Shown here: one piece after another, positions 1-64,000 of the stretch | Position numbering within the stretch: position 1 is the stretch's first letter | Layout of the letters: every line of letters begins with the position of its first letter | Assembly: GCA_964608095.1 (NCBI GenBank) | Contig: CAZSMK010000026.1 | Span: forward strand, 70,664 to 134,663 | Source: an uncultured Candidatus Sumerlaeota bacterium | GTDB taxonomy: Bacteria; Sumerlaeota; Sumerlaeia; MWCT01; JAGHBZ01 | DNA length: 64,000 nt | Reading direction: 5' to 3' | The notes under the pieces: generated by a model | The model's input: only the letters and a program-made list of their open reading frames with translations | What the model was told of the DNA's origin: nothing | Databases searched by the model: none | Program-made: the position numbers and the translations under genes

Positions 1-14
1 AGGCGCTTGGCAAA

Positions 15-656
15 TTGAAGGAAAGCCTCAGCCATAGGACGTTGTTCCATAACCGATTGATTAAAAATCAAATCGAGAAACAAATTGCCTTAATTCACGA
101 GAAGATCGAAGAAAGCAAACGCCTCGAAAAACGTCTAACAGAGATTTTGAAGGGGCTCGCTGGTGAAGCGGAAATAAGGTCATACCTCGAACAACATATC
201 ATGGCTCTTTCCGAAACATTGGAAGATTTACGCGCAGAACCGGAGAAGAACCGGAAGAATATCGAGAACGCGGAAGCGGAATTACGTGAATGGGAACTCA
301 TGGCAAACGCTCTCGATGCTTATGAAGACAAAGGTATAGAGGAAGTTGTCTCCATTCTCATTCGTCCGGAAACACCTATTCCGCCATATCCTCCTGAGGA
401 TATTTCCGAACCCACCTCGGAGAAGTGGTCATCCCGGATGAAACATCCCTTCATTTACAGCCGCCTTGATCGTCGGCTTGCGCGTATGGAAGAAGAAATA
501 CATTTTCTCGAGCAGCAGCTCGACCGGCTGGAGCAACAGATCAAGTTCATAAGGCAAAATTTGGAAAAATACCCGGCAGGTGACATGCCGGGAGAACCTG
601 AACGAAAAATGGGGAAACACCAACCACCCCATTTTGATTATCAGCAACCCGACTAA
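15..656 (+). CDS. Coiled-coil hypothetical protein. The frame is open to the window edge, so the gene may be 5'-truncated by the window.
   Basis: 213-aa ORF rich in heptad-like E/K/L/R repeats (LEQQLDRLEQQIKF). It starts on TTG at 15, and there is no in-frame stop between position 3 and 15. Confidence 0.4.
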   Translation: MKESLSHRTLFHNRLIKNQIEKQIALIHEKIEESKRLEKRLTEILKGLAGEAEIRSYLEQHIMALSETLEDLRAEPEKNRKNIENAEAELREWELMANALDAYEDKGIEEVVSILIRPETPIPPYPPEDISEPTSEKWSSRMKHPFIYSRLDRRLARMEEEIHFLEQQLDRLEQQIKFIRQNLEKYPAGDMPGEPERKMGKHQPPHFDYQQPD

Positions 657-676
657 AAAGGACCGCGCTCTCAGGT

Positions 677-2434
677 TCAATGAGTAACCGGCGCACGGGC
701 AGGCCATTCCTTTTCAAACTCGGGCCCTGTTTTATAGAGGGCAAGTAAAGGAACGGAATGAAGCGAGACGACTTTAGTCGGGGTGTAGTGTTCAAAAAGG
801 TAGGACTCGGGTCGCGCAAAAAAGCCACGCCTGATCAACAATAAATGATAATCATAAGGTGGAGGGGCATCGATAACGATATCGTTTCGCAACATTCCCC
901 ACTCCTGGAAATATTGAAATACTTTTTCATGTAACGCTAGGAGTTTAAGCTTAGCTCCTTCGGGCAGGGTTACGTTCATATAATCAAGCATTTCCTTATT
1001 TACGACTTCACCCCAGTAAGTGGTTTCAAATCCCGCGCCATACGCTCCCTTGACTCCACCCACAAGTGAATTGAAGAAACTCAAGTAATAAGGGTGATAC
1101 TTAACGAGTGAAATTGTTCCATTCAACGTAACCAATATGAGTATTACGAGCGCCATGGTGCGTGACACCTTTTTTCGACTTTCTTTTTGCGTGCGCACCC
1201 ATGTCGTGATGCCGTTTACGAACCATCGTAATCCCAGCCCGGCAATAAGCGCCAAAAAAGGAAATGCAGTTAAGAAAAGGCGAACCCCGTCGTAAACGGG
1301 AACGCCCGGTAACGACGAAATCAAGAGGGGGAAAAATGCCATGGCGAGTATCAGCGCGACTTTGCCGTCTTTTACATGTTGGACACTCGAAACAATTCCC
1401 ACCAGCAGCAGAAAAAGCGTGAGAATAGGTAGTGTAATTGCCGTCATCACCCACGGATAGTGCCAGGGAACATGAATCCCGCCCGGAAGATATCTGACAC
1501 CCATATAAAGGAGCGAATTTTGTTTGTGTGTCGCGAAGAACGCAAGATATTCAAGTATTCTCAATACGGTATTGTGCCAGAAGTAAGGTGAAACAAGTAT
1601 CATAACCACCGGAGACACGACGATGAGGAAAAACAGTGTGTGGACACATTTTCGAGACCAGAAAAGATACCCCACCACGATAAGAACAGGGAACATGAGG
1701 ATACAATTAATTCTGGTTGCGAGGGCAAGCCCTGCAGCGACAGCGGTCAAGACCGCCCACCATCTTTTCTCGGTCGTCATGCTTTTCAAGAAAAGCCAAA
1801 CCGTGAGCAGGGTGAAGAAGACAGCGAAGGTCTCCGTGGCGGCGATATGCGCATGCCCGAACACACGGGGCATTAACCAATACAGTAGCGTTGAACTCAG
1901 CGCAACAAACCTGCCGCCTGCCTGAAATCCGATGAGGTACACCAGGACAAGCGAAAGAGAAAATGCCATTATGGTGATCATGCGCATTCCATGATAATGA
2001 CCAAAGAGACTGGAAAAGAGGGTGGCGCTCCAACCGAGAAGAAACTTACTCACCGCGGGCAATTCACTAAGCCCGGTCCAATAGAGATCAATAGTATCCT
2101 GCCTGAACGCTTCTACAGGCGCTTGTAATAATTCTCCGACCCATACCATGGCATCGTGTGCAGGTTGATAATAATATGCTTCGTCCCAGGAAAATCCTAT
2201 ACCACGCAGTGTCACAAACACAGACGAGAGTGAAAGAACAATGATACAGAGAATCAAGAGAAGATCGAGCCAGCTCGATTGCGTTTGAGGGGTGGTTTTT
2301 ACCGGCGCGGTATGTTCTTTCGGTGGTGAGACAAAGGGGTCCCACATCGTTTCAGAGGGGATGGGTTCCTCACTCTTCAGGGGTATCTCAAGGATCAAAT
2401 CCTCTTCTTCAAATTCGTTGTTATCGGACGTCAT
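677..2434 (-). CDS. Polytopic membrane glycosyltransferase, GT39 / ArnT / PMT-like (undecaprenyl- or dolichyl-phosphate-sugar dependent)
   Basis: 585 aa with more than 10 predicted TM helices, followed by a C-terminal soluble domain. The overall architecture and loop motifs resemble ArnT/PMT_2-family transferases. It is tightly stacked behind recJ. Confidence 0.5.
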   Translation of the reverse strand: MTSDNNEFEEEDLILEIPLKSEEPIPSETMWDPFVSPPKEHTAPVKTTPQTQSSWLDLLLILCIIVLSLSSVFVTLRGIGFSWDEAYYYQPAHDAMVWVGELLQAPVEAFRQDTIDLYWTGLSELPAVSKFLLGWSATLFSSLFGHYHGMRMITIMAFSLSLVLVYLIGFQAGGRFVALSSTLLYWLMPRVFGHAHIAATETFAVFFTLLTVWLFLKSMTTEKRWWAVLTAVAAGLALATRINCILMFPVLIVVGYLFWSRKCVHTLFFLIVVSPVVMILVSPYFWHNTVLRILEYLAFFATHKQNSLLYMGVRYLPGGIHVPWHYPWVMTAITLPILTLFLLLVGIVSSVQHVKDGKVALILAMAFFPLLISSLPGVPVYDGVRLFLTAFPFLALIAGLGLRWFVNGITTWVRTQKESRKKVSRTMALVILILVTLNGTISLVKYHPYYLSFFNSLVGGVKGAYGAGFETTYWGEVVNKEMLDYMNVTLPEGAKLKLLALHEKVFQYFQEWGMLRNDIVIDAPPPYDYHLLLIRRGFFARPESYLFEHYTPTKVVSLHSVPLLALYKTGPEFEKEWPARAPVTH

Positions 2435-2440
2435 GCGATT

Positions 2441-4177
2441 CTATACCTTGATATCTATGAGCTTCATCTCGACGCTTGTCCGGTTGTTCCATTCGTTGAC
2501 GATCGGTACAAACGCAACATTAATACGCCTCCGTTTGAAACATTTTGCGAGGTCGTGAGCGAGGACACCCATGTCAAATCCAATTGCAGATAAGGTCGCT
2601 TCACCTTCAGAGAGAAGAAGTTTAAGATGTTTTTTTCCGACGATCCGTGGCGGTTCAAGCATAAAGACATCCTTCATCATAAAAACCGGCGAAGGATTCC
2701 CTTCTCCAAAAGGTTCAAGATCCCCCAGGGATTCCGTAAGTTGCATATCCAGTTCTCCCGGTGAGATTACCGCATCTATATCAAGCGCCTTGTCGGAACA
2801 TATTTGATCGATTCGTTCCAGGGCGTATTGATTGATGGCCGTGCGAAATGCATCAATCTGCTCCTCATAGAGCCTGACCCCGCACGCCCTGTGATGACCG
2901 CCGAAGCCCAGGAGAAGGTCCCGGCACGAATCAAGCGCCTCTAAAATTGAAAAAATGCCGTAGGATCTTCCGCTCCCACGTGCAACTCCGTCATGTATGT
3001 TGAAAAGAAAAACCGGTCGACAATATCGTTCCGCCAGGTTACCCGCAACGAGACCGAGCAAGCCTTCATGCCATCCCTCGTTCGCCGCGACAATTATCGG
3101 CTGTTTATCAAGCAGGAGGGTGGATTCGATAAGAGACTCCGATTGTACTCGAATGCCGTTCCCCAGGCGATGCCTACGATCATTGAGGCGGTTGAGCTGG
3201 CGCGCGAGCCCTTCCGCTTCCGAACGGTCGTCTGTGAGAAGCAGGTCCAATGCGAGGGAAGCGTGAGCGGTTCTGCCTGCCGCGTTTATGCGGGGCGCAA
3301 GAACAAATGCTACGTCGACGCTACTTATACGTCTTTGGGTGATTCGGCTCGCTTCGATCAGATACGACAATCCAAGATTCGACGTGTGGTTCAAGATGTC
3401 GAGTCCCGCACGGGCAAGACGTCGATTCTCACCCGTTAAAGGTACAACGTCCGCTATTGTACCAAGCGCGACAAGATCGAGATTTTCGGTCAAAAATTCT
3501 TCTGCTCTCGAGGATGGTATCTTCATCGCTTCGCAGAGTGCGGTAATTAATTTGTACGCCACACCCACACCCGATAAGGCGGAAAAAGGATACTCGCAAT
3601 CGTGCCGCGCCGGATTGACTATTGCCAGGGCGTTCGGTAACTGCTCTTTTACCTGGTGGTGATCCGTGATGATGACCTCTAATCCGAGCGAGCGTGCATA
3701 GTCTACCTCCTCTATGGCGGTGGCGCCCGTATCCACGGTCAGGATGAGGTCAAAGCCTGTCTGTGCAATCTTTTTCAGTGCGTCGCGATTTAATCCATAC
3801 CCTTCGTCCACGCGATGCGGAATGTAAAAGCCCGCATCGATCCCGCTCATTCGGAAAAAGCGCAACAGAATCGCCGTCGCAGAAATGCCGTCGGCATCAT
3901 AGTCGCCGTACACACAGATTTTTTTGCCATCATCGATTGCCTTGATCAGATGATGCACCGCGCGTTCCATATCCTTCATGCGCCATGGATCAAAGAAGCC
4001 GCCGGCATCAGAGACCTCGAGAAAATCCCGTGCCATGTGTATATCACGTAGCCCACGCGCCACAAGAATTCGCGCAACTATCGGATTGATTCCCAATTCA
4101 CTGGCAAGATGTGCCGCATGACGGGGACAGTAGTCCCTTACTTCCCATTTTCTGTTATTAAGACTCTTTTCCGACAA
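2441..4177 (-). CDS. recJ: Single-stranded-DNA-specific exonuclease RecJ
   Basis: 578 aa with DHH-family motifs (VYGDYDADG, TDHHQ) and the DHHA1 region. Length and order are typical of RecJ. Confidence 0.85.
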   Translation of the reverse strand: MSEKSLNNRKWEVRDYCPRHAAHLASELGINPIVARILVARGLRDIHMARDFLEVSDAGGFFDPWRMKDMERAVHHLIKAIDDGKKICVYGDYDADGISATAILLRFFRMSGIDAGFYIPHRVDEGYGLNRDALKKIAQTGFDLILTVDTGATAIEEVDYARSLGLEVIITDHHQVKEQLPNALAIVNPARHDCEYPFSALSGVGVAYKLITALCEAMKIPSSRAEEFLTENLDLVALGTIADVVPLTGENRRLARAGLDILNHTSNLGLSYLIEASRITQRRISSVDVAFVLAPRINAAGRTAHASLALDLLLTDDRSEAEGLARQLNRLNDRRHRLGNGIRVQSESLIESTLLLDKQPIIVAANEGWHEGLLGLVAGNLAERYCRPVFLFNIHDGVARGSGRSYGIFSILEALDSCRDLLLGFGGHHRACGVRLYEEQIDAFRTAINQYALERIDQICSDKALDIDAVISPGELDMQLTESLGDLEPFGEGNPSPVFMMKDVFMLEPPRIVGKKHLKLLLSEGEATLSAIGFDMGVLAHDLAKCFKRRRINVAFVPIVNEWNNRTSVEMKLIDIKV

Positions 4178-4206
4178 CGCTAAAAAATCCTCCGGAACAG
4201 GTATAG

Positions 4207-5100
4207 TTAATGTCTCACATACGTAAGTGAAAAATCCACTGCCGGCGCGGAATGTGTCAATGCTCCAATAGAAACCCTGCGGACACCCACACGGGCAAGA
4301 TGGCGCATTTTTCGGAGCGTTACACCCCCGGAGATTTCCAGCTCCGGTTTGGGTGCGCTTCCAACGATAGCTAACGCACGCCTGATCTGGTCAAGGCGCA
4401 TATTGTCGAGAAGAACCAGATCGACATTCAACGCCATCAACTGACGAAGCTCTTTTATTGAACGAGCTTCAACGCCGATAGGTATTTTTTGCCTTTGCGA
4501 TGAACAAAATTCTTTTGCCCGCTCCACCGCTTCCTTGATTCCGCCACATGCGTCGATGTGATTATCCTTGATCAATATCATATCGTAAAGTCCAAAACGA
4601 TGATTGTATCCGCCTCCTGTGCGGACGGCATATTTTTCAAACCTTCGCCAGAGAGGAGTTGTTTTTCGTGTATCGAAGATTTTGAGTCGATGCGGCGCAA
4701 CTTCCTCGACAAACCGACGTGTAAAAGTGGCGATGCCAGAAAGGCGCTGAAGAAAATTCAGCGCGACTCGTTCTGCCGAGAGAAGCGACCTGATACGACC
4801 ACGTAGTGTTGCCACTCGATCGCCATTGTGTACCCTATCGCCGTCTTGTTTATGAAACTCGACTTTTGTGGAATTGTTCACAAGGGTAAAGACTCGGGCG
4901 AACACATCCAACCCGCACAATATACCCCGTTGTCCGGCGTGGAGAACACACGTCCCTCTCTGAGCAGCTGGAATGGTGGACATGCTGGTCACGTCCCCGG
5001 AACCGATATCCTCCTCGAGGGCTTTACGCAAGAGGCTTGTTTCCTCTTTGCTGATTTTCATACGCGGTCTCCCGCTTGATCCTCCACACATGACTTGCAA
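4207..5100 (-). CDS. nadC: Nicotinate-nucleotide pyrophosphorylase (quinolinate phosphoribosyltransferase)
   Basis: The N-terminal LRKALEEDIGSGDVTS matches the NadC signature, as do central RK.T and GG.NHR motifs. The true start is likely the internal MKISKEE near 5061. Confidence 0.85.
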   Translation of the reverse strand: MQVMCGGSSGRPRMKISKEETSLLRKALEEDIGSGDVTSMSTIPAAQRGTCVLHAGQRGILCGLDVFARVFTLVNNSTKVEFHKQDGDRVHNGDRVATLRGRIRSLLSAERVALNFLQRLSGIATFTRRFVEEVAPHRLKIFDTRKTTPLWRRFEKYAVRTGGGYNHRFGLYDMILIKDNHIDACGGIKEAVERAKEFCSSQRQKIPIGVEARSIKELRQLMALNVDLVLLDNMRLDQIRRALAIVGSAPKPELEISGGVTLRKMRHLARVGVRRVSIGALTHSAPAVDFSLTYVRH

Positions 5101-5238
5101 ACTATAAAAAATTATTCTCCTTCACGTGAGAACAATCAAATACTTTTCTCAAGGTTGATGCTTTTTACTTGTATGGGTCGCGCCGCTGCTTGACAATACA
5201 CTTTCAAAATTCTACCAGACGATTGGATTGAAATATCG

Positions 5239-5985
5239 ATGAAGATAGATTGTTCGCTTACCTATAACTTTATTGACGAAAATAAGATCAAAGACCAAGT
5301 TGCTGTAGTTATTGATGTGCTCAGGGCAACGACCGTTATCATCACTGCTCTTCAGCGTGGTTGCCCGTGGATTCGTCCGGTATCGAGTATAGATGAGGCG
5401 AAGCACATGAGCGAGAAGTTCGCCCGGCAAAAACCTCTCCTCAACGGTGAGCGAAACGGTTTGAAAATTGACGGATTCGATCTTGACAACTCTCCCCGTG
5501 CAATGACAACAGACGTAATCGGCCAACGCCCCCTCATTATGACAACGAGTAACGGCACAACTGCAATCACACGCTGTACAGACGCCCGAAAGATATTCAT
5601 CGGCGCGTTCATCAACATGAAATCCCTGGTCGAACGCCTTACCGATTACGATAACGTCCTTCTTGTCTGTTCGGGCACACTGGGCGAGGTCTCTCTTGAA
5701 GACACTGCGTGCGCGGGTGCAATAATCAGCCATCTACAGAATCTCCAGAGAGAAATTGAATTAACCGACGCCGCCCGGATTGCGCGTATTGTCTATTCTC
5801 AGTATCGAGATGACCTTGCGGAGATGATGAAGCACGTTTCTTCTCACGGACGGAGGCTTATGGAACTTGGCTTTGAAGGCGATATCGAGTATGCTGTACG
5901 CATGAACCAGATCCCCTTAGTACCTTATCTCGAGAAGACAACCCTTTTTTTGAAAGCAGACATACCGGACACATCCCTTACCTGA
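5239..5985 (+). CDS. comB: 2-phosphosulfolactate phosphatase family protein (ComB-like)
   Basis: VVIDVLRATT near the N-terminus is the ComB-family hallmark. 248 aa. Confidence 0.7.
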   Translation: MKIDCSLTYNFIDENKIKDQVAVVIDVLRATTVIITALQRGCPWIRPVSSIDEAKHMSEKFARQKPLLNGERNGLKIDGFDLDNSPRAMTTDVIGQRPLIMTTSNGTTAITRCTDARKIFIGAFINMKSLVERLTDYDNVLLVCSGTLGEVSLEDTACAGAIISHLQNLQREIELTDAARIARIVYSQYRDDLAEMMKHVSSHGRRLMELGFEGDIEYAVRMNQIPLVPYLEKTTLFLKADIPDTSLT

Positions 5986-6349
5986 TCTCGAACGATTACA
6001 TTAACCGGGATTTGGCATACATAATCGCAAGCGATTTATCATTAACAGGAATAGATTTACAGGACTGGTCACTCGACTTGTTTCACCCGCTTACTTCGAT
6101 TTACCACAGCGATCTCAGCACAGGCAGTCCCGATTCTTCCACAACGACTTCAATAGCACACGCGCCTGAGCGCGCACTCTCAGGCATGTCCGTGCGCGTG
6201 CGCGTACAACGATTTTGCATTCTTCCCGAGATGCACGGAAAGCCTATCGGCATATCGGCGTGGAGTGAAGGCGTAGCCGAGGAGTATTGAGTTCCCCCTC
6301 AGGGTACGGATTTGGCATCACCAAATTCTGTAGAAAAAACAAACAAAAC

Positions 6350-8062
6350 TTAATCTGTAGGCACTATCCGCTCGATATCCGATTCAGTAAGGTTGAGTTT
6401 CATACCCTCACTTGTCTCGATTATGACTTGCTGCCTGACACGGGTCGTAACCTTTCCCTGAATCACGTTTCCGTTGGTCAGATAGATGGTATCCCATTTC
6501 ACCGGCGTGGATGTAGGGATAACAGGCGTGAGCACAGGAGAAGGTTCTGCTATAGGTGTAGGCGGTGCAACTTCAACCTCTTCTATGGGCGTGGGTTCTG
6601 GAACAACCTCGGGTACATCGGGTTCAAGGGTCGGTGTGGTCGGCTCCTCGAACACTTCTGTCTCAAAAGGCACCGGCTCAACTGTCGGTGACGTCGGCTC
6701 CTCGAACACTTCTGTCTCAACGGGCAAGGCTTCGAGTGTGGGAGTGGTCGGTTCTTCTTCGACGACAGGCGTAACAACCAGCGTTTCCACAGGCGTGACA
6801 ACGGGCGTTTCCTCGGGTTCAGGTGGAACAAAGGTAGGATAAAGGGGCTCGCGAGGCTCGAACACGGTCTGTTTCAGCATCGACATGATCAAGTCGCGAT
6901 CGTCACGAGTGGGGTTCCTATAATTATCGAGAATTATTGCATCGGGAGACATAGCCTGGGCGCTTCTGATTTGACCGATTATGTCATCCGTAAAATTCAT
7001 CTTTCCTGCAATTGAAAACCACCTCTGAGGTTTCCAATCCAGCGATGTGACGAACTTCAACCACCCGTTGAACTTGTCCGCATCCGCGTAGTCGCGCCAG
7101 TGGTTCTTGACGCACACTATATCGACGATTCCTTCTTCAACCCATCGGGGCCAGTCCTGGAGACTTTCGGTGCACACCGGCGTTGTCTTGAATTCATCCA
7201 CACTGACCGGCGGATCGCCTTCAACATTTACCGCTATAATAATTTTTATCTCAGGGTCAGTCGCATGGGCTGCTTCTGTTATTCCACGAACGAGTTCGGT
7301 TAATCTCGAACGACGCCACTCGAGCCATGATTCGTTGTTCGGGGATGGGTTGCCTTCAAAACCCGTTTCCGCCTGGAATAACTTTACGCTTTCCGGATTA
7401 TACCCCCACGAACTCCCCGGATAACATAAACAGTCAAAGTATATCCCTTTGATGGTATAGCGCGATGTGAGTTCCTTTACCATTCCTTCGAGATAGACCT
7501 TAACACCGGGAAGTGCGGGATCGAGGTATGATTGGCGTGATTCGTCGGTCTTTTCGCCGGCGTAAGTAAGCGACAGCCACTCCCCTCTTTTCACGGCTAT
7601 ACTATTTTCAGCGGGAAAAGGATCTACTTTGCCGTCATGCACCTTGAGCACATCAAGCCATGGATAGACTTCAATAATCGGTTCTGTAGGTGGAGAGGGG
7701 AAATGAGCGAGCGTGAGAAGATCACTCAAGGGATCGATATAGTCGGAAGAAATTTTAGGTGACCGAATCTCAGTCCGGGAGATGTAATAGACCGTTCCAT
7801 TCTCCCTGACCTTTGGAACAATGAAGTGAAACCCAGCCTCGCGGGCGTCTTGAATTAATTGCGTCGAGGAACGATGATTGCTAAAATCCCGTCCTTGTGT
7901 CGTGACGAGAAGACCATACATAATCGATTGCGCATCTTTTGCAGGTGTGACCTCTTCTGACCTCACGGATTCGATGGGCAGAATAAGGCACGCCATAAAA
8001 ACGATAACGTAATACATTAAGGTGCTACCCTTGATTTTCTTCATAATCGCATTTCTCCTCAC
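6350..8062 (-). CDS. Secreted glycoside-hydrolase-like family 10 (GHL10/DUF187) protein. It has a Pro/Thr-rich repeat linker and a small C-terminal beta domain.
   Basis: It has a signal peptide. A central region (YFDCLCYP..WLEWRRSRLTELV) resembles GHL10. Three 18-aa repeats (TEVFEEPT(S/T)PT(V/L)EP..) are encoded by a 54-bp DNA tandem repeat. Confidence 0.5.
   Translation of the reverse strand: MRRNAIMKKIKGSTLMYYVIVFMACLILPIESVRSEEVTPAKDAQSIMYGLLVTTQGRDFSNHRSSTQLIQDAREAGFHFIVPKVRENGTVYYISRTEIRSPKISSDYIDPLSDLLTLAHFPSPPTEPIIEVYPWLDVLKVHDGKVDPFPAENSIAVKRGEWLSLTYAGEKTDESRQSYLDPALPGVKVYLEGMVKELTSRYTIKGIYFDCLCYPGSSWGYNPESVKLFQAETGFEGNPSPNNESWLEWRRSRLTELVRGITEAAHATDPEIKIIIAVNVEGDPPVSVDEFKTTPVCTESLQDWPRWVEEGIVDIVCVKNHWRDYADADKFNGWLKFVTSLDWKPQRWFSIAGKMNFTDDIIGQIRSAQAMSPDAIILDNYRNPTRDDRDLIMSMLKQTVFEPREPLYPTFVPPEPEETPVVTPVETLVVTPVVEEEPTTPTLEALPVETEVFEEPTSPTVEPVPFETEVFEEPTTPTLEPDVPEVVPEPTPIEEVEVAPPTPIAEPSPVLTPVIPTSTPVKWDTIYLTNGNVIQGKVTTRVRQQVIIETSEGMKLNLTESDIERIVPTD
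6590..6800. repeat. 54-bp tandem repeat (about 3.5 copies) that encodes the PT-rich linker of the GHL10-like protein
   Basis: The string cggctcctcgaacacttctgtctcaa recurs at 6641 and 6695, and degenerate copies follow. Confidence 0.7.
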
Positions 8063-8193
8063 GGGTTCGTATATTATTATAATTGATATATGATGTTATA
8101 TTTGATTAAAATTAAACCGATGCTTAACGTCAAGCCAAAAAGCCATTCTTTTTGGGTAAGCTCGCTTAATAATTTCAGGAGAATGCGACAGAA

Positions 8194-8706
8194 ATGAAGG
8201 AGCATATAGCATTATATCCGGGAAGTTTTGACGGCGCGACAAATGGACATCTCGATATAATTCAGCGAGCGGCGGCTCATTTTGACAAGGTCGTGGTCGC
8301 TGTCGCCATAAATCGCGAGAAAGGTCCTTTGTTCACTATCGAAGAGCGATTGGAGATGTTGAGAGAGATGACGGCGGACATCCCCGGGGTGGAGGTAACG
8401 AGTTTTGAAGGACTCACCGTTGAATTTGCAAAAAAAATCGGCGCTGATTTTATTATTCGTGGTCTGCGCGCCGTCTCGGACTTCGAATACGAGCTTCAGC
8501 TCGCCCTGATGAACCGGCAACTTGTTGATACTATCGAAACCATCTTTATGGTGCCGTCGGCTAACTTCTCATTCCTGAGTTCGAGTCTGGTAAAGATTGC
8601 AGCGAGTCTCGGTGGCGATATCACTGAATTCGTGCCACCGGCGGTGGAGCGCCGCCTTCGTGATAAATACGAGGCGCAAGGGGGTTCCTCATGCGACCAA
8701 AGATGA
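8194..8706 (+). CDS. coaD: Phosphopantetheine adenylyltransferase
   Basis: YPGSFDGATNGHLDII is the CoaD nucleotidyltransferase motif. 170 aa. Confidence 0.85.
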   Translation: MKEHIALYPGSFDGATNGHLDIIQRAAAHFDKVVVAVAINREKGPLFTIEERLEMLREMTADIPGVEVTSFEGLTVEFAKKIGADFIIRGLRAVSDFEYELQLALMNRQLVDTIETIFMVPSANFSFLSSSLVKIAASLGGDITEFVPPAVERRLRDKYEAQGGSSCDQR

Positions 8707-9497
8707 GAATCGAGAAAATCAAACAGATGAAGGGCACAACGCGGATCGCCATGATGACCGCCTATGATTTCCCCATGGCGAAAATAGTGGACGAAGCCGG
8801 CATCGATATAATCCTGGTCGGCGATTCACTCGGCATGGTCATGCTGGGCTTCGACAGTACATTATATGTTACCATGGATATGATGACGCATCATTGTGCA
8901 GCGGTCAGCCGTGGCGTTACTAACGCATTGGTGGTAGGCGACATGCCGTTCATGAGTTACAAAATCACACCGGAACAGGCGCTCGAGAATGCCGCACGAC
9001 TTATTCAGGAAGGCGGTGTGGAAGCCATAAAAATCGAAGGCGGCGCGGAGATGGCGCACATCACACATCGCCTCGTTGACGCCGGTATCGCCGTCATGGG
9101 TCATATCGGACTGACTCCCCAGTCCATACATCTACTCAGTGGCTACAAAATCCAGGGTAAGGATCACGAGCAGGTCAAAGGACTTCTCGAAGACGCCAAA
9201 GCGCTCGAAGACGCCGGCGCATTCTGCCTCGTGGTCGAAGCGGTACCCGAAGAAGTCGGTAAGTTCATAACCGAGCATGTCTCCATCCCCACCATCGGTA
9301 TCGGGGCGGGACGATTCTGCGATGGGCAGGTTCTCGTTATCAACGATATCCTCGGTCTTACGTTCGGCAAGATACCCAAATTCGCTAAACAATATCGTAA
9401 TCTCAAGGAAGAGATCGCACACGCGGTTCAAGAGTATCTCAAAGACGTCCGTGACAACACATTCCCATCCGAGGATCATTGTTACCACGTGCATTAA
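8691..9497 (+). CDS. panB: 3-methyl-2-oxobutanoate hydroxymethyltransferase
   Basis: The MTAYDFPMAKIVDEAGIDIILVGDSLGMV stretch is classic PanB. It overlaps coaD by 16 nt. Confidence 0.9.
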   Translation: MRPKMRIEKIKQMKGTTRIAMMTAYDFPMAKIVDEAGIDIILVGDSLGMVMLGFDSTLYVTMDMMTHHCAAVSRGVTNALVVGDMPFMSYKITPEQALENAARLIQEGGVEAIKIEGGAEMAHITHRLVDAGIAVMGHIGLTPQSIHLLSGYKIQGKDHEQVKGLLEDAKALEDAGAFCLVVEAVPEEVGKFITEHVSIPTIGIGAGRFCDGQVLVINDILGLTFGKIPKFAKQYRNLKEEIAHAVQEYLKDVRDNTFPSEDHCYHVH

Positions 9498-9527
9498 GTA
9501 TCCTAACTCAACAAAAGAGAGATATCC

Positions 9528-10124
9528 ATGAAACTTGAACGTGTGTTTTTAGATGTCGCGACACAGCAGGATCGCATGATCCCCGGCGGCGCCTACTACG
9601 TACCAGGTGCGGAAACCATCGTGCCACTGCTCCAAAAGTTAAAAGAGTTCGCTGTAAAAAACGATGCGCTTATTATTTCTCCCGTTGATGTCCACAACCT
9701 CGCCGACTCCGAATTCTGCGACCACCCTTCTCATTGCGTGAAGGGTACCCCGGGTCAGGAAAAAATACCGGAAACTCTCGCAGAGAACCGAACCATAGTC
9801 GGCCTCGTAGCGGAATCCGACTTTAACCCAGCCCCCTACCAGCAGATTATTATCTACAAGACCGACTTTGATCCTTTCAGTAATCCGAACCTCGAGGGAA
9901 TTCTTTCAAAACTGCACGTCGAAGAGTTATGTATTTACGGCATTGCTACGGAAGAAGATATAAGAGCAGCCGCCATCGGCGCCGCAGAACGAGGATATCA
10001 CGTCACTGCCTTTAAAGATGCGATAAAAGCCGTAAGAGAAGACGAGGGAGAGAAAGCCATCTTCGAGATGATGGCCCTGGATATTGAAATGATCTCGGCT
10101 CGTGAACTCCTCGAGATGGAGTAG
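9528..10124 (+). CDS. pncA: Isochorismatase-family hydrolase, nicotinamidase (PncA)-like
   Basis: The metal-site pattern D.H...HP.HCVKGTPG is similar to PncA. 198 aa. Sits with the nadC, coaD and panB cofactor cluster. Confidence 0.55.
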   Translation: MKLERVFLDVATQQDRMIPGGAYYVPGAETIVPLLQKLKEFAVKNDALIISPVDVHNLADSEFCDHPSHCVKGTPGQEKIPETLAENRTIVGLVAESDFNPAPYQQIIIYKTDFDPFSNPNLEGILSKLHVEELCIYGIATEEDIRAAAIGAAERGYHVTAFKDAIKAVREDEGEKAIFEMMALDIEMISARELLEME

Positions 10125-10147
10125 CCCGCTATACGACGAAAGCACGT

Positions 10148-10921
10148 TTGCCTATGGAACCAAAAGTCATTGTCATTTTACCTGCCTACAACGAAGAAGA
10201 GAGCATAAACCGGCTCTTTGAAGGGTTTAGCCGAATCGTACCACACCTCGGCGACTACGAAATCATCCTGGTTAATGACGGCAGCACCGACAGAACCGTT
10301 CAACAGGCTGAAGCATGGCGCGAAAAACTGAATCTCGTCATCGTACACCACGAGAAAAACAAAGGGCTCGGTCCCGCTATCAAGACCGGTTTATACCACG
10401 CAATCGGCCATTCAGTCACCGGCAGCGACCCGATCGTATATATGGACGCAGACTGTACCCATCCGCCCTCGTATGTGCCGGAATTGGTGGCACAGGTCAA
10501 GGATGGAGCGGACATGGTGATTGCGTCGCGGTTCTTACCCGGAAGCAAAGAAGTCGGGGTACCGCTCATGAGGCGCCTCTACAGTCGCGGCGCACGATTC
10601 CTCTTCCACTTGTTACTGCCCCTACCCGGCGTCACGGATTTCACCTGCGGATTCAGGGCATACCGCTCGGGTTTGATCAAGAACGCGCTCGAACGTTTTG
10701 GCGACGCCATCATCGAACGAACCGGGTTCGCCTGCACCGACGACCTCCTCGTCAACCTCGCTACCTTCGATATTTCCATCGCCGAGATTCCCTTTACTCT
10801 ACGTTACGACCGTAAGAGAGGACAGAGCAAACTCAAACTGCTGCTCACGATAAAGGAGACGCTTCGCATGCTCCTCAAGGCACGCAAAAAACTCCTCGCA
10901 CCAAAACAGCCCTTGAACTGA
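10148..10921 (+). CDS. GT2 glycosyltransferase, polyprenol-phosphate mannose/glucose synthase (DPM1/ArnC-like)
   Basis: VIVILPAYNEEESI at the N-terminus and a DAD motif. 257 aa with no C-terminal TM segment. Confidence 0.75.
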   Translation: MPMEPKVIVILPAYNEEESINRLFEGFSRIVPHLGDYEIILVNDGSTDRTVQQAEAWREKLNLVIVHHEKNKGLGPAIKTGLYHAIGHSVTGSDPIVYMDADCTHPPSYVPELVAQVKDGADMVIASRFLPGSKEVGVPLMRRLYSRGARFLFHLLLPLPGVTDFTCGFRAYRSGLIKNALERFGDAIIERTGFACTDDLLVNLATFDISIAEIPFTLRYDRKRGQSKLKLLLTIKETLRMLLKARKKLLAPKQPLN

Positions 10922-11375
10922 TCCCCCACCTTTACTCTTTTTGCAAAACACTTTCCTACATCCCCGGTTTAATATTGCCGCAAAATAAAGTTATCCCTCG
11001 CATGAATTTTGAAATAACATATTTCGGCTTAAGTTCGGAATATGAGAGGGTGCTCCTTGATGCGTTCCTGACAGTGGATCTAAAAAAAGGTGGGTATTAC
11101 TTTAACATACTACAATGACTACGCTTATGACTGACGGGCTTTCAAATCCTGTTGATATAACTATCCGATTCTGTTAGTAAAGCCATGCTGTTTAATTGGA
11201 GTACTCTGACATAAATAACACCAGCGACACAAAGGACATAAAAACAATTGCCGTTGGAGAGATCCTCTTTGTGTCAAGGAAATAAGCCTTTTTGATCCTT
11301 GAGGTCGCTGCAGTCCTTCGGATCCCTGTTGTCCTTTTGCTCCTTTGGGTCCTTTTGATCCTTGATAAAAAAAGA

Positions 11376-11462
11376 TGGTGCCGGAGGCGGGATTTGAACC
11401 CGCACAGGCTTGCGCCTACTAGACCCTGAACCTAGCGCGTCTGCCAGTTCCGCCACTCCGGC
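11376..11462 (-). tRNA. tRNA-Leu (anticodon CAG)
   Basis: Reverse-strand sequence folds as a cloverleaf: GCCGGAG T GGCG GAACTGGCAGA CGCG CTAGG TTCAGGG TCTAG (long variable arm) GCGGG TTCAAAT CCCGC CTCCGGC ACCA. The anticodon loop TTCAGGG gives CAG. Confidence 0.8.
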
Positions 11463-11538
11463 ACCAGATGTGTACCTTTAGTATCCTCTATAATGCCCTC
11501 CCGAGGCAAGGGTTTTTTATCCCGGGCGAAGGTATCCG

Positions 11539-12915
11539 TCAGCCTTCCTCTGGTTTAGTAATCCTGCCGAAAAGTCTTTTAAAAAAAGAGGATGACGTAG
11601 GTTGTGCTGGATGTAAAAAGAATCGCTCGATTTCGTTCAAAACCTGCTCGCCTTCGGCGCGTGCACGGTTATCCGGCGCATAGCGCGGAGGAGCCACCAG
11701 CCATTGGATAAACGGCTGCATGGTTCTCTCGAACGAGTAGTGCTCGAGCACGTATTCCCGTGCAGATTCACCCCGTTGCTTGAGCGAATCCCTGTCCAGC
11801 GATGCAATTGCGAGCAACACCTTTGTCAGCGATGCCGGCTTGCCCTGCTCAAACTCGCAGACATGCCCCTTTTCGATAAGGTCTTTAACAAACTCGCACA
11901 AGCCCGTGCTTACCACGGGCAAGCGGTGAGCGAGGAAATGCAGCACACGGTTGCGGCTGCCAATCTCTGCTTCATAAATACGGCGATCTACGTTTATGCC
12001 CACATCCGCCGCGGCAAAAAATCCTTCCACTTGCTCGTTGGGAACCCACCCTTTCAAGATAAACCGCTCCTTGTACTCAGATTGTTCGATCAGGCGGCTA
12101 AAATCCTCAAATACCTTCTCGTTGTAATGTGGTGTTCCGCCGCCTATCGAGACATATTTCAGCCTCGGATTTTTCGCCATCGCTCCCTCAAGACCTTTAA
12201 CGAGTGTCGAAACGTCGCTCCATGTATTATACGACCCCGCCCAGAACACCACGAAATCGTCATCAGCAACCTCTTTCCCGCGGATAATACGCTCGGCATT
12301 CTCAGGAATATTTTCCCCGACCTCTGCGTCTATTCCGCAGGGAATGGTATGAACGAACTCGTAGCCGACGGTGTGGCGATTGAGTCTACCGCAGAAGGCG
12401 AGTTGCCCTATCACACTGAATCGCTGCGGATTCGAGACCACCGAGACCTTATCCACTCTTGCCAGAACACTCCGATAGAGTTTCCATACGTGAAAGAGTT
12501 CAGTATCGCTCTCGGGCAAGGGATAGACCGCTGCTTTTGCCTGAATTTCAGAGAGAGCATCGCCGAAAAAATCCGCCCACACCGGCGCCATATCCCGGAG
12601 TCCCGCTGCCGTCGCGACCGGAAGAAGTGAACTTACCCCGGCTATTGCATCGGGCTTGAAGCCTGCCACTATTTCCCTTACGCTCTTTTCGTCGACAAAG
12701 GCATCGTAATGGAGGTTGTAAAAATCAATATCATCGTGAGGAGTGGAATGAACTATATTCTCGGTCGGCGGATTGAGGTACGCACCCTCATTCCGTAGCC
12801 CGATAAGTATCACCCGATGCCCTGCACGCGCGGCGCTACGCGCAAATTGCCACGTCCGGATTCCCGGTCCCGTCGTTATCTGCGCCTCTTCTATAGGTAA
12901 CGGCGCGCTACCCAC
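11539..12915 (-). CDS. GT-B fold glycosyltransferase (GT4/GT1-like)
   Basis: 458 aa. The C-terminal E.GSRNRVLHFLAHRLPVVSTG matches the GT4 EX7E region. Confidence 0.5.
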   Translation of the reverse strand: MGSAPLPIEEAQITTGPGIRTWQFARSAARAGHRVILIGLRNEGAYLNPPTENIVHSTPHDDIDFYNLHYDAFVDEKSVREIVAGFKPDAIAGVSSLLPVATAAGLRDMAPVWADFFGDALSEIQAKAAVYPLPESDTELFHVWKLYRSVLARVDKVSVVSNPQRFSVIGQLAFCGRLNRHTVGYEFVHTIPCGIDAEVGENIPENAERIIRGKEVADDDFVVFWAGSYNTWSDVSTLVKGLEGAMAKNPRLKYVSIGGGTPHYNEKVFEDFSRLIEQSEYKERFILKGWVPNEQVEGFFAAADVGINVDRRIYEAEIGSRNRVLHFLAHRLPVVSTGLCEFVKDLIEKGHVCEFEQGKPASLTKVLLAIASLDRDSLKQRGESAREYVLEHYSFERTMQPFIQWLVAPPRYAPDNRARAEGEQVLNEIERFFLHPAQPTSSSFFKRLFGRITKPEEG

Positions 12916-13001
12916 TATCGCTACCTTAACAATACTCGTTCTCCTTACACTGCCGAATTATGATAAACGTACTTTACGACACCTGAAACTTGAATAGGGG
13001 A

Positions 13002-13952
13002 TTAGTGTTGTTCCCTCATCTGCCGATACCATTCAACGGTGCGTCGAAGCCCCTCTTCGAAGGGTACGAGCACTTCATAACCCAGGAGCCTGCGTGCTTT
13101 GGAGATATCAGCGAGAGAGTGCCGAACGTCGCCGGGTCGCGGTGGGTCGAACCGTGGCTCGATTTCCGCCTTCCCGGTATATTCCTTGATAAGGTTCAAG
13201 AGCGTGAGCAAATCGAAATTCGAGCCGCACGCGATGTTGATCACTTCACCCGCGCCGACCTCGGGCGATTGCGCCGCAAGAAGGTTGGCGGAACATGCGT
13301 TCTCCACAAAGGTAAAGTCGCGGCTCTGAAGACCATCGCCGTATATAACCGGCTGTTCATCGTCGAGAACTGCATTCACAAATTTCGGAATAACCGCAGA
13401 ATACTGGCTCTTCGGATCCTGGCGCGGGCCGAAAATGTTGAAATATCTCAGGCACACGGTCTCCAGGTTAAAACAACTATAATACGCGGCGCAGTAATAT
13501 TCGCCGGCAAGCTTTGAGACTGCGTAAGGACTCAACGGCATAGGAACCTGTGTTTCGACTTTTGTCCTGGACGGCTGATCGCCGTATGCCGAGGACGACG
13601 CGGCATACACGACTCGTTTGACCTTGTGTGCACGCGCCGCGTCAAGCACTCGGACGGTCCCGCCGACATTAATGTCGTTGCTCCGAATCGGGTCTTTGAC
13701 TGAGCGTGGTACGGAAGGCAGCGCCGCCTGGTGAAGCACATAATCCATGTCTTCACTCGCCTGCATAATAGTATCGAAGTCCGTTACGTCGCTCTCGATA
13801 AAGTCAAACCGGTCAATGACCTCATCTATATTTTCGCGTTTTCCTGTAATAAAATTGTCTATACCGCGGACGCTATGACCCTTGTCCAGGAGGTATCTAA
13901 CAAGGTTCGAGCCGATAAAGCCCCCCGCGCCGGTCACGAGAAAATTCGCCAC
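13002..13952 (-). CDS. NAD-dependent epimerase/dehydratase (UDP-sugar 4-epimerase type)
   Basis: N-terminal Rossmann motif VTGAGGFIGSNL and a YxxxK pattern (YAVSK). 316 aa. Confidence 0.8.
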   Translation of the reverse strand: MANFLVTGAGGFIGSNLVRYLLDKGHSVRGIDNFITGKRENIDEVIDRFDFIESDVTDFDTIMQASEDMDYVLHQAALPSVPRSVKDPIRSNDINVGGTVRVLDAARAHKVKRVVYAASSSAYGDQPSRTKVETQVPMPLSPYAVSKLAGEYYCAAYYSCFNLETVCLRYFNIFGPRQDPKSQYSAVIPKFVNAVLDDEQPVIYGDGLQSRDFTFVENACSANLLAAQSPEVGAGEVINIACGSNFDLLTLLNLIKEYTGKAEIEPRFDPPRPGDVRHSLADISKARRLLGYEVLVPFEEGLRRTVEWYRQMREQH

Positions 13953-14220
13953 TATAACACTCCTTTTTTGCAGATTGTTGAATCAGGAACCCTGAACCGG
14001 AACAATAAAGCGAACTCCCGGAATCAGCAGCCCCCATTTTCTACTCGTCACACCCAAATATAAATACCAGAATATATTCTCCAATTCTTCCAAAGTCAAG
14101 CAAGCAACACAAGAAAGTAATCTGATAGAGGCGGGGAGGCATCAAGGAGTGCCTGCTGAAATTTGTTTTGCATTTATACAGAACTTCGCGTCACAATCAT
14201 TTTTCACGAGGAGATCTTAT

Positions 14221-14781
14221 ATGGCAGAGAATACCATGCGATACGTAATATCCATCATGGCGGCGGACAGACCCGGAATAGTCGCTGCGGTTTCCGGCGC
14301 GGTATGCGCCTTGTCGGGAAACATCGTCTCACTCAGCCAGACCGTGATAAACGACTATTTCACTATCATACTGATCGCTGATTTTCCCGAGAAAACAGCC
14401 TTGGAAACCCTGAAGGACAACGTGGAGAAAAGTGGCGCTCCGGGCGAGTTCAGCGTTATGGCGCGTTGCTATGAATCAGCAGGTGCATCGTCGGAACTCG
14501 AGTCTGCGGGCGCTGCCCAATACATGCTATGTGCGACCGGTCTCGATAGAAAAGGCATAATCTACCAAATAAGCAAGACACTGGGCAATAAAGGGATCAA
14601 TATTCTCGACATCGCCACGTATCTGCAAGGCGACCAGTTCGTGCTCGTCGCTCAGATCATCATGCCTGCAGGAGTTGATGTTCGGTTTCTACAGGACGAG
14701 ATAGCCGCCATCGGGGCGAGTCACAATATCGCCGTTACCTTGCAACACCTTGACATCTTCAAGGAAACCAATCGAATCTAA
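14221..14781 (+). CDS. ACT-domain protein (UPF0237 / GcvR-like), tandem ACT
   Basis: MRYVISIMAADRPGIVAAVSG is an ACT start, and a second copy follows (GIIYQISKTLGNKGINI). The internal ATG at 14221 is the likely start within the 14149 ORF. Confidence 0.6.
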   Translation: MAENTMRYVISIMAADRPGIVAAVSGAVCALSGNIVSLSQTVINDYFTIILIADFPEKTALETLKDNVEKSGAPGEFSVMARCYESAGASSELESAGAAQYMLCATGLDRKGIIYQISKTLGNKGINILDIATYLQGDQFVLVAQIIMPAGVDVRFLQDEIAAIGASHNIAVTLQHLDIFKETNRI

Positions 14782-14800
14782 AACGGGGAGGATAGAGCGA

Positions 14801-16177
14801 ATGGGCGTGTTCACGACAGAAGAAATCTTACGCACCGTTGAGATGATCCAGAAAGAAAACCTGGACGTCCGCACCGTGACCCTCGGTATAAACGTGCTGG
14901 ACTGCATCCAGGCGGATATAGCGAAGATGCAGGAACGGTTGTTCAAAAAAATCGTTGACTGTGCCCGCCGACTTATTCCGGTATGTGACGAGATTTCGCG
15001 ACGATACGGTATCCCCATCGTGAATAAACGCATCGCCCTCTCTCCCGTAAGCCAGCTGCTCGAACAGCATGACGAGACCGCGGCGCTGGCTCTGGCGAAA
15101 ACCATTGACCGCGCCGCGCGTGAGGTGAACATCGACTTTGTCGGCGGCTATAGCGCCCTGGTCGAGAAAGGGTGGACGCGCGGCGAACAAACCTTGATCT
15201 CCTCCCTACCGCTCGTACTCTCCACGACTGAGCGGGTGTGTGCGTCGGTGAATGTGGCGTCGACATCAGCGGGTATACATGTGGATGCAGTGCGCCGAAT
15301 GGCGGAGATTATTCTCGACACGGCGTCACGCACCGCAGACCACGATGGATTCGGGGCAGCCAAGCTCATGCTCTTTGCAAATATTCCACCGGATAATCCG
15401 TTTATGGCAGGGGCGTATCTCGGAAGCGGTGAGCCGGAATTCGTAGTCAACATCGGCGTATCTGGCCCGGGCGTGATAAAACGAGCCCTCGAGGTAAAAT
15501 TGAAACATCAAAAAATGACCTTTACCGAGATTGCCGAGGAAATAAAAACAACTGCATTCAGGGTCACGCGGGTGGGCGAACTTATCGGCAAAGAAGTTGC
15601 CCGCGAACTGGGGGTCGAGTTCGGCATTGTCGATCTTTCTCTTGCACCGACTCCGCGTGTTCGCGACAGCGTCGGTGAGATTCTCCAGGTGATGGGACTC
15701 GAGTCCATAGGCGCACCGGGTTCTACCGCAGCAATTGCCCTGCTCAACGATGCGGTAAAAAAGGGCGGGTTGTTCGCCTCTTCATCTGTTGGTGGTCTTT
15801 CCGGCGCATTTATTCCCGTTGCCGAGGATGCCGCACTCTCCCAAGCCTCAGGTAACGGCGACCTGAGACTTGAAAAACTCGAGGCAATGACAAGCGTCTG
15901 CTCTGTCGGTTTGGATATGATAGGAATTCCGGGCGATACGGACGTGGATACCCTTGCCGCCCTCATTCTCGACGAGATGGCGATAGGCGTGGTGAACAAT
16001 AAGACGACCTCTTGCAGATTGATTCCTGTTCCCGGGAAGAACCCAGGCGATAAAGCCGTGTTCGGCGGCCTCTTTGGTGAATGTTACGTGATGCCGGTAC
16101 ATCGAGCAGGAAAATCGAGCGGCTTCGTCTGCTTTGGCGGCAGAATCCCCGCACCGCTCAGGAGTCTCAAAAATTAA
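14801..16177 (+). CDS. UPF0210 (DUF711) family protein, conserved partner of the UPF0237 ACT protein
   Basis: MGVFTTEEILRTVEMIQKENLDVRTVTLGINVLDC is the family N-terminus. A GGAGG RBS lies 8 nt upstream of the ATG at 14801. Confidence 0.7.
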   Translation: MGVFTTEEILRTVEMIQKENLDVRTVTLGINVLDCIQADIAKMQERLFKKIVDCARRLIPVCDEISRRYGIPIVNKRIALSPVSQLLEQHDETAALALAKTIDRAAREVNIDFVGGYSALVEKGWTRGEQTLISSLPLVLSTTERVCASVNVASTSAGIHVDAVRRMAEIILDTASRTADHDGFGAAKLMLFANIPPDNPFMAGAYLGSGEPEFVVNIGVSGPGVIKRALEVKLKHQKMTFTEIAEEIKTTAFRVTRVGELIGKEVARELGVEFGIVDLSLAPTPRVRDSVGEILQVMGLESIGAPGSTAAIALLNDAVKKGGLFASSSVGGLSGAFIPVAEDAALSQASGNGDLRLEKLEAMTSVCSVGLDMIGIPGDTDVDTLAALILDEMAIGVVNNKTTSCRLIPVPGKNPGDKAVFGGLFGECYVMPVHRAGKSSGFVCFGGRIPAPLRSLKN

Positions 16178-16203
16178 TCTGAATCCTGAATCCCGAATTT
16201 CTT

Positions 16204-16250
16204 TGCAAAAGAACATGGTGTTAAGGTATACTATTTTTTAGTATAATGGT
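16204..16250 (+). promoter_or_regulatory. Candidate sigma70-type promoter upstream of the SpoIID-domain gene
   Basis: TTGCAA, an 18-nt spacer, then TATACT. A TATAAT follows immediately. Confidence 0.3.
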
Positions 16251-16492
16251 TTCTTAAAAAAACAGGGTTAAATTTTTTTCGCATCATTAATTGGGGGAAA
16301 TAAAAAGGTGTTTTCAGGTTCTTTGATAGGTGAGAACATAGCGTAACATCAATTAAATTATTCTTTTCTCCCGATTACGCTTGCCAATTTTACTCTAAAA
16401 CGATACTATTATTCCAATTTACTGATTAACCCTCACAAACATTTCAAAAAAATCAACGGTTAGTTCTGATAATTTACTTAAGAGGTATAGGT

Positions 16493-18358
16493 ATGACGAA
16501 CCAGATTACATACGAAGGTCCGTTTGGACCGAATATCCGTATAGGAATGCTCCAGAAGCAGGACGAGATACAATTCAGCCTGATCGGCACATATAAAATC
16601 GTTACAAAAGAGGGCAAGACACTCAAGACATTTGACGATAAAAGCGGCATATTGCAATGTACTGTTGTTCAGAGTCAACCCGCGCAGCTCAAATGGCGAA
16701 TAGTCATAGCCCGCTTACGTGACCACGAAACCGCCCTTGTCCGCGCTGAAGTGACTGAACGAACCCTTGCCATCAATCATACCGAGATACTGGAAGTGGG
16801 TAGCGAGGTGGTTACAACAACGGGAAGGAGATTTGATGCCCGTGGGTTCTGGTTATGTACAGAACCTTTCTCGAGCATAGAAGAAGCACGCGAGGCGCGC
16901 TCTAAACTACCCGACTCGAGCCGATACGATATCTTGCCTGTGCGCATGAATCCCTCTTCGGGAACGCTCAAGCTGACCAGCGAAAGCAACGGGGAAAGTC
17001 TCGAAGTTAACGACAGCATCGAGCTGATACCGAAAGATGCGACTGACTCCCGGGTGGTTCTCCACGACGTGATAGTTGGCATTTCGTATCACTGGCGTCA
17101 TAAAGAGCGCCAGAAGCTACGCGGCAATCTCAGGATTATTATAGATAACGAGGGCAAACTGACCGCCATAAATATTCTCCCCCTCGAGGTTTATCTCGTC
17201 AGCGTGAACTCATCGGAGATGATGTCGGCATGCCACGACGAATTTCTCAAGGCACAAACCATTGCGGCTCGTAATATCGTTCTTGCCAATATGCACAAGC
17301 ACCATTATGCCGATGATTTCGACCTCTGTGCCGACGATCATTGTCAATGCTACAGGGGTTCGTCCCGCGAGACCGAGAAATCCAGAAAAGCCGTACTGTC
17401 TACCCTGAGTGAGGTACTGGTGTCCGGGCACGAGCTGTGCGATACGCGCTACAGCAAGATGTGCGGCGGATTGACCGCGGACTTCGATCGCGTCTGGTAC
17501 GGCGAACCGATCGAGTACCTCGTAGGTAAGTTCGACGGCGATCCTGACTCCGAAGATATCCACTTCTACCCCGCGGATACCGAACCTGCAGCACTAAAAT
17601 TTATCGAGTCCTCGCCGGATGTGTACTGTAACACTACCAGAGGGCGGATATCCCAGTCATTGAAATATTCCGCACCCTATTTTCGCTGGAATATAACCTA
17701 TAGCCGACAGGAACTTGAAAAACTCATCAACCGATTTCCAGAATATCGGGTCGGCGAGTTTCTGGATTTCGAGCCGTTGAGCCGCTCGCCTTCCGGCAGG
17801 TTGGAATATATCCTCATCAAGGGAACAGGCGGCGAAGTAATTATCGGAAAAGAGTTCGAGATTCGGCGCGTTCTTTCTCCTACGTTTCTGTACAGCGCGT
17901 GTTTTATATGGGACATCCAGCGCAACAACGGCAAAGTGGAATCAGTTACGCTCCATGGCGCCGGCTGGGGACACGGCGTCGGGTTATGCCAGATCGGCGC
18001 CGCCATGATGGCGCAACGCGGAAAAAAATACGAGGAGATTCTCGCTCACTATTATCCACAGACCTCTCGTGCAACTATTTATGAGGAAAAATATACCCGA
18101 AAATCGTTGAAAGAGCAGCTGGGTGAAACTGATTTCCGTCCCGGCGATGCCTGCTACGAATTCTTCAACTGCTATGCCGTGGCGCAATGTCCGATTCATC
18201 TCAAGAACATCCGCCTCGAAGCAAGAAAAGAAAACGATGAGTTCGTATTCGAACCTGTAAACGCCCCGGACATCAACCTGAAAAAGATGAAGATCGAATG
18301 CGATTTTCTGGACTTCGAGGAGAGCAGCGCAAGACCCAAAAAAGGCACCACCGGTTAA
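16493..18358 (+). CDS. SpoIID/LytB domain protein (amidase-enhancer-like)
   Basis: The AQTIAARNIV...DDHCQCY segment matches the SpoIID/LytB core. 621 aa. Confidence 0.65.
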   Translation: MTNQITYEGPFGPNIRIGMLQKQDEIQFSLIGTYKIVTKEGKTLKTFDDKSGILQCTVVQSQPAQLKWRIVIARLRDHETALVRAEVTERTLAINHTEILEVGSEVVTTTGRRFDARGFWLCTEPFSSIEEAREARSKLPDSSRYDILPVRMNPSSGTLKLTSESNGESLEVNDSIELIPKDATDSRVVLHDVIVGISYHWRHKERQKLRGNLRIIIDNEGKLTAINILPLEVYLVSVNSSEMMSACHDEFLKAQTIAARNIVLANMHKHHYADDFDLCADDHCQCYRGSSRETEKSRKAVLSTLSEVLVSGHELCDTRYSKMCGGLTADFDRVWYGEPIEYLVGKFDGDPDSEDIHFYPADTEPAALKFIESSPDVYCNTTRGRISQSLKYSAPYFRWNITYSRQELEKLINRFPEYRVGEFLDFEPLSRSPSGRLEYILIKGTGGEVIIGKEFEIRRVLSPTFLYSACFIWDIQRNNGKVESVTLHGAGWGHGVGLCQIGAAMMAQRGKKYEEILAHYYPQTSRATIYEEKYTRKSLKEQLGETDFRPGDACYEFFNCYAVAQCPIHLKNIRLEARKENDEFVFEPVNAPDINLKKMKIECDFLDFEESSARPKKGTTG

Positions 18359-18529
18359 TTACCAGATTCTCTGAAACACCCTTTTGAATATCTTTTCTCA
18401 GAAGCAGGATTCATCTTGGTAGTTAAAATGAAGTGACCACGCAGGGACATCACACATCTATTTCTGAAAATATCTCTTAATCTTATTAGAATCCGAGGTC
18501 AACGATCTGAGAAAAGCCGGGTGCATGAA

Positions 18530-19790
18530 GATTTTTTATATATGCCCGCTAATTATTCTACTTGTTGTATTCGTGTCGATTCGCGTTATTCGCGGGTGAA
18601 TAAATCTTTTCTCTTGCCCGCTAATTACGCTAATTACGCCAATTTTTTTTATTCGTGCCTATTCGCGTTATTCGCGGGTGCATAATTTTTTTTGCCCGCT
18701 AATCAATCTAATAGCTTCTTTTCAAAAATTACACGTTCCCATTCCAGCTGCGGGTAATGCCCAAAGTTTACCAACAAACCGAGTTTAACACCTGCAGCAT
18801 TCAGGTAATTTATTACTTGTCCGCGATGTTCATCAACAAGTTTTGAAACGGCTTTAATTTCCACAATGATGTTACCGTAACAAACAAAATCTGCTTTATA
18901 CATCTGTCTCAATCTATGATCACGATACGATATGAAAAGTTCTTTTTGTGCTTCATAGGGAATGCCTTGATAATCAAATTCAATTTGAAGACATTCCTGA
19001 TATACAGGTTCAAGAAAGCCACATCCTTTATTGTTATAGACCTCGAAACAAGCACCTATGATTTTGTAACATTCATCCTTATAGAGCAAATCCATATGCT
19101 GTTCACCATGTACGATATTATTTAATGTTAATTAGTATTTTTAATCGCGTTATTCGCGGGTGAATAAATCTTTTCTCTTGCCCGCTAATTACGCTAATTC
19201 ACGCCAATTTTTTTTATTCGTGTCTATTCGCGTTATTCGCGGGTGAATAAAGATTTTTTATATATGCCCGCTAATTACGCTAATTACACTAATATTTTTT
19301 TTGCCCGCTAATTCACGCTAATTCACCCTAATTTTTTTTATTCGTGTCTATTCGCGTTATTCGCGGGCGAATAAATCTTTTCTCTTGCCCGCTAATCAAA
19401 CTAATAATTTAAATTTTTAATCAGCGCCTATTCGCGTTATTCGTGGGTACATAATTTTTTTTCCCGCTAATTACGCTAATTACGCTAATTTTTTTATTCG
19501 TGTCGATTCGCGTTATTCGCGGGTGCATGAAGATTTTTTATATATGCCCGCTAATTCACGCCAATTTTTTTTATTCGTGTCGATTCGCGTTATTCGCGGG
19601 TGAATAAATCTTTTCTCTTGCCCGCTAATTACGCTAATTCACGCTAATTTCTTTTTCGCGCCTATTCGCGTTATTCGCGGGTGCATAATTTTTTTTGCCC
19701 GCTAATTACGCTAATTACGCTAATTTTTTTTATTCGTGTCTATTCGCGTTATTCGCGGGTGCATAAATCTTTTAATCTCGTGTGTATACT
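18530..19790. repeat. Array of about 10 imperfect ~80-bp tandem repeats, interrupted by and bracketing the GxxExxY gene
   Basis: The unit is ttattcgtgtc(g/t)attcgcgttattcgcgggtg(a/c)ataa..ttgcccgctaattacgctaattacgc(c/t)aattttttt. The string cgcgttattcgcggg recurs at about 18582, 18664, 19145, 19230, 19353, 19432, 19509, 19586, 19667 and 19750. Confidence 0.85.
18703..19095 (-). CDS. GxxExxY family protein (PD-(D/E)XK-like)
   Basis: MDLLYKDECYKIIGACFEVYNNKGCGFLEPVYQECL matches the family signature. 130 aa. Confidence 0.8.
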   Translation of the reverse strand: MDLLYKDECYKIIGACFEVYNNKGCGFLEPVYQECLQIEFDYQGIPYEAQKELFISYRDHRLRQMYKADFVCYGNIIVEIKAVSKLVDEHRGQVINYLNAAGVKLGLLVNFGHYPQLEWERVIFEKKLLD

Positions 19791-19817
19791 TGCATAGAGT
19801 ACTTTGAGGGAAGTAAA

Positions 19818-20837
19818 TCAGAAATGGCGGAAGGTGGTGTCGGTAACGTCGATTCTGTTCTCTTTCGCATCGACGAAGAGCAGTTCATTGGATGTCGTTA
19901 CAAGCCCGATTTGACTGACACGGGTTTCAGGGCAGTGGCGCCGAAAAAGGTTGCTTACCTCAACCGGATCAGCTGATGTGGTGAAGAGCAGTTCATAGTC
20001 CTCGCCGCCGAAAAGTGCATAGTCCATCGCTTGTTTTCCTTGTTCCCGGCAATACTGCTCGAGCTCGTTCGATATGGGAAGGTTCTGAACAAAGACCTTG
20101 ATCCCCACCGTGCTGAACCGCTTGATCAATCCCAGCTCGTTATGCACGCCGTCGCTTATATCAATCATCGCAGGATCAGTGAGGTGTGTGACTATGGCTC
20201 TGCCTTCTGAAATCCGCGCCACAGGCATAAGGTGACGATGTACAAGATATGTTTCGACAGCTCCAGCGCCATAATTTATTTTACTCTGTAAGATTTTAAG
20301 GCCTGCCGCGGAGTCCCCGACAGTACCGGTGACATAGACATGGTGCCCGGGTTTTGCGGCGCTTCGTAACGGAAGAGGCTCGGATTTCGGTTTTTTTCCT
20401 ACAAGCATGACCGTAATCACCAGTCGCTCGCTCCTGACCGTGTCGCCGTTTACGAGCGCCACTTTGTACGTTTCTCCCTCGTCTACCAATCCACGATAGA
20501 TGTCTTCAACGATCGCGATCGCCATATGTTTCGGTGCAGCCAGAGAAACCAGATAAAACTCGGGTATCCCGCCCATAGCGGCGATATCGCTCAGATTGAC
20601 TGCAAGAGATTTCCTCCCCAGCTTATAGGGATCAAAATCGTTGACAAGAAAATGCGTCCCCTCGACGAGGGTATCGAGTGTGAGGAGGACGTAATCGGAG
20701 GCGTCGGGTGCGGGATCGATAACGGCGGTATCATCACCGAATCCAAGCGCAACTCGCTTATCATCGAGGGGGTAAAATTTCTTCAATCGGTCAAGCAATC
20801 CCCATTCGCCAATATCGGAGAGATTCTTTTCGCTCAT
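19818..20837 (-). CDS. thiL: Thiamine-monophosphate kinase
   Basis: AIR-synthase-related fold with DDTAVIDP and the family GD motifs. Last gene of a thiE-thiC-thiL operon. Confidence 0.8.
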   Translation of the reverse strand: MSEKNLSDIGEWGLLDRLKKFYPLDDKRVALGFGDDTAVIDPAPDASDYVLLTLDTLVEGTHFLVNDFDPYKLGRKSLAVNLSDIAAMGGIPEFYLVSLAAPKHMAIAIVEDIYRGLVDEGETYKVALVNGDTVRSERLVITVMLVGKKPKSEPLPLRSAAKPGHHVYVTGTVGDSAAGLKILQSKINYGAGAVETYLVHRHLMPVARISEGRAIVTHLTDPAMIDISDGVHNELGLIKRFSTVGIKVFVQNLPISNELEQYCREQGKQAMDYALFGGEDYELLFTTSADPVEVSNLFRRHCPETRVSQIGLVTTSNELLFVDAKENRIDVTDTTFRHF

Positions 20838-20843
20838 AGGCTC

Positions 20844-22145
20844 TTAATCTAATTCGTTAGAGATTTTTATTTTTTCCTGCGGTTTCGCCGCCTTCATGGA
20901 ACAGAGGTCGCCACACATCGTACACACATCGGTAGAATGAGGAACACGCGCGTTACGATACTCGCGAGCACGCTCAGGGTCCATGGCGAGAGAGAAGATC
21001 TTTTCCCAATCGCGCTCAGCACGTGCGCGAGATATTGCATCGTCCCACTCGCGTGCACCCCGGTAGCCTTTCTCGATGTCTCCTATGTGAGCCGCTATCT
21101 TTGACGCAATCACGCCCAGCCGTACGTCTTCAACGGTCGGAAGGCGGAGGTGTTCGGCAGGTGTGACGTAACAGAGAAAATCCGCGCCTGCCTGTGCCGC
21201 AACCGCACCGCCGACCGCACCTACGATATAATCGTAGCCGGGAGCGACATCCGTGCAAAGAGGACCGAGGACATAGAATGGGGCGCCTTTACACACTTTT
21301 TTCTCGATAAGGACATTCGCGGCAACCTCGCCGAGAGGAACGTGACCGGGTCCCTCGATCATAACCTGCACGCCTGCATCCACGGCGCGGTCCCGCAACT
21401 CGCTGATTACGACGAGTTCATCGATCTGGATCGAGTCGGTTGCGTCGTGAATGCAGCCGGGTCGCAGTCCGTCACCGAGACTGAACGTCACATCATATTC
21501 CCGGACGATGTCGATGATTTCGTCGTACGCGGTATAGAAAGGATTTTCCTCGCCATGAGTCCGCATCCAGCGAATGATAAACGAGCCGCCACGACTGACC
21601 ACGTCCATGATGCGCGACTTGCGCTCGATCTTTTCCAGCGCACGAAGCGTGACTCCGCTATGTATGGTGATAAAATCCACACCGGACTCGGCTTGACGCC
21701 TTATCACGTCCAGAATATGGTCATGCGTCATATCCTCTATCGCTTTGCCCGCGCGGAGCAGCTCGATTGCCACCTGGTAGATAGGCACCGTTCCTACCGG
21801 CACCGCCGACTCTTTTATCACCTTTTTCCTGATAATATCCAGATTCCCACCGATGCTGAGGTCCATAACCGTATCCGTACCGGCTTCAATAGCGGTGTCG
21901 AGTTTCTTCAGTTCTTCAACCAGATTGCAGTAATCGGGCGATGTCCCGATATTTGCATTCACTTTGGTGGCAAGACGCTCGCCTATACCGATCGGTTCAA
22001 TATCGTGCCGAATATTTTTAGGAATAACCACTCTTCCCCGTGCGATAAGGTCCCTGAGTTCCTCCGGCGAAATCTGTTCCTTTTCAGCGACTTTTTGCAT
22101 CTCAGGCGTAATTGTACCCTGTATGGCTGACTCCAGTTGTGTCAT
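20844..22145 (-). CDS. thiC: Phosphomethylpyrimidine synthase
   Basis: The C-terminal CTMCGDLCSMK Fe-S motif and conserved core. 433 aa. Confidence 0.9.
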   Translation of the reverse strand: MTQLESAIQGTITPEMQKVAEKEQISPEELRDLIARGRVVIPKNIRHDIEPIGIGERLATKVNANIGTSPDYCNLVEELKKLDTAIEAGTDTVMDLSIGGNLDIIRKKVIKESAVPVGTVPIYQVAIELLRAGKAIEDMTHDHILDVIRRQAESGVDFITIHSGVTLRALEKIERKSRIMDVVSRGGSFIIRWMRTHGEENPFYTAYDEIIDIVREYDVTFSLGDGLRPGCIHDATDSIQIDELVVISELRDRAVDAGVQVMIEGPGHVPLGEVAANVLIEKKVCKGAPFYVLGPLCTDVAPGYDYIVGAVGGAVAAQAGADFLCYVTPAEHLRLPTVEDVRLGVIASKIAAHIGDIEKGYRGAREWDDAISRARAERDWEKIFSLAMDPERAREYRNARVPHSTDVCTMCGDLCSMKAAKPQEKIKISNELD

Positions 22146-22180
22146 CTATCCCTCACCTTCTCGTTTACTTTTAAGATAGT

Positions 22181-22831
22181 TCAAGATTTATGTGCATTAA
22201 GGATTATGTCGTTGAGATTACGTGTAGCAGCAACGATATCAGTCGAGGTCATCACCGCTGAAAGCACTCCTATCAATTTCACGCCTTTTTCGAGCACCTT
22301 GTAAATATTGTCGGGAGTAATACCACCGGTGGCAACCATCGGGAAGTTGAGATTCTCCATCGCCCACTCGAGAATGGGAACCCCGAGCGTGGGGTACTCG
22401 GTCTCCTTATCGGTGCGAAAAATCGGGCCTATGGTCACATAGTCTACATCCCGTGTGCCCACGCCTTTAAGCATCTGGAAAAAATCATGCGTGCTTAAGC
22501 CGATAATTTTATCCTTGCCCATGATTTCGCGGGCTATATCAATGGGCATATCGTTCTGACCAAGGTGCACTCCATCAGCATCGATCTCCCGCGCTAAATA
22601 GGGATTCCTCTCTATAATGAGAAGTCCGTTGAACTCCCCTATTATTCCCTTGAGCCGTTTCCCTATAAGGAGAAGATCATCAAAAGGCGTCACTCTATCC
22701 CTTATCTGGATAATGCGTGCACCACCGACAAGCACCGCTTGAATCGTTTCCTCGTAGCTACGTCCACCGGCAAGGTTGATGTCGGTTATTACGTATAACC
22801 CCGGCTTCGATAATAACTCCTTGTTTGTCAT
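22181..22831 (-). CDS. thiE: Thiamine-phosphate synthase
   Basis: LYVITD, DGVHLGQND, IGLSTH, GPIF.T.TK and ATGGI motifs. 216 aa. Confidence 0.8.
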   Translation of the reverse strand: MTNKELLSKPGLYVITDINLAGGRSYEETIQAVLVGGARIIQIRDRVTPFDDLLLIGKRLKGIIGEFNGLLIIERNPYLAREIDADGVHLGQNDMPIDIAREIMGKDKIIGLSTHDFFQMLKGVGTRDVDYVTIGPIFRTDKETEYPTLGVPILEWAMENLNFPMVATGGITPDNIYKVLEKGVKLIGVLSAVMTSTDIVAATRNLNDIILNAHKS

Positions 22832-23253
22832 CTGATAGTTATTCCCAATTCTATTTCGTACTTACCTGTAAACCGTACACAAGGGAACGGCTGTCTGTAA
22901 CATGAGTAAGAAGTGGTCTTTATTCACTGATTTTCAGAGAAAAACACCTATAACCTTAAAGAAGAACAGCGCTTCCCTGAAGAAATTCTAAGAGCCTCTT
23001 CTGATAACCTCTAAATATTTATTTTCTCTCTTGTTTGGAGGAAAAGTCAAGAATGATGGGATTAAGGAGAATAACAGAGCACTTCGCGAAATAGGGGTTT
23101 TTTGAGGAGAATGAGCCAGTATATGTGGCGCGAGGTCTCACGCCGATACAAGGCGTAGACGCGTCTGCGCAGTCCAAGATTGAATTTCGGATAGCCTATC
23201 TTTGATCTCGTATTTGATACCATAGAATGAATTTCGTTTTGCTCTTCCGCCGG

Positions 23254-23276
23254 GGGTCGTTCGGGCCGAACGACCC
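23254..23276. other. Perfect 10-bp-stem hairpin (gggtcgttcg ggc cgaacgaccc) inside a duplicated non-coding module
   Basis: Read directly from the sequence. No T-tract follows on either strand. Confidence 0.6.
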
Positions 23277-23977
23277 TACTCGGCATTGAATAAAAATAGA
23301 TTAGTGTAGATAAGTGAAAATCCGTGGTTCGATCATTGTTTTAAAGATTTTTTATCCGGTTTTTTCGCACAAAGGGAAAAATCTTTGGGTGTCGGATCAT
23401 TTATATATATCAGCCTTTCAGGCTGAGGCTTGTGGGGGGAACGTGACCCAGGGCGAATGCCCGCCACGGCGCGTCTACGATTCGCTAAAGCGAAATCTTC
23501 GACCAGTATTTAATACCTTAATATGAATTTCGTTTTGAACTCTTGCCGGGGTCGTTCGGGTCAGAATGAAATTCTTTAAAAAAAGCACGACACCGATTTC
23601 GATTTCGATAGCGATTTCGATTATGCGCACCAATACTGTTGAAAAAGGATATGAGAAGAAATTTATTCGTGTAATTTGTGTAATTCGTTGTTGAAGAAAA
23701 GAGGGATTTTAGTTTGTAAAGAAATAAGTGTAGATAAGTGAAAATCCGTCGATACAAGCGAAATTTTCTTTATACATACTTTAACGCCGAGTCCGCAGAG
23801 AGAACCGCACGCAGAATTCGCAGAGAACTACATACAGAGACTAAAAAACTCGATAGCGATTCCGCTTTCGATTTCGATAGCGCGTACAACGCCAAGGGCG
23901 TGTACGAATGCGAGTACGAGTATGATTTGAATGACAAGCGGGGAGGGTTATTCTACAGTAAAGCGACAAGCGACTGC

Positions 23978-24046
23978 GAGTACGTGTACGTGTACGTGTA
24001 TGTGTACGTGTGCGTGTATGTGTATGTGTACGTGTACGATTAGGCG
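23978..24046. repeat. (GTACGT/GTATGT)n alternating purine-pyrimidine microsatellite, about 11 units
   Basis: The run gtacgtgtacgtgtacgtgtatgtgtacgtgtgcgtgtatgtgtatgtgtacgtgtacg. Confidence 0.85.
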
Positions 24047-24367
24047 CACGCTCACGCGTGCGAGTGATAAAGGGGAGGCTTATCCTACAGTACCGAAAAG
24101 GGGTGACAAGCGAGGACGCTTATTCTACATTTTTTTCGCTGAGGTAACAAGTTTTGAAAGCGTCCTGAAAGTGTCTCAACATCCAGCTCAAAGGCTAATC
24201 TTTTGTAGTAAAGAAGATTCGCAATGTCCTGCTGAGTCTTGTATGATGTGCTTCTCCCAATTTCGCGAATGACTCAGAATAACAAAAGAAGCTATGTAAA
24301 CTCATTGACTCATCCAACCTGACTATGATAAAAATAAATATATATTCCGGCTTTACATGATTGAGCT

Positions 24368-25813
24368 ATGCAATTGAAAAAAATCACATTCCTTACCCCG
24401 CCGGCACTGGTCAGTAAACTTGCGGCTGACCGCGTATTCGGGTGCAACTACGGCTATTATCCCGTACCTAATATTTTCATTTTAACCTGTGCGGCGGTTC
24501 TCGAGCAGGAAGGATTCACCGTCAAATACGTCGACGGCGCGATTGAAAAATGGACGGAAAACGATCTAATTGATTTCCTCAAACGAGACGACAGCGATCT
24601 CTATATCATTTATACCGTCTACCTGGCGAAAGAAACCGATCTAAAAACCCTGAAGTTGATCCGCGAATATAAAGGGAACATGCCGGTCATATTCATGGGA
24701 CCGGTTCCCACGGAAATCCCCGAAATGTTTATGCGGGATGATAACGTATTCGTGGTGCGTGGCGAACCGGAAATGACACTCAAGGAATTCACCCTCGCCT
24801 TGCAGGGCGGACATTCACCTGAAGGCATCAAGAGCCTTTCCTTCAGAACCAACGGCTCGATCAAACATAACGAGCTTCGATCCGTAGTCAACGATCTCGA
24901 TTCTTTACCTCTTCCTGCACGGCATCTCATCAAAAAGGGGAAATACTACAATCCTAAAATAGGGGTACAACCGTTTACGGTAGTGTTGACCTCCCGTGGA
25001 TGCAGTTATAAGTGCACTTACTGTGTTCCTTGTTCGCTCTCCTATGCGCGCGAGCTCGAGTATCGCTGCACGCTTGGTAGAAAACCACCGGTGCGTCAAC
25101 GCTCCGCAGAAAATGTTCTCACAGAAATCAGGCAACTCAAAAAAGAAGGATATCGCTCTATCGGCTTCATCGACGATCAATTTATCTGGGATGAGCAACG
25201 CGTGCTCGATATCAGCAAGGGACTCGAGGAGATTGACATCGAGTGGGGGTGTCTTGCTCGAGCCGACCGGCTCAACGAACGCCTTGTGCGCGCATTCGCC
25301 CGCGCGAAATGCCAATATGTGGATATCGGCGTTGAATCCTTCAACCAGCAAGTCCTCGACGATATCAAGAAGGACCTTGACGTTAACACCATATTTTACG
25401 CAATCGACCTGCTCAAGAAGTACAATATTACGGCGAAGATCAACGTGCTGATCGCCGCCTCACCGCTTGAAACCGAGGAGACCATCAAGGAAAATATCCG
25501 TATTATCAGACGACTCAAACCCGATTCGGTGATGTATGGCATTACGAATCCCTTCCCCGGCACGGTATTCAACAAAATCGCGCGACGGGAAGGCTGGATG
25601 CTTTTTGATGAGTACAAACCCGTGGACGTCCAGAAAGAGTGTATCATCTCGTACCCGCACCTGAGCAATCGCCAGATAGAACATCTCGCTCGTCAAGCCA
25701 ATATCCGCTTCTTCCTCTCGCCCTCATTTCTCGCTCAAAACCTCGCAAAAATACGCTCTCCCAAGGCGCTGTTCAACGCACTTGTAACTTTTAAACGTAA
25801 ACTCTTCGACTAA
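24368..25813 (+). CDS. B12-binding-domain radical SAM protein
   Basis: An N-terminal cobalamin-binding-like Rossmann region, then SRGCSYKCTYCV (CxxxCxxC). 481 aa. Confidence 0.8.
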   Translation: MQLKKITFLTPPALVSKLAADRVFGCNYGYYPVPNIFILTCAAVLEQEGFTVKYVDGAIEKWTENDLIDFLKRDDSDLYIIYTVYLAKETDLKTLKLIREYKGNMPVIFMGPVPTEIPEMFMRDDNVFVVRGEPEMTLKEFTLALQGGHSPEGIKSLSFRTNGSIKHNELRSVVNDLDSLPLPARHLIKKGKYYNPKIGVQPFTVVLTSRGCSYKCTYCVPCSLSYARELEYRCTLGRKPPVRQRSAENVLTEIRQLKKEGYRSIGFIDDQFIWDEQRVLDISKGLEEIDIEWGCLARADRLNERLVRAFARAKCQYVDIGVESFNQQVLDDIKKDLDVNTIFYAIDLLKKYNITAKINVLIAASPLETEETIKENIRIIRRLKPDSVMYGITNPFPGTVFNKIARREGWMLFDEYKPVDVQKECIISYPHLSNRQIEHLARQANIRFFLSPSFLAQNLAKIRSPKALFNALVTFKRKLFD

Positions 25814-25919
25814 AACGGGTTGTGGAATTTTAGGATAAAACACACCTATTCATGAGTGATTCTTTCTTACGCGCGCAAGAACTCTTTTTATCTTTATATT
25901 CAAAAAGGGGGATAACGAA

Positions 25920-26150
25920 ATGAATATCGTAAGAAGTGGGTCAGGTGCTTTATGGGTAGCGAGTATAGTCCTCATCGGAGTTGTTTTGATCGGCTGTCAG
26001 CGAGAAAACACATCCGCACAACACAAACCATCCGCAAAGACAAGTAATAAAAATGACATTGCCGGTATATACTTGACTACGAGGAGTACCGCACGCCACC
26101 TCCTTCTATCATTTCAACCCCTATCGCCAACTTTCTTGAGATTCAGGTGA
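25920..26150 (+). CDS. Short ORF with a lipoprotein-type signal (lipobox LIGC). It may be the frameshifted N-terminus of the following gene.
   Basis: The pattern hydrophobic helix + LIGC. The ORF ends 4 nt after the start of the next ORF, which is in another frame. Confidence 0.3.
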   Translation: MNIVRSGSGALWVASIVLIGVVLIGCQRENTSAQHKPSAKTSNKNDIAGIYLTTRSTARHLLLSFQPLSPTFLRFR

Positions 26151-27094
26151 GCATAAAGGTAATGAGCGTGGGCGCGGTATTCATGATGTTGCAAGGCGAC
26201 CGTGAAGCGGCGCTCGATATTCTTCTTGCATCCTATCATTTAGGTCAGATGATGAACAAAGATGATACGATACTTGCACACCTTATCGGTATAGCTGTCC
26301 GTGCTATTGCTACTGAAGGACTGGCAATCTATGCCCTTAATTGCTGCGAGAAGGTTGAAGAGGTTGAGCAATTGTGGGAACAACTCGAGCGGCTCGAACA
26401 AAATATCTACACTATTGACCGCGACACCTTGTTCGCTTATGAAACTCCCCTCGGCTCCTTGCTACCCGAAAGGTACCACCCTAATTACCTTGAAGCCATG
26501 GTGCGCCACAATGTGACCACCGCAAAGTTCGAGATTTTACGAACTGCCACCGCGGCATGGTACCGAGCAATCAAGCAGGGGAAGTTTCCGGAGACGTCCG
26601 AGGATTTTGCGTCCTTACTCCCTGAAGGACCTCCCGCAGACCCTTTCGATTCCGAACCTCTAAAATTTAGAACCGACGACGATCTGTTTGTCTGCTATAG
26701 TTATGGACCGGATGAAAAGGACAACCGCGCTGCCTTCGCGTACGACCCGACCAATGGGACTATCAGTCCGGGCGATATCTTCACGAACGTTCCTTTACAA
26801 AGAACGTACCCATTCCCACGAGATGGTATTCATGCCTCTTCGGCTCGGGAGGTCAGGGAAATATTCGCGCGGGGGCTTCCTCGGTACCCTTTTGCAAGTA
26901 CACGCGGTAAGCCGTTTGGGATCTCCAACACCAAGCCGGTGATGATATACAGTTTCGGTCCCGATGCCAACAAATGGGAGGCAAGAGAGCAGGGCAAGTG
27001 CTACGTCCCGGAAGTCCCTTACGATCCCACCAATGGCACAGTCTCTGAAGGTGATCTTTTCATGACCGTCCCAACCCCCGATAATACTCCTTGA
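26147..27094 (+). CDS. Hypothetical, probably exported, protein with a duplicated C-terminal YDPTNGT(I/V)S.GD(I/L)F motif
   Basis: 315 aa. The internal repeat sits at residues ~199 and ~293. No recognised catalytic motif. Confidence 0.4.
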   Translation: MSIKVMSVGAVFMMLQGDREAALDILLASYHLGQMMNKDDTILAHLIGIAVRAIATEGLAIYALNCCEKVEEVEQLWEQLERLEQNIYTIDRDTLFAYETPLGSLLPERYHPNYLEAMVRHNVTTAKFEILRTATAAWYRAIKQGKFPETSEDFASLLPEGPPADPFDSEPLKFRTDDDLFVCYSYGPDEKDNRAAFAYDPTNGTISPGDIFTNVPLQRTYPFPRDGIHASSAREVREIFARGLPRYPFASTRGKPFGISNTKPVMIYSFGPDANKWEAREQGKCYVPEVPYDPTNGTVSEGDLFMTVPTPDNTP

Positions 27095-27116
27095 AATATT
27101 GACGACCGCTTGATGA

Positions 27117-28649
27117 TTAAAGGTAGGTCCTGCGGGCAAGGGCGAGAACAAGGCGGTCGATCAATCCGACACGTATACTATGCCCGATGACGTCGGAATT
27201 GACAATAATAGAGAAAAACACCTCCTGTCCCAGCGGCGTGTTGACCACACCTGTTAGACTTGTGGCGACACCGAGGTAGCCGGTTTTGCCATGAATTCTG
27301 GGCGCTGCGTTACGCGCTTCTTCAGTGTCCTGAAACCGATTGGCAAGAGTGCCGCTCTCACCTGCCTTCGACAGCGAGTCGAAAAATATGTTACACTGTT
27401 CATAATTCCTCATGTAGCGAAGCACCTTGACGAGTTGTGCGGGTGGAACCCTGTTAAGCCATGACAATCCCGAACCGTCGATCATGACAGTACAGGGAAC
27501 GTAGATATTTTCTTTTTCAAGAAATGCAATGACCGCACGACACCCCGAAACGAACGAGCCTTCGCCCCTGATCTCTTTTCCCAACGTTTTCAAGACCTGC
27601 TCTGCATAAAAATTCTGACTCCGCTTGTTGATGACTTTGACAATCGACGCCATGGGGGGCGATACAAAGGTGTCCACCGTATATCTCTCATCATCTCGCC
27701 ATGTTTGATCCTCGCGTTCGTCGCCATCAACCGCTACTCCCTTTACCTCTATCCCGCCCTTCTCGATCGTCTCCTTGAAGACCGTGGCAAAATAATGGGT
27801 CGGATTGTAAATCGTTGCATAATCATATACATCTTTGCGTTTAGCCGGTATAGTCCCATGAGCGCGGATGATATTGGTCTTGTCTTCACGTTGGTATCCT
27901 ATCCGTAACCTGCCGTCCTTTTCGACAGTTTTTACCCCATTGATTATGGTCACATAAGAGGTCGGCGGATTAAGTTGAAAGATTCCAGGCAGCCCGGCTT
28001 TTCTTGCCCCTTCCCATTCTAAATCAATGCAGTTGTCATTAAATGAGAGGGCGGACACTTCCGCACAATACCATTCCCCACGCTCGCCCTTCGGCCACCC
28101 GTTTCCAAAGTATTCATCATCAAAATAGTCATCCTCGCCGATGATGTATCCGTAGATTTTCCGTATCCCCAGTTGCTTGAGCTCATCAACCCAGTTTTCG
28201 AAAATCCAGAGATGATCGCGGGTGTCGCCATCAGGATTGAACCTTCCGGAGATAGTCGGGTCACCGCTACCCGTCACTATCAAATTCCCGTGAAGTACCT
28301 TGTCCTCAATCCTTCCCGTATGGCTGAGTTTCGTCTTGTAACAATACTCGGAACCAAGATAATAAAGAGCAGCGCTGGTGGTGAGTAATTTATTACACGA
28401 CGCCGGAATCAAAGGTTCATAGGCATTATGCGAGAAGATTTCTCGACCGGTTGCCGCGTCTATGACGTACATCCCGATCTTGCCTTCCTCGAGATCAACA
28501 GAATTAATAATTGACGCCAATTCCTCTGAAATGGTACCCGTAGTAATCTCATTGCACCATGCACCGGAGGCGGCGATTGAGAGAAAGGCGATAACGATCC
28601 AGAATATAGGTTTAATCCCTGCTGAATTTGTGGCATTATACTTCATCAT
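27117..28649 (-). CDS. dacB: D-alanyl-D-alanine carboxypeptidase/endopeptidase, peptidase S13 (PBP4/DacB family)
   Basis: It has a signal peptide, an SxxK active site (PASCNKLLTTSAAL) and PBP4 length (510 aa). Confidence 0.8.
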   Translation of the reverse strand: MMKYNATNSAGIKPIFWIVIAFLSIAASGAWCNEITTGTISEELASIINSVDLEEGKIGMYVIDAATGREIFSHNAYEPLIPASCNKLLTTSAALYYLGSEYCYKTKLSHTGRIEDKVLHGNLIVTGSGDPTISGRFNPDGDTRDHLWIFENWVDELKQLGIRKIYGYIIGEDDYFDDEYFGNGWPKGERGEWYCAEVSALSFNDNCIDLEWEGARKAGLPGIFQLNPPTSYVTIINGVKTVEKDGRLRIGYQREDKTNIIRAHGTIPAKRKDVYDYATIYNPTHYFATVFKETIEKGGIEVKGVAVDGDEREDQTWRDDERYTVDTFVSPPMASIVKVINKRSQNFYAEQVLKTLGKEIRGEGSFVSGCRAVIAFLEKENIYVPCTVMIDGSGLSWLNRVPPAQLVKVLRYMRNYEQCNIFFDSLSKAGESGTLANRFQDTEEARNAAPRIHGKTGYLGVATSLTGVVNTPLGQEVFFSIIVNSDVIGHSIRVGLIDRLVLALARRTYL

Positions 28650-28784
28650 CTTTGTCTATCCCCTTTAAAAAATTTGAAAGTTACTTTTACCCCATAATGG
28701 ATTTGCATTCAAAAAGATTTTTTCCTATAATAAAATTTGTAGTGAGTTTTGATTATTCTTTTTTGATAAGGAGAGGTTCTTTCC

Positions 28785-30245
28785 ATGAATTTACAATCCA
28801 GGGATTATGCGGATAAAGGTGTACTAAAACATACTAAGGGCGCAATGCGAGACTCGCTGCGTACCTTCTTTTTGAGTCTTTTCATAATCCTGACATTCAT
28901 AGTGGTGCTGGGGCAGGTTGCATCGAAGAACACGGAGAAAGCCACAGACACGCAGGATCAGGAGTTTAGAGAATTCGCAGAGGTTGTTGCCGAAGTCTAT
29001 GTAAAGATCAAAGAAAAGTATGTAACGGAGTTGGATAACGAGACCCTGATCAAGGGAGCGGTAGAGGGAATGATGGGGGCGCTCGACGGTAATAGCCAGT
29101 TTCTCGACACTGATCTGATCTCGCAACTCGAAAAGGATACCGGTGGAGAATTCTCGGGAATCGGGATACACATATCACTGCAGGATGGATTACTGACGGT
29201 TGTAGCCCCCATACCGGGCACCCCCGCCGCCGAAGAAGGGCTCCAGCCGTGGGATCGAATCATCGAGATCGACGGGAAATCAACCAAGGATATTACACTC
29301 CTCGAGGCGGTCAAGAAACTGACAGGACCCGCGGGAACACACGTGAGCGTCACCATCTACAGGGAAGGTGAAGAAGACCCCCTGTATTTCACTATCACAC
29401 GCGCGGTGATCAAAGTTCAGAGTGTGTATCATAAAGTCGTAGACTCCACAATCGGTTATATCCGCTTATCCCGTTTCAGCGAAAATACCGCAGAGAGTAT
29501 GCGCAAAGCCCTGGAAGACCTTAAAGCCCATGAGATCGAATCTCTCATCCTGGATTTACGATTCAATACAGGCGGGTTATTGACCGAAGCGGAAAAGGTA
29601 GCAGACCTGTTGGTGCCGAAAGGCGAACTCATCGTCTATACAGAGGGGCGAATGCCCAGCCAGAACAGAAAATATTTTGCCCGCGAAGAAGCCGTGCTCT
29701 CGGTTCCGACGGTGGTCCTCGTCAACAAGGGAAGCGCCAGCGCATCGGAGATTGTTGCCGGCGCGCTCAAAGATCATCACCTCGCTGTTATCCTTGCACC
29801 GAAAGGGCAGCGAACCTTCGGAAAAGGTTCGGTACAAACAATTGAAGAACTCGACCACCCCCTCGGCGTGGATGAAAACGGCAATCCTTTACCCTGTGCT
29901 ATTCGTCTTACTACGGCACATTATTATACCCCTGCAGGAGTAAATATCGAGGGAAAAGGCATTAAACCAGACGTCGTGGTTGATTTACCTGAAAAGCATG
30001 AGATAGAACTCCTAAAACATGGTCTTCTCGGTGAACCACGCTTGATACCCGAGGACGATGAGACAACCACTCAATCCGAGAACCAAGAGGAGAAATTCTA
30101 CATTGAAAAACTCAAACAAGACGAGAAAGAAAAAGAAGAAGAGTTCGTAGATATACAACTTCAGTTCGCCGTTGATCTTCTCAGGAGTCTTATGGTGCTG
30201 AGTAAAGCCGAATCATCTCTTCTTCCCGGAATGAACAGAAGTTAA
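28785..30245 (+). CDS. ctpA: Carboxyl-terminal processing peptidase, S41 family (Ctp) with PDZ domain
   Basis: A PDZ segment (GIGI..DG), catalytic-region LVNKGSASASEIVAGAL, and FGKGSVQ. It has an acidic C-terminal tail. Confidence 0.8.
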   Translation: MNLQSRDYADKGVLKHTKGAMRDSLRTFFLSLFIILTFIVVLGQVASKNTEKATDTQDQEFREFAEVVAEVYVKIKEKYVTELDNETLIKGAVEGMMGALDGNSQFLDTDLISQLEKDTGGEFSGIGIHISLQDGLLTVVAPIPGTPAAEEGLQPWDRIIEIDGKSTKDITLLEAVKKLTGPAGTHVSVTIYREGEEDPLYFTITRAVIKVQSVYHKVVDSTIGYIRLSRFSENTAESMRKALEDLKAHEIESLILDLRFNTGGLLTEAEKVADLLVPKGELIVYTEGRMPSQNRKYFAREEAVLSVPTVVLVNKGSASASEIVAGALKDHHLAVILAPKGQRTFGKGSVQTIEELDHPLGVDENGNPLPCAIRLTTAHYYTPAGVNIEGKGIKPDVVVDLPEKHEIELLKHGLLGEPRLIPEDDETTTQSENQEEKFYIEKLKQDEKEKEEEFVDIQLQFAVDLLRSLMVLSKAESSLLPGMNRS

Positions 30246-30387
30246 GAGAATTTAAGCAGCGAATATACTATGTCATTTCAAACTTTGTGAATGCTGCACA
30301 GGTCATGTTTGAAAGAGAGATAGTCGTATTCCGAGTTGAAGTGTTTTCGAGAGGTAAGTAAAGGGATTCATCCCTCCGGAGTAAAAA

Positions 30388-31710
30388 ATGAAGATAGTTA
30401 AATACATACTTGTTCTGATCACTATATTTTGTTTGATAGATGGAGTCTGGGCGCAAGAGAGCAGAAGAGAGACGTCTTCTAAAGATACCCAGCCAAAAGA
30501 CGAGGAAAAAAAACAACCTCCTGCTGCCGTCCCCTCCAAGATTCAAAGAAGAGGAACCAAGACAATACAACCCACATCGCGAAGCAGACGCGGCACGACC
30601 TCCAGAAAGGTTGCAACCAAAACATCGGGATTTATATCGACACTCAACATGAAACCAAATCTCGACAGCGCAGTGCTCTATCTATCACCTTTAGATATCA
30701 GAACCTCCGTGGGTAAGGAATTTGTGACTTCCCTTTCTTTGAGTAACCGCAATGCACAGACATTTGATCGGTTTTATGTTGTGCTTACGTATGATCCTGA
30801 CTTTCTTATGCCGCTTGGATTCAACGATGAAGCCCTTAAATCTATAATGACCGCCGCTCCCGCTGTATCGGTTCAGGAATCAGCAGGTGTCATAATATAC
30901 GAAGCAACGCTGAGAAAACCGATGAAAGCCACCAAACTCAAATTTTGCTTTATTAAGTGGCAAGCCCTCAAACCAACCGTGTTTACCCAAATCGGTTTCG
31001 GAAGCATAAACTCACACACGACTCGTATAACCAACGAGACGGGCAACGACATCCTCGGCGACCCATCGCTTCCGGACGATGGACTTCTTCCCACAAGTGT
31101 GACAATCTCAGGTATGCAATTTGCATCTGAGGAAGAGCCGCTTCCCGGTTTTTCCATCTATGGAACTTATCTCGGGGGTGGCGCCCCCGAACTTCCCGAA
31201 TTTGATTATGGCTTACACCTCTCTCTCATTCCCGAAAAAAACTCTGTCACGCAGGGTGAAGAATTCCTTGTTCACATTTACATATCAAATCCCCGCGAAC
31301 TCCCCTCAGATGACCTCGATCTTGTCATTCATTATGACCCTTCAGTATTCGAAGTGCTTGATTATGATGAAGGGAACTGGATTACACGAGGGATCAATAT
31401 TTTCGACGGACTCTATCACGATATATATCCATTCGATTATCAGATCAAGAATATGGTAATACCTTCCGAAGGGACGATTTATTATAGAATGGCAAGCACC
31501 GATGTCGATATTTTAACCGAACCGGGGACACTCGCCACTATCAAATTCCGCGCACGTAAGCCTCATGTGACCAGAGCCGTTACTTTCATGTTACCCTCGA
31601 ACGAACGAGATGATACAGGAAGCAGGATCAGCTTTGCCGACCAGGATGTCCTGGGCTCTCCCGATATCATCAACGACGGAGTGACAAACTGCCTGATTAA
31701 TGTGGATTAA
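30388..31710 (+). CDS. Hypothetical secreted protein (signal peptide, basic low-complexity N-region)
   Basis: 440 aa. It has an N-terminal signal and a RRGT/SR-rich segment. No confident domain call. Confidence 0.4.
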   Translation: MKIVKYILVLITIFCLIDGVWAQESRRETSSKDTQPKDEEKKQPPAAVPSKIQRRGTKTIQPTSRSRRGTTSRKVATKTSGFISTLNMKPNLDSAVLYLSPLDIRTSVGKEFVTSLSLSNRNAQTFDRFYVVLTYDPDFLMPLGFNDEALKSIMTAAPAVSVQESAGVIIYEATLRKPMKATKLKFCFIKWQALKPTVFTQIGFGSINSHTTRITNETGNDILGDPSLPDDGLLPTSVTISGMQFASEEEPLPGFSIYGTYLGGGAPELPEFDYGLHLSLIPEKNSVTQGEEFLVHIYISNPRELPSDDLDLVIHYDPSVFEVLDYDEGNWITRGINIFDGLYHDIYPFDYQIKNMVIPSEGTIYYRMASTDVDILTEPGTLATIKFRARKPHVTRAVTFMLPSNERDDTGSRISFADQDVLGSPDIINDGVTNCLINVD

Positions 31711-31842
31711 CTTACCAAATTTACCCGGTACGGAAGGGTATAAAAGGTCGAAAATCCCTCTTCATGTAGATATTCGGTAGTTTTCTCAGGGATGGGTGTT
31801 TTTATCCTTGCCTGATGATATTTCAAATAGAGGGAGAGGTGA

Positions 31843-32631
31843 TTACGTCAACTTCTCGAGATTTGCGAGATGCTTACGGGCTCGATCTATATGCTTTCGA
31901 TCTTGTTTTTTCTGGCTTAACTCGAGCACTTTTGCCCATTGTTCCACTGCCTTGGTCTGCCATGATGGTTTCTTCTCGTATACGATAGCAAGGTTATTAT
32001 GCGCAGGGAGGTACTCGGGATCGATCTGCAATGCCCGGAGGTATTGCTCAACTGCTTTCTCATACTCACCTCGGCGAATATATTCAACCGCGGACTGGCA
32101 ATAATCCTTTATGATATCGTCATCGGTCTTCAGGGTAGCAGGCATCGGCTCTGAGGATGGTTGTTCTGAAGGAACTTGATTAGGAACAGATTCTTCATCC
32201 GATTCCGCCGGCGCTGAGCTTCCTACACTTGAAATATCCACCGGAACACCCTCTTCCTCCTCTTCAGGTAACTTAAACACATATTCCGGCAGCGTCAACG
32301 ATGCCTTGAGAAGCTCTGCTTCAGCACCGTCTATAATATCGAAAATACTGTCGAGCTTGGATACTTCAAGGATGTCGGCAAACTTGTTGGATGGGGAGAC
32401 GATAACAACGCGGGTCTTATTCTTGTTTGCAGTCATCTTGAGTCCGACGAGAACTCCCAAACCCGCACTGTCTACAAAATCGACATTAGAAAAGTCCATG
32501 TAAACAATGTTAATGCCTTTATCGATCAATGTAGTTATCGAGTTTTTCAACTTTTCGCATTGATCGAGAAGTATCCTGCCCGCAATTTCTACATACACAT
32601 TATGGTCTGACTTGTAAATTTTTAGTTCCAT
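31843..32631 (-). CDS. STAS-domain (anti-sigma-factor antagonist-like) protein fused to TPR repeats
   Basis: The N-terminal LDFSNVDFVDSAGLGVLVGL is SpoIIAA-like. The C-terminal YEKAVEQYLRALQIDPEY is TPR. Confidence 0.6.
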   Translation of the reverse strand: MELKIYKSDHNVYVEIAGRILLDQCEKLKNSITTLIDKGINIVYMDFSNVDFVDSAGLGVLVGLKMTANKNKTRVVIVSPSNKFADILEVSKLDSIFDIIDGAEAELLKASLTLPEYVFKLPEEEEEGVPVDISSVGSSAPAESDEESVPNQVPSEQPSSEPMPATLKTDDDIIKDYCQSAVEYIRRGEYEKAVEQYLRALQIDPEYLPAHNNLAIVYEKKPSWQTKAVEQWAKVLELSQKKQDRKHIDRARKHLANLEKLT

Positions 32632-32675
32632 TTGTGTCCTGCGCTTCTCCTTTGGTGTTATACATCAATAAAACG

Positions 32676-32867
32676 CTACTCTGTTTCTTGTGTATGTGTA
32701 ATCTTTTCAGCCTTATCGACACGAAGTTGCGGGATATCATCTATAACGTGATATCGAAGACTGCATGCGCGGCAGTCCAACCATTCTTTCTCGTCCGTGA
32801 CACGGTGCTCAAGAGGTCCTTTGCACTTCGGACAGACGAGAAGTTCGAGCAGTTTCGGTGATATCAT
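32676..32867 (-). CDS. Trm112/UPF0434 family small zinc-ribbon protein
   Basis: LLELLVCPKCKGPL...CRAC...Y.VIDDIPQL across 63 aa. Confidence 0.7.
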   Translation of the reverse strand: MISPKLLELLVCPKCKGPLEHRVTDEKEWLDCRACSLRYHVIDDIPQLRVDKAEKITHTQETE

Positions 32868-32881
32868 ATACGCTTTCCCTC

Positions 32882-34123
32882 CTATAAAGAAACGAGTATA
32901 CCCACAACCTGCGCAGTGACGTTAATGGTGGTGATGACTTCAACGTTGGCTTCAGCAACTGAACGGATAGCAATATCATCGATCTCATAGGTCGATTTAC
33001 AATGGGTCAGTTCATAAAGGAAGCGAGATGACGCAAGGTTCGTTGCTTTGTAGCGTAGTTTAACAGGAACAATATTATATAAGGGTTTGGTGATCTCCTG
33101 TGGTTCAGGAGCCAAAATGCCTTCCATGGCTCCGGGAGGCAGTCCTCCGAATTCAAACATCATTTCAGGCGGAATTTCAGGACTAAATTCGGGAGGCATG
33201 CCCTCGGGTCCCACTCGTGCCCCAGCCGGCTGTTCCGCTCCCTCTACTTCTTCAACTTCAGCCACCGTATATGCATAATCCGGGCCCGGGTCTTCAATTA
33301 AGGTCACAGACACAATCTCATCAACATTGTTTTCTTCTGCACGATCGAGAATATCCATCAAGAATTCCAACTGCCGATTTACCATATACGCTGTGCCCAC
33401 GTTTATGTCTATTCGTAAAAGTTCATAGAGTTCATCAATCGTAATTTTATATTCTCTCGGTTTCTCGCGGAGTATCAGTTCCGCATGTGCCATGAGTTTT
33501 AATTGTGACACCACAGAACCGAACTCCTTTATCTGTTCCAATTTTGCCATATCTATGCCGATTCTGCCCATAAAGTCACGATATTCACTTTCCGCCTGGG
33601 CAAGGACAGTGGGACTGTCTCTACTGATGTTAATAATGCTTTGAACATTATCGATCTTGGATATAACATCCCATAGGTTAACACGCTGTTTTGCGATATC
33701 TTCCGGGAGCTCGAGAGGAAAGTCCCATCCATCTTCGCCAAGAAAGGTCAGTGCAACGCTCGACTCCTTCTGCCGCCGCATTAATTCCTGGACATATCCT
33801 CTTCGGATTTCGCGTATTTGGGCAAAATTTTCCGGGTCGCCTGGATTAAAGTAAATCTTGGGCGCATCGAGATTGAGCGTCTCGAGAATGTCCAAAAACT
33901 CCTTGTTCAGCTCTTCGGTCTCCTCGCTGTAACTCTTCAACTTTATGGGAGAAATATTCCTCATCTGATTATAATTGCTCTTTGCATTCTCCATTTCTTT
34001 CTTTGCACGGGAATATTCCTGTGCCTTATTGGAAAACACGAAGAAGTGCAGGCCTGCAATGACAAAGATAGCTACTATACTTATAATGACAATCTTTTCT
34101 CTATTTCCAGGAGTAAACGCCAT
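32882..34123 (-). CDS. Hypothetical N-terminally membrane-anchored protein with coiled-coil and Pro-rich regions (PilO/GspM-like architecture)
   Basis: It has a single N-terminal TM, a coiled-coil, a PE-rich segment and a C-terminal beta domain. No firm family call. Confidence 0.4.
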   Translation of the reverse strand: MAFTPGNREKIVIISIVAIFVIAGLHFFVFSNKAQEYSRAKKEMENAKSNYNQMRNISPIKLKSYSEETEELNKEFLDILETLNLDAPKIYFNPGDPENFAQIREIRRGYVQELMRRQKESSVALTFLGEDGWDFPLELPEDIAKQRVNLWDVISKIDNVQSIINISRDSPTVLAQAESEYRDFMGRIGIDMAKLEQIKEFGSVVSQLKLMAHAELILREKPREYKITIDELYELLRIDINVGTAYMVNRQLEFLMDILDRAEENNVDEIVSVTLIEDPGPDYAYTVAEVEEVEGAEQPAGARVGPEGMPPEFSPEIPPEMMFEFGGLPPGAMEGILAPEPQEITKPLYNIVPVKLRYKATNLASSRFLYELTHCKSTYEIDDIAIRSVAEANVEVITTINVTAQVVGILVSL

Positions 34124-34521
34124 TTTTCTTCCTCTTCTTTAGAGAATATACAAGCCTCAAAAAAACCATATAACTTATGATTGGGTATAAATTCTTTATG
34201 CACTATAAGAGGCGACTTTGTCAAATGAAAAACCTCACCTGCTCGATGATGAATCTGGATGCTCTGACCCCTGAATATAAAGCGGAGGTGTTGTAGAGCA
34301 CGCTGTATGTCCGTAGTGACTATTCCCTTACAAGCCGTCGGCGACCACCCCTCGGTTGCGAGTGCGAATTCGAGTGCACGTATATAATATATATTGGGCT
34401 TTTACGAGACATCAGCCACAAGAGTTTCGTAGAGCTACCTCACCCTCTTTCCCGAATGGCTCAATTCGAGCAGATCCCGAATTCTTCATCCACACACAAG
34501 ATATAATGTTCCTAATCGGTG

Positions 34522-35916
34522 TCAGGTACCTATCTCCCAGGAGACAAGATATTTTTGTTGCTGTTTAGTCAATTTATCAATCTTGACTCCCATCGAATAC
34601 AGTTTCAAGCGGGCAATCTCCTCATCGATATCAGTAGGGACGCCATAGACCTTATTCTCGAGTTTTTTAGCGTTATCTTTAAGGTAACAGGCGCACATCG
34701 CCTGATTGGCAAAGGACATATCCATCACACATGCAGGATGTCCCTCTGCACTGGAGAGATTGATCAACCGTCCTTCTGCAAGAACATAGATGTTTTTGCC
34801 GTTCTCAAGGGTGTATTCCGTGACATAGGGACGCATAGATCTGGTGTTCTTACTGATGTTTGCCAGTTTTTTGAGATTGATCTCGACATCGAAATGACCG
34901 GCGTTGCATACGATGGCGCCGTCTTTCATTTTTTGAAAATGTGTGATGTCAATGACGTTGATGTCGCCGCTCACCGTCACGAAAATATCGGCTTGCGGCG
35001 CCGCTTCCTCGAGGGGCATAACACGATATCCGTCCATCACCGCCTCAAGCGCGCGAAGTGGATCGACTTCTGTAATGATGACATTGGCGCCCATTCCACG
35101 AGCCCGTGTCGCCACGCCGCGTCCACACCACCCATAGCCGCAGACCACCACGTTACTCCCCGCAAAAAGGCGGTTGGTCGCACGTAATATACCATCCACC
35201 GTCGATTGCCCCGTGCCATATCTATTATCGAATAGGTGCTTGGTTTGAGCCTCATTAACGGCAATCACCGGAAAACGCAACACTCCATCACGTTCCATAG
35301 CACGGAGCCGAATAACACCCGTCGTGGTCTCTTCGCTGCTGCCAATTACGCCTTTGAGCAGTTTCTCCGCTTGCTCCGCACTCAGCGATTTGAACCATTT
35401 GAGAACCGGTTTCGGTATTGCCTTGAAATTCTTGGTGGCGATAAATTGCAATGCAGAGACTAAATCCGCTCCGTCGTCCATCGTAATCCGTGGAAAATGT
35501 GCCAATGCCGCCACAATATGATCGTAATAAGTCGTGGTGTTCTCGCCTTTAATAGCGAATACGGGAATGTGATAATATTTAACCAGGGCTGCCGCTACAT
35601 CATCCTGGGTACTCAAGGGATTTGAAGCACAAAGAACCGGCTCCGCCCCTGCCGATTTGAGCGTAAGCATTAGATTCGCCGTCTCCGTAGTCACATGTAG
35701 ACAACAACTCATTTTCATGCCTTTGAGAGGTTTGCTCCGTGCAAACCGTGCCCTGATCTTTTTAAGTACTGGCATGTCCTTTTCAGCCCACTCTATACGT
35801 CTTTTCCCATCTTCTGCAAGATCCAGATTCTTCACATCATATTTCATTATACTTTTCTCCTCGCTTGAGTTTATTAAAGAATCAACATTGTCTACTTTCA
35901 CATCACCTGGTTTCAA
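34522..35916 (-). CDS. ahcY: Adenosylhomocysteinase
   Basis: N-terminal [24 protein letters not shown] and an NAD-binding GYGWCGRG-type motif. 464 aa. Confidence 0.9.
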
Positions 35917-37102
35917 GCATGTTTTTAAAAAAACTTATAACACCCGAGTCCTTTACATGTTAGAGCCGACCTTCATTCATAAGAACCTCGAGATCACACC
36001 TCGATAAGCTCCCCGGCTATGATACCATTTGGAACTCGTCCAGAACTGGCACCTCCAATTACCCATCAGAAGTAGTATTGATACCGGACCGTTCAGGACA
36101 AGTCACCGCTCTCTTTGCAGTCGCTTATGTTAATGCATGGCGATAACACCAACACCTGAGATAGTCTTTCATCTCACTTGTCAAGCCATGTTGATAAGGC
36201 GCACAACCAGTTATGCGTGCACTATAACATGTGCATGCACAACAAGATGTGCCTCCACTTTTAAAACGTACGCACATGCTTCGTCATGCGGTGCAGGAAC
36301 AAATATCATACTTCGTTCTGAATTATTTCGGAACCATGACCTGACAGGCGAGTATGAATATGTGAGATATCCTATTATTTGCATCTCGTCCTCTATTTTC
36401 CATCTTGTATTATTGGTCTATAAAGAAGCATAAGACAAGGCTGGTAATTTGCATTTTGCAATCATCATTGTTTGCATTTTGCAATTTATTGCCCTTTTTC
36501 CTTCGACTTCCACTCGGTAAGGTGAACGGAAAAACACACATAAACAATTGATAATAAAAGAGATATGTACCAAAAGGTGATTATGGCAAATTCGGGCATG
36601 GATATTGCTCTTTTTATCTGTGAAAGGGATGTGACGTATGCATAAATACAAATGCATAGTAAAGTATGGCCATATTGGCAGCGGTAAGTATTTAGAAAGG
36701 GCTGTGTATGTACAGGCTCGTTCTATTACTGAAGCCATGGCAAAAGCCAAATTGCTGGGTGGCGTGAAAAAAGGTAATTTGATGAAAACGGGCGCAAGTA
36801 TTTTGTCCGTTTCTCCTCAGTGGTGAGTGGATTTTTTGCAGTAACTTCCGTGAATTAATCGTCTCTTTTTTTAAAGAGAAGAAGAGACCTATTTTTACTT
36901 CTATCGTGCCCTTACTTAATTGCCATCCATCTGAGGGCTTTTCTATTATGGCGTAACTTTTTTCGTAACATTGCGATCGGCACACCGGCTAAAGCGCAAC
37001 CCATCAACTAACCCCTCACACCCCTCAATCCATAATTTTCCCGGAAAAATCATTGTGCGGAAACAGTGAATGAAGGTTCCTGCAGGAGAGGCCATCTTAC
37101 AT

Positions 37103-37483
37103 TCAAAAAAGTACGGTCATTCCTTGCGTCCTGAACACATAAAGAATAAACATGGTAAAAACAGAAAGGATGACAGAGAAGGTAAGTGCGATTGGAAGGT
37201 TCTCAATAAAAAAATCAGGAATGAAATAGGACGAGATATGAAACATGAGGCCGTTGAACACGATACAGAGTGCGAACAAGACCTCAGGTGTCTGAGGAAA
37301 TCCAAGTAATCCGGCTATTTCAGCGATAAACACATTTACGGGCGCAATCACCAACGCCACCATGATTATAGGAGCGAGCCCGATTATGCGGACACTCTGC
37401 CGGAAAAATAGCCGGATAATATAAATACCGGCGACGGTAATAAACCATCTGGCTATAAGGGCTTCGAAAACATCAGATGACAT
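37103..37483 (-). CDS. Small hypothetical membrane protein (3-4 TM)
   Basis: 126 aa with long hydrophobic stretches. It lies in an otherwise low-coding 2.2-kb gap. Confidence 0.3.
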   Translation of the reverse strand: MSSDVFEALIARWFITVAGIYIIRLFFRQSVRIIGLAPIIMVALVIAPVNVFIAEIAGLLGFPQTPEVLFALCIVFNGLMFHISSYFIPDFFIENLPIALTFSVILSVFTMFILYVFRTQGMTVLF

Positions 37484-38166
37484 TTTCCGGTTTTATCTCT
37501 TCCTCTGCTATAAAGATAATGCGGCTATCATAGTATGGTCTTTTCCCTCTTTCAATAGTAAAACAGGAGAGATATCCAATGCTACGCTTACGCTAAGGAT
37601 ACACATATCTTTACTTTGGAGAATATTCAAAACAAGAAGGAATGCAGGAGATAGTGTTACAATTTCTTATTGAGAGTTCCGAAGATAGTTGAGATGAACC
37701 TATCGGGATAACTCGCTCGATAAAGGACAGAAGAATGCATTCTGTCGCATCCCCCTGGACAATCTCAGGGGACAGACGGAGGCTGGTATAAGTGTGAAAA
37801 AGGAGCAATCTATTATCCGTCATATCTCTTGTCCTCTTAGTCGTTGTTCATTAAACAGCTCGTACCGTACCCACAGCATTTCAGTTTCATACACACCACT
37901 GTATCGTTCAGGGTTCTGCGCTCTCAGAAATGTCTCTACTGAACTCCTTATTTATACAATACCGAATACCCGGGATTTTTTTCTTGAGTTAGACCGGCTT
38001 TATTTGATATAAAATTGCGGATTTTGCTCACGTAAACCACCAAAGGTAACATGAGCCAGCTCACACACCGTCGTATGCCGTTGTGGTGCAGTGATACTGG
38101 TAGTCACTGTTGCAGCGGCAGATGATGATGGTGGAGGAATAACCAAAAGAAAAGGAGATAAAACCA

Positions 38167-39138
38167 ATGCCAGAAATCAACATGAAACAACTACTCGAAG
38201 CGGGGGTTCATTTTGGTCATCAACGTCGCCGGTGGAATCCCAAAATGGCGGATTACATCTACACCGAGCGCAACGGAATCTTCATCATCGACCTTAAAAA
38301 GACCGTTAACCTTTTAAAAGAAGCATGCGATTCTGTTCGTGAGGTCGTTGCCCGGGGTCAACGCGTGCTTTTCGTCGGGACCAAGAAGCAAAGCCGTGAC
38401 ATCATTGAAGAGGCTGCAAAAAATTGCACCATGCACTGGGTCAATAATCGGTGGCTGGGTGGATTGTTGACCAACTTCCGTACCGTCCGCAAAAGCGTCA
38501 AACGCTATATTGAACTGGAAAAGTTGTTTGAAGACGGTACCATTGAGCAGTATTCCAAGAAAGAACGGAGTCGACTTCTCCATGAAAAGAATAAACTGGA
38601 GAAGAACCTGATAGGCGTAAAGACCATGGAGCAACTCCCGGGCATTCTTTATGTCGTGGACACCCATAAAGAACGCATCGCAGTTCGTGAAGCAAGAAAG
38701 CTGCAAATTCCCGTCGTGGCAATTGTTGACACTAATTGCGATCCGGATATGGTTGACTTCATAATCCCGGGCAACGATGACGCCATCAGATCCATCAAAC
38801 TCATAACCGACCACATCATGATGGCTGCCCAGGAAGGATTAGTCCAGCGCGGGGAAGAAGTAGACGTAGCGGCTATGGCAAAGGCAGAGTCCGAAGCCGG
38901 CGCTGAAGGGCTTGAAAATAAATACGAGGAATATATTTCCGAGACCGAAGATATCGCTGACTATGGACGTGAAGCTCGCGAGTCTCTGTCTCCTTCCTCT
39001 CGGGAAGAAGAAAAGATCAAAGAAGAAGGCAGCAATGAGGAGATAGAATCAACACAACCCCCATCCTCCAGTCCGGAAGAACCATCGGAAAAGGGAGATG
39101 CTCAAGTAGAGGAAGACAAGGAACGTGACAAATCGTAA
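38167..39138 (+). CDS. rpsB: 30S ribosomal protein S2 with an ~70-aa acidic C-terminal extension
   Basis: [27 protein letters not shown]. An AAGGAG RBS lies 8 nt upstream. The tail is E/S/P-rich. Confidence 0.9.
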
Positions 39139-39195
39139 ATCCCCCCTTTACTATGCGTCCCGGGGTATATCTTAAATCAGAGGAGAGTAAAAAAA

Positions 39196-39804
39196 GTGAG
39201 TATACGTGCAGAAGCAGTCAAGGAACTACGTCAACGCAGCGGCGCGGGCATTATGGATTGTAAAAAAGCCTTACAAGAGACAGATGGTGATCTCGAGAAA
39301 GCACTCGACATTTTGCGTAAACGAGGCAAAGAGATCGCCGCGAAGAAATCCATGAGAAAAGCCTCTGAGGGTCTTATCTTTGCCTATGTCCATCCACCCG
39401 GAAAAGTGGGAACCTTGATCGAGTTGAATTGTGAATCGGATTTTGTGGCGAAAAATGAATCGTTCCAGAACCTCGCCAAAGACCTTGCCATGCACATTAC
39501 GGCAATGGCGCCCGAGTATCTTACCCGTGACGACGTGCCACAAAACATCATCGAGCAAATGAAAGAAGGGTATGAAGAACAGGCGCGTAATGAGAAGAAA
39601 CCCCAAAAAGCAATCCAGAAAATCGTCGACGGTAAACTCGACCGTTTTCTTTCTGAGCGATGCCTTACCGAGCAGCCTTTTATTAAAGACCCGGATAAAA
39701 GCATCAACGACCTGATCCAGGAGCATATAGCCTTGCTGGGCGAAAATATCGTTTTGCGGCGCTTTGTTCGTTTCAGCGTCGGTGAAGATGACGAACATGC
39801 ATGA
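39196..39804 (+). CDS. tsf: Elongation factor Ts (short form)
   Basis: N-terminal VKELRQRSGAGIMDCKKAL and the LIELNCESDFVAKN motif. Confidence 0.9.
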   Translation: MSIRAEAVKELRQRSGAGIMDCKKALQETDGDLEKALDILRKRGKEIAAKKSMRKASEGLIFAYVHPPGKVGTLIELNCESDFVAKNESFQNLAKDLAMHITAMAPEYLTRDDVPQNIIEQMKEGYEEQARNEKKPQKAIQKIVDGKLDRFLSERCLTEQPFIKDPDKSINDLIQEHIALLGENIVLRRFVRFSVGEDDEHA

Positions 39805-39912
39805 AGTTTCTCAATACCATTTTTTTCGGTACAAATGGAAATCTACCGATATATATAATATACATCGTCGGGAGAAATCGAACTCAGATGTCTCCCCGCA
39901 GGAGATTAAAGT

Positions 39913-40641
39913 ATGAGCGGTCAAAAGATTAAATATCAACGCGTACTTCTCAAACTCAGCGGGGAAATGTTTAAAGGAACCGGGGAATTCGGTCTTGATC
40001 GTCCCTTTGTTGAACGTATTTCCAAAGAGATTATTGACCTTCTCAGCCAGAAAGTCGAGATAGGACTTGTCATTGGCGGTGGGAATATATTTCGAGGCAA
40101 CAGTGAAGCGGCACGGGGGATGAACCGAGTAGTTGCTGATCATATCGGCATGGTCGCGACCATGGTTAACTCGCTTTTTCTTCAGGACACGCTCGAACGA
40201 CAGGGTGCCGAGACACGGGTATTGTCCGCTATCGATATGCAGGCGTTTGCAGAACCCTACATTCGTCGCCGTGCGCTGCGACATCTCGAAAAAGGCAGAG
40301 TGGTCATTTTCGCCTGCGGAACCGGCAATCCGTTTTTTACCACCGATACCGCCGCTGCACTTCGCGCAAATGAAATCGAAGCGGAAGTGCTTCTTAAAGG
40401 GACAAAAGTCGACGGCGTTTTTTCAGAAGACCCGCAACATTCCTCCGATGCGCATTTCTTCTCTACCATATCATACTCAGAGATGCTGCGAAAACATCTG
40501 AAAGTCATTGACGCTACGGCTATATCCCTTTGTGAAGAAAACGATCTACCCATAATCGTATTCAATCTCCTTACGAAAGGTAATATAAGGCGCATTATCC
40601 TGGGAGAAAACATCGGCACATTAATCCAAAAGGGAGCATGA
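39913..40641 (+). CDS. pyrH: UMP kinase
   Basis: YQRVLLKLSGEMF and the GGGNIFRG motif. Confidence 0.9.
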   Translation: MSGQKIKYQRVLLKLSGEMFKGTGEFGLDRPFVERISKEIIDLLSQKVEIGLVIGGGNIFRGNSEAARGMNRVVADHIGMVATMVNSLFLQDTLERQGAETRVLSAIDMQAFAEPYIRRRALRHLEKGRVVIFACGTGNPFFTTDTAAALRANEIEAEVLLKGTKVDGVFSEDPQHSSDAHFFSTISYSEMLRKHLKVIDATAISLCEENDLPIIVFNLLTKGNIRRIILGENIGTLIQKGA

Positions 40642-40644
40642 CCA

Positions 40645-41202
40645 ATGATTGAACAACTGTATCGCGATGCGAAACTAAAGATGAAAAAGGCGGTCGAATT
40701 CATGGAAAGCGAATTCGGCAAATTGCGCACCGGCAAAGCGTCGGCAGCTGTACTCGATCCGGTAAAAGTGCCTGCCTACGGAACGGAATCACCCCTGAAA
40801 CAGGTGGCGTCCGTGAGTGTACCCGATGCGAAAACGATCGTCATTCAACCATGGGACAAGAACCTGATTGGAGCCATTGAGAAGGCGATTCTTGCCGCTA
40901 ATCTTGGACTTACTCCCATTAATGATGGGAAGGTTATCCGTATAAACATACCGGCGCTGACCGAGGAGCGTAGAAAAGATCTGGTACGAATCGCTCATCA
41001 GATAGCCGAAGAGGGCAGAATCGCCATTAGAAATGTCCGCCGGCATGTCAACGACGAGATAAAACAATTGGAAAAAGACCACAAAATCGGCGAGGATGAA
41101 AAATTTAACGCCATTGAAAAGGTGCAGGAACTTACAGACGAATATACCAAAGAGATCGATGACCTTTTAAGCAAGAAGGAAACGGAAATTAAGAAAGTTT
41201 AA
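40645..41202 (+). CDS. frr: Ribosome recycling factor
   Basis: 185 aa with conserved RTGKAS and IPALTEERRKDLVR. Confidence 0.9.
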   Translation: MIEQLYRDAKLKMKKAVEFMESEFGKLRTGKASAAVLDPVKVPAYGTESPLKQVASVSVPDAKTIVIQPWDKNLIGAIEKAILAANLGLTPINDGKVIRINIPALTEERRKDLVRIAHQIAEEGRIAIRNVRRHVNDEIKQLEKDHKIGEDEKFNAIEKVQELTDEYTKEIDDLLSKKETEIKKV

Positions 41203-41231
41203 GGGGAGATAATGTCTCTGAGTGCAGATAA

Positions 41232-42014
41232 ATGGCAAACGTGAAAAAACAGCGGCCAACACGCACACACGGTATTCCCGACCTTGAATCTCGCATAAAC
41301 CCGGAACGGCTACCCCACCACGTCGCCATCATTATGGATGGAAACGGTAGGTGGGCGCGTCAACACGGATACCGAAGCAGGATTCAAGGACATCGTGCAG
41401 GGGTAAAAGCGGTACAGGAGACGGTGGAATCCGCCGTTGAACTCGGTTTGAAAGTCCTTACGCTTTATACCTTTTCCAAAGAGAACTGGCTTCGGCCGCA
41501 ACGTGAGATCAACCGTCTTATGAGGCTTCTCAGCCAATACCTCGATAAAGAACTCCCACGGCTCGAAAAGAACAATATTCGCCTTGTCGTATCCGGCGAT
41601 GTAAATGACCTGCCTGAATTTGTGCTGACCAAGCTTAACCATGTTCTGGAGACCACCCGTAAAAACACACGCATGGTGTTGAATCTTTGCCTCAGTTATG
41701 GCGGCAGGGATGAGATTGTTCATGCGTGCCGTCATATATGCCGCCGGATAATGAACGACCGGCTCACCATCAATGACATCAGCAAAGAACTCTTTTCCAA
41801 GATGTTATATCATCCGGAGCTTGGCGATCCCGATCTTCTTATAAGGACAAGCGGCGAATTCAGAATCTCGAACTTCCTTCTCTGGCAAATTGCCTATACG
41901 GAAATTTATGTCACACCCGTATTCTGGCCCGATTTTAGACGTGAAGATCTCGTTAAAGCCATCCTGGATTATCAATCACGTGAACGGCGATTTGGAAAAG
42001 TATCCGAGAAATAA
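41232..42014 (+). CDS. uppS: Undecaprenyl-diphosphate synthase (isoprenyl transferase)
   Basis: HVAIIMDGNGRWA and the LWQIAYTE motif. Confidence 0.9.
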   Translation: MANVKKQRPTRTHGIPDLESRINPERLPHHVAIIMDGNGRWARQHGYRSRIQGHRAGVKAVQETVESAVELGLKVLTLYTFSKENWLRPQREINRLMRLLSQYLDKELPRLEKNNIRLVVSGDVNDLPEFVLTKLNHVLETTRKNTRMVLNLCLSYGGRDEIVHACRHICRRIMNDRLTINDISKELFSKMLYHPELGDPDLLIRTSGEFRISNFLLWQIAYTEIYVTPVFWPDFRREDLVKAILDYQSRERRFGKVSEK

Positions 42015-42089
42015 TAAGTCCATGGCTCTCTTTTCTTCTTGAACACAATACGATTTCAAGTATAAGGTTTCTCAATTCGCAAAATAGAA

Positions 42090-42938
42090 ATGCCGTATCA
42101 GGATTCTGAACACATGTGGAAGAGAATAGGAACGGGTATACTATTTTTTCTGGTTTTTCTCGCCGGCGTTCACATAAAATGGCTCTGGTGGCTGATGCCG
42201 TGTATAATAGTGATTGCCGGATTGTTGGGAGTTGCAGAATTTGTGGCGCTTGCCGGAAAGAAGGGTGTAAGAGCGCCTCTTTTGCTAAGCATGATCATAG
42301 CGCTCTTGATTTTTGCAGGCGCTTTTTCCGGTTCCCTCGATAACCTGCCGGCGATCTTCTCTCTGTCACTCTGCATACTGCTGATTTATTTCGCATTGGT
42401 CGGGGATTTGAAAGACTCTATCCGCAGTGCCTCCGTCGTTCTTATGGCAAGCGTATATGTGGCTCTTCCACTTGGTATCACCCTTGCCCTCTTTCGCCTA
42501 TCTACTCCAGAAAGTCAGGGACTGCCGTTGTTGGTTTTTATAGTTGTTGTCGCATGGTCGACTGATACCGGCGCCTATGGATTCGGCGGCGCTTTTGGTA
42601 AAAGAAAGATCGCGCCGGTGCTCAGTCCGAACAAAACGGTCGAAGGCTGTATCGGTGGTTTCCTTTCCGGCATTGTTGTCGCCTTACTCATGGTGGCGTG
42701 CTGGAAGACGCTCCGGACAATGATTCCCTGGCAACACGCTTTTTTTCTCGGCGCTCTTATAGGCTTCTTCAGCCAGGTGGGAGACCTTGCGGAATCCGCG
42801 TTCAAACGTGACGCCGGAGTCAAGGATTCCGGCAACACCATCATGGGGCACGGCGGCATTCTCGACGTTATCGACAGCCTCCTTCTCATCTTCCCACTCT
42901 CTTACCTCTATCTTCACTTTATCCTGAAATTGCTTTAA
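42090..42938 (+). CDS. cdsA: Phosphatidate cytidylyltransferase
   Basis: A polytopic protein with the TGAYGFGGAFGKRKIAP.LSPNKTVEG signature. Confidence 0.85.
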   Translation: MPYQDSEHMWKRIGTGILFFLVFLAGVHIKWLWWLMPCIIVIAGLLGVAEFVALAGKKGVRAPLLLSMIIALLIFAGAFSGSLDNLPAIFSLSLCILLIYFALVGDLKDSIRSASVVLMASVYVALPLGITLALFRLSTPESQGLPLLVFIVVVAWSTDTGAYGFGGAFGKRKIAPVLSPNKTVEGCIGGFLSGIVVALLMVACWKTLRTMIPWQHAFFLGALIGFFSQVGDLAESAFKRDAGVKDSGNTIMGHGGILDVIDSLLLIFPLSYLYLHFILKLL

Positions 42939-42944
42939 GCGTAT

Positions 42945-45455
42945 TTGTTTTTGCACGTATGCATACATTCCACTATGGCACATGACGACAACACATTAAA
43001 AAACGTCCATTGGAAACCGCTTCTGTTTTTGTTTCTGCTTCTCCTGATATTCTCACTTCCCCTTGTGCCCGGATGGAAACTTCTTTCCGGTGGGGATATC
43101 GTCAACCAGTATATCCCGTATAAACATTTCTGGAAGGTATGGTTGTCGCGCGGCGTGTTTCCCTTATGGAACCCCCTGATATTCAGCGGAAGACCTTTTC
43201 TCGGCGACATTCAACTCGGCCTCTTCTATCCCTTGAACCTCGTCCACCTTGTGTTCACTCCTCAGGTCGCTTTTTCTCTCGAGGTACTCATTCATCTTGC
43301 GATTGCACTCGCGGGTTTTTATCTTTTCATGCAGCGAATTCTCAGGGTTTCATGGGAAGGAGCCCTTGTCGGTACAATTGTGTTTGTGTTCAGCGGTTTC
43401 TTCCTTACACGCCTTTATAGCGGAATCGTTCTTTTCATTTTTACCGCTGCATGGACGCCTCTCGTCTACTATTCATTCTGTCGCTGGTTGACAACCCATA
43501 AGATTAAATGCATCGGTTACACGGCGTTTCTAATAGCACTGCAATTTCTCGCAGGCGCACCGCAAATAGCCGTCATCTCCAATACCGGCCTTTTGCTTCT
43601 GTTTATTATTTACGTGATAACGACATATAAGGTTTCTGGAGCGAAACCGGGCATAACCTTACGTTTTCTTGCAGGGAGCTTGTTAATAGCGCTCCTTGCT
43701 GCCGGTCTTTGTGCAATACAGTTATTACCGACGTATGAATTTATGGGATATAGTTTTGAACGAGGCGGGAAAACCGCGTGGGAGTACGCAACAATCGATT
43801 CCCTTAAACCGCGGTTTGTCCTGACCTGGCTCTTTCCTGATATTTTCCACTCGCCCACTAACCCCGAAATCTACTGGGGCGGGCTTGAAGGATACTGGGA
43901 AATAAACGCCTACACCAGTATAGCCGCCCTTCCTTTTGTGATATTATTCTTGCTTCTTTTGATACCTGTTTCCACACGTAGATTCATCATTCAAAAACAG
44001 CATAACGAGAGATCGAAAACGGTCATGGTGATAACGCTCTGTGTAATGATTATAGTGGGATTGAGTCTTGCGTTTGGACGTTACTCGCCTTTATACGCCC
44101 TCTTTTACCACATAGTACCTTTTATCAGCAAGTTTCGGGTCCCTGCACGGTGGACCTTTCTTTACGTGTTCGCTATTTCGATTCTTGCAGGCATGGCAAT
44201 AGATGTTATTTTAAGACTAAGGAATGCTCTTGCTACTACTGCGCTACGTTTTTCATGGATGCTCCTTATTCTCCTTGTGCTTTGCAGTATAGGTATGATG
44301 GTGTTCCTGCCCGTGTTATTGAAGAGCCTTGGATTGTACAATCATTTTGACACTGCCCCGCCTCGGGTGGCAGCCGAAGCGATTGAACGATGCATTCAGA
44401 AAGCGCGCACCTCGGTGCTTACCAGCTGCACACTCGCAACCTTGAGCACGCTCCTCGCTCTCCTCTTTCTTGTCCGCAGAATCAATACGCGTACATTTAC
44501 ATTACTCCTAACAGGAATAATCATCTTCGACGTCTTCATATTTGGAATAAAATTCTGGGAAGCCACACCGGCGAATAAATATGAAAAAAACTTTTATCCA
44601 CATACTCCACTTATTTCGTTGCTCGAGGATGAACTGCACAAGGAGCGCCATCGATTTATTGCCCTCGATGATGTGTACTCATGGGTCAACGACCAAAACC
44701 AGATGGAAATTTACCCGAACAGGGCAATGATGTATGGACTAAGGGATGCGCGTGGCTACGACCCGCTCTATATTCGGTCATACGGAGAGTTCATGAATGC
44801 CCTGGCGGGTCGATCCATCGATAAATCCCCCGGCGCTCTTCTCTTTATCGACCATTTCACCAATCCTTCACTCCTGAAACTTCTTAACGTAAAGGTCGTC
44901 CTCACCTATCAAAATCTCGATCATCCCGGTCTTACACGTATTCGAAAAATGCCTTTCGGCTTGAATGTCTATCAAAATGAATCATGCGTTGGACACGCCT
45001 TCATTGCACAGGCTGAACAGTTCGATGGGGATAAATACCAACTCCTCTCGCATCTTGTAAAAACCGAGGTCTCGGATACGGTTTATACCAAACAGGCGCC
45101 TCCTTCACCATCGCGCGAAAAGACGCCTGATAACGCTTCTCCCGGTTCGGTAAGAATGATTTATACAAATCCCAACTCGCAAACATACGAGGTAAACGTC
45201 AGAAACGGCAATATCCTTGTATTTTGTGAAAACTTCTATCCGGGCTGGAAAGTTTTCGTAGACGGTAAATCCTCCGAGCTCGTTCAGGTAGACCATACCT
45301 TCTGTGGCGTATTCCTTCCTCGAGGAACGCATACTGTGCAAAAAATCTATCGTCCCGTGGTTTTTTACCAGGGATTCGCTCTTTCGACTATGAGCTGCCT
45401 TCTTCTCCTTTTCATCCTGCTCGTAAAAAAGCGCAAGGGTAAAACGGAGATTTGA
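42945..45455 (+). CDS. YfhO-family polytopic membrane protein (putative glycosyl/lipid-linked sugar transferase)
   Basis: The N-terminal GGDIVNQYIPYKHFWKVWLSRGVFPLWNPLIFSGRPF matches the YfhO start. 836 aa and many TMs. Confidence 0.6.
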   Translation: MFLHVCIHSTMAHDDNTLKNVHWKPLLFLFLLLLIFSLPLVPGWKLLSGGDIVNQYIPYKHFWKVWLSRGVFPLWNPLIFSGRPFLGDIQLGLFYPLNLVHLVFTPQVAFSLEVLIHLAIALAGFYLFMQRILRVSWEGALVGTIVFVFSGFFLTRLYSGIVLFIFTAAWTPLVYYSFCRWLTTHKIKCIGYTAFLIALQFLAGAPQIAVISNTGLLLLFIIYVITTYKVSGAKPGITLRFLAGSLLIALLAAGLCAIQLLPTYEFMGYSFERGGKTAWEYATIDSLKPRFVLTWLFPDIFHSPTNPEIYWGGLEGYWEINAYTSIAALPFVILFLLLLIPVSTRRFIIQKQHNERSKTVMVITLCVMIIVGLSLAFGRYSPLYALFYHIVPFISKFRVPARWTFLYVFAISILAGMAIDVILRLRNALATTALRFSWMLLILLVLCSIGMMVFLPVLLKSLGLYNHFDTAPPRVAAEAIERCIQKARTSVLTSCTLATLSTLLALLFLVRRINTRTFTLLLTGIIIFDVFIFGIKFWEATPANKYEKNFYPHTPLISLLEDELHKERHRFIALDDVYSWVNDQNQMEIYPNRAMMYGLRDARGYDPLYIRSYGEFMNALAGRSIDKSPGALLFIDHFTNPSLLKLLNVKVVLTYQNLDHPGLTRIRKMPFGLNVYQNESCVGHAFIAQAEQFDGDKYQLLSHLVKTEVSDTVYTKQAPPSPSREKTPDNASPGSVRMIYTNPNSQTYEVNVRNGNILVFCENFYPGWKVFVDGKSSELVQVDHTFCGVFLPRGTHTVQKIYRPVVFYQGFALSTMSCLLLLFILLVKKRKGKTEI

Positions 45456-45480
45456 TCGCAGCCTACGAACGCTTCTCTCA

Positions 45481-47229
45481 TCAATAATTCTTCATGGCGG
45501 GAAAAGAACTGCGGGGGGAATGTATGGTCGTATGCGGCTTGGGGCAAAGTTTTGATGCAAGACCGAGCGCACCTTCCAGGGCGTCCAGACCATCGTCATG
45601 TGAAGACTGTGGAAAGTCGCGGCACTGGTCGATAAAGCCGGCACATAGTCGCTCGTTGAAGAGCAACCATTTATTTGCAATGAAAGGTTCGAGGCGAGTT
45701 ATTCGCGCAATTTTATTCTCGCGATGGGTTACCGGCTCGACGTGGAGCCGCCAGTGAATACGCCCCTCTCCCTTGAGACGTTTCCGTTCCTCTTCTATGG
45801 GCAGCATTAGCAAGGATTGGAAACAGTTTGCCTCAATGCCGAAGAGGGAATAGTTCCATCGCTCGTGAAGTTCGAAAATACGGCGCACTTGCTTGGTGGG
45901 CACGGCGCGCTCGAGCCACATATCAACGAGATAATAATACCCGAATCTGTCGACTCCTACGGTAGCGATAGCGGCAAAATCGGATGTTCGTGAGCGCCCC
46001 GAGGCGCCCAGCGCGGAATCCAGAAACCCCACCATTTTAAGCTCGGAAACATCAACCTTGCGCGCTCTCGTGGTTTCTGAAGCACCCTCTCTATCGTTCT
46101 TAACCATGATAACGCCTTTATCGAGTGAGAAGTACACGAAGGAGTCCGGATCGAAAATACGATGTTCTACCGAGCGAGGTTCGTTTTGTTTCTCCTTGAA
46201 AAACGCACGACGTCCACGGGTCGTAAGCTGACACATCAACTCGTAATAGTCCTCCTTCTGTCGCCAGAGCACCTTTACACCTTCGTTCATTGCTGTTTTA
46301 TGCTGGTCATAAAATGCGCGTGCGGTATTCATCCGGTTTGAATCCTTGAGATCGGTATACAAGCGCCGCCACTGCTCCCAGAGCGTGTGATGCGTCGCAA
46401 AGCTTTTGACGGCGACAAATCGCCTTGCGGAAAAATCGGGACGATGAAGCATATTCTCGAGCAGGCTCTCCCGGTGAAGTACCGTCCCGATAACGGATAC
46501 CCTCGTATAGGTATCGCCGAGGTTTTCAATCACCTCATTGAACCAGTTCATGAGTTTCTCACGCTGGTCGGGGCTCTCCACGGCTTCCGAGTCCTCGCCG
46601 TCGTCAATAATAATCAGCGTGGGCCTGACCTCGCGGTAGGTGATACCGCGAAGTTCCGTCCCGGCAGAGAACACATCCACCTGAATATCGTTTACGTTTA
46701 TACTCTTAGTAGTCCAGACCGTGCGCGCCTTGAGCTCCGAACTATACACGGATTTTAAAAGGGCGTTGTTGATGAGCTCCGACTTGATATTTTGGAGCCG
46801 CTGCTTCGCCTGTTTCAATGTCGCGGAAATAATAACGATGTATCGCTCTTGCGCATACAGGATAGAATGAACGGGCAGGATAAGGGTTTTAAGCGTTGAT
46901 TTGGCATAGCCACGCGGCGCGGCGACGACCTCATTGCCACCACGACGGTTAAGGACATCGTCGGTTATCCCCTTCTCATAGCGGTGAATAATATAGCGGT
47001 GCAGGGACGAGAAAGGCAACCGGCAGTAGTGAGGAAAAAAATAACGCGCGAACAGAAATACGTCATTCAGGCATCGAATCCTCAGCGCTTCTCTCACCGT
47101 TGCCGTTCTCTTGCATCTTCTCAAGAACTCGAGAAATTTCTTTCTGGAGCAAGTCGAGATCCGTTCTGTTACCGTTTTGTTCATCGCTGTAGTTAACCTC
47201 GAGGGAAACTGCATTCTGACGCCCTTCAT
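45481..47229 (-). CDS. Phage terminase large-subunit-like protein (ATPase + RNase-H-like nuclease)
   Basis: An N-terminal ARYFFPHY segment. A deviant Walker A VVAAPRGYAKST. A Walker B LIIIDDGED. A C-terminal nuclease-like region GIEANCFQS. The start is probably downstream of the annotated ATG, because the 5' 167 nt overlap the preceding ORF. Confidence 0.55.
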   Translation of the reverse strand: MKGVRMQFPSRLTTAMNKTVTERISTCSRKKFLEFLRRCKRTATVREALRIRCLNDVFLFARYFFPHYCRLPFSSLHRYIIHRYEKGITDDVLNRRGGNEVVAAPRGYAKSTLKTLILPVHSILYAQERYIVIISATLKQAKQRLQNIKSELINNALLKSVYSSELKARTVWTTKSINVNDIQVDVFSAGTELRGITYREVRPTLIIIDDGEDSEAVESPDQREKLMNWFNEVIENLGDTYTRVSVIGTVLHRESLLENMLHRPDFSARRFVAVKSFATHHTLWEQWRRLYTDLKDSNRMNTARAFYDQHKTAMNEGVKVLWRQKEDYYELMCQLTTRGRRAFFKEKQNEPRSVEHRIFDPDSFVYFSLDKGVIMVKNDREGASETTRARKVDVSELKMVGFLDSALGASGRSRTSDFAAIATVGVDRFGYYYLVDMWLERAVPTKQVRRIFELHERWNYSLFGIEANCFQSLLMLPIEEERKRLKGEGRIHWRLHVEPVTHRENKIARITRLEPFIANKWLLFNERLCAGFIDQCRDFPQSSHDDGLDALEGALGLASKLCPKPHTTIHSPRSSFPAMKNY

Positions 47230-47425
47230 GAATTCGTTTCAGGCAGTTAATGGCATAATAAAAATCGCGTATATTTTCGATCTTGTACGTTGTAATGGTT
47301 TTACCGCTTGCTTCGTCGACTACCTGGTGACGATGTTTTTTAAGGTAGGAGACAAGGATACGCTCAGCCTCACGCCATTCGCGCTCCATCTGTCTTGCAA
47401 GCTTTTGAAGTTTGTTCTGTCTCAT
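47063..47425 (-). CDS. Hypothetical small basic protein immediately upstream of the terminase-like gene (possible small-subunit or DNA-binding partner)
   Basis: A 120-aa charged ORF with no recognised motif. It overlaps the terminase-like ORF's 5' end. Confidence 0.3.
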   Translation of the reverse strand: MRQNKLQKLARQMEREWREAERILVSYLKKHRHQVVDEASGKTITTYKIENIRDFYYAINCLKRIHEGRQNAVSLEVNYSDEQNGNRTDLDLLQKEISRVLEKMQENGNGERSAEDSMPE

Positions 47426-47736
47426 TCATTAAGCCCGGTAGGATCGAAAATGTCCCTCATTAAAAAAAAGGACACGCTTATTTCACCATAAAACCCAATC
47501 TGGTACAATTCCCCTCGAAACCCTTGAAGACCCTTACGGCACCGAAATCTCAGGCTCCGATGACGTCAACCTGCTTTCCTGCGATGTAGAAGACCGGACT
47601 TTTGCATTGGGGAATATGTTTTATCGGACCGAGCGTTCCGAGCAGTCTGAGCAGTCCGAGAGGTATAAAAAAGAAGATGGGTCACCCGAAAAAGGTCGTG
47701 AATTCGCCTTTTCGTATGCGCTCGTTTTTTATCGGG

Positions 47737-49797
47737 CTATGGTAAGGGCAGTTCGTGTACCGCTGGATCGAACTCCTGGATTGCATCGCGTAACGCGCGC
47801 GATGCCGCAAGATGAACCTCCTTGGTCATTCCTGCACCTGTGCGCATTTCCTTGAACCGTTCCAGGGCATTATATTTCCTCAACTCGGGGCGTTTCGTAT
47901 AAAGGTCTCTATGGTCTTTCATTGAGGGTATATAGGCTTCCATATCTTTTTCCTTCACGACGCTGACTTCTTCAAACCCGATCCGCAGCCCATACACGGT
48001 ATAGTCGAACATGATGTCTGATTTTCCATTTTGTAGTTCTTTAACGACGATTTCTTGTGTGCTAACCGACGCCACATAGAGCCCATTACAATTCCCCCGA
48101 GGGGTCACGTGAGCGGTCAAGCCGATGTCTGGATTCGTCACCCATTTAAATGTCTCGCCGAGTTGGAGTGTGGCTTCGCCGTTGACTAATCTTCCCACAC
48201 CACGTGTGTAAGTCGCAACCTCGTCGCCTTCAGGTGCGGCATATACAATCACCTTGTCCTCTTCATAGGGATGATTCTGAACAAATGAGCAATCACCGGT
48301 ACCGTATATTTTGTGGGTGCTGTATCCGACGCGTGCATAGCCGCTGGAATCGGTATCGTCAAAGAAGCCCCCCGCCATAAGCCCATCTCCCCGCACCCCG
48401 ATGCCGTCAAGCCCAAGTTTTGCTTCGCAGTTACCGTCACGGTCTTTGAAGTACCCACCCGCTTCGGTTCCTTGCGCCCAGATACCCCATTCCTTTCCAT
48501 CGGCATCTTTATAACCGCAGCGCGCCTCGGCCTTCTCGTCGCTGTGAAGGAAATGACCGCCTACTTTGGCGCCCTTTGCCATAATGCCTTTTTCGCGTCC
48601 TTCGCCGTCTGTATAAGCGACCCAGGCTTCGCCGGTGCCATTCGAGTCTTTGAAATAGCCGCCCGCAGTATCTCCTTGTGCGCTCAGACCATAATGACCC
48701 GTTGCCAGAGATGCTTCCCCGGAAAAAATTTTTGACTTGAAATAGCCGCCCTTGCTTCCCTCGCCGTACACGGCGTAATCTCCCACACCCAGCTTTGCAA
48801 TGGAAAAATTAGGACCGTGAACCTCGAGCTTCGATGTGGGGGCTGGAGTACCGATACCCACATTGCCATCGCCAAGGTATAATGTACCGAATACTCCACC
48901 GTTTCTATCGTACGACTGGACGGTACCCCGGTGGCTTGCGCTGTTATAGGCCAATTCGAGACCTTCGCCGGTTCCTGCGGCAGGGAAGGTATCTTTGCGT
49001 ATACGAACAACGCCGTCCACGTCAAGCCTTGAGCCGGGTGTAGCGGTACCGATACCGACGTTTCCTGTGCCGTCCTGGATTACCATCCGTGTGCCGGGTG
49101 TTCCATTGTAGTCATACCAATACAAGTATTGACTGCCGGAATTCCAGGCGTTGCTCCATTTATTGACACTGTTTTGCTGAATGTCTATGCCCGTAATAGA
49201 GCCTGTGGTGTTGAGTTTGACTTTCGTATTATTCCCTTTAACGGTTAAATTCCCCTCGACCGCGGTCTTGCCGGTAAAATAACCGGCATAGCCGTTGCCT
49301 GTATTGGTGACGGACAATACGGCGTTTGGATGTGCTGCGGCCGCTGATAATTCTACGGGTGCGGTAATTCCCCCGGCTCTTTTCGCCTGGAACGCGAATG
49401 CCGCAGAAGAAATTTTTTGCCGGGGTTCGAAGATTTCACTCGCCTCGAATGTACTGTTATTGTTTGTATCCACTTCAGTTTCTATCCAGAGGTCGGGATA
49501 CGAACTGAAAAAGTCGACTGAAAACGGATTCGTGTCTCCGAGGACAACAGAGTAATACCCTTGAGTAACTGTCACCGCGTATGCCGCGATATGTGTTTCT
49601 TCCCAGAGTGAGGAGCCACCGCTCGCGATGTTATAAACCCGAAAACGCATGTTATAACTTCCGCTCGGTAGGGGTATGCCGTCTCCATCGCGCAAGACTC
49701 CCTGAAAAAAAAGTGTGTCAGATGCAAGAACCAGGCTTGCACACATCATCATCATACCCATGATTACTATACTTCTGAGTGTAATTCTGTACTTCAT
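47737..49797 (-). CDS. Secreted tail-fibre-like beta-repeat protein, paralogue 1
   Basis: It has a signal peptide. An N-terminal module FFQGVLRDGDGIPLPSGSYNMRFRVY. Tail-fibre-type segments GNVGIGTATPGSRLDVDG and GNVGIGTPAPTSKLEVHG. Multiple ~25-aa Gly-rich repeats (AGGYFKD..G.GEA). Confidence 0.5.
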   Translation of the reverse strand: MKYRITLRSIVIMGMMMMCASLVLASDTLFFQGVLRDGDGIPLPSGSYNMRFRVYNIASGGSSLWEETHIAAYAVTVTQGYYSVVLGDTNPFSVDFFSSYPDLWIETEVDTNNNSTFEASEIFEPRQKISSAAFAFQAKRAGGITAPVELSAAAAHPNAVLSVTNTGNGYAGYFTGKTAVEGNLTVKGNNTKVKLNTTGSITGIDIQQNSVNKWSNAWNSGSQYLYWYDYNGTPGTRMVIQDGTGNVGIGTATPGSRLDVDGVVRIRKDTFPAAGTGEGLELAYNSASHRGTVQSYDRNGGVFGTLYLGDGNVGIGTPAPTSKLEVHGPNFSIAKLGVGDYAVYGEGSKGGYFKSKIFSGEASLATGHYGLSAQGDTAGGYFKDSNGTGEAWVAYTDGEGREKGIMAKGAKVGGHFLHSDEKAEARCGYKDADGKEWGIWAQGTEAGGYFKDRDGNCEAKLGLDGIGVRGDGLMAGGFFDDTDSSGYARVGYSTHKIYGTGDCSFVQNHPYEEDKVIVYAAPEGDEVATYTRGVGRLVNGEATLQLGETFKWVTNPDIGLTAHVTPRGNCNGLYVASVSTQEIVVKELQNGKSDIMFDYTVYGLRIGFEEVSVVKEKDMEAYIPSMKDHRDLYTKRPELRKYNALERFKEMRTGAGMTKEVHLAASRALRDAIQEFDPAVHELPLP

Positions 49798-49841
49798 GAC
49801 TTCTATCTCCTTTTGTTCTCTCTATAGTTATGTTTTTCTTT

Positions 49842-51905
49842 TTATAGTTCCGGCGCTTTGTGAACCGCCGGGTCGAATACTTCAATCCTCTCTATCAAGG
49901 CTTGTGATTTTGCCAAATCAAGCGAGCCACTCGTGCCTGTTGTTTTAAGCATGTGTTTGAACCGTTCAAGGGCATTGAAGTCACGTAATCCCGCAGCTTT
50001 AGCATAGATTTCCTGATGTTCCGACATGGAAGGAATACGTGCCTCGAAGTCTTTTTCCTGCACAATACTTGCCTCTTCAAATCCTATCCTGAGACCGTTA
50101 ACGATATAATCAAAAGCGACGCTCGATTTCCCGTCATGCAATTCTCGAACAACCATTTCCTCTGTCGAGAGTGACGCCACATAGAGCCCTTTACAGTCTT
50201 CGCGGGGAGTAAGTTGCGCAGATAAGCCTATGTCTGGATTCGTAACCCATTTAAAGGTGTCGCCGAGTGATACGCGCGCTTTTCCGTTAACAAGACGCCC
50301 CGAGCCGCGGGTATAGGTAGCTACTTCATCGCCTTCCGGGGCTGCATACACAATAATTCTATCATTCTCATAAGGATGGTTCTGTACAAAGGTGCAATCA
50401 CCGACGCCGTAACATTTAGATGTATCGTGGGCGATTCTGACGAAGCTGGACTGATCGGTATCGTCGAATATGCCGCCCGCATAAGAACCAAATGCAGCGA
50501 TACCGTCATAGTGAGATGCAACCTCGACTTTACCGGTACCGTCAGTGGACTGGAAATACCCCCCTGCCTCGATTCCTTCCGCCCATAATCCCCATTCCTT
50601 GTTCTCTAAGTCTTTATACCCGCAGCGAACCTCGGCGTTCTCGTCGCTGTGAAGGAAATGACCGCCGACTTTGGCGCCCTTTGCCATTATACCTTCTTCG
50701 CGTCCTTCGCCGTCTGTATAAGCGACCCAGGCTTCGCCGGTGCCATTCGAGTCTTTGAAATAGCCGCCTGCCGAGTCGCCTTGTGCGCTCAGACCATAAT
50801 GCCCCGTTGCTGCGCTGGCTTCCCCGGAAAAGGTCTTTGTCTTGAAGTATCCGCCCTTGCTGCCCTCGCCATACACGGCGTAATCTCCCACGCCAAGCTT
50901 TGCAATGGTAAAATTTAAACCGTGCACCTCGAGCGGTGCTGTGGGAATGTCCGTACCTATACCGACGTTACCATCACCGAGATACAACGTTCCCCAGGCG
51001 CTTGTTGTTCTGTTCCACACCTGGATATATCCCCTGCTCAAGCTGGCGTTATAGGCAAGCTCAAGACTTCCACCGGTGCCGACAGCGGGCCAGCTCGGTA
51101 CTCCCTTGATACGAGCAGCACCGTCTACGTCCAGTGTTGCGGCGGGTGAGGCTGTTCCGATTCCAACGTACCCCGTACCGTCCTGGATTACCATCCTCGT
51201 CCCCGGCGTTCCGTTGAAATCATACCAGTAGATATATTGACTCCCGGCATTCCATGCATTGCTCCACTTACTAACGCCATTTTGCTGAACATCTATTCCT
51301 GTCAACACATCATTGGTGTTTAATTCAAGTCTGGGTTCGGTGTCTACCACGATAAGGTCCCCCTCGATGACCGTATTATTCAAAAATAAGCCGGCATAGC
51401 CGGTCCAAAGAGTAGTAACTGACAATACTGCGGCTGGGTGGGAGAGCGCACCGCTTATGTGAAGGGGAACGGGAAAGGAGTCGGTATTCTTCGCCATGAA
51501 CGCATAGGCAACGGAATGAAACTCTATCCTTGGAGAAAAATTTTCTTCAGCTTCAAAGGAACCGTTTGTATTCAAGTCAACCGTGACCTCGAGCCAGAGT
51601 TCGGGGTGAAGAACAAAGAACTTCTCACTGAAGGGTGAAATGGCACCCAGCTCAACCGAGAAGTGTCCTTGCACAACGTCGACAGCAGAAGCGGAGGTGT
51701 GATATTCATTCCAGAGTGAACCTCCATCCATCTCAGCATCAAACAACCAGAAGCGCATATTGTATGTTCCCGTTGCAAGGGGAACCCCGTTGCCGTCTTT
51801 GAGCATTCCCTGAATGATGATGGAATCGGAGGCAAGAAGAATATGAGTGATGAGGACAAGGGCAAGGATTACAGAAGATTCAATTATATTAAATTTGTAC
51901 CGCAT
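49842..51905 (-). CDS. Secreted tail-fibre-like beta-repeat protein, paralogue 2
   Basis: 687 aa, colinear with paralogue 1. It has the same signal-peptide, GYVGIGTASPAATLDVDG / GNVGIGTDIPTAPLEVHG and Gly-rich repeat blocks. Confidence 0.5.
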   Translation of the reverse strand: MRYKFNIIESSVILALVLITHILLASDSIIIQGMLKDGNGVPLATGTYNMRFWLFDAEMDGGSLWNEYHTSASAVDVVQGHFSVELGAISPFSEKFFVLHPELWLEVTVDLNTNGSFEAEENFSPRIEFHSVAYAFMAKNTDSFPVPLHISGALSHPAAVLSVTTLWTGYAGLFLNNTVIEGDLIVVDTEPRLELNTNDVLTGIDVQQNGVSKWSNAWNAGSQYIYWYDFNGTPGTRMVIQDGTGYVGIGTASPAATLDVDGAARIKGVPSWPAVGTGGSLELAYNASLSRGYIQVWNRTTSAWGTLYLGDGNVGIGTDIPTAPLEVHGLNFTIAKLGVGDYAVYGEGSKGGYFKTKTFSGEASAATGHYGLSAQGDSAGGYFKDSNGTGEAWVAYTDGEGREEGIMAKGAKVGGHFLHSDENAEVRCGYKDLENKEWGLWAEGIEAGGYFQSTDGTGKVEVASHYDGIAAFGSYAGGIFDDTDQSSFVRIAHDTSKCYGVGDCTFVQNHPYENDRIIVYAAPEGDEVATYTRGSGRLVNGKARVSLGDTFKWVTNPDIGLSAQLTPREDCKGLYVASLSTEEMVVRELHDGKSSVAFDYIVNGLRIGFEEASIVQEKDFEARIPSMSEHQEIYAKAAGLRDFNALERFKHMLKTTGTSGSLDLAKSQALIERIEVFDPAVHKAPEL

Positions 51906-52121
51906 GGTTTATTTTCCTTTCTATTCGAAACTTCAAAAAACCTGCTATTGGAAAACAATGAATTCGAGAAAGTCAAGAAAAAGTTTTGAGGTGGATATTC
52001 CGGATGCGGTTGATTTACGAAATAGGGATATCATAGCAAAACAGGCTTCTGCTTTTGTAAAAGCCTTGTATCCGACCGATCAGTCGGATCAGTCGGTTCA
52101 GTCCTGTAGAAACTTATATCC

Positions 52122-52445
52122 TCAGGGTTGGGGTCGATCTGACTCCTTCGTCTTCAGTGCGGACTTCTTTCGGATAAGAGATATGGTTTTGTTCATTTTC
52201 AGGTATCTAACAATACCGATGATATTGGTGATGAGTCCGACAGAGATACTTGCAACGCCGAGGGCTAAAAACCATCGTTCGCGGACGAATTGCAAAATGG
52301 TCACACCGGCAATAAACAGGGCGACTCCCGCACGCAGATATGCCAGCAGCGTTCGTTCGTTTGCCAGAACCGTACGATCGATTGCGAGCTCATCTCTCAG
52401 AATCAGGTTTTCATTTTCAAACTTTCTATAGGGTGACTGTTTCAT
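52122..52445 (-). CDS. DUF202 (YidH-like) small membrane protein
   Basis: The RT.LA repeats (DRTVLANERTLLAYLRAG) followed by 2 TM helices. 107 aa. Confidence 0.7.
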   Translation of the reverse strand: MKQSPYRKFENENLILRDELAIDRTVLANERTLLAYLRAGVALFIAGVTILQFVRERWFLALGVASISVGLITNIIGIVRYLKMNKTISLIRKKSALKTKESDRPQP

Positions 52446-52454
52446 GACAAAGCC

Positions 52455-53087
52455 TTAACTTTTTATAATCTTTTGTTTTAGTCCGACGAGCGCGTCGAAA
52501 TCGTTCTTCATAGTCTCACGGATTTCGGGAAATCTCATACCCGCGGCAGGATGATACGTCAGAAAATAACACCGCCCGTCTTTGTCTATCGTCTTTCCGT
52601 GCAATTCCTTCATGGAGCCTTTCATGCCTGAGAGATTTTTCACCGCTACTTTGCCAAGCAGGACAACAATTGCGGGCTGAATCAACTCGATCTGTGGCTT
52701 CAGCCAGTTGGCTATACATGTTGCGGGTTCGTCGTCGCGTGGTTCTCTATTGTCCGGTGGTCTGCATTTCACGCAACTGGTGATAAAGAGACGTCTTCGG
52801 CTTAACCCGGCGATTTGAAGAACCTCGTCGAGAAATTTACCCGCACGACCGCAAAATGGTCTTCCGTTTATGTCTTCCTGTTCGCCCGGCGCTTCCCCTA
52901 TGAGCATAATGCGCGACGAAACATCGCCTTCACCCGGAACGGCATGTCTCCTGTTTTTATAAAGGCGACATTTCCGGCACCGCTCTATCCCATGATGTAT
53001 ATGCTGGAGTTCCTCTGTCTTGGTAAGAGACATGTGTATAAATCCCTGAAGGCTGAAAGAACATAATCTGGTATGCGAGGTTTTCAA
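52455..53087 (-). CDS. Uracil-DNA glycosylase, family 4 (Fe-S type)
   Basis: CRKCRLYK..VPGEGD...IMLIGEAPGEQED..GRPFCGRAGKFL is the UDG4 signature. Confidence 0.8.
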   Translation of the reverse strand: MKTSHTRLCSFSLQGFIHMSLTKTEELQHIHHGIERCRKCRLYKNRRHAVPGEGDVSSRIMLIGEAPGEQEDINGRPFCGRAGKFLDEVLQIAGLSRRRLFITSCVKCRPPDNREPRDDEPATCIANWLKPQIELIQPAIVVLLGKVAVKNLSGMKGSMKELHGKTIDKDGRCYFLTYHPAAGMRFPEIRETMKNDFDALVGLKQKIIKS

Positions 53088-53359
53088 GTCAAGATATAAT
53101 CAGTGATATCCCACTACACGGCTGGCAGGTCACGCCCAACTGACGTTCCGCAGCGTCAATTTCTTAGGGCGAAGGCAAGCAGAGAGGTGTGGGTACAGGC
53201 TCATTGCTCTGCCGGAGTTTTTGATACTGTCGTCCAATTTTCGTGTTTCATACTTTTTAAGGTGCCTCACATAAATCTGTGCAATAAAAGAGTAGATAAG
53301 CATGCGCTAACTCCAGTAATCTTCGTAGTGTAGAACACAAAACGAAGGAGGAGAATAGC

Positions 53360-54045
53360 GCCTGCTACAAAAAAGTACGATTCGAAAGACTCGTGGAGTC
53401 AAGCGCCACATGATAAAAAAGATGACCTGGCAAGCCGATGAACTACTGATAGAAGCTGGATAGACATCGGAGAAGATATCTTCCCTGCAGTCGTTGTGGT
53501 AAGCGGGGAATGGTTCGCGATCGATTAAAGCCTCGCAAGTGGCGGCATGCCCCGTTGTCGGGAATACCGGTGACCATACACTACGCCCCGGCTCAAGTAC
53601 GATGTAAGAAGGGTGGCAAGATCGTGGTAGAGGACATTCCTTGGGCTCTGGGAAAATGCCGTCTTTCGAGGGGGTTGATCTGGTTACTAACAAGATGGAC
53701 CACGTTATTAGCCGGGGATGTCGTGGCTCGATTGTTTGGCGTGCATTGGAACACCGTAGCAACGGCGGTAAGACAAGCGGTGAGCTATGGTCTGAACCAT
53801 CGAGAACTGGGAACGGTTCTGTATATAGGGGTCGATGAACTCTCTCGTCGGAAAGGTCATACCTATGTAACGAATATCTATGATTTGTCTCAACGCCGTT
53901 TACTCTGGTCAGGAGAAGGGCGCAGTATCGAAACATTGGAAGCATTTTTTAAGAACATGGCGAGGCCTTACAGGACAAAGTTGTGGGAGTGTGCTGTGAT
54001 ATGTGGAAGCCCTATATTACGATGATACAGAAGCATCCTGCGGCA
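53360..54045 (+). pseudogene. ISL3-family (IS204/IS1001/IS1096/IS1165) transposase N-terminal fragment, frameshifted and 3'-truncated
   Basis: A zinc-finger-like CSRCGK..VRC segment in one frame. Then V.W.TV...V...GL, IGVDELSRRKGHTYVTNIYDL and LWSGEGRS..L..FF in the 53510 frame. CDMWKPYI continues in a third frame. There is no DDE catalytic core and there are no terminal inverted repeats. Confidence 0.6.
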
Positions 54046-54275
54046 ACCTGTTCCAAAATGGAACAGGTTGACTCTTTTTCTAACTCACCCGTTTTGTAAA
54101 TATTATTGATGTGTTTAACAATTGCAGGGCGATTCACATCAAAAAGTTTTGCAATTAAATGCGCATCAAGCCAGACAGTATCCTGTTCAAGTTTAACTTG
54201 TATTTCCGGCCCGGTTGGAGATTTGTAAATTATTATTTCGCCTTTTTTGAAATCGGCTTGCTTCATAGGACGCAT
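54046..54275 (-). pseudogene. RhuM-family protein, N-terminal ~80 aa only (truncated)
   Basis: GEIIIYKSPTGPEIQVKLEQDTVWLDAHLIAKLF..R.AIVKHINNIYKTGELEKESTCS matches RhuM N-termini. Homology stops at the 54040-54064 palindrome. Confidence 0.55.
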
Positions 54276-54877
54276 ATTAACACCATATCAACGGCTTAAT
54301 GAGTGTATAATCCAAATCTCTGGTACCTGCCTGCCGCGCCGCATCTTCACTCCACTTTCTTAATCTACCTGCTTCTAATTCTCGTTTTATACATTTTCCA
54401 CCAAAACCGGTTTTAAGTTCTTTTTCTCTTTTTACCCCCCCTCACGAGTTTCAAACGCCTCTAAAAACATCTTGCAATGCTTTATAAAATTTCTGTTCCT
54501 TTGTCATAGAACCAATCCTTACCTTGATAATCTCACGATGCTGTCCATCTTCTCTGCCCTGAAAGCTCATGCCATACGAATATCCTCAACTTTCTTCTCT
54601 CACATCCCGCCTCATTCTTTGATTTTCATGCAACATCTCTGGAGTCTTTATCTCGCTTGATGACTACCGTACTTAATAATCTCTTGTTTCCGACATCCAT
54701 AGACGTTGCCATAAAGTCATATTGTTTTCAGCGCATTACTTAATGTTTTCTGCTCGTCTTTTGAATCTTTTCCGAAAACCACATAAAGAGATGATATGAA
54801 CTCCGTAGATAGGGTGCAACAAGTATTTGAACGTCCTCGTTTTTGAAGATAGGTTAATCCTGAGCGTGCTACGCTAG

Positions 54878-55153
54878 TCAGGAATCTGGACGAATCGGCT
54901 CTGTACGTAACTTCATGCCGAGGGCATGGATAACATTGAGGATTGTGTCGAAGCGCGGGATTCGCTCCCCGGAGAGGGCTTTGTAAAGGCTTTCTCGCAT
55001 CAGGCTGGCATCACGCGCTATCTGTAACATACCCCGTGCCCGTGCGATATTGCCTAACGCTTTAGCAATAAATGCAGCATCGCCTCCTGCTTCATCGAGA
55101 CAGGCTTCAAGATACGCAGCCATCTCATCATTCATGGGTACGCAGATGTTCAT
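54878..55153 (-). CDS. Addiction-module antidote protein, HigA family (TIGR02684-like). No adjacent killer gene.
   Basis: AAYLEACLDEAGGDAAFIAKALGNIARARGMLQIARDASLMRESLYKALS. 91 aa. Confidence 0.6.
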   Translation of the reverse strand: MNICVPMNDEMAAYLEACLDEAGGDAAFIAKALGNIARARGMLQIARDASLMRESLYKALSGERIPRFDTILNVIHALGMKLRTEPIRPDS

Positions 55154-55185
55154 TTACATCATATCGTGTTGTCTTTATTTTAGCC

Positions 55186-55215
55186 ACAAAAATACTCCTG
55201 AAGATTCCTCAGGAG
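55186..55215 (-). terminator. Rho-independent terminator for the HhH-protein gene
   Basis: On the minus strand, ctcctgaggaatcttcaggag (7-bp stem) followed by tattttt. It overlaps the stop codon. Confidence 0.5.
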
Positions 55216-56090
55216 TGGGTGGCATAATGTTTTTTGCACTCGGCTTCGCGGCCGCGTACTACTCGTTTTCCTTTTAGTTCTCCGTGTTCAGCGGTTACTA
55301 CTGTACATTGGTCTTCCTCGTTGTCCTTTTTAAAATAAACGACGACCCAATCGTGAGTTTTTCCGAGTTCATGCGCCTTTGCCGTATTGGAATATAGAAC
55401 CGTGAAGCTCCAACCATTCCGCTTGGTCTTCATGAGGGGAAGCCATTTTTCGCCTTCAGGATTGAATCGTCGCGGCGCGATTTTCTTCAGTGTATCCTTC
55501 TCCGCTTTTGTACGGTACTCTTCGTCAATATCGAGAAGAAGATTGATCGAGGGAACATCAGTTTCTTTTCGCTTTTGGCGTCGACGTGCCCTGCGCGATG
55601 ACGAGCGGCTCAACATCCCTGCAAGAGCATTGATCACCCCCTCGACACGTTTTTCACCGACCCCTTCGAGCGACTCCAGCCGCCCGTCATGTGCCGCTTG
55701 CTCGAGCTCTTCCAACGACTCGATACCAAGCTCTTCATGAATACGACGAGCGAGTTCCTCTCCTATACCGGGCACCCGCGTAAAAACTCGTTCAGGAGAT
55801 ATTTCGCTCTCGAGCTTGTCAACGAGCCCGAGCCGGCCCGTTTGCACGAATTCCTGGATCAAGCCGGCAAGTTTCAAACCAATACCCGCTATATCGGTCA
55901 ATCCTTCCGCTCCCTTCTCCTTTACCAATGCCGCTATCGACTCATCTGTGTTTCTCACGGATCGAGCTGCTTTTCTATAACTTTGTATGCGGAAAGTATT
56001 TTTGTCCAGGATCTCGAGCAAATCTGCGATGTGATCGAAGGTATCGGCGATCCTGTCGTTATCTATGTTCCCGGTTACCATGAAGTTCAC
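55209..56090 (-). CDS. Helix-hairpin-helix DNA-binding protein with a PolX-type N-terminal (8-kDa/lyase + fingers) module. It has an uncharacterised basic C-terminal domain and no palm/thumb.
   Basis: NDRIADTFDHIADLLEI..FRIQSYRKAARSV...IAGIG..LAGLIQEF..TGRL mirrors the Pol beta/PolX N-terminus. A second HhH is VPGIGEELARRIHEELGIESLEEL. 293 aa. Confidence 0.5.
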   Translation of the reverse strand: MNFMVTGNIDNDRIADTFDHIADLLEILDKNTFRIQSYRKAARSVRNTDESIAALVKEKGAEGLTDIAGIGLKLAGLIQEFVQTGRLGLVDKLESEISPERVFTRVPGIGEELARRIHEELGIESLEELEQAAHDGRLESLEGVGEKRVEGVINALAGMLSRSSSRRARRRQKRKETDVPSINLLLDIDEEYRTKAEKDTLKKIAPRRFNPEGEKWLPLMKTKRNGWSFTVLYSNTAKAHELGKTHDWVVVYFKKDNEEDQCTVVTAEHGELKGKRVVRGREAECKKHYATHS

Positions 56091-56206
56091 ACCTTATTAA
56101 GGATACATCAACCGCGGTTCTCATAGTAAGAAATCTCATAACGCGCGGAACACTCGAGGCTTTGCATAAAGGTCAACTCACCCGATAGCCGCGGAGGGCT
56201 ACAAAA

Positions 56207-56650
56207 TTACCGTCTAAAAGTGCCGATATATTCTGCCGAATCAAGCACATGTTCCTTCATCGCGTCCATGACATCGCTTTTAGTGGCGCCTGGGTCGAGT
56301 TCGAGCGTAGTATCCAGGGCATAAAGTCGGAAATGATAATGATGCGGCGGGTCGCCTTCCGGCGGCATAGGTCCCCCGTATTTCATGTTCCCGAAACTGT
56401 TCTCGCCCATCAACCCAATGGTAGACTCATCCTCTTCCAAAGAACTCACATGCGATGGGATTTTGTAAAGAACCCAGTGAACCCATGGTTCTTCCTGCGG
56501 CGCATCGGGATCGTCGCATATCAGGACAAATTCTTTTGTGTCGCCCGGCACATCGTCCCACTCGAAGGGCGGCGATATATTTTCTCTTTCTCCTGTGTAT
56601 TTTACCGGCAGTGCCTCTTCATAGCCAAATGCAGCGCTTTTCAATTTCAT
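56207..56650 (-). CDS. YbhB/YbcL-family PEBP (Raf-kinase-inhibitor-like) protein
   Basis: The patterns F.L.M.DPDAP and HHY.F.LYALD. 147 aa. Confidence 0.8.
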   Translation of the reverse strand: MKLKSAAFGYEEALPVKYTGERENISPPFEWDDVPGDTKEFVLICDDPDAPQEEPWVHWVLYKIPSHVSSLEEDESTIGLMGENSFGNMKYGGPMPPEGDPPHHYHFRLYALDTTLELDPGATKSDVMDAMKEHVLDSAEYIGTFRR

Positions 56651-56910
56651 AAAATTCCTCCTTTTTGTCTTAAACTCAATACGGTAACAAAACCTTCACC
56701 TTGAATTTTATCATACTCGTCGTTTATATCAATTTCCCCTTACCGCTTTTTAGTGACTTTATTCCACCTTCAGAGCATCGCCCGGGAAAGAGATCTTGTA
56801 GCCGGACAATCCTTTTTGATAAAAATAAGTCGTATAGGGTGATTAATCCCCCCGAATTACGGATCTAATTCAAGATAAGAACGTTCTTCGGCATACGTAA
56901 AACAAATAAA

Positions 56911-57696
56911 ATGACCCATCAAAAAAGTAAACAAAGAAACAGACTTATCGCAGGAATAGACGATGCGACAAAATGCCCCTGCATCGGGAGTATTTTTATA
57001 GTGGGTGTTGTGGCGGACGATAAATCTGTGAGGAAATGGAAGTCCCTCGGCGTCAAGGACAGCAAGTTATTGACGCCGAAACGAAGAGAACATCTCGCCG
57101 GCATTATCAAGGAAACAGCTCATCAATATATTATCTGCGAACTGACGCCTTCACAGATCGACGACAAGTGCTTCAACCTCAACGAGTGGGAGATGCTGAC
57201 CGTATTACAAATCGTCTCGCGATTCGATGCGCTTGAGCAGATCGAAGAGGTCATAGTCGACAACTGGGAGGTCAAGGAAGAAAAATTTGCCGAGAGATTG
57301 GCATCGATGACAAGAAAGTCGCTCGCCAAACTCCTGAAAGAAAAGAACGTGGATATAAACCGCGAGAGGATTCCGGAGATTCTATTCAAACCCGAACACT
57401 ATGCGGATGAAACCTATACTATCGTGGGCGCGGCATCCATTCTTGCCAAGACGTCATCGGATAAACAGTATGCGGACTACAGGGAGAAATACGGAGATTT
57501 CGGAAGCGGTAGTCCGGGTGATCCACTCACGCGTCTCTTTGTATGGCAACATCGTAAAAATCCTCTTCCCATAATCAGGACAAGCTGGCAAACGTTCAAA
57601 GACCTCTCGGTTATAGAACGCATCGAGGCGGATGAGTTATATGCCACTCGAAGCGGAAACATAGCCGGTCGGCTCGAAAGGGGTACTAAAAAATAA
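56911..57696 (+). CDS. rnhB: Archaeal-type RNase HII homologue with a divergent active-site motif
   Basis: DSKLLTPKRREHL, IVDNWE, ADETYTIVGAASILAK and YGDFGSGSPGDPLTR are colinear with Thermococcus-type RNase HII. The canonical GIDEAGRGP is replaced by GIDDATKCP. Confidence 0.6.
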   Translation: MTHQKSKQRNRLIAGIDDATKCPCIGSIFIVGVVADDKSVRKWKSLGVKDSKLLTPKRREHLAGIIKETAHQYIICELTPSQIDDKCFNLNEWEMLTVLQIVSRFDALEQIEEVIVDNWEVKEEKFAERLASMTRKSLAKLLKEKNVDINRERIPEILFKPEHYADETYTIVGAASILAKTSSDKQYADYREKYGDFGSGSPGDPLTRLFVWQHRKNPLPIIRTSWQTFKDLSVIERIEADELYATRSGNIAGRLERGTKK

Positions 57697-57736
57697 CGAA
57701 ACGCGCCTTCATTTTTTTATGATGGTAAAAAGAGAA

Positions 57737-57770
57737 CCCCGGGAGAGAACTTACCCGGGGTAATTTTTTA
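57737..57770. terminator. Bidirectional rho-independent terminator between rnhB-like (+) and PFOR (-)
   Basis: ccccggg agagaactta cccgggg (7-bp stem). It is flanked by a T-run on the + strand (taatttttt) and an A/T-rich stretch on the other side. Confidence 0.55.
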
Positions 57771-57789
57771 GTGTCATACTATCGCGAAT

Positions 57790-60700
57790 CTATTCTTTAT
57801 CAGAACCGTTGCATTCGAGTTTCGAAAGGTTCTCGTAGAGTTTGAAACGTTGAGAGACCTCTTTCTCTGCCCGTTCCATAAGCATTGCCGCGCGTTCAGG
57901 ATCCTGAAGCTTAAGACTTCTAAACCGGTTCTCCATATAGGCGAATTCACTGAAGCTGACCTTGGTTTTCGAGTCGAGATGAAGCGGGTTTTTCCCTTCC
58001 TTCATCAAGTCCGGATTGAACCTGTAAAGGGGCCAAAATCCCGATTGCACCGCTTTCATCTGGTTCTCATGCCCAAGGGTCATATTTATTCCATGAGCAA
58101 TACAATGTGAATAGGCGATTATGAGAGAAGGACCGCGGTATGCATCGGCTTCGCTCAAGGCTTTAGCTGTTTGAACGGGATTAGCGCCGAAGGCGATCTG
58201 TGCGACATAGATATTGCCGTAGGTCATGGCAAGCATCCCGAGGTCTTTACGAGGGAGTGGTTTGCCGCTCGCGGCAAAGCGGGCAACAGCGCCAAGGGGT
58301 GTCGCTTTGGACATCTGTCCACCCGTATTCGAGTAGACGCCGGTGTCGAGAACGAGGGCGTTGATATCCCTGCCGGAAGCAAGGACATGATCCAACCCGC
58401 CGTAGCCGATGTCGTATGCCCACCCGTCGCCGCCTATCGCCCAGATAGAACGCCTTATCAGGAAATCTGCCAAGGAGAGAAGCTCTTTGACGTCAGGATT
58501 TTGAGAATTGGCAAGTCGTTCGCGAAGGGCTGCTACGCGCTCACGTTGTTTTTCCACGCCGACCTGGTCGGTTTGATCCGCATCCTTGATGAGACCGAGC
58601 AGCTCTTTTACATTGGAGAGCTCCGGGTCGTTGGACGCGAGGAATTTATCAACCATTTCCCGCGCAAACGTTGCGAGTTTATCGGTGGTTAATCTCATGC
58701 CGAACGCAAACTCGGCAGCATCTTCAAACAATGAATTCGACCATGTCGGTCCACGACCGTCATCTCGCTTACAATAAGGTGTTGTGGGAAGATTCCCGCC
58801 GTAAATAGAAGAACAGCCTGTAGCATTGCCAATCATGAGATGATCGCCTAAGAGTTGGGTAAGGATTTTAAGGTAAGGCGTTTCACCACAGCCGGCACAT
58901 GCCCCGGAAAATTCGAAGAGCGGGCGTTTCAGCTGTGAACCTTTGACCGTATTGCTCTTGAAAAGAGAAGGATCAGTTTCGGGTATCTTGAGAAAGAACG
59001 CGAAATTTTCCGCTTCTGCCTCGCGGAGAGGCAACTGATCTTCCATGTTGATGGCTTTCTTGGAGGGGTCTTCTTTACTTTTAACCGGACAAATCTCTAC
59101 ACACATAGCACAGCCGGTGCAATCTTCAGGTGCGACCTGCAAGGAGTATTTCATTCCTTTAAATTCTTTCCCGCGCGCCTCGGTTGACTTGAATGTCTTC
59201 GGAGCGCCCTCGATCTCTTTCGGATCGAAGACCTTCGACCGAATAGTTGCGTGGGGACATACAAAAGCACACATCCCGCACTGGGTACAAATGTCGGGTT
59301 CCCATACGGGAATTTTTACCGCGATATTGCGTTTCTCGTATTGAGTCGTGCCTGTAGGATACGTACCGTCTTCCGGTAGTTTTGACACGGGAATTTCGTC
59401 GCCCTTGCCTGCAATGATCTTGGCGGTCACTTCCTGGACGAATTTGGGCGCATCTTCAGGAACTACCGGAGGCATCTTTTTGGTACTCGTAACCTTTCCC
59501 GGGACATCGACTTCTTCAATATTCTCTAATGCAACGTCCACAGCCGCCATGTTCATATCTACAACTTTCTTTCCTTTAGAACCATAGGTCTTTTCAATCG
59601 CATCTTTAATGGCAGGGATGGCAACATCTTCAGGAATGACGTTTGATATCTTGAAGAACACTGTCTGCATAATAGTATTGATCCTCGCGCCAAGCCCTAA
59701 TTCTTCCGCAAGTTTATAGGCATTGATCACATAGAACTTCAGCTTTTTGTCTATGATTTGTTTTTGCACCTCCATGGGCAAATGCTCCCATATCTCATCT
59801 TTGTTAAAGGGACTATTGAGGAGAAAGATTCCGCCTTCATGGGCATTTTTCAACATGTCATAACGTTCGAGAAAAGAGAAGTTGTGGCAGGCGAGGAAAT
59901 TGGCGTCGCTGATGAGATATGTGCTCCTGATAGGTCGGGGACCGAAGCGAAGGTGAGAAATGGTGATTGCACCCGCCTTTCTTGAGTCATAGACGAAATA
60001 GCCCTGCGCATAGTTGTCGGTCTCTTCACCTATGATTTTGATGGAATTTTTGTTGGCGCCCACGGTACCGTCTGAACCAAGTCCGTAAAACATGCAGCGG
60101 GACACATCCTCCGCTTCGAGTGAATAGTCGGGATCATACTCCAGGCTTGTATTTGTTACATCGTCGATTATGCCGACGGTGAAATGATTCTTTGGTTTGT
60201 CCAGGGCGAGATTATCAAAAATCCCCTTGATCATCGCGGGTGTAAATTCTTTCGAGCTGAGCCCATAGCGTCCACCCACAACCTGGGGCCATTCTGCGAA
60301 GGGGGCGATTTTTTGTTCCATCGCTTCGCCAATGGCGGTCCTCACATCTATATAGAGAGGTTCCCCTATTGCGCCCGGTTCTTTGGTCCTGTCAAGAACG
60401 GTGATCTTTTTGACAGTTTTGGGAAGAGCGCGGGCAAAAGCCTCGACCGAGAACGGTCGATAGAGGCGCACCTTAATACAGCCGACCTTCTCGCCTTTTG
60501 ACACGAGATGTTCGACCGTTTCATGAATAGTCTCCCATGATGAACCCATTGCTATAATAATGCGTTCCGCATCGGGAGCGCCGACATAATCGAAAAGTTT
60601 GTACTGACGTCCAACAACCTTAGCGAATCGGTCCATCACCTTCTGCACAATTTCAGGAGTAGCCAGGTAGTATTTGTTCACGGTTTCGCGAGCCTGAAAA

Positions 60701-61374
60701 AAGACATCGGGATTCTGAGAAGTCCCGCGCAGCACCGGTTGTTCAGGATTCATCCCTCGTGCGCGATGTGCTTTGACTGAGGCATCGTCGATGACTGCAC
60801 GCATCTGGTCAAGCGTCAACGGCTCGATTTTCTGAATCTCGTGCGAGGAACGAAACCCATCAAAGAAATGAACAAATGGGATGCGGCTTTCCAAACTGGC
60901 TGCCTGCGCAATCAGGGCGAAATCCATCACTTCCTGGATCGAGCCGGACGGCATGAGGGCAAACCCGGTCGAACGCGTTGCCATCACGTCGCTGTGATCG
61001 CCGAAAATACTCAACGCCTGACAGGCAACTGAACGCGCTGAAACATGAAACACCGTCGGCAGCAACTCCCCCGCAATCTTGAACATGTTCGGCATCATGA
61101 GAAGCAATCCTTGAGAGGCGGTAAATGTGGTGGTGAGCGCACCGCTGGTGAGTGCACCATGCACCGCGCCCGAGGCCCCCCCTTCCGATTGCATCTCTGT
61201 TACATCCGGTATCGTACCCCAGAGGTTTTTCTCACCCGCGGCGCTTTTTGCGTCAGCAATCTCGCCCATAGGTGATGACGGGGTAATGGGATAAATTGCT
61301 ATCACTTCATTGGTCGGGTGCGCAACATGAGCAACCGCGCTATTGCCATCGATCGTAACCATATTCTTACCCAT
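57790..61374 (-). CDS. nifJ: Pyruvate:ferredoxin (flavodoxin) oxidoreductase, single-polypeptide
   Basis: 1194 aa. N-terminal MVTIDGNSAVAHVAH..IYPITPSS. Two ferredoxin motifs (CTQCGMCAFVCP and CTGCAMCVEICP). A TPP-binding GDG motif. Confidence 0.9.
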   Translation of the reverse strand: MGKNMVTIDGNSAVAHVAHPTNEVIAIYPITPSSPMGEIADAKSAAGEKNLWGTIPDVTEMQSEGGASGAVHGALTSGALTTTFTASQGLLLMMPNMFKIAGELLPTVFHVSARSVACQALSIFGDHSDVMATRSTGFALMPSGSIQEVMDFALIAQAASLESRIPFVHFFDGFRSSHEIQKIEPLTLDQMRAVIDDASVKAHRARGMNPEQPVLRGTSQNPDVFFQARETVNKYYLATPEIVQKVMDRFAKVVGRQYKLFDYVGAPDAERIIIAMGSSWETIHETVEHLVSKGEKVGCIKVRLYRPFSVEAFARALPKTVKKITVLDRTKEPGAIGEPLYIDVRTAIGEAMEQKIAPFAEWPQVVGGRYGLSSKEFTPAMIKGIFDNLALDKPKNHFTVGIIDDVTNTSLEYDPDYSLEAEDVSRCMFYGLGSDGTVGANKNSIKIIGEETDNYAQGYFVYDSRKAGAITISHLRFGPRPIRSTYLISDANFLACHNFSFLERYDMLKNAHEGGIFLLNSPFNKDEIWEHLPMEVQKQIIDKKLKFYVINAYKLAEELGLGARINTIMQTVFFKISNVIPEDVAIPAIKDAIEKTYGSKGKKVVDMNMAAVDVALENIEEVDVPGKVTSTKKMPPVVPEDAPKFVQEVTAKIIAGKGDEIPVSKLPEDGTYPTGTTQYEKRNIAVKIPVWEPDICTQCGMCAFVCPHATIRSKVFDPKEIEGAPKTFKSTEARGKEFKGMKYSLQVAPEDCTGCAMCVEICPVKSKEDPSKKAINMEDQLPLREAEAENFAFFLKIPETDPSLFKSNTVKGSQLKRPLFEFSGACAGCGETPYLKILTQLLGDHLMIGNATGCSSIYGGNLPTTPYCKRDDGRGPTWSNSLFEDAAEFAFGMRLTTDKLATFAREMVDKFLASNDPELSNVKELLGLIKDADQTDQVGVEKQRERVAALRERLANSQNPDVKELLSLADFLIRRSIWAIGGDGWAYDIGYGGLDHVLASGRDINALVLDTGVYSNTGGQMSKATPLGAVARFAASGKPLPRKDLGMLAMTYGNIYVAQIAFGANPVQTAKALSEADAYRGPSLIIAYSHCIAHGINMTLGHENQMKAVQSGFWPLYRFNPDLMKEGKNPLHLDSKTKVSFSEFAYMENRFRSLKLQDPERAAMLMERAEKEVSQRFKLYENLSKLECNGSDKE

Positions 61375-61681
61375 CTTTATATCTCCTTTACCTCACGTAA
61401 TATCTAAGGATAATTTTTTTCTGCCAGGATTTTCGGCAAATGAATCCACTATAATTGCCACATTATACACAAATATCAAAATCTATTCTATCACCCTTAT
61501 AGGCAAATTCAAGGGTAATTTTCTCGATTGAAAAAAGCGTAGATTCTTTGATGAAAAAATTCGGAGAATATGGCTGAATAGGACACACCGGATTATGATA
61601 ATAAATTCGTATTCTAAGCTCCCTCAGAGCAGACGAAATTGCTTAAACTTAAAGAGCGTTCTGAACAAGACTGTGTGTCTA

Positions 61682-63667
61682 TTATGGATTTAGAAAAAGA
61701 GGATTAATATCAAGTTGTGCCTGTCTACGAGCATCCGCAAGGTACTCGTTCAGAATAGTCTCTCGTTTTATCTGGATTAATTCCCGTTCGAGCCGCGGTA
61801 TTTCTTCTTTGAATTCCTCGAGGGTGGGAGGTTTTTTATCCTTAAGAACCCAGACGAAGAAAGCATCGGTTTTCTGTTCTTTGTCGACCGATTTAGAGAC
61901 GAGCACATCGCCCACACTGGTTTCCAGGGTAACACGATGAAAATTTTCAATAGTCCCCATCTCTTCGGGGAGGTTGTCTCGAGTAAAATATTCCGTGGTT
62001 GTAACCTCGAGATTTTCGCCTTCTGCTCTTTCTTTGAGGCTTTCAGTACGGGAAGCGGCTTCTTCAAGTTTCTCAGCGCGTTCCTCAGCGATTTCAAGCG
62101 CCCTCTGGTAGTTGTAGTCTTCTGTAACTTTGTCTATAACATTTTCCAAATCAGGTATTCGTGCGGGAACGGTCTCATGAAGTTGCATAAAAAGGATTTC
62201 CTGTGTCCGTGGGAGAATTCTAATCTCCTTCACCTCAATCATCTCTTCGATATCACTTTTGAACGGTGTCAGATTTCCCAGGTCTTCAAAGAAATACTCA
62301 TCCGCCTCTACATATTCAGTTTGAGTAACCTCCTCGCCGAATTCTTTTGCAAGTGCGTTGATACTCGTATATTTGTACAGGTCGAGAGAGAATTCACTGG
62401 CGCGCCGATCGATGATTTCCTTGCACCGCTGGGAGAAAAGGAACGATTCAAGGGACTCGGCGACTTCTTCAAGTGAACGATATGTCTGCGGATCGATTTC
62501 ATCGGCGCGAACGATTTCAAATCCTTTCTCTGTCCGGAAAGGGGGCGTCACATCACCCGGATTCTCAAGCGCAAGGACATTATTAACAAACGTTTCGCCA
62601 TATTGACGAGCGGAGAAACGGGACACCCATCCAATAAGTCCGCCGGTCTTAACGACAGTCGTAATCTCATCGGATTTGTATTCGTCGCTGAACTCATTCG
62701 CAAGCTCCTCAAAGGGGGCGCCGTTCATTATTTGCTGGTACAGATTTTCCGCTTTTGTCTTTATCTCATCGACTTGTTGCGGAGTAGCGTCCTGGAAAAC
62801 ATCAAGGAGAATATGACGCGCCTTCACACGCTTTGGAACTAAAAACCGCTCTTTATTCTTTTCATAGTACGTTGCCACGTCAGACTCTGAAATCGTAACT
62901 GTGGTTCCGAGATCGCTAAGTGATACTTCAAAATAATCGAAACGATATTGTTCGGGCACCTTATAGTCCTCTTTGTGCTCCTCATAAAACGAGACCAGCT
63001 CCTCCTCGTCTTCAATCACCATGTCAGCCATGATTTCATCAATGGGAATCTTTACATAATCTATCTGGATTTCTTCGTCAGTGATAAGGTATTGTTGCCA
63101 GAGTTCAAAAAGAGAGGCGCGTGCCTCGGTATAGAATGCGTATTTTGCCTTGCTGACGGTAGACTCGCGTTTCTCACGGTATACTAATTCCTGTTCACTC
63201 TGGATATTGCGCGCACGCATGTATGCTTGAAGATAAGCAGCGGTGTTTTGGGGCCATTGGCTGCGGAACTGCAGAATAACCTCATCTTGTGAAGTGACGA
63301 TTCCATGATTATGGGCATAATTCATCAAGAGGAAGAAATTAACCGCTTCGATGATTTTGGGAAGTTGCGGGATCGCCTCGGTTAACCGCTGATTCGCAAA
63401 AATACGTTCGGGCAGTCCCAGGAAATCAGCAAAACTACTGTAGCGTTGTATAAGTCGAATTTCGGCTTCCTCGACCTCCTCGGGATTAATCCGATGCCAC
63501 CGGCTCAGCTTTCCCAGCTTAACCTTCGCGAGATAACGTTCTTTTTCAAATTGTGATTGACGCGATGAAGACCATCCATAATAAAAAACAAAGGACGGTA
63601 TTATGAGTAAAAGGGTGATTTGCAACACCCGACGCATGACCTTTCGTGATCGAAGTTGCTTTAACAT
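61682..63667 (-). CDS. Periplasmic chaperone / peptidyl-prolyl isomerase, PpiD/SurA-like (parvulin domain)
   Basis: An N-terminal TM anchor, a long chaperone region and a parvulin motif KRVKARHILL...FEELANEFSDE. 661 aa. Confidence 0.6.
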   Translation of the reverse strand: MLKQLRSRKVMRRVLQITLLLIIPSFVFYYGWSSSRQSQFEKERYLAKVKLGKLSRWHRINPEEVEEAEIRLIQRYSSFADFLGLPERIFANQRLTEAIPQLPKIIEAVNFFLLMNYAHNHGIVTSQDEVILQFRSQWPQNTAAYLQAYMRARNIQSEQELVYREKRESTVSKAKYAFYTEARASLFELWQQYLITDEEIQIDYVKIPIDEIMADMVIEDEEELVSFYEEHKEDYKVPEQYRFDYFEVSLSDLGTTVTISESDVATYYEKNKERFLVPKRVKARHILLDVFQDATPQQVDEIKTKAENLYQQIMNGAPFEELANEFSDEYKSDEITTVVKTGGLIGWVSRFSARQYGETFVNNVLALENPGDVTPPFRTEKGFEIVRADEIDPQTYRSLEEVAESLESFLFSQRCKEIIDRRASEFSLDLYKYTSINALAKEFGEEVTQTEYVEADEYFFEDLGNLTPFKSDIEEMIEVKEIRILPRTQEILFMQLHETVPARIPDLENVIDKVTEDYNYQRALEIAEERAEKLEEAASRTESLKERAEGENLEVTTTEYFTRDNLPEEMGTIENFHRVTLETSVGDVLVSKSVDKEQKTDAFFVWVLKDKKPPTLEEFKEEIPRLERELIQIKRETILNEYLADARRQAQLDINPLFLNP

Positions 63668-63752
63668 ATAGTTCTCTGCCTCATTTCATTTATTAAAAAC
63701 GCCGTCCGCTGTTTTGTGTTATGACGCCGTCTCAAAATACATAATATATAGT

Positions 63753-64000
63753 TTACTCGCTAAACTTCTGCAATGCAATGGTGCAATTATGCCCGCCGAA
63801 ACCCAGCGAATTATTAATGGCTTTTCTTACCGTCGCTTTTTGTGCCTTATTAGGAACATAATTAAGGTCGCATGCAGGGTCAGGGTACTCGTAATTCATA
63901 GTCGGCGGAATGATATCATGGTACAAGGTGAGAACAGTGGAGACGGTTTCAGCAGCGCCGGCAGCGCCAAGTAAATGCCCGATCATTGATTTATTTGAGC
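63753..64000 (-). CDS. fabF: Beta-ketoacyl-ACP synthase II, C-terminal end. The gene continues beyond the window.
   Basis: [11 protein letters not shown]...[20 protein letters not shown]...[13 protein letters not shown] is the FabF C-terminus. The frame is open to position 64000. Confidence 0.75.

Follow-up and report, generated by a model that had tools for sequence, protein, structure and literature searches.

The locus analysed here raises the question of what kind of element combines a tandem array of short repeats with a small GxxExxY gene, and whether the repeats and the gene belong together. In the window, that is, the whole 64,000-nucleotide stretch of DNA that was analysed, the array as assembled occupies positions 18518-19781 and consists of ten units of about 75-85 bp, one orphan half-unit, and a 130-aa GxxExxY (PDDEXK_3) gene.

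Organization of the array and its gene-bearing unit

The 20-mer ATTCGCGTTATTCGCGGGTG, searched with up to three mismatches, was found 10 times, always on the + strand, with two copies 5' of the gene and eight 3' of it, and no match was obtained in 100 shuffled sequences. The repeats are far above chance expectation. This agrees with the initial annotation, which had placed about ten ~80-bp units here, two before the gene and eight after it; the internal direct repeats and T7-8 runs that it had described were also present in the units. The CCCGCTAAT arm occurs 11 times in the array. TRF and repeat finding returned periods of 77-86 nt together with higher-order periods of approximately 159 and 235 nt, and positions 18510-18712 and 19512-19715 are 87% identical, forming a 3-unit higher-order repeat. 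The element is confined to the array locus, with no copies elsewhere in the 64-kb window.

The units share one plan, in which three CGCTAAT boxes make up the 5' arm, a T7 run the loop, and three ATTCGCG boxes the 3' arm. The sub-repeat blocks are, imperfectly, reverse complements of each other, which turns every unit into an imperfect hairpin. Three recurring linker types, L1, L2, and L3, lie between the units. Read along the + strand, the array begins at 18518-18544 with the final 6 nt of a 3' arm (CGGGTG) and linker L3 (CATGAAGATTTTTTATATATG), identical to 19518-19546. Unit 1 (18545-18596) has a degenerate 5' arm (CCCGCTAATTATTCTACTTGTTGT) and a 3' arm (ATTCGTGTCGATTCGCGTTATTCGCGGG), and is followed by linker L1 (TGAATAAATCTTTTCTCTTG, 18597-18616), which is found again at 19161, 19368, and 19601. 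Unit 2 (18617-18678) contains a 3-box 5' arm (CGCTAAT twice and CGCCAAT), a T7 loop, and a 3-box 3' arm (ATTCGTG, ATTCGCG, and ATTCGCG); linker L2 (TGCATAATTTTTTTTG, 18679-18694) comes next and recurs at 19448 and 19682.

Unit 3 (18695-19160, + strand) carries the GxxExxY gene where the loop would be. It is composed of the 5' arm CCCGCTAATCAATCTAAT (18695-18712), the gene, a leader of 38 nt, and a 3' arm with two boxes (19134-19160), a layout matching that of 10 gene-bearing hairpins from other phyla. The gene itself (18703-19095, - strand) overlaps the 5' arm, and its stop codon and final residues lie within 18695-18712. The repeats do occur on both sides of the gene, as had been claimed, but the gene is located inside one unit and not between units. 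The hairpin symmetry of the units, the nesting of the gene, and the multi-phylum family described below were not part of the initial annotation.

Beyond the gene, still on the + strand, 19161-19266 comprises L1, unit 4 (19181-19243), and an L3-type linker, and 19267-19303 comprises an orphan 3-box 5' arm (19267-19293) with a T-run and no partner 3' arm. The orphan arm explains one of two units that had been described as longer by ~40 bp; the second of these is unit 3, which carries the gene. Unit 5 (19304-19367) and L1 extend to 19387, and unit 6 and L2 occupy 19388-19462. Unit 6 is a gene-less twin of unit 3, with which it has the unit-3-specific variants CTAATCAAnCTAATA and ATTTTTAATC in common. 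Units 7-10 with linkers L3, L1, and L2 and a truncated terminal linker complete the array (19463-19781). The 3'-arm cores of eight of the ten units are identical over 18 nt.

Divergence between the two arms (CGCTAATTA vs CGCGAATAA) leaves the hairpins in the window with little stability as DNA (-11 to -16 kcal/mol, z -2 to -4), and some of the array may be debris in the course of decay. On either strand the units can also fold when treated as RNA (-17 to -24 kcal/mol, z -2 to -4), the weakest hairpin of the array being that of unit 6 (RNA -12.4 kcal/mol, z -1.1). On the left, the array is flanked by a gene for a SpoIID-domain protein (16493-18358, + strand), which is convergent with the GxxExxY gene and had no match in an exact-protein look-up. 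On the right lies thiL (AIRS domain; 19818-20837, - strand), the final gene of thiE-thiC-thiL. Since thiL and the GxxExxY gene are co-directional, units 4-10 and the orphan arm are situated between them on the sense strand. In the closest related genome among those found, an IS occupies the corresponding site instead of the array. A promoter scan showed no enrichment (4 sites vs 5.2 expected).

The GxxExxY protein and its repeats in other genomes

The 130-aa protein matched PF13366 PDDEXK_3 (E 2.8e-41, 141 bits, curated cut-off 22) and TIGR04256 GxxExxY (E 3.2e-41, 140 bits, curated cut-off 35). Its ORF is intact, with 70% identity to many homologues, and the motifs D69, E79-x-K81, and G26-xx-E29-xx-Y32 are all preserved; D69, E79, and K81 are invariant across 42 homologues. 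The nearest folds to the AF2 model (pLDDT 91) were Cas4 SSO0001, lambda-exonuclease/RecE, and tRNA-splicing endonuclease, with a weak resemblance to the Cas4 fold (TM 0.6). Judged by these motifs and the model, the protein looks like an active, minimal Cas4/RecB-like nuclease core. To our knowledge, no PD-(D/E)XK core of 130 aa on its own has been described as a transposase. The query protein has more than 8,000 close homologues, and a sequence search returned no solved structure. The sole match in the PADLOC defence library was insignificant (E 0.019), the PHROGs phage library gave no match, tblastn against 50,697 phage records found none, and a scan of IMG/VR yielded two relatives only. The one survey that lists the family gives its function as 'Unknown' (PMC3424549).

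The initial annotation had proposed a search of the rest of the genome and of related MAGs for the repeat unit. A genome-collection search with one arm sequence found the 18-mer of the 3' arm, exactly conserved, at >120 loci among the matches listed, in Acidobacteriota, Planctomycetota, Verrucomicrobiota, and other phyla. Several of the listed loci come from a single MAG, such as six from CAWDWE01. The hairpins that carry the 18-mer elsewhere are near-perfect (DNA -39 to -42 kcal/mol, z -10 to -12). Among the matches listed, the spacing between arms is bimodal, with 22-106 nt in 74 empty hairpins and 418-575 nt in 10 others, and each of these 10 long-loop hairpins encloses a GxxExxY ORF, other gene types being found in none. 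The association was also seen from the side of the protein: box repeats adjoin the gene at 17 of 17 GxxExxY loci sampled by protein alone, and a sequence-blind triple-box detector was positive at 13 of the 17, on both sides of the gene at 11, against a background of 5 clusters in the 62.7 kb of the window outside the array. A metagenome scan with a window-specific 20-mer, in a collection that does not include the source contig, recovered 8 single hairpins and no arrays.

In these genomes the gene-bearing cassettes are co-directional with housekeeping genes a few nucleotides away, including positions between fabD and fabG, hisD and a dapB-like gene, and ispH and purD, which leaves little space for a promoter of their own. 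A purine-rich Shine-Dalgarno region is located at or within the inner end of the 5' arm. The arrangement of modules is variable. The gene stands between two hairpins at loci L130 and L133 and is flanked by direct repeats at L145 and L149, arrangements that fit poorly with simple homing into the loop centre.

The boxes differ among cassette lineages (CGCGAAT, CGCGAAA, CACGAAT, CACGAAA, CACAGAGGA, CGCGAAG, CGCGGAT, and ACAAATC), are homogeneous inside one cassette, and vary with the lineage of the GxxExxY protein even among similar hosts. This co-divergence could partly result from shared descent rather than recognition. Box 3 lay outside the search pattern, yet it was exactly CGCGAAT in 41% of 250 arms. 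The two arms agree in the 3-nt spacer at chance level only (0.27-0.38), and the inner spacer is non-complementary between arms. Conservation of the boxes is therefore by sequence, at a 9-10-bp period, and not by pairing. The cluster of protein-binding sites that had been considered for this array is compatible with such a pattern.

Several comparisons bear on mobility. Sphingomonas parapaucimobilis carries the cassette between fabD and fabG, and S. paeninsulae lacks it; the cassette borders show no visible direct repeat, the empty-site genome being only 74% identical. At the aspS site of two Blastocatellia loci (L001 and L015), AspRS is 94% identical, the GxxExxY proteins are only 63% identical, and the arm type is switched, which indicates, on sequence comparison, replacement of the cassette at a fixed site. 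Some orthologues of a DUF1156 methylase contain one or two in-frame hairpins that are absent from others 80-85% identical; at locus L125 they translate as ...ARESRESRE...DSRPLASFAG.... No target-site duplication was seen for the element. A GxxExxY gene bracketed by a like array in a finished Prevotella genome, described below, adds to these observations. Taken together, the triple-box element shows signs of mobility.

Proposed explanation and its alternatives

We propose that the array represents a palindromic triple-box element, the specific companion of GxxExxY (PDDEXK_3) nuclease genes, in local tandem copies, and that, by analogy with REPIN/RAYT pairs or MITEs, this is a selfish nuclease-plus-repeat element, here tandem-amplified in the manner of a BIME. 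We assign this reading a probability of roughly 55%. It retains the earlier idea of a satellite- or MITE-like array tied to a selfish-looking GxxExxY gene. The element consists of two inverted modules, each built of some three 7-nt boxes that recur every 9-10 bp (CGCGAAT or CGCTAAT here, and different boxes in other lineages). The modules enclose either a short loop, giving an empty, non-autonomous form, or the nuclease gene, giving an autonomous-looking form. The GxxExxY protein may recognise the boxes of its own element, cut at or near them, and so drive mobility. Repair of the break, or recombination of one conserved arm with another, would then copy, exchange, or delete the cassette and its gene-less derivatives, in a cycle akin to that of free-standing homing endonucleases or of REPIN/RAYT pairs, and unequal recombination or slippage between neighbouring modules could generate arrays beside the gene.

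An unlikely alternative is a role in cis-regulation or RNA processing, in which the boxes serve the cassette rather than mobility and the array amounts to an operator or processing site in repeated copies. The arms would pair in mRNA, forming a stem that encloses the ORF and occludes the ribosome-binding site; RNase III might cut this stem and insulate the cassette from the host operon, or the GxxExxY protein might autoregulate by binding the boxes. The co-directional cassettes with scant promoter space, the Shine-Dalgarno region at the 5' arm, and the folding of the units as RNA on both strands are consistent with such a role. However, it leaves the dispersed gene-less hairpins, among them the in-frame copies in the methylase gene, without an explanation, and it is at odds with the non-complementary inner spacer and with the genes flanked by direct rather than inverted modules. 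Nor is there an obvious regulatory need for the seven hairpin units plus orphan arm that separate thiL from the GxxExxY gene. The decay noted above could also extend to the whole locus, a possibility that we regard as distinctly unlikely: a once-functional cassette would have been amplified by slippage or unequal crossing-over, with both repeats and gene now inactive here. The weak hairpins caused by systematic differences between arm types point in this direction, as do the orphan arm, the 2-box arms and degenerate unit 1, the absence of further copies in 64 kb, and a higher-order repeat pattern typical of unequal exchange. An intact ORF with all catalytic residues and 3'-arm cores so well conserved argue for the contrary. 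Neutral debris is compatible with the family-level explanation and differs from it solely on present activity.

It is quite improbable that the hairpins serve the host in a REP-like manner, as bidirectional terminators, mRNA stabilisers, or sites for nucleoid proteins or gyrase, and that GxxExxY genes merely land there. By crude ORF calls, the empty hairpins among the matches listed lie between convergent genes more frequently than between divergent ones (20 vs 6), often shortly 3' of stop codons. The array is itself located between convergent genes, and a terminator scan found three weak terminator-like units, on the + strand only (4 sites vs 1.4 expected). The T-runs, however, are A-runs on the sense strand of thiL and the GxxExxY gene, and are therefore not expected to terminate that operon; canonical hairpins elsewhere are followed by CAAAA and not by a U-run. 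The box sequence follows the GxxExxY lineage even in similar hosts, and the long-loop hairpins among the matches listed contain GxxExxY genes only, and both findings speak against a host function. A mis-joined or mis-counted repeat is very improbable. The source is a metagenome contig, and k-mer-based assemblies of two other runs stop at the first arm. Nevertheless, the thiL-to-array junction was reproduced by two independent short-read assemblies, both breaking inside the first arm, and since exact repeats inside the array reach at most 68 bp, reads of at least 100 nt can resolve it. The units also have many private variants, and an equal architecture is present in the finished isolate genome of Prevotella nigrescens FDAARGOS_1486, in which a single hairpin unit lies upstream of the GxxExxY gene and another 3.3 units lie downstream of it.

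A literature search for GxxExxY/PDDEXK_3 (PF13366, TIGR04256), for the arm sequences, and for PDDEXK with REP did not retrieve a description of the association, so that no published description of the pairing of the triple-box element with GxxExxY genes was found. The large GxxExxY/PDDEXK_3 family is now linked to a specific, recognisable DNA element, and what was an anonymous 'hypothetical nuclease' becomes a testable system, in terms of binding and cutting its own boxes and mobilising gene-less hairpins. If the protein does act in this way, this would account for a class of intergenic hairpins in Acidobacteriota, Planctomycetota, Verrucomicrobiota, Bacteroidota, and other phyla, and would point to one origin of broken contigs and of in-frame insertions in assembled metagenomes.

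Comparison with known systems

With its partial palindromes at regular spacing, the array is similar in appearance to a CRISPR. This was rejected, in agreement with the initial annotation: the inter-arm sequence consists of the three recurring linker types or T-runs and includes no unique spacers, and the adjacent genes are not cas genes but the SpoIID-like gene and thiL/thiC/thiE. Two alternating arm types and a nuclease gene nested in a unit are further differences; the sole nuclease at the locus is the GxxExxY protein with its weakly Cas4-like fold. Known structured RNAs were also rejected, since the array had no Rfam match at the gathering threshold or at E <= 1, which leaves the small-RNA genes suggested earlier unsupported; canonical hairpins from other loci gave only sub-threshold, spurious matches to miRNA hairpins. 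Integron attC cassettes and iterons were dropped, as integrase and replication genes are missing from the vicinity and arms are present on both sides of the gene.

Some 23S rRNA intervening sequences contain a small ORF within long, stem-forming inverted arms, and the small GxxExxY ORF is likewise enclosed by inverted arms. The element in the window, however, is outside rRNA genes, none of which was found there. A Pfam scan of the protein gave PF13366 only and not PF05635 (23S_rRNA_IVP), the intervening-sequence protein family, and in the literature searched no paper linked GxxExxY genes to intervening sequences, a link that the initial annotation had assumed. Rickettsia palindromic elements (RPEs) can lie in frame inside protein-coding genes and leave them unbroken, similar to the translated, in-frame L125 hairpins. 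The RPE sequence is unrelated to the triple-box element, and we know of no nuclease gene associated with RPEs.

A parallel is also offered by homing endonuclease genes that are free-standing or of the PD-(D/E)XK type, for example I-Ssp6803I and the seg/mob genes of T4 with their 'intronless homing'. Here, too, a small predicted nuclease gene is wedged co-directionally between conserved housekeeping genes and is central in a palindromic site, with presence/absence polymorphism at fabD-fabG and cassette replacement upstream of aspS. In contrast to these systems, the putative GxxExxY target is a repeated and sometimes dispersed element, and some GxxExxY genes lie outside the hairpin. Small size, terminal inverted repeats, gene-bearing and gene-less size classes, and presence/absence polymorphism are shared with MITEs. 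For the triple-box element, by comparison, no target-site duplication was seen, the module arrangement around the GxxExxY gene is variable, and the long form, among the matches listed, encodes only GxxExxY, which is not known to be a transposase.

REP/BIME clusters and REPIN-RAYT systems have been described in E. coli and Pseudomonas (PMC3116915, PMC3337134, PMC3733652). Like REPs and REPINs, the triple-box elements are short, imperfect intergenic palindromes in multiple copies; the empty elements are inverted module pairs forming a long hairpin, as in REPINs. As in BIMEs, the 5'-arm and 3'-arm types alternate in orientation, with T7 runs and the recurring linkers L1, L2, and L3 between them, and, as with RAYTs, cognate repeats stand on either side of one particular protein gene. 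REPs carry, at one end, a conserved tetranucleotide, GTAG or CGTC (PMC3733652), whereas triple-box arms start with GCCCGCGAAT or GCCCGCTAAT and carry no such tag; the paper on GTAG/CGTC REPs includes Planctomycetes and Verrucomicrobia, in which the elements differ from ours (PMC3733652). A triple-box arm has three 7-nt boxes at a 9-10-bp period in place of the single stem of a REP. In every case examined, the repeat-flanked gene codes for a ~130-aa PD-(D/E)XK protein and not for an HUH/Y1 transposase. The GxxExxY family is also multi-copy in metagenomes, with cassettes exchanged across lineages, another difference from REP/RAYT systems. More tentatively, GxxExxY proteins might be the dedicated nucleases of an unrecognised, multi-phylum class of mobile palindromic elements with lineage-specific arms, each type recognised by its own protein lineage, which spread in gene-bearing and gene-less forms between genes and even, in frame, within them and build BIME-like arrays. 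If so, this class would be a PD-(D/E)XK counterpart to the RAYT/REPIN partnership and a second, mechanistically different route to the REP/REPIN lifestyle.

Structure of the array and its nested gene

The array (18518-19781) is flanked on the left by a SpoIID-domain gene (16493-18358, + strand) and on the right by thiL (19818-20837, - strand), the end gene of the thiE-thiC-thiL operon. The initial annotation had described about ten repeats bracketing a GxxExxY gene, two before and eight after it, and this was confirmed by counts of a 20-mer and of the arms, by repeat periods and by a window-wide search. The 20-mer ATTCGCGTTATTCGCGGGTG (≤3 mismatches) occurs ten times, always on the + strand, with two copies to the left and eight to the right of the 130-aa ORF, and had 0 matches in 100 shuffles; CCCGCTAAT occurs eleven times in the array. 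TRF and a repeat search gave periods of 77-86 nt and, at the higher-order level, of about 159 and 235 nt, and no copies of the array repeat were found elsewhere in the 64-kb window.

Each unit consists of a 5' arm of three 7-nt boxes (CCCGC-TAAT-TA-CGCTAAT-T(C)A-CGCTAAT), a T6-7 run, and a 3' arm of three boxes (ATTCGTG-TCT-ATTCGCG-TT-ATTCGCG-GG). The arms are imperfect reverse complements, CGCTAATTA standing opposite CGCGAATAA, with about three periodic mismatches. The units are joined by only three recurring linkers, L1 (TGAATAAATCTTTTCTCTTG), L2 (TGCATAATTTTTTTTG), and L3 (TGCATGAAGATTTTTTATATATG), which rotate in a three-unit higher-order repeat (18510-18712 and 19512-19715 are 87% identical). 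Unique spacers are absent, and therefore the array is not a CRISPR, in agreement with the initial annotation. The earlier claim that two units are lengthened by about 40 bp holds for a single unit, whose extra length is explained by one orphan 5' arm (19267-19293). The array units fold only weakly, at -11 to -16 kcal/mol (z -2 to -4) for DNA and at -12 to -24 kcal/mol for RNA.

The GxxExxY gene (18703-19095, - strand, 130 aa) is nested in unit 3, where it takes the place of the T-run. The 5' arm on one side of it, at 18695-18712, extends over the gene's stop codon; the 3' arm on the other side, at 19134-19160, has two boxes. The private variants of these arms, CTAATCAAnCTAATA and ATTTTTAATC, are also present in unit 6 (19388-19447), a twin of unit 3 that lacks the gene. 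The protein matches PF13366 PDDEXK_3 (E 2.8e-41) and TIGR04256 GxxExxY (E 3.2e-41), and an alignment of 42 homologues shows no variation at D69, at E79-x-K81, or in the G26-xx-E29-xx-Y32 motif. No solved structure matching it by sequence was found. The closest fold to its AlphaFold model (pLDDT 91) is Cas4 SSO0001 (E 2e-4, TM 0.6), followed by lambda-exonuclease/RecE cores and tRNA-splicing endonucleases. PADLOC returned one insignificant match (E 0.019), and PHROGs returned none. In the sole survey found listing the family, its function is given as 'Unknown' and multiple horizontal transfers are remarked (PMC3424549).

The repeat and the GxxExxY gene in other genomes

A search of other genomes for the array unit, which had been recommended as a check, found the exact arm 18-mer ATTCGCGTTATTCGCGGG in at least >120 stretches of GTDB species-representative genomes, several of the matches listed coming from one and the same MAG. 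The matches listed are mostly from Acidobacteriota (Pyrinomonadaceae, Chloracidobacterium), Planctomycetota (Pirellulaceae), and Verrucomicrobiota, with further carriers in Lentisphaerae, Desulfonatronovibrionaceae, Bacteroidales, and Chloroflexi. By its sequence, the array unit is a member of a multi-phylum element. In those genomes the hairpin is near-perfect (TTTTGCCCGCGAATAACGCGAAT-nnn-CGCGAATAA...TTATTCGCG-nnn-ATTCGCGTTATTCGCGGGCAAAA) and folds as DNA at -39 to -42 kcal/mol (z -10 to -12); no Rfam family matched it. Among the matches listed, arm-to-arm distance is bimodal, 22-106 nt (n=74) versus 418-575 nt (n=10), and in all 10 of the long loops the sole gene type is a GxxExxY ORF, whose product shares 51-60% identity with the protein of the window.

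The association was also examined from the protein side, at 17 GxxExxY loci collected blind to repeats (7 metagenome contigs, those of the homologues P0045, P0008, P0015, P0047, P0002, P0003, and P0017; 2 IMG/VR contigs; and 8 isolate plasmids or chromids). Box modules adjoin the gene at 17/17 loci, which bears out the suggested link between GxxExxY genes and repetitive DNA. A sequence-blind detector (any 7-mer three times at an 8-11-nt period) found a cluster adjoining the gene at 13/17 loci, on both sides at 11/17, and only 5 clusters in the window's 62.7 kb outside the array. Box sequence is homogeneous inside each cassette and tracks cassette lineage: CGCGAAT in Acidobacteriota, Planctomycetota, Verrucomicrobiota, and the window, CGCGAAA at loci L015 and L134, CACGAAT at L053, CACGAAA at L135, CACAGAGGA in Bacteroides and Bernardetia, CGCGAAG in Sphingomonas, CGCGGAT in Gemmatirosa, and ACAAATC in Prevotella. 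The arrangement is variable; the majority of genes lie within a hairpin, and others lie between two hairpins (L130, L133), in the order 5' arm-gene-full hairpin (L125, L158), or between direct flanking repeats (L145, L149). Cassettes are co-directional with housekeeping neighbours (fabD>gene>fabG, hisD>gene>dapB-like, ispH>gene>purD, radA>gene, ade>gene>manC). In L125, L134, and L135 the cassettes have restriction-modification or BREX-like operon genes around them (DUF1156 methylase with DUF499; large helicase/methylase-like ORFs), and L135 carries a tandem duplication of the 5' arm together with the gene's first codons.

Other repeats were observed in the window. One of the 5 detector clusters outside the array is a solitary degenerate triple-box module at 23665-23690 (ATTCGTGTAATTTGTGTAATTCGTTG, 9-bp period); it belongs to the long non-coding region on the upstream side of thiE and is some 3.9 kb away from the array. 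This region (23280-24220, about 0.9 kb, low coding potential) also contains a (GTGTAC/GTACGT)n microsatellite (23980-24038), CGATTT repeats, and a direct repeat of about 22 nt (GTGTAGATAAGTGAAAATCCGT, at ~23306 and ~23730); neither a TPP riboswitch nor another Rfam family was found in it, even at E ≤ 1. At 6630-6751 a 54-nt unit is repeated in tandem (2.3 copies, 81% matches).

Signs of mobility, local amplification and box conservation

Between fabD and fabG, Sphingomonas parapaucimobilis carries a cassette of about 440 bp versus only a 33-nt spacer in S. paeninsulae. Seven or eight Blastocatellia MAGs have a cassette upstream of aspS, with identities of 78-95% for AspRS and 62-93% for GxxExxY. 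Two of these loci (L001 and L015) share 94% identity in AspRS versus 63% in GxxExxY and their arms switch from CGCGAAT to CGCGAAA, which indicates that the cassette was replaced at this fixed site. At L125 (JGI 3300050581 contig Ga0531113_000311, 1110-1700), three triple-box hairpins lie in frame inside a DUF1156 adenine DNA methylase gene, followed by a GxxExxY cassette and a DUF499 gene, and are translated as ...ARESRESRESRE...DSRPLASFAG..., a likeness to Rickettsia palindromic elements. Some methylase orthologues, otherwise 80-85% identical, lack the hairpins, and the first site has 0, 1, or 2 copies (two in L125), a pattern that shows tandem duplication in place. Empty hairpins are commoner between convergent (20) than between divergent (6) gene pairs, by crude ORF calls.

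In the finished genome of Prevotella nigrescens FDAARGOS_1486, the GxxExxY gene has one hairpin unit upstream and 3.3 tandem units downstream (120 bp each, 98% mutual identity), the array-bracketing-gene architecture of the window in an unrelated lineage. L108 (Terrimicrobiaceae MAG, 1700-2520) has three tandem units of about 349 bp with one complete CGCGAAT hairpin each. L104 (Bacteroidales MAG RUG12632, 7560-8000) has 4-5 half-module copies of AACCGCGAATTACGCGAATGTGGCAGGG at a period of about 37 bp, followed by at least 7 inverted copies (GACATTCGCGTYATTCGCGGTTTTAAAAGAATCG), and this array continues past the locus end. Both are further cases of local amplification. The closest relative found (L154; Candidatus Sumerlaeota MAG JAGHBZ01, ThiC 81% identical) has a DDE transposase (IS, 2697-4034) downstream of thiL, at the position that the array occupies in the window, suggesting that this site may be an insertion hot spot.

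The arms are conserved in their sequence and not through base pairing. Box 3 lay outside the search pattern used to collect arms, and among the matches listed an unaltered CGCGAAT stands there in 41% of 250 arms, common variants including CACGAAT, CGCAAAT, CGCGAAA, and CGCTAAT. Neither conservation nor arm-to-arm complementarity is seen in the 3 nt that separate box 2 from box 3 (agreement 0.27-0.38, chance level). With their 9-10-bp period, the boxes fall on the same face of B-form DNA. Taken together, these features point to boxes that are recognised by their sequence rather than to a stem maintained by selection.

A putative nuclease-repeat element and its alternatives

We consider it somewhat probable (about 0.55) that this is a selfish element of a nuclease and its cognate repeat, and that the window array is its BIME-like tandem amplification beside the gene. 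On this best-supported reading, the cassettes with a gene are the autonomous-looking form, from which the hairpins without one derive. The GxxExxY protein would bind its own boxes and may cut at them, and break repair or recombination between conserved arms could move, swap, delete, and amplify modules.

An RNA-level role for the arms, as a stem, processing site or ribosome-binding-site occlusion, is unlikely. Neutral decay of the array in the window organism is quite unlikely, and a host-serving REP or terminator role is distinctly doubtful. These three alternatives and the family-level conclusion are not mutually exclusive. Assembly error is very improbable: the longest exact repeat within the array is 68 bp, short enough for the contig path to be resolved, and ten is the number of units as assembled. 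The window derives from contig MLSed_10000009 (162.7 kb) of JGI metagenome 3300001533. The thiL-array junction was reproduced in two independent short-read assemblies, both ending inside the first arm. Many close GxxExxY homologues from the protein search lie on contigs of <1-3 kb, consistent with flanking repeats breaking short-read assemblies, as with the window's thiL contigs.

For this putative nuclease-repeat element, no earlier description of a GxxExxY-repeat association was found in the literature searched, nor was the arm sequence found in searchable literature. Among known systems, those nearest to it are REP/BIME and REPIN-RAYT, MITEs, free-standing homing endonucleases, and RPEs, and the window element differs from all of them in its triple-box arms and its PD-(D/E)XK partner.

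Follow-up and report, generated by a model that had tools for sequence, protein, structure and literature searches.

What is a gene resembling a phage large terminase (TerL) doing beside two genes for secreted, tail-fibre-like proteins, with no capsid or portal gene next to it? The question was raised by a preliminary description of the 64-kb stretch of Sumerlaeota DNA analysed here (the window). With moderate confidence, and judging from sequence comparison, we read the TerL gene and the small ORF in front of it as the packaging module of a phylum-wide, dispersed, co-regulated and domesticated Mu-like head and packaging system resembling gene transfer agents (GTAs).

The large terminase in the window and its relatives in Sumerlaeota

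We found all four co-oriented minus-strand ORFs at the coordinates previously given (Table 1). They had been called closely spaced, which is true of the two fibre genes (gap of 44 nt) but not of fibre 1 and the small ORF, which are separated by 311 nt that contain a predicted promoter. The small ORF had also been called basic, but its product has a computed pI of 6.85. It overlaps the longest version of the TerL ORF by 167 nt, and the true TerL start is therefore probably M16 (47184) or V45 (47097), where the 538-aa deposited version (P0001) begins.

Table 1. Coordinates of the genes, motifs and predicted promoter of the terminase/fibre region in the window
Feature	Position	Strand	Length or residues	Basis or sequence
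Fibre 2	49842-51905	minus	687 aa	
Fibre 1	47737-49797	minus	686 aa	
Predicted operator/promoter of the small-ORF/TerL unit	47504-47538	minus		PWM; CGTAAGGGTCTTCAAGGGTTTCGAGGGGAATTGTA
Small ORF	47063-47425	minus	120 aa	
TerL-like ORF, longest version	45481-47229	minus	582 aa	
Walker A	46894-46923	minus	aa 103-112	AAPRGYAKST; alignment A2
Walker B/catalytic carboxylate	46591-46617	minus	aa 205-213	LIIIDDGED; alignment A2
Nuclease core	45574-46029	minus	aa 401-408, 463-471, 543-552	acidic residues in GFLDSALG, FGIEANCFQ and SHDDGLDALE, respectively

The 582-aa protein is a Mu-like large terminase with an ASCE packaging ATPase at its N-terminus and an RNase H-like nuclease at its C-terminus. Profile searches identified it as a terminase homologue (PHROG terminase large subunit phrog_38, E = 1.8e-79; Pfam Terminase_6C at residues 411-555, with a score above the cut-off). 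Using Foldseek against PDB, the best 26 matches of its AlphaFold2 model (pLDDT 89.7) were all large terminases (top E = 3.8e-18), and the nuclease region also matched RuvC and TerL nuclease domains. The protein is about 30% identical to TerL of the Mu-like phages JBD24, JBD26 and Mushu. Closer inspection of 33 TerL homologues with identities down to 36% (alignment A2) showed that A89, P90, R91, G92, A94 and K95 of Walker A, D194, D195 and E197 of Walker B, and the acidic nuclease residues D389, E451, D530, D531 and D534 are invariant. The earlier reading of a terminase fold with motifs that are kept and not decayed is thus borne out, with the nuclease residues intact.

The small ORF encodes a helical protein with an acidic C-terminal tail. 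Homologues were detected in 32 loci (alignments A1 and A5), all in the clade of lone TerL genes described below, on the same strand and directly upstream of TerL; it is the sole constant neighbour of TerL, which a fibre gene never is. We found no match in Pfam, PHROG, PDB or phage databases, no profile similarity to the ORFs in small-terminase (TerS) position of the phage relatives and no detectable similarity to small terminases. The protein is a clade-specific putative partner of TerL and is encoded in small-terminase position.

The TerL/fibre cluster is not flanked by an integrase, att-like repeats or a tRNA. Pfam searches of about 20 large ORFs in the 31.8-63.7 kb interval revealed no gene for capsid, portal or tail proteins, for lysis or for an integrase, and custom HMMs for portal, protease, scaffold, major capsid protein (MCP), gp36 and tail-like proteins matched none of the ORFs of the window. 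The earlier statement that no other phage structural, lysis or integrase gene lies within 10 kb holds for these searches, but a membrane protein of the PF04020 "phage holin 4" family is encoded 8 kb away (37103-37483). A fragment of an ISL3 transposase is present at 53510-54025.

In about 40 Sumerlaeota-type loci, TerL sits among unrelated housekeeping genes with no phage gene family within 10 kb on either side. In nearly all viral contigs and relatives from other phyla, by contrast, the portal gene lies 0-30 nt downstream of TerL and 5-15 conserved head and tail families are encoded nearby. The lone TerLs are monophyletic (bootstrap 91/100) in a tree built by neighbour joining only, and the closest viral TerL in IMG/VR has only 39% identity. 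The dN/dS values of 0.12-0.28, including 0.158 at dS 0.45, indicate that the clade is under purifying selection. Over a syntenic stretch of 10 kb, TerL identity is 84-87%, against 75-95% for the host neighbours, which suggests that it is inherited vertically, in synteny and at the pace of the neighbouring host genes. Catalytic conservation, dN/dS, synteny and monophyly together back the earlier picture of a lone, intact, non-prophage and domesticated-looking TerL.

Portal and head genes elsewhere and the common predicted promoter

As a description of the system, the lack of capsid and portal genes holds only locally. Relatives carry genes for a Mu-type portal, protease, scaffold, MCP and gp36 at other chromosomal sites. 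The portal (phrog_113, E = 2e-95; PF06074) is conserved in Sumerlaeota-type genomes, in housekeeping contexts; it was found by itself at L091 and L092 and at the head of a portal-protease-scaffold-MCP block in 27-35 loci. Some of these blocks also hold the head-tail adaptor gp36 (PF07030), a large tail-like protein and, at the end, a secreted spike/fibre. This spike/fibre has a Sec-type N-terminus, which is odd for a particle assembled in the cytoplasm. TerL never lies upstream of the portal in the Sumerlaeota-type portal loci. The two occur together on one chromosome (OW818685.1, 6 Mb; at 0.15 Mb for the head block and 5.64 Mb for TerL, about 500 kb apart) and on one contig (L011), where about 5 kb holding other genes separates the TerL and portal units; in a third case they are on two contigs of the same metagenome. 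Complete tail, lysis or regulator genes were not identified in the dispersed system.

The portal/head units of the relatives sit behind the same type of predicted promoter as the TerL unit, with two to three TAAGGGT direct repeats, phased at 10 bp and directly adjoining a -35 element (GGAATTGAC). In the window it consists of three AAGGG-type direct repeats, again in 10-bp phase, abutting a -35-like TTGTAC, with a -10-like element (GTGAAATAA) about 17-19 nt downstream, and the site ends 79 nt upstream of the ATG of the small ORF. A PWM trained solely on 11 portal-upstream sites from other loci scored this site at 27.5 bits, against 10.5 for the next-best match in the window. None of 200 window shuffles reached this score (maximum 22.5), and 10 shuffles of 3.2 Mb gave zero matches of at least 25 bits. 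The same PWM found nine further independent TerL units (17.6-34.4 bits). Over all fetched loci, the real matches of at least 17.5 bits are upstream of portal or small-ORF/TerL units, with the exception of one unassigned match at a contig edge, and within 3.1 Mb no other identified gene has an upstream region that attains this score. The small ORF and TerL appear to form their own transcription unit, read from the predicted promoter.

The dispersed system points to a previously undescribed GTA-like system, the pieces of which would be tied together by a common activator-type promoter and not by linkage. A DNA-binding activator would turn on all units together and procapsids would assemble on the portal, while TerL, probably with the small protein as small terminase, would cut the DNA and pump it in by a headful mechanism, the product being GTA-like particles. 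The arrangement had been said to match neither a prophage nor a GTA; the first half of that claim stands, but a multi-locus GTA-like system is now the best fit.

The two fibre genes

Fibres 1 and 2 are paralogues (61% identity, repeat spacing of 2105 nt) that are 93% identical in aa 351-420 and 37-51% identical at both ends. Read directly, both have Sec-type N-termini (MKYRITLRSIVIMGMMMMCASLVLA and MRYKFNIIESSVILALVLITHILLA, each followed by SD), in line with the signal peptides noted earlier. These had been taken to set the fibres apart from virion proteins; as an argument against any link with phage-derived modules this loses force, since the spike/fibre of the head module has a Sec-type N-terminus too. 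Fibre 1 showed weak tail-fibre matches in PHROG and similarity to NCBIfam Bdello_MAT_N (6.8e-5) that is under the cut-off (22.7 bits vs 60), and the best PDB sequence matches of the fibres are the mosaic adhesive trimer (MAT) fibres of Bdellovibrio (8OND, 8OML and 8OJN). The AlphaFold2 model of fibre 1 (pLDDT 64), which has weak matches to pyocin fibre and tailspike structures, begins with a beta-sandwich modelled with confidence; a probably trimeric shaft of low confidence, beta-hairpin repeats of the GGYF type and a conserved domain at the C-terminus make up the rest. Like the MAT fibres (PMC10769870), the window fibres are secreted, phage-tail-fibre-like and encoded by chromosomal paralogues. 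They are shorter (686 aa vs about 1000 aa), their trimeric state and surface location are predicted, and their C-terminal domain is conserved within the family and is not a known MAT tip.

Homologues of the fibres were found in other phyla, where they form tandem arrays with no phage genes, and not across Sumerlaeota. The region upstream of fibre 2 (51906-52121) has no AAGGGT-repeat operator. The fibres are most likely MAT-like secreted surface adhesins unrelated to the TerL system; their genes were acquired independently of TerL and are probably transcribed on their own, separate from the TerL unit.

Competing explanations and known systems

The preliminary description had proposed that the four genes form an operon in which a domesticated DNA-translocating ATPase works with two secreted fibre adhesins, which we now consider very unlikely. 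The genes are indeed adjacent and co-oriented in the window, the stretch from fibre 1 to the small ORF shows no strong intrinsic terminator, and the relatives' head module ends in a secreted spike/fibre that has a GNVGIGT motif in common with the window fibres. However, none of the about 40 other loci of the clade has an adjoining fibre gene, including the closest relative (L010, TerL 69% identical), members of the fibre family are found outside Sumerlaeota and in the absence of TerL, no profile-level homology was found between the window fibres and the module spike, and the 311-nt gap contains a separate and specific predicted promoter. The other idea put forward was the last remnant of a prophage. 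Taken as a decaying relic of a Mu-like prophage with no present function, it is hardly credible: the Mu-like ancestry of TerL and the nearby IS fragment would fit, but the idea is contradicted by conservation throughout the phylum, with an intact ORF, catalytic residues conserved clade-wide, low dN/dS (0.12-0.28), a monophyletic and syntenic clade and a conserved predicted promoter.

An exapted lone enzyme seems unlikely to us. TerL and the small protein would then perform a capsid-free cellular job as a DNA translocase or nuclease (in defence, repair or chromosome processing), and the relatives' portal and head genes would have nothing to do with it or would have been domesticated separately. 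In its favour, TerL stands by itself in about 40 genomes, no portal was found in the window, and some genomes have the portal alone too, so that a complete head set may not be present everywhere. This reading has to contend with a promoter architecture common to TerL and the portal/head units and to no other identified gene, with the parallel phylum-wide distribution and same Mu-like ancestry of TerL and portal, with the lack of a PADLOC defence match, and with the retention of the full nuclease and ATPase architecture typical of packaging enzymes. Quite unlikely, too, is a helper-dependent or hijacking element, in which TerL and the small protein, together with the dispersed head genes, would make no particle that serves the host but would parasitise or interfere with infecting Mu-like phages, much as satellites redirect packaging. 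Phage satellites (PICI, cf-PICI), which encode packaging and capsid proteins but not a complete virion, provide a precedent; no full tail set was found, and the small ORF could redirect packaging specificity. Yet there are no integrase, att repeats or replication genes, the genes are not in an island, they keep stable, syntenic positions and evolve at host-like rates, and no helper is known that would match, the nearest viral TerL being only 39% identical. The cf-PICIs likewise have genes for TerL, TerS, portal, protease and capsid and lack tails; their genes sit together on a mobile island that carries an integrase and att sites, whereas those of Sumerlaeota are dispersed, immobile and syntenic with host genes.

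The preferred dispersed, GTA-like system resembles RcGTA of Rhodobacter capsulatus (PMC5026251) in its chromosomal, phage-derived head and packaging genes with vertical inheritance and purifying selection, split over several loci, without integrase or replication genes and presumably under common regulation. It differs in host phylum and in ancestry, which is HK97-like in RcGTA and Mu-like here. TerL and portal lie together in the 14-kb head-tail cluster of RcGTA but are separated in Sumerlaeota, where some genomes show fragmentation down to single genes, the units have a common direct-repeat operator, no tail tube/tape measure set was seen and the particles are hypothetical.

The closest TerL sequence relatives are those of Mu-like phages (Mu, Pseudomonas phages of the D3112/JBD24 type and Faecalibacterium Mushu). 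Their late head module has the order TerS-TerL-portal(gp29)-F-protease(I)-scaffold(Z)-MCP(T)-gp36, and the portal, protease, scaffold, MCP and gp36 of Sumerlaeota belong to the same families and keep the head-block order. Unlike these phages, the Sumerlaeota system is without a transposase, early genes or a contiguous genome, its TerL is detached from the portal and has housekeeping flanks, and its protein in TerS position bears no relation to the phage relatives' counterparts. Late promoters that depend on an activator are a hallmark of Mu.

Large terminase gene and its chromosomal surroundings

The 582-aa protein is, on sequence and model evidence, a real and intact large terminase (TerL). 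It matches phrog_38 (terminase large subunit, E = 1.8e-79) in PHROG and Terminase_6C in Pfam (27.7 bits, cut-off 22.6), and its closest phage relatives, at ~30% identity, are Mu-like transposable phages of the Pseudomonas JBD24/JBD26 type and Faecalibacterium Mushu. Its profile had no match among PDB sequences, so structures had to be compared. The AlphaFold2 model (33 homologues) reached a pLDDT of 89.7. Every one of the 26 top-ranking PDB matches to the model is a large terminase, with PhiV-1 first (3.8e-18) and T4 gp17, D6E, HK97, Sf6 and T7 after it. Foldseek matched the ATPase part of the model to that of the T4, P74-26 and D6E terminases and aligned the C-terminal nuclease with the nuclease domains of gp17, HCMV and Sf6. 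The protein has a Walker A (AAPRGYAKST) and a Walker B motif (LIIIDDGED), in both of which the key residues do not vary across a 33-sequence TerL alignment. The nuclease acidic residues D389, E451, D530, D531 and D534 are equally invariant, and this invariance extends to homologues of 36% identity. The protein has the composition of the TerL class, an N-terminal ATPase of the ASCE type with both Walker motifs and the catalytic carboxylate and a C-terminal RNase H-like nuclease, and the TerL fold with intact Walker and nuclease motifs put forward in the preliminary description was confirmed. The TerL start is probably M16 or V45, since the small ORF overlaps the longest TerL frame.

The four co-oriented minus-strand ORFs described at this site are all present (Table). 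The window derives from JGI metagenome 3300001533 (contig MLSed_10000009), and its housekeeping proteins share roughly 30% identity with proteins of the fetched loci, a level that says nothing on taxonomy. On both sides the ORFs are flanked by ordinary chromosome, on one by rpsB, tsf, pyrH, frr, uppS, cdsA and a gene for a YfhO-type membrane protein, and on the other by genes for DUF202, uracil-DNA glycosylase, an ISL3 transposase fragment, a PolX-like fragment, PEBP, RNase HII, PFOR and PpiD. Around the cluster we found no nearby tRNA, no att-like or other flanking direct repeats, no integrase and no marked shift in GC content or composition, and insertion as an island was rejected. The portal search of the 64-kb window was negative, and TerL stands here apart from the adjacent small terminase and portal typical of its class in virus genomes.

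Table. Coordinates of the ORFs of the cluster in the window and of a head-module spike/fibre gene from a comparison locus
Feature	Location	Strand	Length	Remark
Fibre 2	49842-51905	minus	687 aa	ORF listing
Fibre 1	47737-49797	minus	686 aa	ORF listing
Small ORF	47063-47425	minus	120 aa	ORF listing
TerL ORF (longest frame)	45481-47229	minus	582 aa	ORF listing
c7 spike/fibre example	L190:17678-19954			Sec-type N-terminus

An intact or decaying Mu-like prophage would form a contiguous phage genome that includes a transposase or integrase together with modules for structure and lysis; here the flanks are housekeeping genes with neither att-like repeats nor tRNA. A tailocin is likewise excluded, the phage-derived gene being a head-packaging enzyme and no sheath, tube or baseplate genes being detected in the window. 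The earlier statement that the arrangement matches neither prophage nor tailocin therefore stands. A defence system was also rejected, as PADLOC returned no match for any of the four proteins, and Rfam gave no matches in the intergenic regions. The sole gene near the cluster with "phage" in its name encodes a 126-aa membrane protein of PF04020 (Phage_holin_4_2; 37103-37483, minus strand), 8 kb from TerL between ahcY and rpsB, and is probably a member of a common bacterial family. The ISL3 transposase fragment (171 aa, N-terminal part of DDE_Tnp_ISL3 only; 53510-54025, plus strand, in the region 53307-54025) and the PolX-like ORF (293 aa, helix-hairpin-helix domains only; 55209-56090, minus strand) are signs of local rearrangement beside the cluster.

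Lone terminases and dispersed head genes in Sumerlaeota

A protein search detected about 120 close TerL homologues (35-69% identity), many of them on contigs of 0.15-3.3 Mb, and those with a taxon name are almost all from Candidatus Sumerlaeota (BRC1). On five independent long contigs, including the complete 3.29-Mb genome CP030759.1, TerL lies amid unrelated housekeeping genes that differ between genomes. We collected 80 TerL loci by scanning one genome per GTDB species and 80 viral loci from IMG/VR, and clustered all flanking ORFs. Nearly every viral contig, as well as the relatives from other phyla, encodes a portal 0-30 nt downstream of TerL and 5-15 further conserved head and tail families. 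None of these conserved phage families occurs at about 40 Sumerlaeota-type loci, with the exception of L011 and L041, where a portal lies 5-7 kb from TerL with other genes between.

These lone TerLs are monophyletic (NJ bootstrap 91/100) with no phage-context TerL inside the clade, and the best viral TerL from IMG/VR is only 39% identical to them. Values of pairwise dN/dS range from 0.12 to 0.28 inside the clade (one is 0.158, at a dS of 0.45). In a syntenic pair of loci (L016/L018), TerL is 84-87% identical and its neighbours 75-95%; as its divergence falls within the range of the neighbours, TerL evolves as a host gene settled in one place would. As in gene transfer agents (GTAs), the phage-derived genes pass down the host lineage vertically and are kept under purifying selection. 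The alternative that TerL is what remains of a decaying prophage is contradicted by these comparative data.

The only constant neighbour of TerL across the clade is the small ORF. Iterative searches detected its homologues in 32 loci, all of the lone clade, directly 5' of TerL on the same strand and overlapping the TerL start. The protein is helical; its core measures about 110 aa, one helix bears a conserved LKRIQEGR, another EISR, and the tail is acidic. It had been described as basic, which its pI of 6.85 does not support. Searches of Pfam, PHROG and NCBIfam were negative, as was tblastn over 50,697 phage records, and hhalign put the probability of a match to the ORF families at the small-terminase position of phage relatives at about 1%; the idea of a recognisable small terminase or regulator was rejected. 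Its profile matches in PDB were to designed helical proteins only and were dismissed as compositional artefacts. The position next to TerL points to a putative small terminase. Fusion of the small ORF into the longer TerL homologues was ruled out as well, their extra length consisting of N-terminal extensions and internal insertions of 60-105 aa. In some TerLs of the clade (P0035-P0039, 640-760 aa), these insertions lie at profile positions about 350 or about 460 and are too short for typical inteins.

Three further TerL contexts were observed. The closest relative (L010, TerL 69% identical) encodes a DNA methyltransferase-like protein after TerL (L010:8020-9534). One metagenome-assembled genome (LC101) has two TerL units sharing only 50% identity (L031:9635-11608 and L053:7115-8562), each preceded by an AAGGGT-repeat operator (34.4 and 24.5 bits), which could be paralogues or reflect a mixed bin. 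Ten Omnitrophota loci (L056-L066, e.g. L056:8034-11500) share a triad of a ParB-N/N6_N4 DNA methylase (425 aa), a 224-aa ORF and TerL, with downstream genes that are not conserved from locus to locus; the triad may be another detached terminase unit, or these may simply be diverse phages.

The portal of L011 is of the Mu gp29 type (phrog_113, E = 2e-95; PF06074). Its homologues are numerous (45-74% identical), the named ones are from Sumerlaeota, and the family is similarly widespread to TerL, in chromosomal contexts that include portals standing alone (L091 and L092). In the 6.0-Mb chromosome OW818685.1, a block of portal, protease, scaffold and major capsid protein (MCP) genes (phrog_976, phrog_673, phrog_1005) lies at 0.15 Mb and TerL at 5.64 Mb, about 500 kb apart on the circle. 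This is the one genome in which the full head set (TerL, portal, protease/scaffold, MCP) was identified; contig L011 holds a partial set. The claim that capsid and portal genes are absent is correct for the 64-kb window and fails for its relatives, in which head genes are found at other chromosomal sites.

Scanning metagenomes with the portal profile yielded 65 loci, 27-35 of which have the four-gene head block. Some blocks are extended by a Mu gp36 adaptor (PF07030, phrog_195), a 202-aa protein, a protein of 840-920 aa (839 aa in one case, with a weak "tail protein" match) and a spike/fibre-like protein of 570-760 aa. We identified neither tube nor tape measure, and neither holin nor endolysin. 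TerL was found upstream of the portal at none of the Sumerlaeota-type loci and is present there in distant phage-like loci. Closely related portals are represented in IMG/VR by only one short fragment (4 kb, head block). The spike/fibre family (c7) is the last gene of the head module and carries a Sec-type signal peptide in L179, L190/L209 and L201 (e.g. MKPKIVIVFFCLLFPALIFA/IK, the slash marking cleavage). Directly 3' of two lone portals there are c7-family members (L091:11535-14186 and L199:11784-13292) in whose called ORFs a signal peptide is not evident, and a partial ORF at the contig edge of L010 (L010:1-492) has a weak match to the family (E = 5.6e-5).

Predicted promoter of terminase and portal units

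Upstream of the portal or head block we found 2-3 direct repeats (consensus TAAGGGT) in 10-bp phase that run into GGAATTGAC (-35-like TTGAC). A -10 region resembling GTGTATTAA follows some 17-19 nt beyond GGAATTGAC. The same arrangement had already been noticed upstream of the units made up of the small ORF and TerL. Activator-dependent promoters classically have direct repeats in helical phase that abut the -35 element. A loose regular expression describing the operator was too noisy (36 matches, 7.7 expected), so a 35-nt position weight matrix (PWM) was used instead, built from 11 portal-upstream sites only and thus serving as an independent test for the TerL units.

The window has one outstanding PWM match (27.5 bits; 47504-47538, minus strand), which lies 79 nt 5' of the small ORF; the second-ranked match has 10.5 bits, and 200 shuffles of the window reached 22.5 bits at most. 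When all 3.2 Mb were shuffled ten times, no match of at least 25 bits and 1-3 of at least 17.5 bits appeared. Across all fetched loci, matches of at least 17.5 bits lie upstream of portal units or of small-ORF/TerL units of the Sumerlaeota clade, with one exception of 18.0 bits at the contig edge of L024 that has no assignable downstream gene. The PWM recovered 9-10 further independent TerL units with 17.6-34.4 bits (L031, L012, L029, L001, L010, L011, L053, L005, L021 and L039), and in L011 each of the two units has an operator site (the two scoring 25.3 and 21.9 bits). The dispersed TerL and portal units therefore appear to be co-regulated through a common predicted promoter/operator that is specific to them. 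A weaker operator-like site (14.1 bits; L182:3266-3300) was detected between portal and protease inside one head block, and hints that internal promoters could ease further fragmentation.

The reading best supported by these genomic data is a putative domesticated Mu-like head and packaging system, vertically inherited in Sumerlaeota, with dispersed genes, TerL always away from the portal and units that are probably co-regulated. In such a system, the genome of the window would be a Sumerlaeota genome and have the head genes too, the units would be co-expressed from the common promoter, the head proteins would assemble capsids into which TerL packages DNA, with the small protein taking part, and particles would be released and transfer DNA. 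With genes dispersed over more than 500 kb, self-transfer of the packaged genes would be impossible. Rival explanations are that TerL was exapted for a function independent of capsids, or that it has a phage-interference or satellite-like role. The preliminary description had set GTAs aside, yet a GTA with a multi-locus genome is the closest functional match for the proposed head and packaging system. The putative Sumerlaeota system resembles RcGTA (PMC5026251) in its multi-locus genome and differs from it in ancestry, host phylum, degree of fragmentation and the recognisable shared operator.

It is possible, if somewhat doubtful, that this is a phylum-wide, Mu-like and GTA-like packaging organelle whose genes are scattered, in some genomes down to single ones (TerL plus its novel small partner, and the portal), and form a regulon held together only by the direct-repeat operator at the -35 element. 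GTAs would then have arisen independently here, with a genome architecture that has no precedent and a regulatory code that can be read from sequence. To our knowledge, few independent GTA lineages have been recognised and none is known in Sumerlaeota or other poorly cultured phyla. We found no paper in the full-text literature linking Sumerlaeota with terminases, phages or GTAs; the system is a candidate GTA-like domesticated phage module. If confirmed, viral head genes can stay functional when dispersed as single genes, a shared operator replacing linkage, and for any Sumerlaeota genome that is complete the PWM could list the whole regulon, with its so far unrecognised genes for tail, lysis and regulation. 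Annotation calls for caution, because prophage and virus predictors label dispersed TerL and head genes as "phage", as with the IMG/VR fragment, and antiviral sensors of TerL or portal would have to tolerate chromosomal copies.

Putatively secreted fibre-like proteins adjoining the terminase unit

Fibres 1 and 2 are tandem paralogues with 61% identity overall. Residues 351-420 of fibre 1 (window 48540-48750), within a region of GGYF beta-hairpin repeats, are 93% identical to fibre 2, and the N- and C-termini 37-51%, a pattern that suggests gene conversion in the middle or diversified ends. Direct reading shows Sec-type N-termini with n-, h- and c-regions in both, with cleavage ending in Ala (LVLA/SD and ILLA/SD). 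These N-termini had been taken to exclude a connection with phages; the argument is weakened by the Sec-type N-terminus of the c7 spike in the head module. The fibres have weak tail-fibre PHROG matches on a GNVGIGT..P...L.V motif, fibre 1 alone matches NCBIfam Bdello_MAT_N (22.7 bits, below the 60-bit cut-off), and the best matches among PDB sequences (E = 6e-5 to 0.03) are the Bdellovibrio MAT fibres 8OND (6e-5), 8OML (0.017) and 8OJN. The AlphaFold2 monomer model (pLDDT 64) has a confident N-terminal beta-sandwich and a shaft with pLDDT below 50, and the matches to phage tailspikes and R-pyocin fibres that Foldseek returned are all weak and local. Sequence and model together are modest evidence for a fibre-like nature. 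Homology with the c7 spike was rejected, the two having in common only the short GNVGIGT..P...L.V motif (blastp 1e-4, 33 aa; hhalign about 1%).

The preliminary description had coupled the fibres with TerL in a four-gene operon, an explanation contradicted by the comparative data. There is no fibre homologue beside any other TerL locus and no AAGGGT operator upstream of fibre 2, so the fibre genes and the small-ORF/TerL genes are most likely two units that happen to adjoin. No strong terminator was found between them, which leaves room for read-through from the fibre genes into the small ORF and TerL.

With the two fibres, a known kind of secreted adhesin that resembles phage fibres probably gains new members. 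The MAT fibres are trimeric adhesins secreted to the cell surface, in which a conserved N-domain is combined with exchangeable tips; the paper describing them also mentions bacterial relatives outside Bdellovibrio (PMC10769870). The fibre genes described here would extend the idea of MAT-like secreted fibres beyond predatory bacteria. Their homologues are not spread across Sumerlaeota and have a patchy distribution in Zixibacteria, Phycisphaerae, Acidobacteriota, KSB1 and others. In Zixibacteria CP070839.1 (L240), three tandem paralogues (635, 653 and 595 aa; 7867-13983) are encoded amid housekeeping genes with no phage gene nearby. They adjoin a Por_Secre_tail/FlgD_ig protein, a neighbourhood consistent with a surface-protein role for the family.

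Follow-up and report, generated by a model that had tools for sequence, protein, structure and literature searches.

An RNase HII-like protein from a DDATKC subfamily in which the GRG loop and the junction-sensing tyrosine are replaced

An archaeal-type RNase HII homologue with an altered first motif

The locus described here raises the question of whether a gene that belongs by homology to the RNase HII family, but in which the first catalytic motif is altered, encodes an ordinary RNase HII or a paralogue with a task of its own. The window (the whole 64-kb stretch of DNA that was analyzed) contains an open reading frame for a 261-amino-acid protein at positions 56911 to 57696 of the + strand, with the start codon ATG at 56911 and the stop codon TAA at 57694 to 57696. 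The protein matched the Pfam model RNase_HII (PF01351) with an E value of 5.3e-26 and 92.2 bits (cut-off, 25.8), its residues 14 to 228 aligning with positions 1 to 198 of the 199 in the model, and it scored 138.1 bits against the RNase HII profile TIGR00729 of NCBIfam (cut-off, 123.3). The closest solved structures were the RNases HII of Thermococcus kodakarensis (Tk-RNase HII; 2dfh, 9.4e-33, and 1io2, 1.2e-32) and Pyrococcus horikoshii (1uax). The AlphaFold2 model (pLDDT of 90.6) has the catalytic alpha/beta domain and the C-terminal helical domain of the RNase HII fold, and Foldseek matched it to 1uax and 1io2 with a probability of 1.00 and a target-normalized TM score of 0.88. Against the RNase HIII profile TIGR00716, the score of 42.9 bits fell below the cut-off of 161.2, and the model has no RNase HIII-type N-terminal domain, with just 12 residues ahead of strand 1. 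An identical (100%) protein is recorded in further assemblies.

An earlier note, made from the letters of this DNA, had proposed an archaeal-type RNase HII homologue in which GIDDATKC replaces GIDEAGRG. Both points were borne out, the former by Pfam, TIGR00729, and the alignment with Tk-RNase HII and the latter by the sequence and the same alignment, which around the first motif reads IAGIDDATKCPCIGS versus IAGIDEAGRGPVIGP. The colinearity that the note described held for the segments DSKLLTPKRRE, AASILAK, and GSG.P.DP.TR, but not for the tyrosine of its GSGYPSDP, which here is Ser201.

Intact catalytic center and replaced junction sensor

All four metal-binding carboxylates of the D-E-D-D set are kept, namely, D17, D18, D117, and D166, which correspond to D7, E8, D105, and D135 of Tk-RNase HII, while H163 corresponds to H132. 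The third one opens the stretch D117-N118-W119-E120 (positions 57259 to 57270, + strand, as for all features of this gene), and the fourth closes H163-Y-A-D166 (57397 to 57408), in which both the His and the Asp are invariant in the clade alignment. Among 120 clade members (the best of 3,388 homologues in all, on which the motif counts are based), D17, D117, and D166 were conserved in 100% and D18 in 99%, and His163 was invariant across 26 aligned homologues. The phosphate-binding lysines K52 (of DSK) and K180 (of AASILAK), whose roles have been described (PMC3025331), were conserved in 100%. In DNWE, the D, N, and W reached 100% and the E 99%, in contrast to the A, gap, and D that follow the Asp in canonical enzymes.

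The situation is quite different at the positions that recognize the RNA-DNA junction, among them, in RNase HII, the GRG loop that senses the 2'-OH and the invariant tyrosine of the GSGYP loop. In RNase HII, the GRG loop and a tyrosine (Y163 in the Tm enzyme) form the junction sensor (PMC3025331, PMC13492167), and an arginine (Tm R141) stabilizes the GRG loop (PMC3025331). In the window protein, the loop D17-D18-A19-T20-K21-C22 (56959 to 56976) stands for D-E-A-G-R-G, with T20 and C22 found in 100% and K21 in 99% of the 120 clade members, compared to G, R, and G in 100%, 93%, and 100% of 95 canonical representatives. The helix-loop-helix motif G198-S-G-S201-P-G-D-P (57502 to 57525) has Ser (codon 57511 to 57513) instead of the junction-sensing Tyr; across the best 120 of the 3,388 homologues, this position was S or N and never Y. 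Along similar lines, Ser183 (57457 to 57459) takes the place of the GRG-supporting Arg (Tk R152; Tm R141; in AASILAKVTRD), with Ser in 100% of the clade members versus Arg in 100% of the canonical representatives. As read from the residues, then, the entire RNA-DNA junction sensor is exchanged (GRG for TKC, supporting Arg for Ser, and Tyr for Ser or Asn). In canonical enzymes, G-to-S and Y-to-A substitutions at sensor sites are crippling (PMC3025331, PMC3597693).

These data bear on three further points of the earlier note. The loss of GRG that it reported is real, T20-K21-C22 being found in its place. Its emphasis on the change of the catalytic Glu to Asp was misplaced, since some 10 representatives that are canonical in other respects have DDAGRG and an intact Tyr; we regard this change (D18) as conservative and consider the joint loss of GRG, Tyr, and supporting Arg to be the diagnostic one. 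Its suggestion of an inactive protein fits poorly with the conservation of the catalytic residues in the 120 clade members and the 26 homologues.

The clade also has parts of its own. An insertion with an extra helix (residues 121 to 160; 57271 to 57390), seen as a gap in the alignment with Tk-RNase HII, adds ca. 25 residues between D117 and H163, and the AlphaFold2 model places helices at 123 to 133 and 136 to 144 within it. A C-terminal extension (residues 233 to 261; 57607 to 57693) that is absent from canonical enzymes carries a conserved acidic motif, IEADELY here and IEDDP[LIF]Y in the clade, with an invariant D241. The sister subclade and the canonical enzymes are shorter (ca. 215 to 225 amino acids). 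The active-site strand has the inserted helix and a set of new invariant residues (DNWE, W43, R129, Q186, W212, and R215) in its vicinity.

A constrained, monophyletic subfamily

The replacement loop together with GSG[SN]P was present in all of the best 120 of the 3,388 homologues, the loop being DD[AT]TKC in 117, DEATKC in 1, DDATRC in 1, and unmatched in 1. Among 150 representatives at 50% identity, GRG loss and Tyr loss always coincided, and the 20 GRG-less sequences formed a single neighbor-joining clade with no canonical sequence within it (as an unrooted split, because midpoint rooting was uninformative). Thus, the alignment against the RNase HII family that the earlier note had called for shows that the sequences with the variant loop form a monophyletic clade. 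The 26 aligned homologues shared 68 invariant columns despite each being only 49 to 59% identical to the query. On this sequence evidence, the variant is far beyond chance, and the open reading frame is a real and strongly constrained member of the subfamily. The new residues at the sensor positions are invariant in turn, which speaks for selection and against drift.

The hosts are mostly Dependentiae. The window, judged from its RecJ homologues, tentatively belongs to Sumerlaeota. The possibility of a phage-borne gene, suggested by a terminase gene nearby, was ruled out, as a scan of viral contigs for the clade gave only two distant variants (32 to 36% identity). We found no description of the subfamily in the literature on the motif class, on Dependentiae RNase H, or on RNase HII with LigD.

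An extra copy alongside canonical rnhB

In two Babeliales assemblies, the variant shares a contig with a canonical bacterial-type rnhB (DEVGRG and the tyrosine of KGY). At locus L005, the canonical rnhB is ca. 5 kb from the variant, while the canonical gene P0271 and the variant of L013 lie on one contig of 585,661 bp (contig_45610). A third case of cocarriage is probably the canonical P0376 with the variant of L038, whose contigs agree in length (267,836). The subfamily is therefore an extra copy next to a canonical bacterial rnhB in the two Babeliales assemblies and probably in a third. The neighborhoods of the two genes are quite different. That of canonical rnhB is fixed (LexA-like, rpsF-rpsR, and FtsY), and no LigD module or Fpg gene was found there in any of 7 loci. 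We also searched the window and the homologue loci for a second RNase HII by phmmer, with an approximate Escherichia coli RnhB and canonical archaeal representatives as queries; none was detected in ca. 68 kb of the source contig, a result to be read with the approximate E. coli query in mind.

The idea of a neofunctionalized paralogue rather than an ordinary rnhB, put forward in the earlier note, is upheld by the monophyletic clade, the canonical rnhB on the same contig in two Babeliales assemblies, and the different neighborhoods. That note had named, as an observation that would speak against it, a lack of any other RNase HII in the genome together with the same motif in housekeeping orthologues of related taxa; the motif is indeed present in thousands of orthologues, but these are non-housekeeping copies. 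The gene is probably a paralogue with a specialized repair role, and the neighbors in related loci give an indication of which one.

Repair genes around the related loci

Across 39 loci, the Pfam families seen most often up to two genes away from the variant in either direction were ATP-dependent ligase (8), Fpg/Nei (6), metallo-beta-lactamase (MBL) (6), and LigD Prim-Pol (5). When loci were clustered into lineages at 70% identity (n = 34), a stand-alone gene for a LigD-type ligase, Prim-Pol, or phosphoesterase (PE) was found in the flank of 15. Proximity was marked, with 16 of the 19 ligase genes at ≤2.5 kb from the variant in flanks that reach 8 to 10 kb. Tight operons with the order RNase-like, PE, ligase, and Prim-Pol were seen at L018, L012, L015, and L072, and the ligase and Prim-Pol genes of L018 pass the NCBIfam cut-offs for LigD domains (TIGR02779 and TIGR02778). 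In 3 of 4 additional loci, a ligase or Fpg gene directly adjoins the variant. LigD-type adjacency also appears in bins labeled Atribacterota and Buchananbacteria. Because a single phylum (Dependentiae) supplies many of the loci, they are not independent, and neighbors of the LigD or Fpg kind are missing in about half of the lineages, among them every locus from Zixibacteria and Ignavibacteria. In a neighborhood of four genes to each side, Ku did not figure among the frequent families.

The locus in the window

Within the 64-kb window, tblastn with representatives of the ligase, Prim-Pol, PE, Fpg, and MBL neighbors gave no match, that of the phosphatidylethanolamine-binding protein (PEBP) family being the sole one. 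This PEBP/YbhB-family gene (56207 to 56650, - strand; TIGR00481, 132.5 bits) is transcribed divergently from the RNase HII-like gene and is a weak recurrent neighbor of the subfamily, adjacent in L002 and within 4 to 8 kb in L012, L017, L018, and L058. Downstream of it is a gene for a helix-hairpin-helix (HhH) protein (55209 to 56090, - strand; HHH_8, 9.3e-23; HHH_5, 1.2e-13) that corresponds to the N-terminal half of PolX (8-kDa and fingers domains) without the polymerase core and aligns with residues 3 to 150 of Thermus PolX (3b0x; 2.2e-21). No HhH gene was near the variant at the other loci examined, and this protein is a mere neighbor.

On the other side, where the RNase HII-like gene and the PFOR gene converge, a palindromic GC hairpin read by eye, CCCCGGG-(10 nt)-CCCGGGG, precedes TAATTTTTT, with an A/T-rich counterpart for the other strand (57737 to 57769), and looks like a bidirectional terminator. 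A consensus scan for promoters and terminators gave nothing above background and missed this hairpin because its loop is longer than 8 nt. The RNase HII-like gene is thus free-standing in the window, with its own terminator-like hairpin. Its GC profile is in line with that of the flanks, giving no compositional sign of recent transfer.

A nearby patch holds a terminase gene, tail-fiber-like open reading frames, an ISL3 fragment, an orphan antitoxin gene, and a PDC-S05-like fragment. PADLOC, run on the protein and eight neighbors, gave no match save that fragment (truncated to 87 amino acids, 2.6 kb away). With neither the protein nor its PEBP and HhH neighbors matched, a defense reading was dropped; the sensor or effector of an accessory island imagined in the earlier note also finds no counterpart in the recurrent neighbors elsewhere, which are DNA repair genes.

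Comparison with known systems

Archaeal RNases HII (Tk, 1io2; P. horikoshii, 1uax; Archaeoglobus fulgidus, 1i39) resemble the window protein in fold (target-normalized TM score of 0.88, rmsd of 2.1 to 2.9 A, and 30 to 34% identity), motif order, metal ligands (with Glu changed to Asp), the DSK and AASILAK lysines, and R223/W226. They differ from the clade in its TKC, the Ser residues for Tyr and Arg, the extra helix (121 to 160), DNWE, and an acidic C-terminal tail where the archaeal enzymes have a PCNA-binding motif. Also unlike them, the clade has bacterial hosts, in which a bacterial-type rnhB is carried as well (two Babeliales contigs).

By analogy, the best functional parallel is RNase HIII (e.g., 2d0a of Bacillus stearothermophilus), a type-2 RNase H that, like the clade, naturally has neither the junction-sensing Tyr nor the central Arg; it does not cleave at single-rNMP junctions and behaves like a type-1 enzyme (PMC3025331, PMC13492167). 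However, RNase HIII keeps both glycines, of which the clade has neither, has Asp, Ser, or Glu at the equivalent of Pro45 (PMC3597693), where Pro is invariant in the clade, and has an N-terminal substrate-binding domain that the window protein lacks. Together with the TIGR00716 score below the cut-off, these differences indicate that the sensor was lost independently in the clade.

What sensor loss can do is illustrated by the yeast Rnh201 P45D-Y219A ("RED") mutant, which retains 25 to 40% of the RNA/DNA hybrid activity and <0.1% of the single-rNMP activity, while Y219A alone abolishes all activity (PMC3597693). The clade shares the Tyr loss, but RED is an artificial change of two residues that needs an acidic P45, whereas the clade alters at least five sensor or support positions and keeps the Pro. 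Given that Y219A alone is inactive and that Pro23 is invariant in the clade, so that the clade does without the acidic residue that rescues activity in RNase H3 and in the double mutant of yeast, activity of the clade is not to be taken for granted.

For the neighbors, the closest parallel is mycobacterial. Prim-PolC and LigC fill short gaps with rNMPs and are cotranscribed with FPG in some mycobacteria (PMC5663958). These LigC/Prim-PolC/FPG operons and LigD present the same set as the related loci (ATP-dependent ligase, AEP Prim-Pol, Fpg, and 3'-phosphoesterase), although no RNase HII-like gene was described in them, and removal of the ribo-patch was left open, with PolA suggested (PMC5663958). 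Dependentiae-type genomes, in contrast, encode each module in a gene of its own, with no adjacent Ku.

Possible functions

The explanation that we favor, at slightly less than an even chance, is an active nuclease for ribonucleotide-containing repair intermediates, with a part in the repair of gaps and breaks with rNTPs that its neighbors encode. The protein would be a metal-dependent nuclease binding its duplex as RNase HII does, and it would act in the repair encoded around it in related loci, a link that is transferred to the window gene from its orthologues. The targets of the protein would be short patches of ribonucleotides, or ribo-extended ends, that Prim-Pol and ligase leave behind, and it would cut or remove these independently of a junction, in the manner of RNase HIII. 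Against this, a pathway leaving a single embedded rNMP would seem to call for just the sensor that was lost.

A general RNA/DNA hybrid ribonuclease replacing RNase HI or HIII (at R-loops and primers), derived from an archaeal-type RNase HII by sensor loss and near LigD and Fpg genes by inherited gene order, is unlikely but deserves consideration: RNase HIII, likewise without the Tyr and the central Arg, behaves like a type-1 enzyme, the RED mutant shows that such a specificity can be reached (PMC3597693), and LigD or Fpg neighbors are missing in half or so of the lineages. The lack of an rnhA match in the examined DNA points the same way but is uninformative in so small a sample (phmmer with an approximate E. 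coli RnhA). Yet the linkage is at operon scale, in several arrangements, and extends to the Atribacterota and Buchananbacteria bins, while a housekeeping gene would be expected to have a stable neighborhood, like canonical rnhB. Alternatively, the protein may have ceased to act on RNA and instead cut, for instance, at flaps or displaced strands, or at the abasic sites or blocked 3' ends that arise from Fpg/Nei and Prim-Pol. The replacement of all 2'-OH sensing elements, the frequent direct adjacency to Fpg/Nei genes, and the new invariant residues and helix by the active-site strand would suit such a nuclease, which we nevertheless consider quite unlikely: its duplex-binding residues are unchanged, PE in the same operons already supplies 3'-end cleaning, and we know of no type-2 RNase H that cuts DNA-only substrates.

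That this is simply the housekeeping RNase HII of ribonucleotide excision repair, with motif changes tolerated as drift, is improbable. The score above the TIGR00729 equivalog cut-off, the name "ribonuclease HII" given to clade members by NCBI and JGI, the intact catalytic residues, and the lack of another RNase HII in the window would agree with it, but on two Babeliales contigs a canonical rnhB alongside holds the housekeeping neighborhood. Besides, both GRG glycines and the supporting Arg are invariant (central Arg, 93%) in the 95 canonical archaeal-type representatives, substitutions of the G-to-S and Y-to-A kind cripple the enzyme (PMC3025331, PMC3597693), and the replacements are themselves invariant, which suggests selection and not drift. 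We give very little credence to a catalytically dead protein that binds nucleic acid, or that acts as sensor or effector for the adjacent mobile or defense island, readings for which the inactivation of yeast RNase H2 by Y219A alone (PMC3597693) and the patch with terminase and other such genes could be invoked. Four carboxylates conserved at 99 to 100%, the lack of PADLOC matches for the protein and its direct neighbors, the near absence of the clade from viral contigs (two distant variants), a GC content like that of the flanking core genes, and the repair genes found as neighbors elsewhere all argue against it.

Implications for the RNase H family

Extending the favored reading, a nuclease for ribonucleotide-containing repair intermediates, the DDATKC clade could be a third natural functional class of type-2 RNase H, dedicated to repair, that partners a stand-alone LigD/LigC-type ligase, Prim-Pol, phosphoesterase, and Fpg/Nei on substrates that are poor for canonical RNase HII. 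We hold this bolder proposal to be rather doubtful. Candidate substrates are ribonucleotides in short patches, ribo-terminated nicks, and ribonucleotides that are damaged or abasic. If true, this class would provide the missing step, the removal of the RNA that bacterial break and gap repair with rNTPs lays down. Through its operon association with LigD-type ligase, Prim-Pol, phosphoesterase, and Fpg/Nei, the clade is a candidate to fill a gap in what is known of bacterial nonhomologous end joining and LigC-type excision repair, namely, the fate of the inserted ribonucleotides.

Thousands of such proteins are labeled "ribonuclease HII" although they are without every known element for recognizing embedded ribonucleotides, and this annotation is probably functionally wrong for the whole clade. 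Here, nature would have arrived by a route of its own at a separation of RNase H2 activities like the one engineered in yeast, and the clade may serve as a natural test bed for the interdependence of the junction sensor and the metal site.

Sequence and structure of the RNase HII-like protein

The ORF at 56911-57696 (forward strand, ATG start, TAA stop, 261 amino acids) encodes a protein that matches the full length of the Pfam RNase_HII model (E = 5.3e-26) and scores above the NCBIfam TIGR00729 cutoff (138.1 versus 123.3 bits). Its nearest solved structures were the Thermococcus and Pyrococcus RNase HII (E = 1e-32 to 2e-30), and an AlphaFold2 model built with 26 homologues as input was confident (pLDDT of 90.6) and superposed on 1uax and 1io2 with a target-normalized TM of 0.88. 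Alignment with the enzyme of Thermococcus kodakarensis (Tk-RNase HII) paired D17, D18, D117, H163, and D166 with D7, E8, D105, H132, and D135, and T20-K21-C22 with G-R-G, so the earlier note was correct in describing DDATKC in the place of the canonical active-site loop. Three further features were absent from that description: Ser201 at the Tyr position of GSGYPSDP, Ser183 at the Arg position of AASILAKVTRD, and an insertion of ca. 25 residues between D117 and H163, which forms an extra helix in the model.

A clade with a replaced junction sensor

Searching 5.8 billion proteins gave 3,388 matches, the best 120 of which were 53 to 63% identical to the window protein. Among these best 120, the replacement loop read DD[AT]TKC in 117, DEATKC in one, and DDATRC in one (one was unmatched), while GSG[S/N]P was found in all 120. 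Across 26 of them, 68 columns were invariant, including D17, D18, T20, K21, C22, P23, D117-N-W-E, H163, D166, K180, S183, and G198-S-G. In 150 representatives (50% identity), the absence of GRG was accompanied without exception by the absence of the Tyr (DDATKC with S, DDATRC with N, or DETAKS with N, for instance), and wherever G[RK]G was present and the second motif could be located, the Tyr was present too. The change from Glu to Asp is unremarkable by itself, since ca. 10 otherwise canonical sequences in this set read DDAGRG. A neighbor-joining tree of 144 sequences placed all 20 GRG-less members, and no canonical one, on one side of an unrooted split, with two branches inside (DDATKC/Ser and DDATRC/Asn); the question of whether the DDATKC variant defines a clade, raised beforehand, is thus answered positively.

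When columns were compared among the clade (120 members), the sister group (10 sequences), and the canonical set (95 sequences), the carboxylates, DSK, AASILAK, GSG, R223, and W226 proved common to clade and canonical proteins. The switched positions (clade residue first) were 18 (D for E), 20 (T for G), 21 (K for R), 22 (C for G), 27 (S for P), 183 (S for R), and 201 (S or N for Y). In structures of Thermotoga RNase H2 with its substrate, the 2'-OH and the RNA-DNA junction are read by GRG, the Tyr, and a supporting Arg, and lysines bind the backbone phosphates (PMC3025331; PMC13492167). The switched positions include this entire GRG, Tyr, and Arg module, and therefore the junction sensor has been swapped as one unit in a clade whose sequences point to retained catalysis and duplex binding. 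The fold is kept, the metal-binding residues and the duplex-binding lysines are intact, and the sensor is replaced. At the sequence level, this finding on the clade is solid. The RNase HII family itself is already known, and clade proteins are labeled "ribonuclease HII" in databases; a GRG-less, Tyr-less archaeal-type clade was not found described in the searchable literature, and a 2026 RNase HII review is silent on it.

More divergent GRG-less variants (DDVTRC ... GSG[SN]PGD) were seen on IMG/VR viral and metagenome contigs (L048, 7974-8630; L049; L074, 7914-8639), where Asn takes the place of the third catalytic Asp ("INNFD"). In L048, an ATP-dependent ligase lies 3.5 kb upstream.

Coexistence with canonical rnhB

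Hosts of the variant (42 loci from species-representative genomes) were mostly Dependentiae (TM6, Babeliales), the other labels being Zixibacteria, Ignavibacteria, Atribacterota, Actinomycetota, and Buchananbacteria. The window corresponds to JGI metagenome contig MLSed_10000009 (162.7 kb) and belongs tentatively to Candidatus Sumerlaeota, named proteins of which are nearest to its RecJ (60% identity). The complete Babeliales chromosome OY969622.1 carries a canonical bacterial-type rnhB (GIDEVGRG ... KGY) ca. 5 kb from the variant, and the nearest homologue of this rnhB, P0271, shares contig_45610 (585,661 bp) with the variant of locus L013. A third pair may be formed by the canonical homologue P0376 and the L038 variant, both on contigs of 267,836 bp, a match in size only. 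Clade members thus stand beside canonical rnhB in two Babeliales assemblies, in line with the suspicion that this is a paralogue instead of the ordinary gene; no second RNase HII was found within the 64-kb window.

The canonical gene has a constant neighborhood in Dependentiae-type genomes (LexA-like gene, rpsF-rpsR, BipA, and FtsY), and none of the seven loci examined had a LigD module or Fpg nearby. In the canonical loci L092 to L095 and L047, this arrangement was very stable, with rnhB always divergent from the LexA-like gene (HTH_3 plus Peptidase_S24) and beside rpsF-rpsR.

One 333-kb contig (CAVRKK010000001.1) holds two DDATKC-type paralogues ca. 217 kb apart (L009 and L039). Decayed copies were found in L036 (around 10001-10700, frameshifted), L040 (4167-4679, degenerate "GIENATKC" with deletions), and L041 (10001-10165, internal deletion); the variant gene is dispensable in some lineages.

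Repair genes around the variant

ORFs were called at the variant loci and clustered, and recurrent clusters were annotated. They included an ATP-dependent DNA ligase (PF01068 plus PF04679), a LigD Prim-Pol (PF21686, 8.6e-87), and a LigD 3'-phosphoesterase (PE; PF13298, 7.3e-45), together with Fpg/Nei, an MBL-fold protein of ca. 230 amino acids, PEBP, and an erythromycin-esterase-like protein. In 39 loci, the Pfam families found most often among the two flanking genes on each side were ATP-ligase (8), Fpg/Nei (6), MBL (6), and LigD Prim-Pol (5); Ku was not among the frequent families up to four genes on each side. When cluster HMMs were applied with metagenome loci added, and lineages were defined as clusters at 70% identity, 15 of 34 lineages carried a LigD module within the flanking sequence retrieved. 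Although flanks extend 8 to 10 kb, 16 of 19 ligase genes lay within 2.5 kb of the variant, and all PE genes within 1.5 kb; a rough binomial test gave P values of ca. 1e-3 to 1e-6, an overstated significance because loci were taken as independent.

Operon-scale linkage to repair genes was seen within the clade. The order RNase-like, PE, ligase, Prim-Pol, in some cases followed by MBL or Fpg, occurred in L018, L012, L015, and L072, where adjacent genes were spaced by -25 to 24 bp; ligase preceded the RNase-like gene in L076, L090, and L032, Fpg and then Prim-Pol did so in L001, and Fpg followed it in L091. The L018 ligase and Prim-Pol exceeded the NCBIfam LigD-domain cutoffs. The MBL-fold protein, weakly similar to RNase Z, was a frequent direct neighbor, <1 kb from the variant in L014, L016, L017, L022, L031, and L032, and its gene ends the L018 operon (13228-13932).

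Surroundings of the window gene

None of the partner genes (ligase, Prim-Pol, PE, Fpg/Nei, or MBL) was found by tblastn in the 64-kb window. The divergent direct neighbor is a PEBP/YbhB-family gene (56207-56650, reverse strand), a weak recurrent neighbor that is also adjacent in L002 and lies 4 to 8 kb away in L012, L017, L018, and L058. Beyond it, the HhH gene (55209-56090, reverse) corresponds to the 8-kDa and fingers domains (residues 3 to 150) of Thermus PolX. The polymerase core is absent, as are palm, thumb, and PHP domains, and the C-terminal ca. 110 amino acids had no family match. Its product might bind gaps or ends as a stand-alone protein or act as a lyase; the gene was found near the variant in no other locus. 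A family-4 uracil-DNA glycosylase (52122-53087, reverse; TIGR00758, 171 bits) lies 4 kb from the RNase HII-like gene, with a DUF202 membrane-protein gene immediately after it.

The gene had been described as bordering an accessory island, which is fair given a mobile or prophage patch at 45.5 to 55.2 kb. The region 45481-51905 looks like a prophage remnant, with a terminase large subunit (phrog_38, 1.8e-79) and, after it, two paralogous ORFs of ca. 686 amino acids that had weak tail-fiber PHROG matches and no Pfam family. Mobile-element debris follows at 53510-55153, comprising part of an ISL3 transposase (PF01610, 2e-9), an 87-residue N-terminal fragment that matched PADLOC PDC-S05 models (1e-24), and an orphan antitoxin of the HI1420 type, next to which no toxin gene is present. 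On the other side, a palindromic GC hairpin, read directly at 57737-57769 and accompanied by T-runs on each strand, separates the RNase HII-like gene from a convergent PFOR gene.

Possible function

Junction-independent cleavage by the clade is plausible because of two analogies, RNase HIII and the yeast P45D-Y219A mutant, which keeps 25 to 40% of hybrid activity and <0.1% of single-rNMP activity, while Y219A on its own is dead (PMC3597693). Unlike the yeast mutant, the clade lacks the compensating acidic residue, since Pro23 is invariant, and therefore any compensation would have to come from T20, C22, or S201. General removal of hybrids in the manner of RNase HI or RNase HIII seems to us an unlikely role. 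Next to recurrent Fpg/Nei genes, a nuclease of DNA structures serving base-excision repair or end joining could also be imagined, with slightly less probability. For proteins that lack the sensor and accompany canonical rnhB, an ordinary RNase HII activity is improbable, and we give least credence to an inactive binder, as the earlier note had allowed, or a defense component: the window protein had no defense-family match in PADLOC, a viral-contig scan found the clade essentially absent, and the GC content of the gene (ca. 45%) equals that of its surroundings despite the nearby mobile patch.

The nearest known counterpart of the clade neighborhood is the mycobacterial LigC, Prim-PolC, and FPG system, which fills short gaps with ribonucleotides and for which later RNA removal was left open (PMC5663958); no description of LigD or LigC operons that include an RNase HII-like gene was found in the searchable literature, the 2026 review included. 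The connection with repair is strong at the level of the clade and, for the window gene, is only carried over from there. We tentatively favor, at just under an even chance, an active nuclease that acts on ribonucleotide-containing repair intermediates. With its metal-binding residues intact, the window protein would cleave, would bind duplexes as RNase HII does, and would not select single-rNMP junctions; its substrates may be ribonucleotide-containing intermediates or products of a Prim-Pol, ligase, PE, and Fpg pathway.
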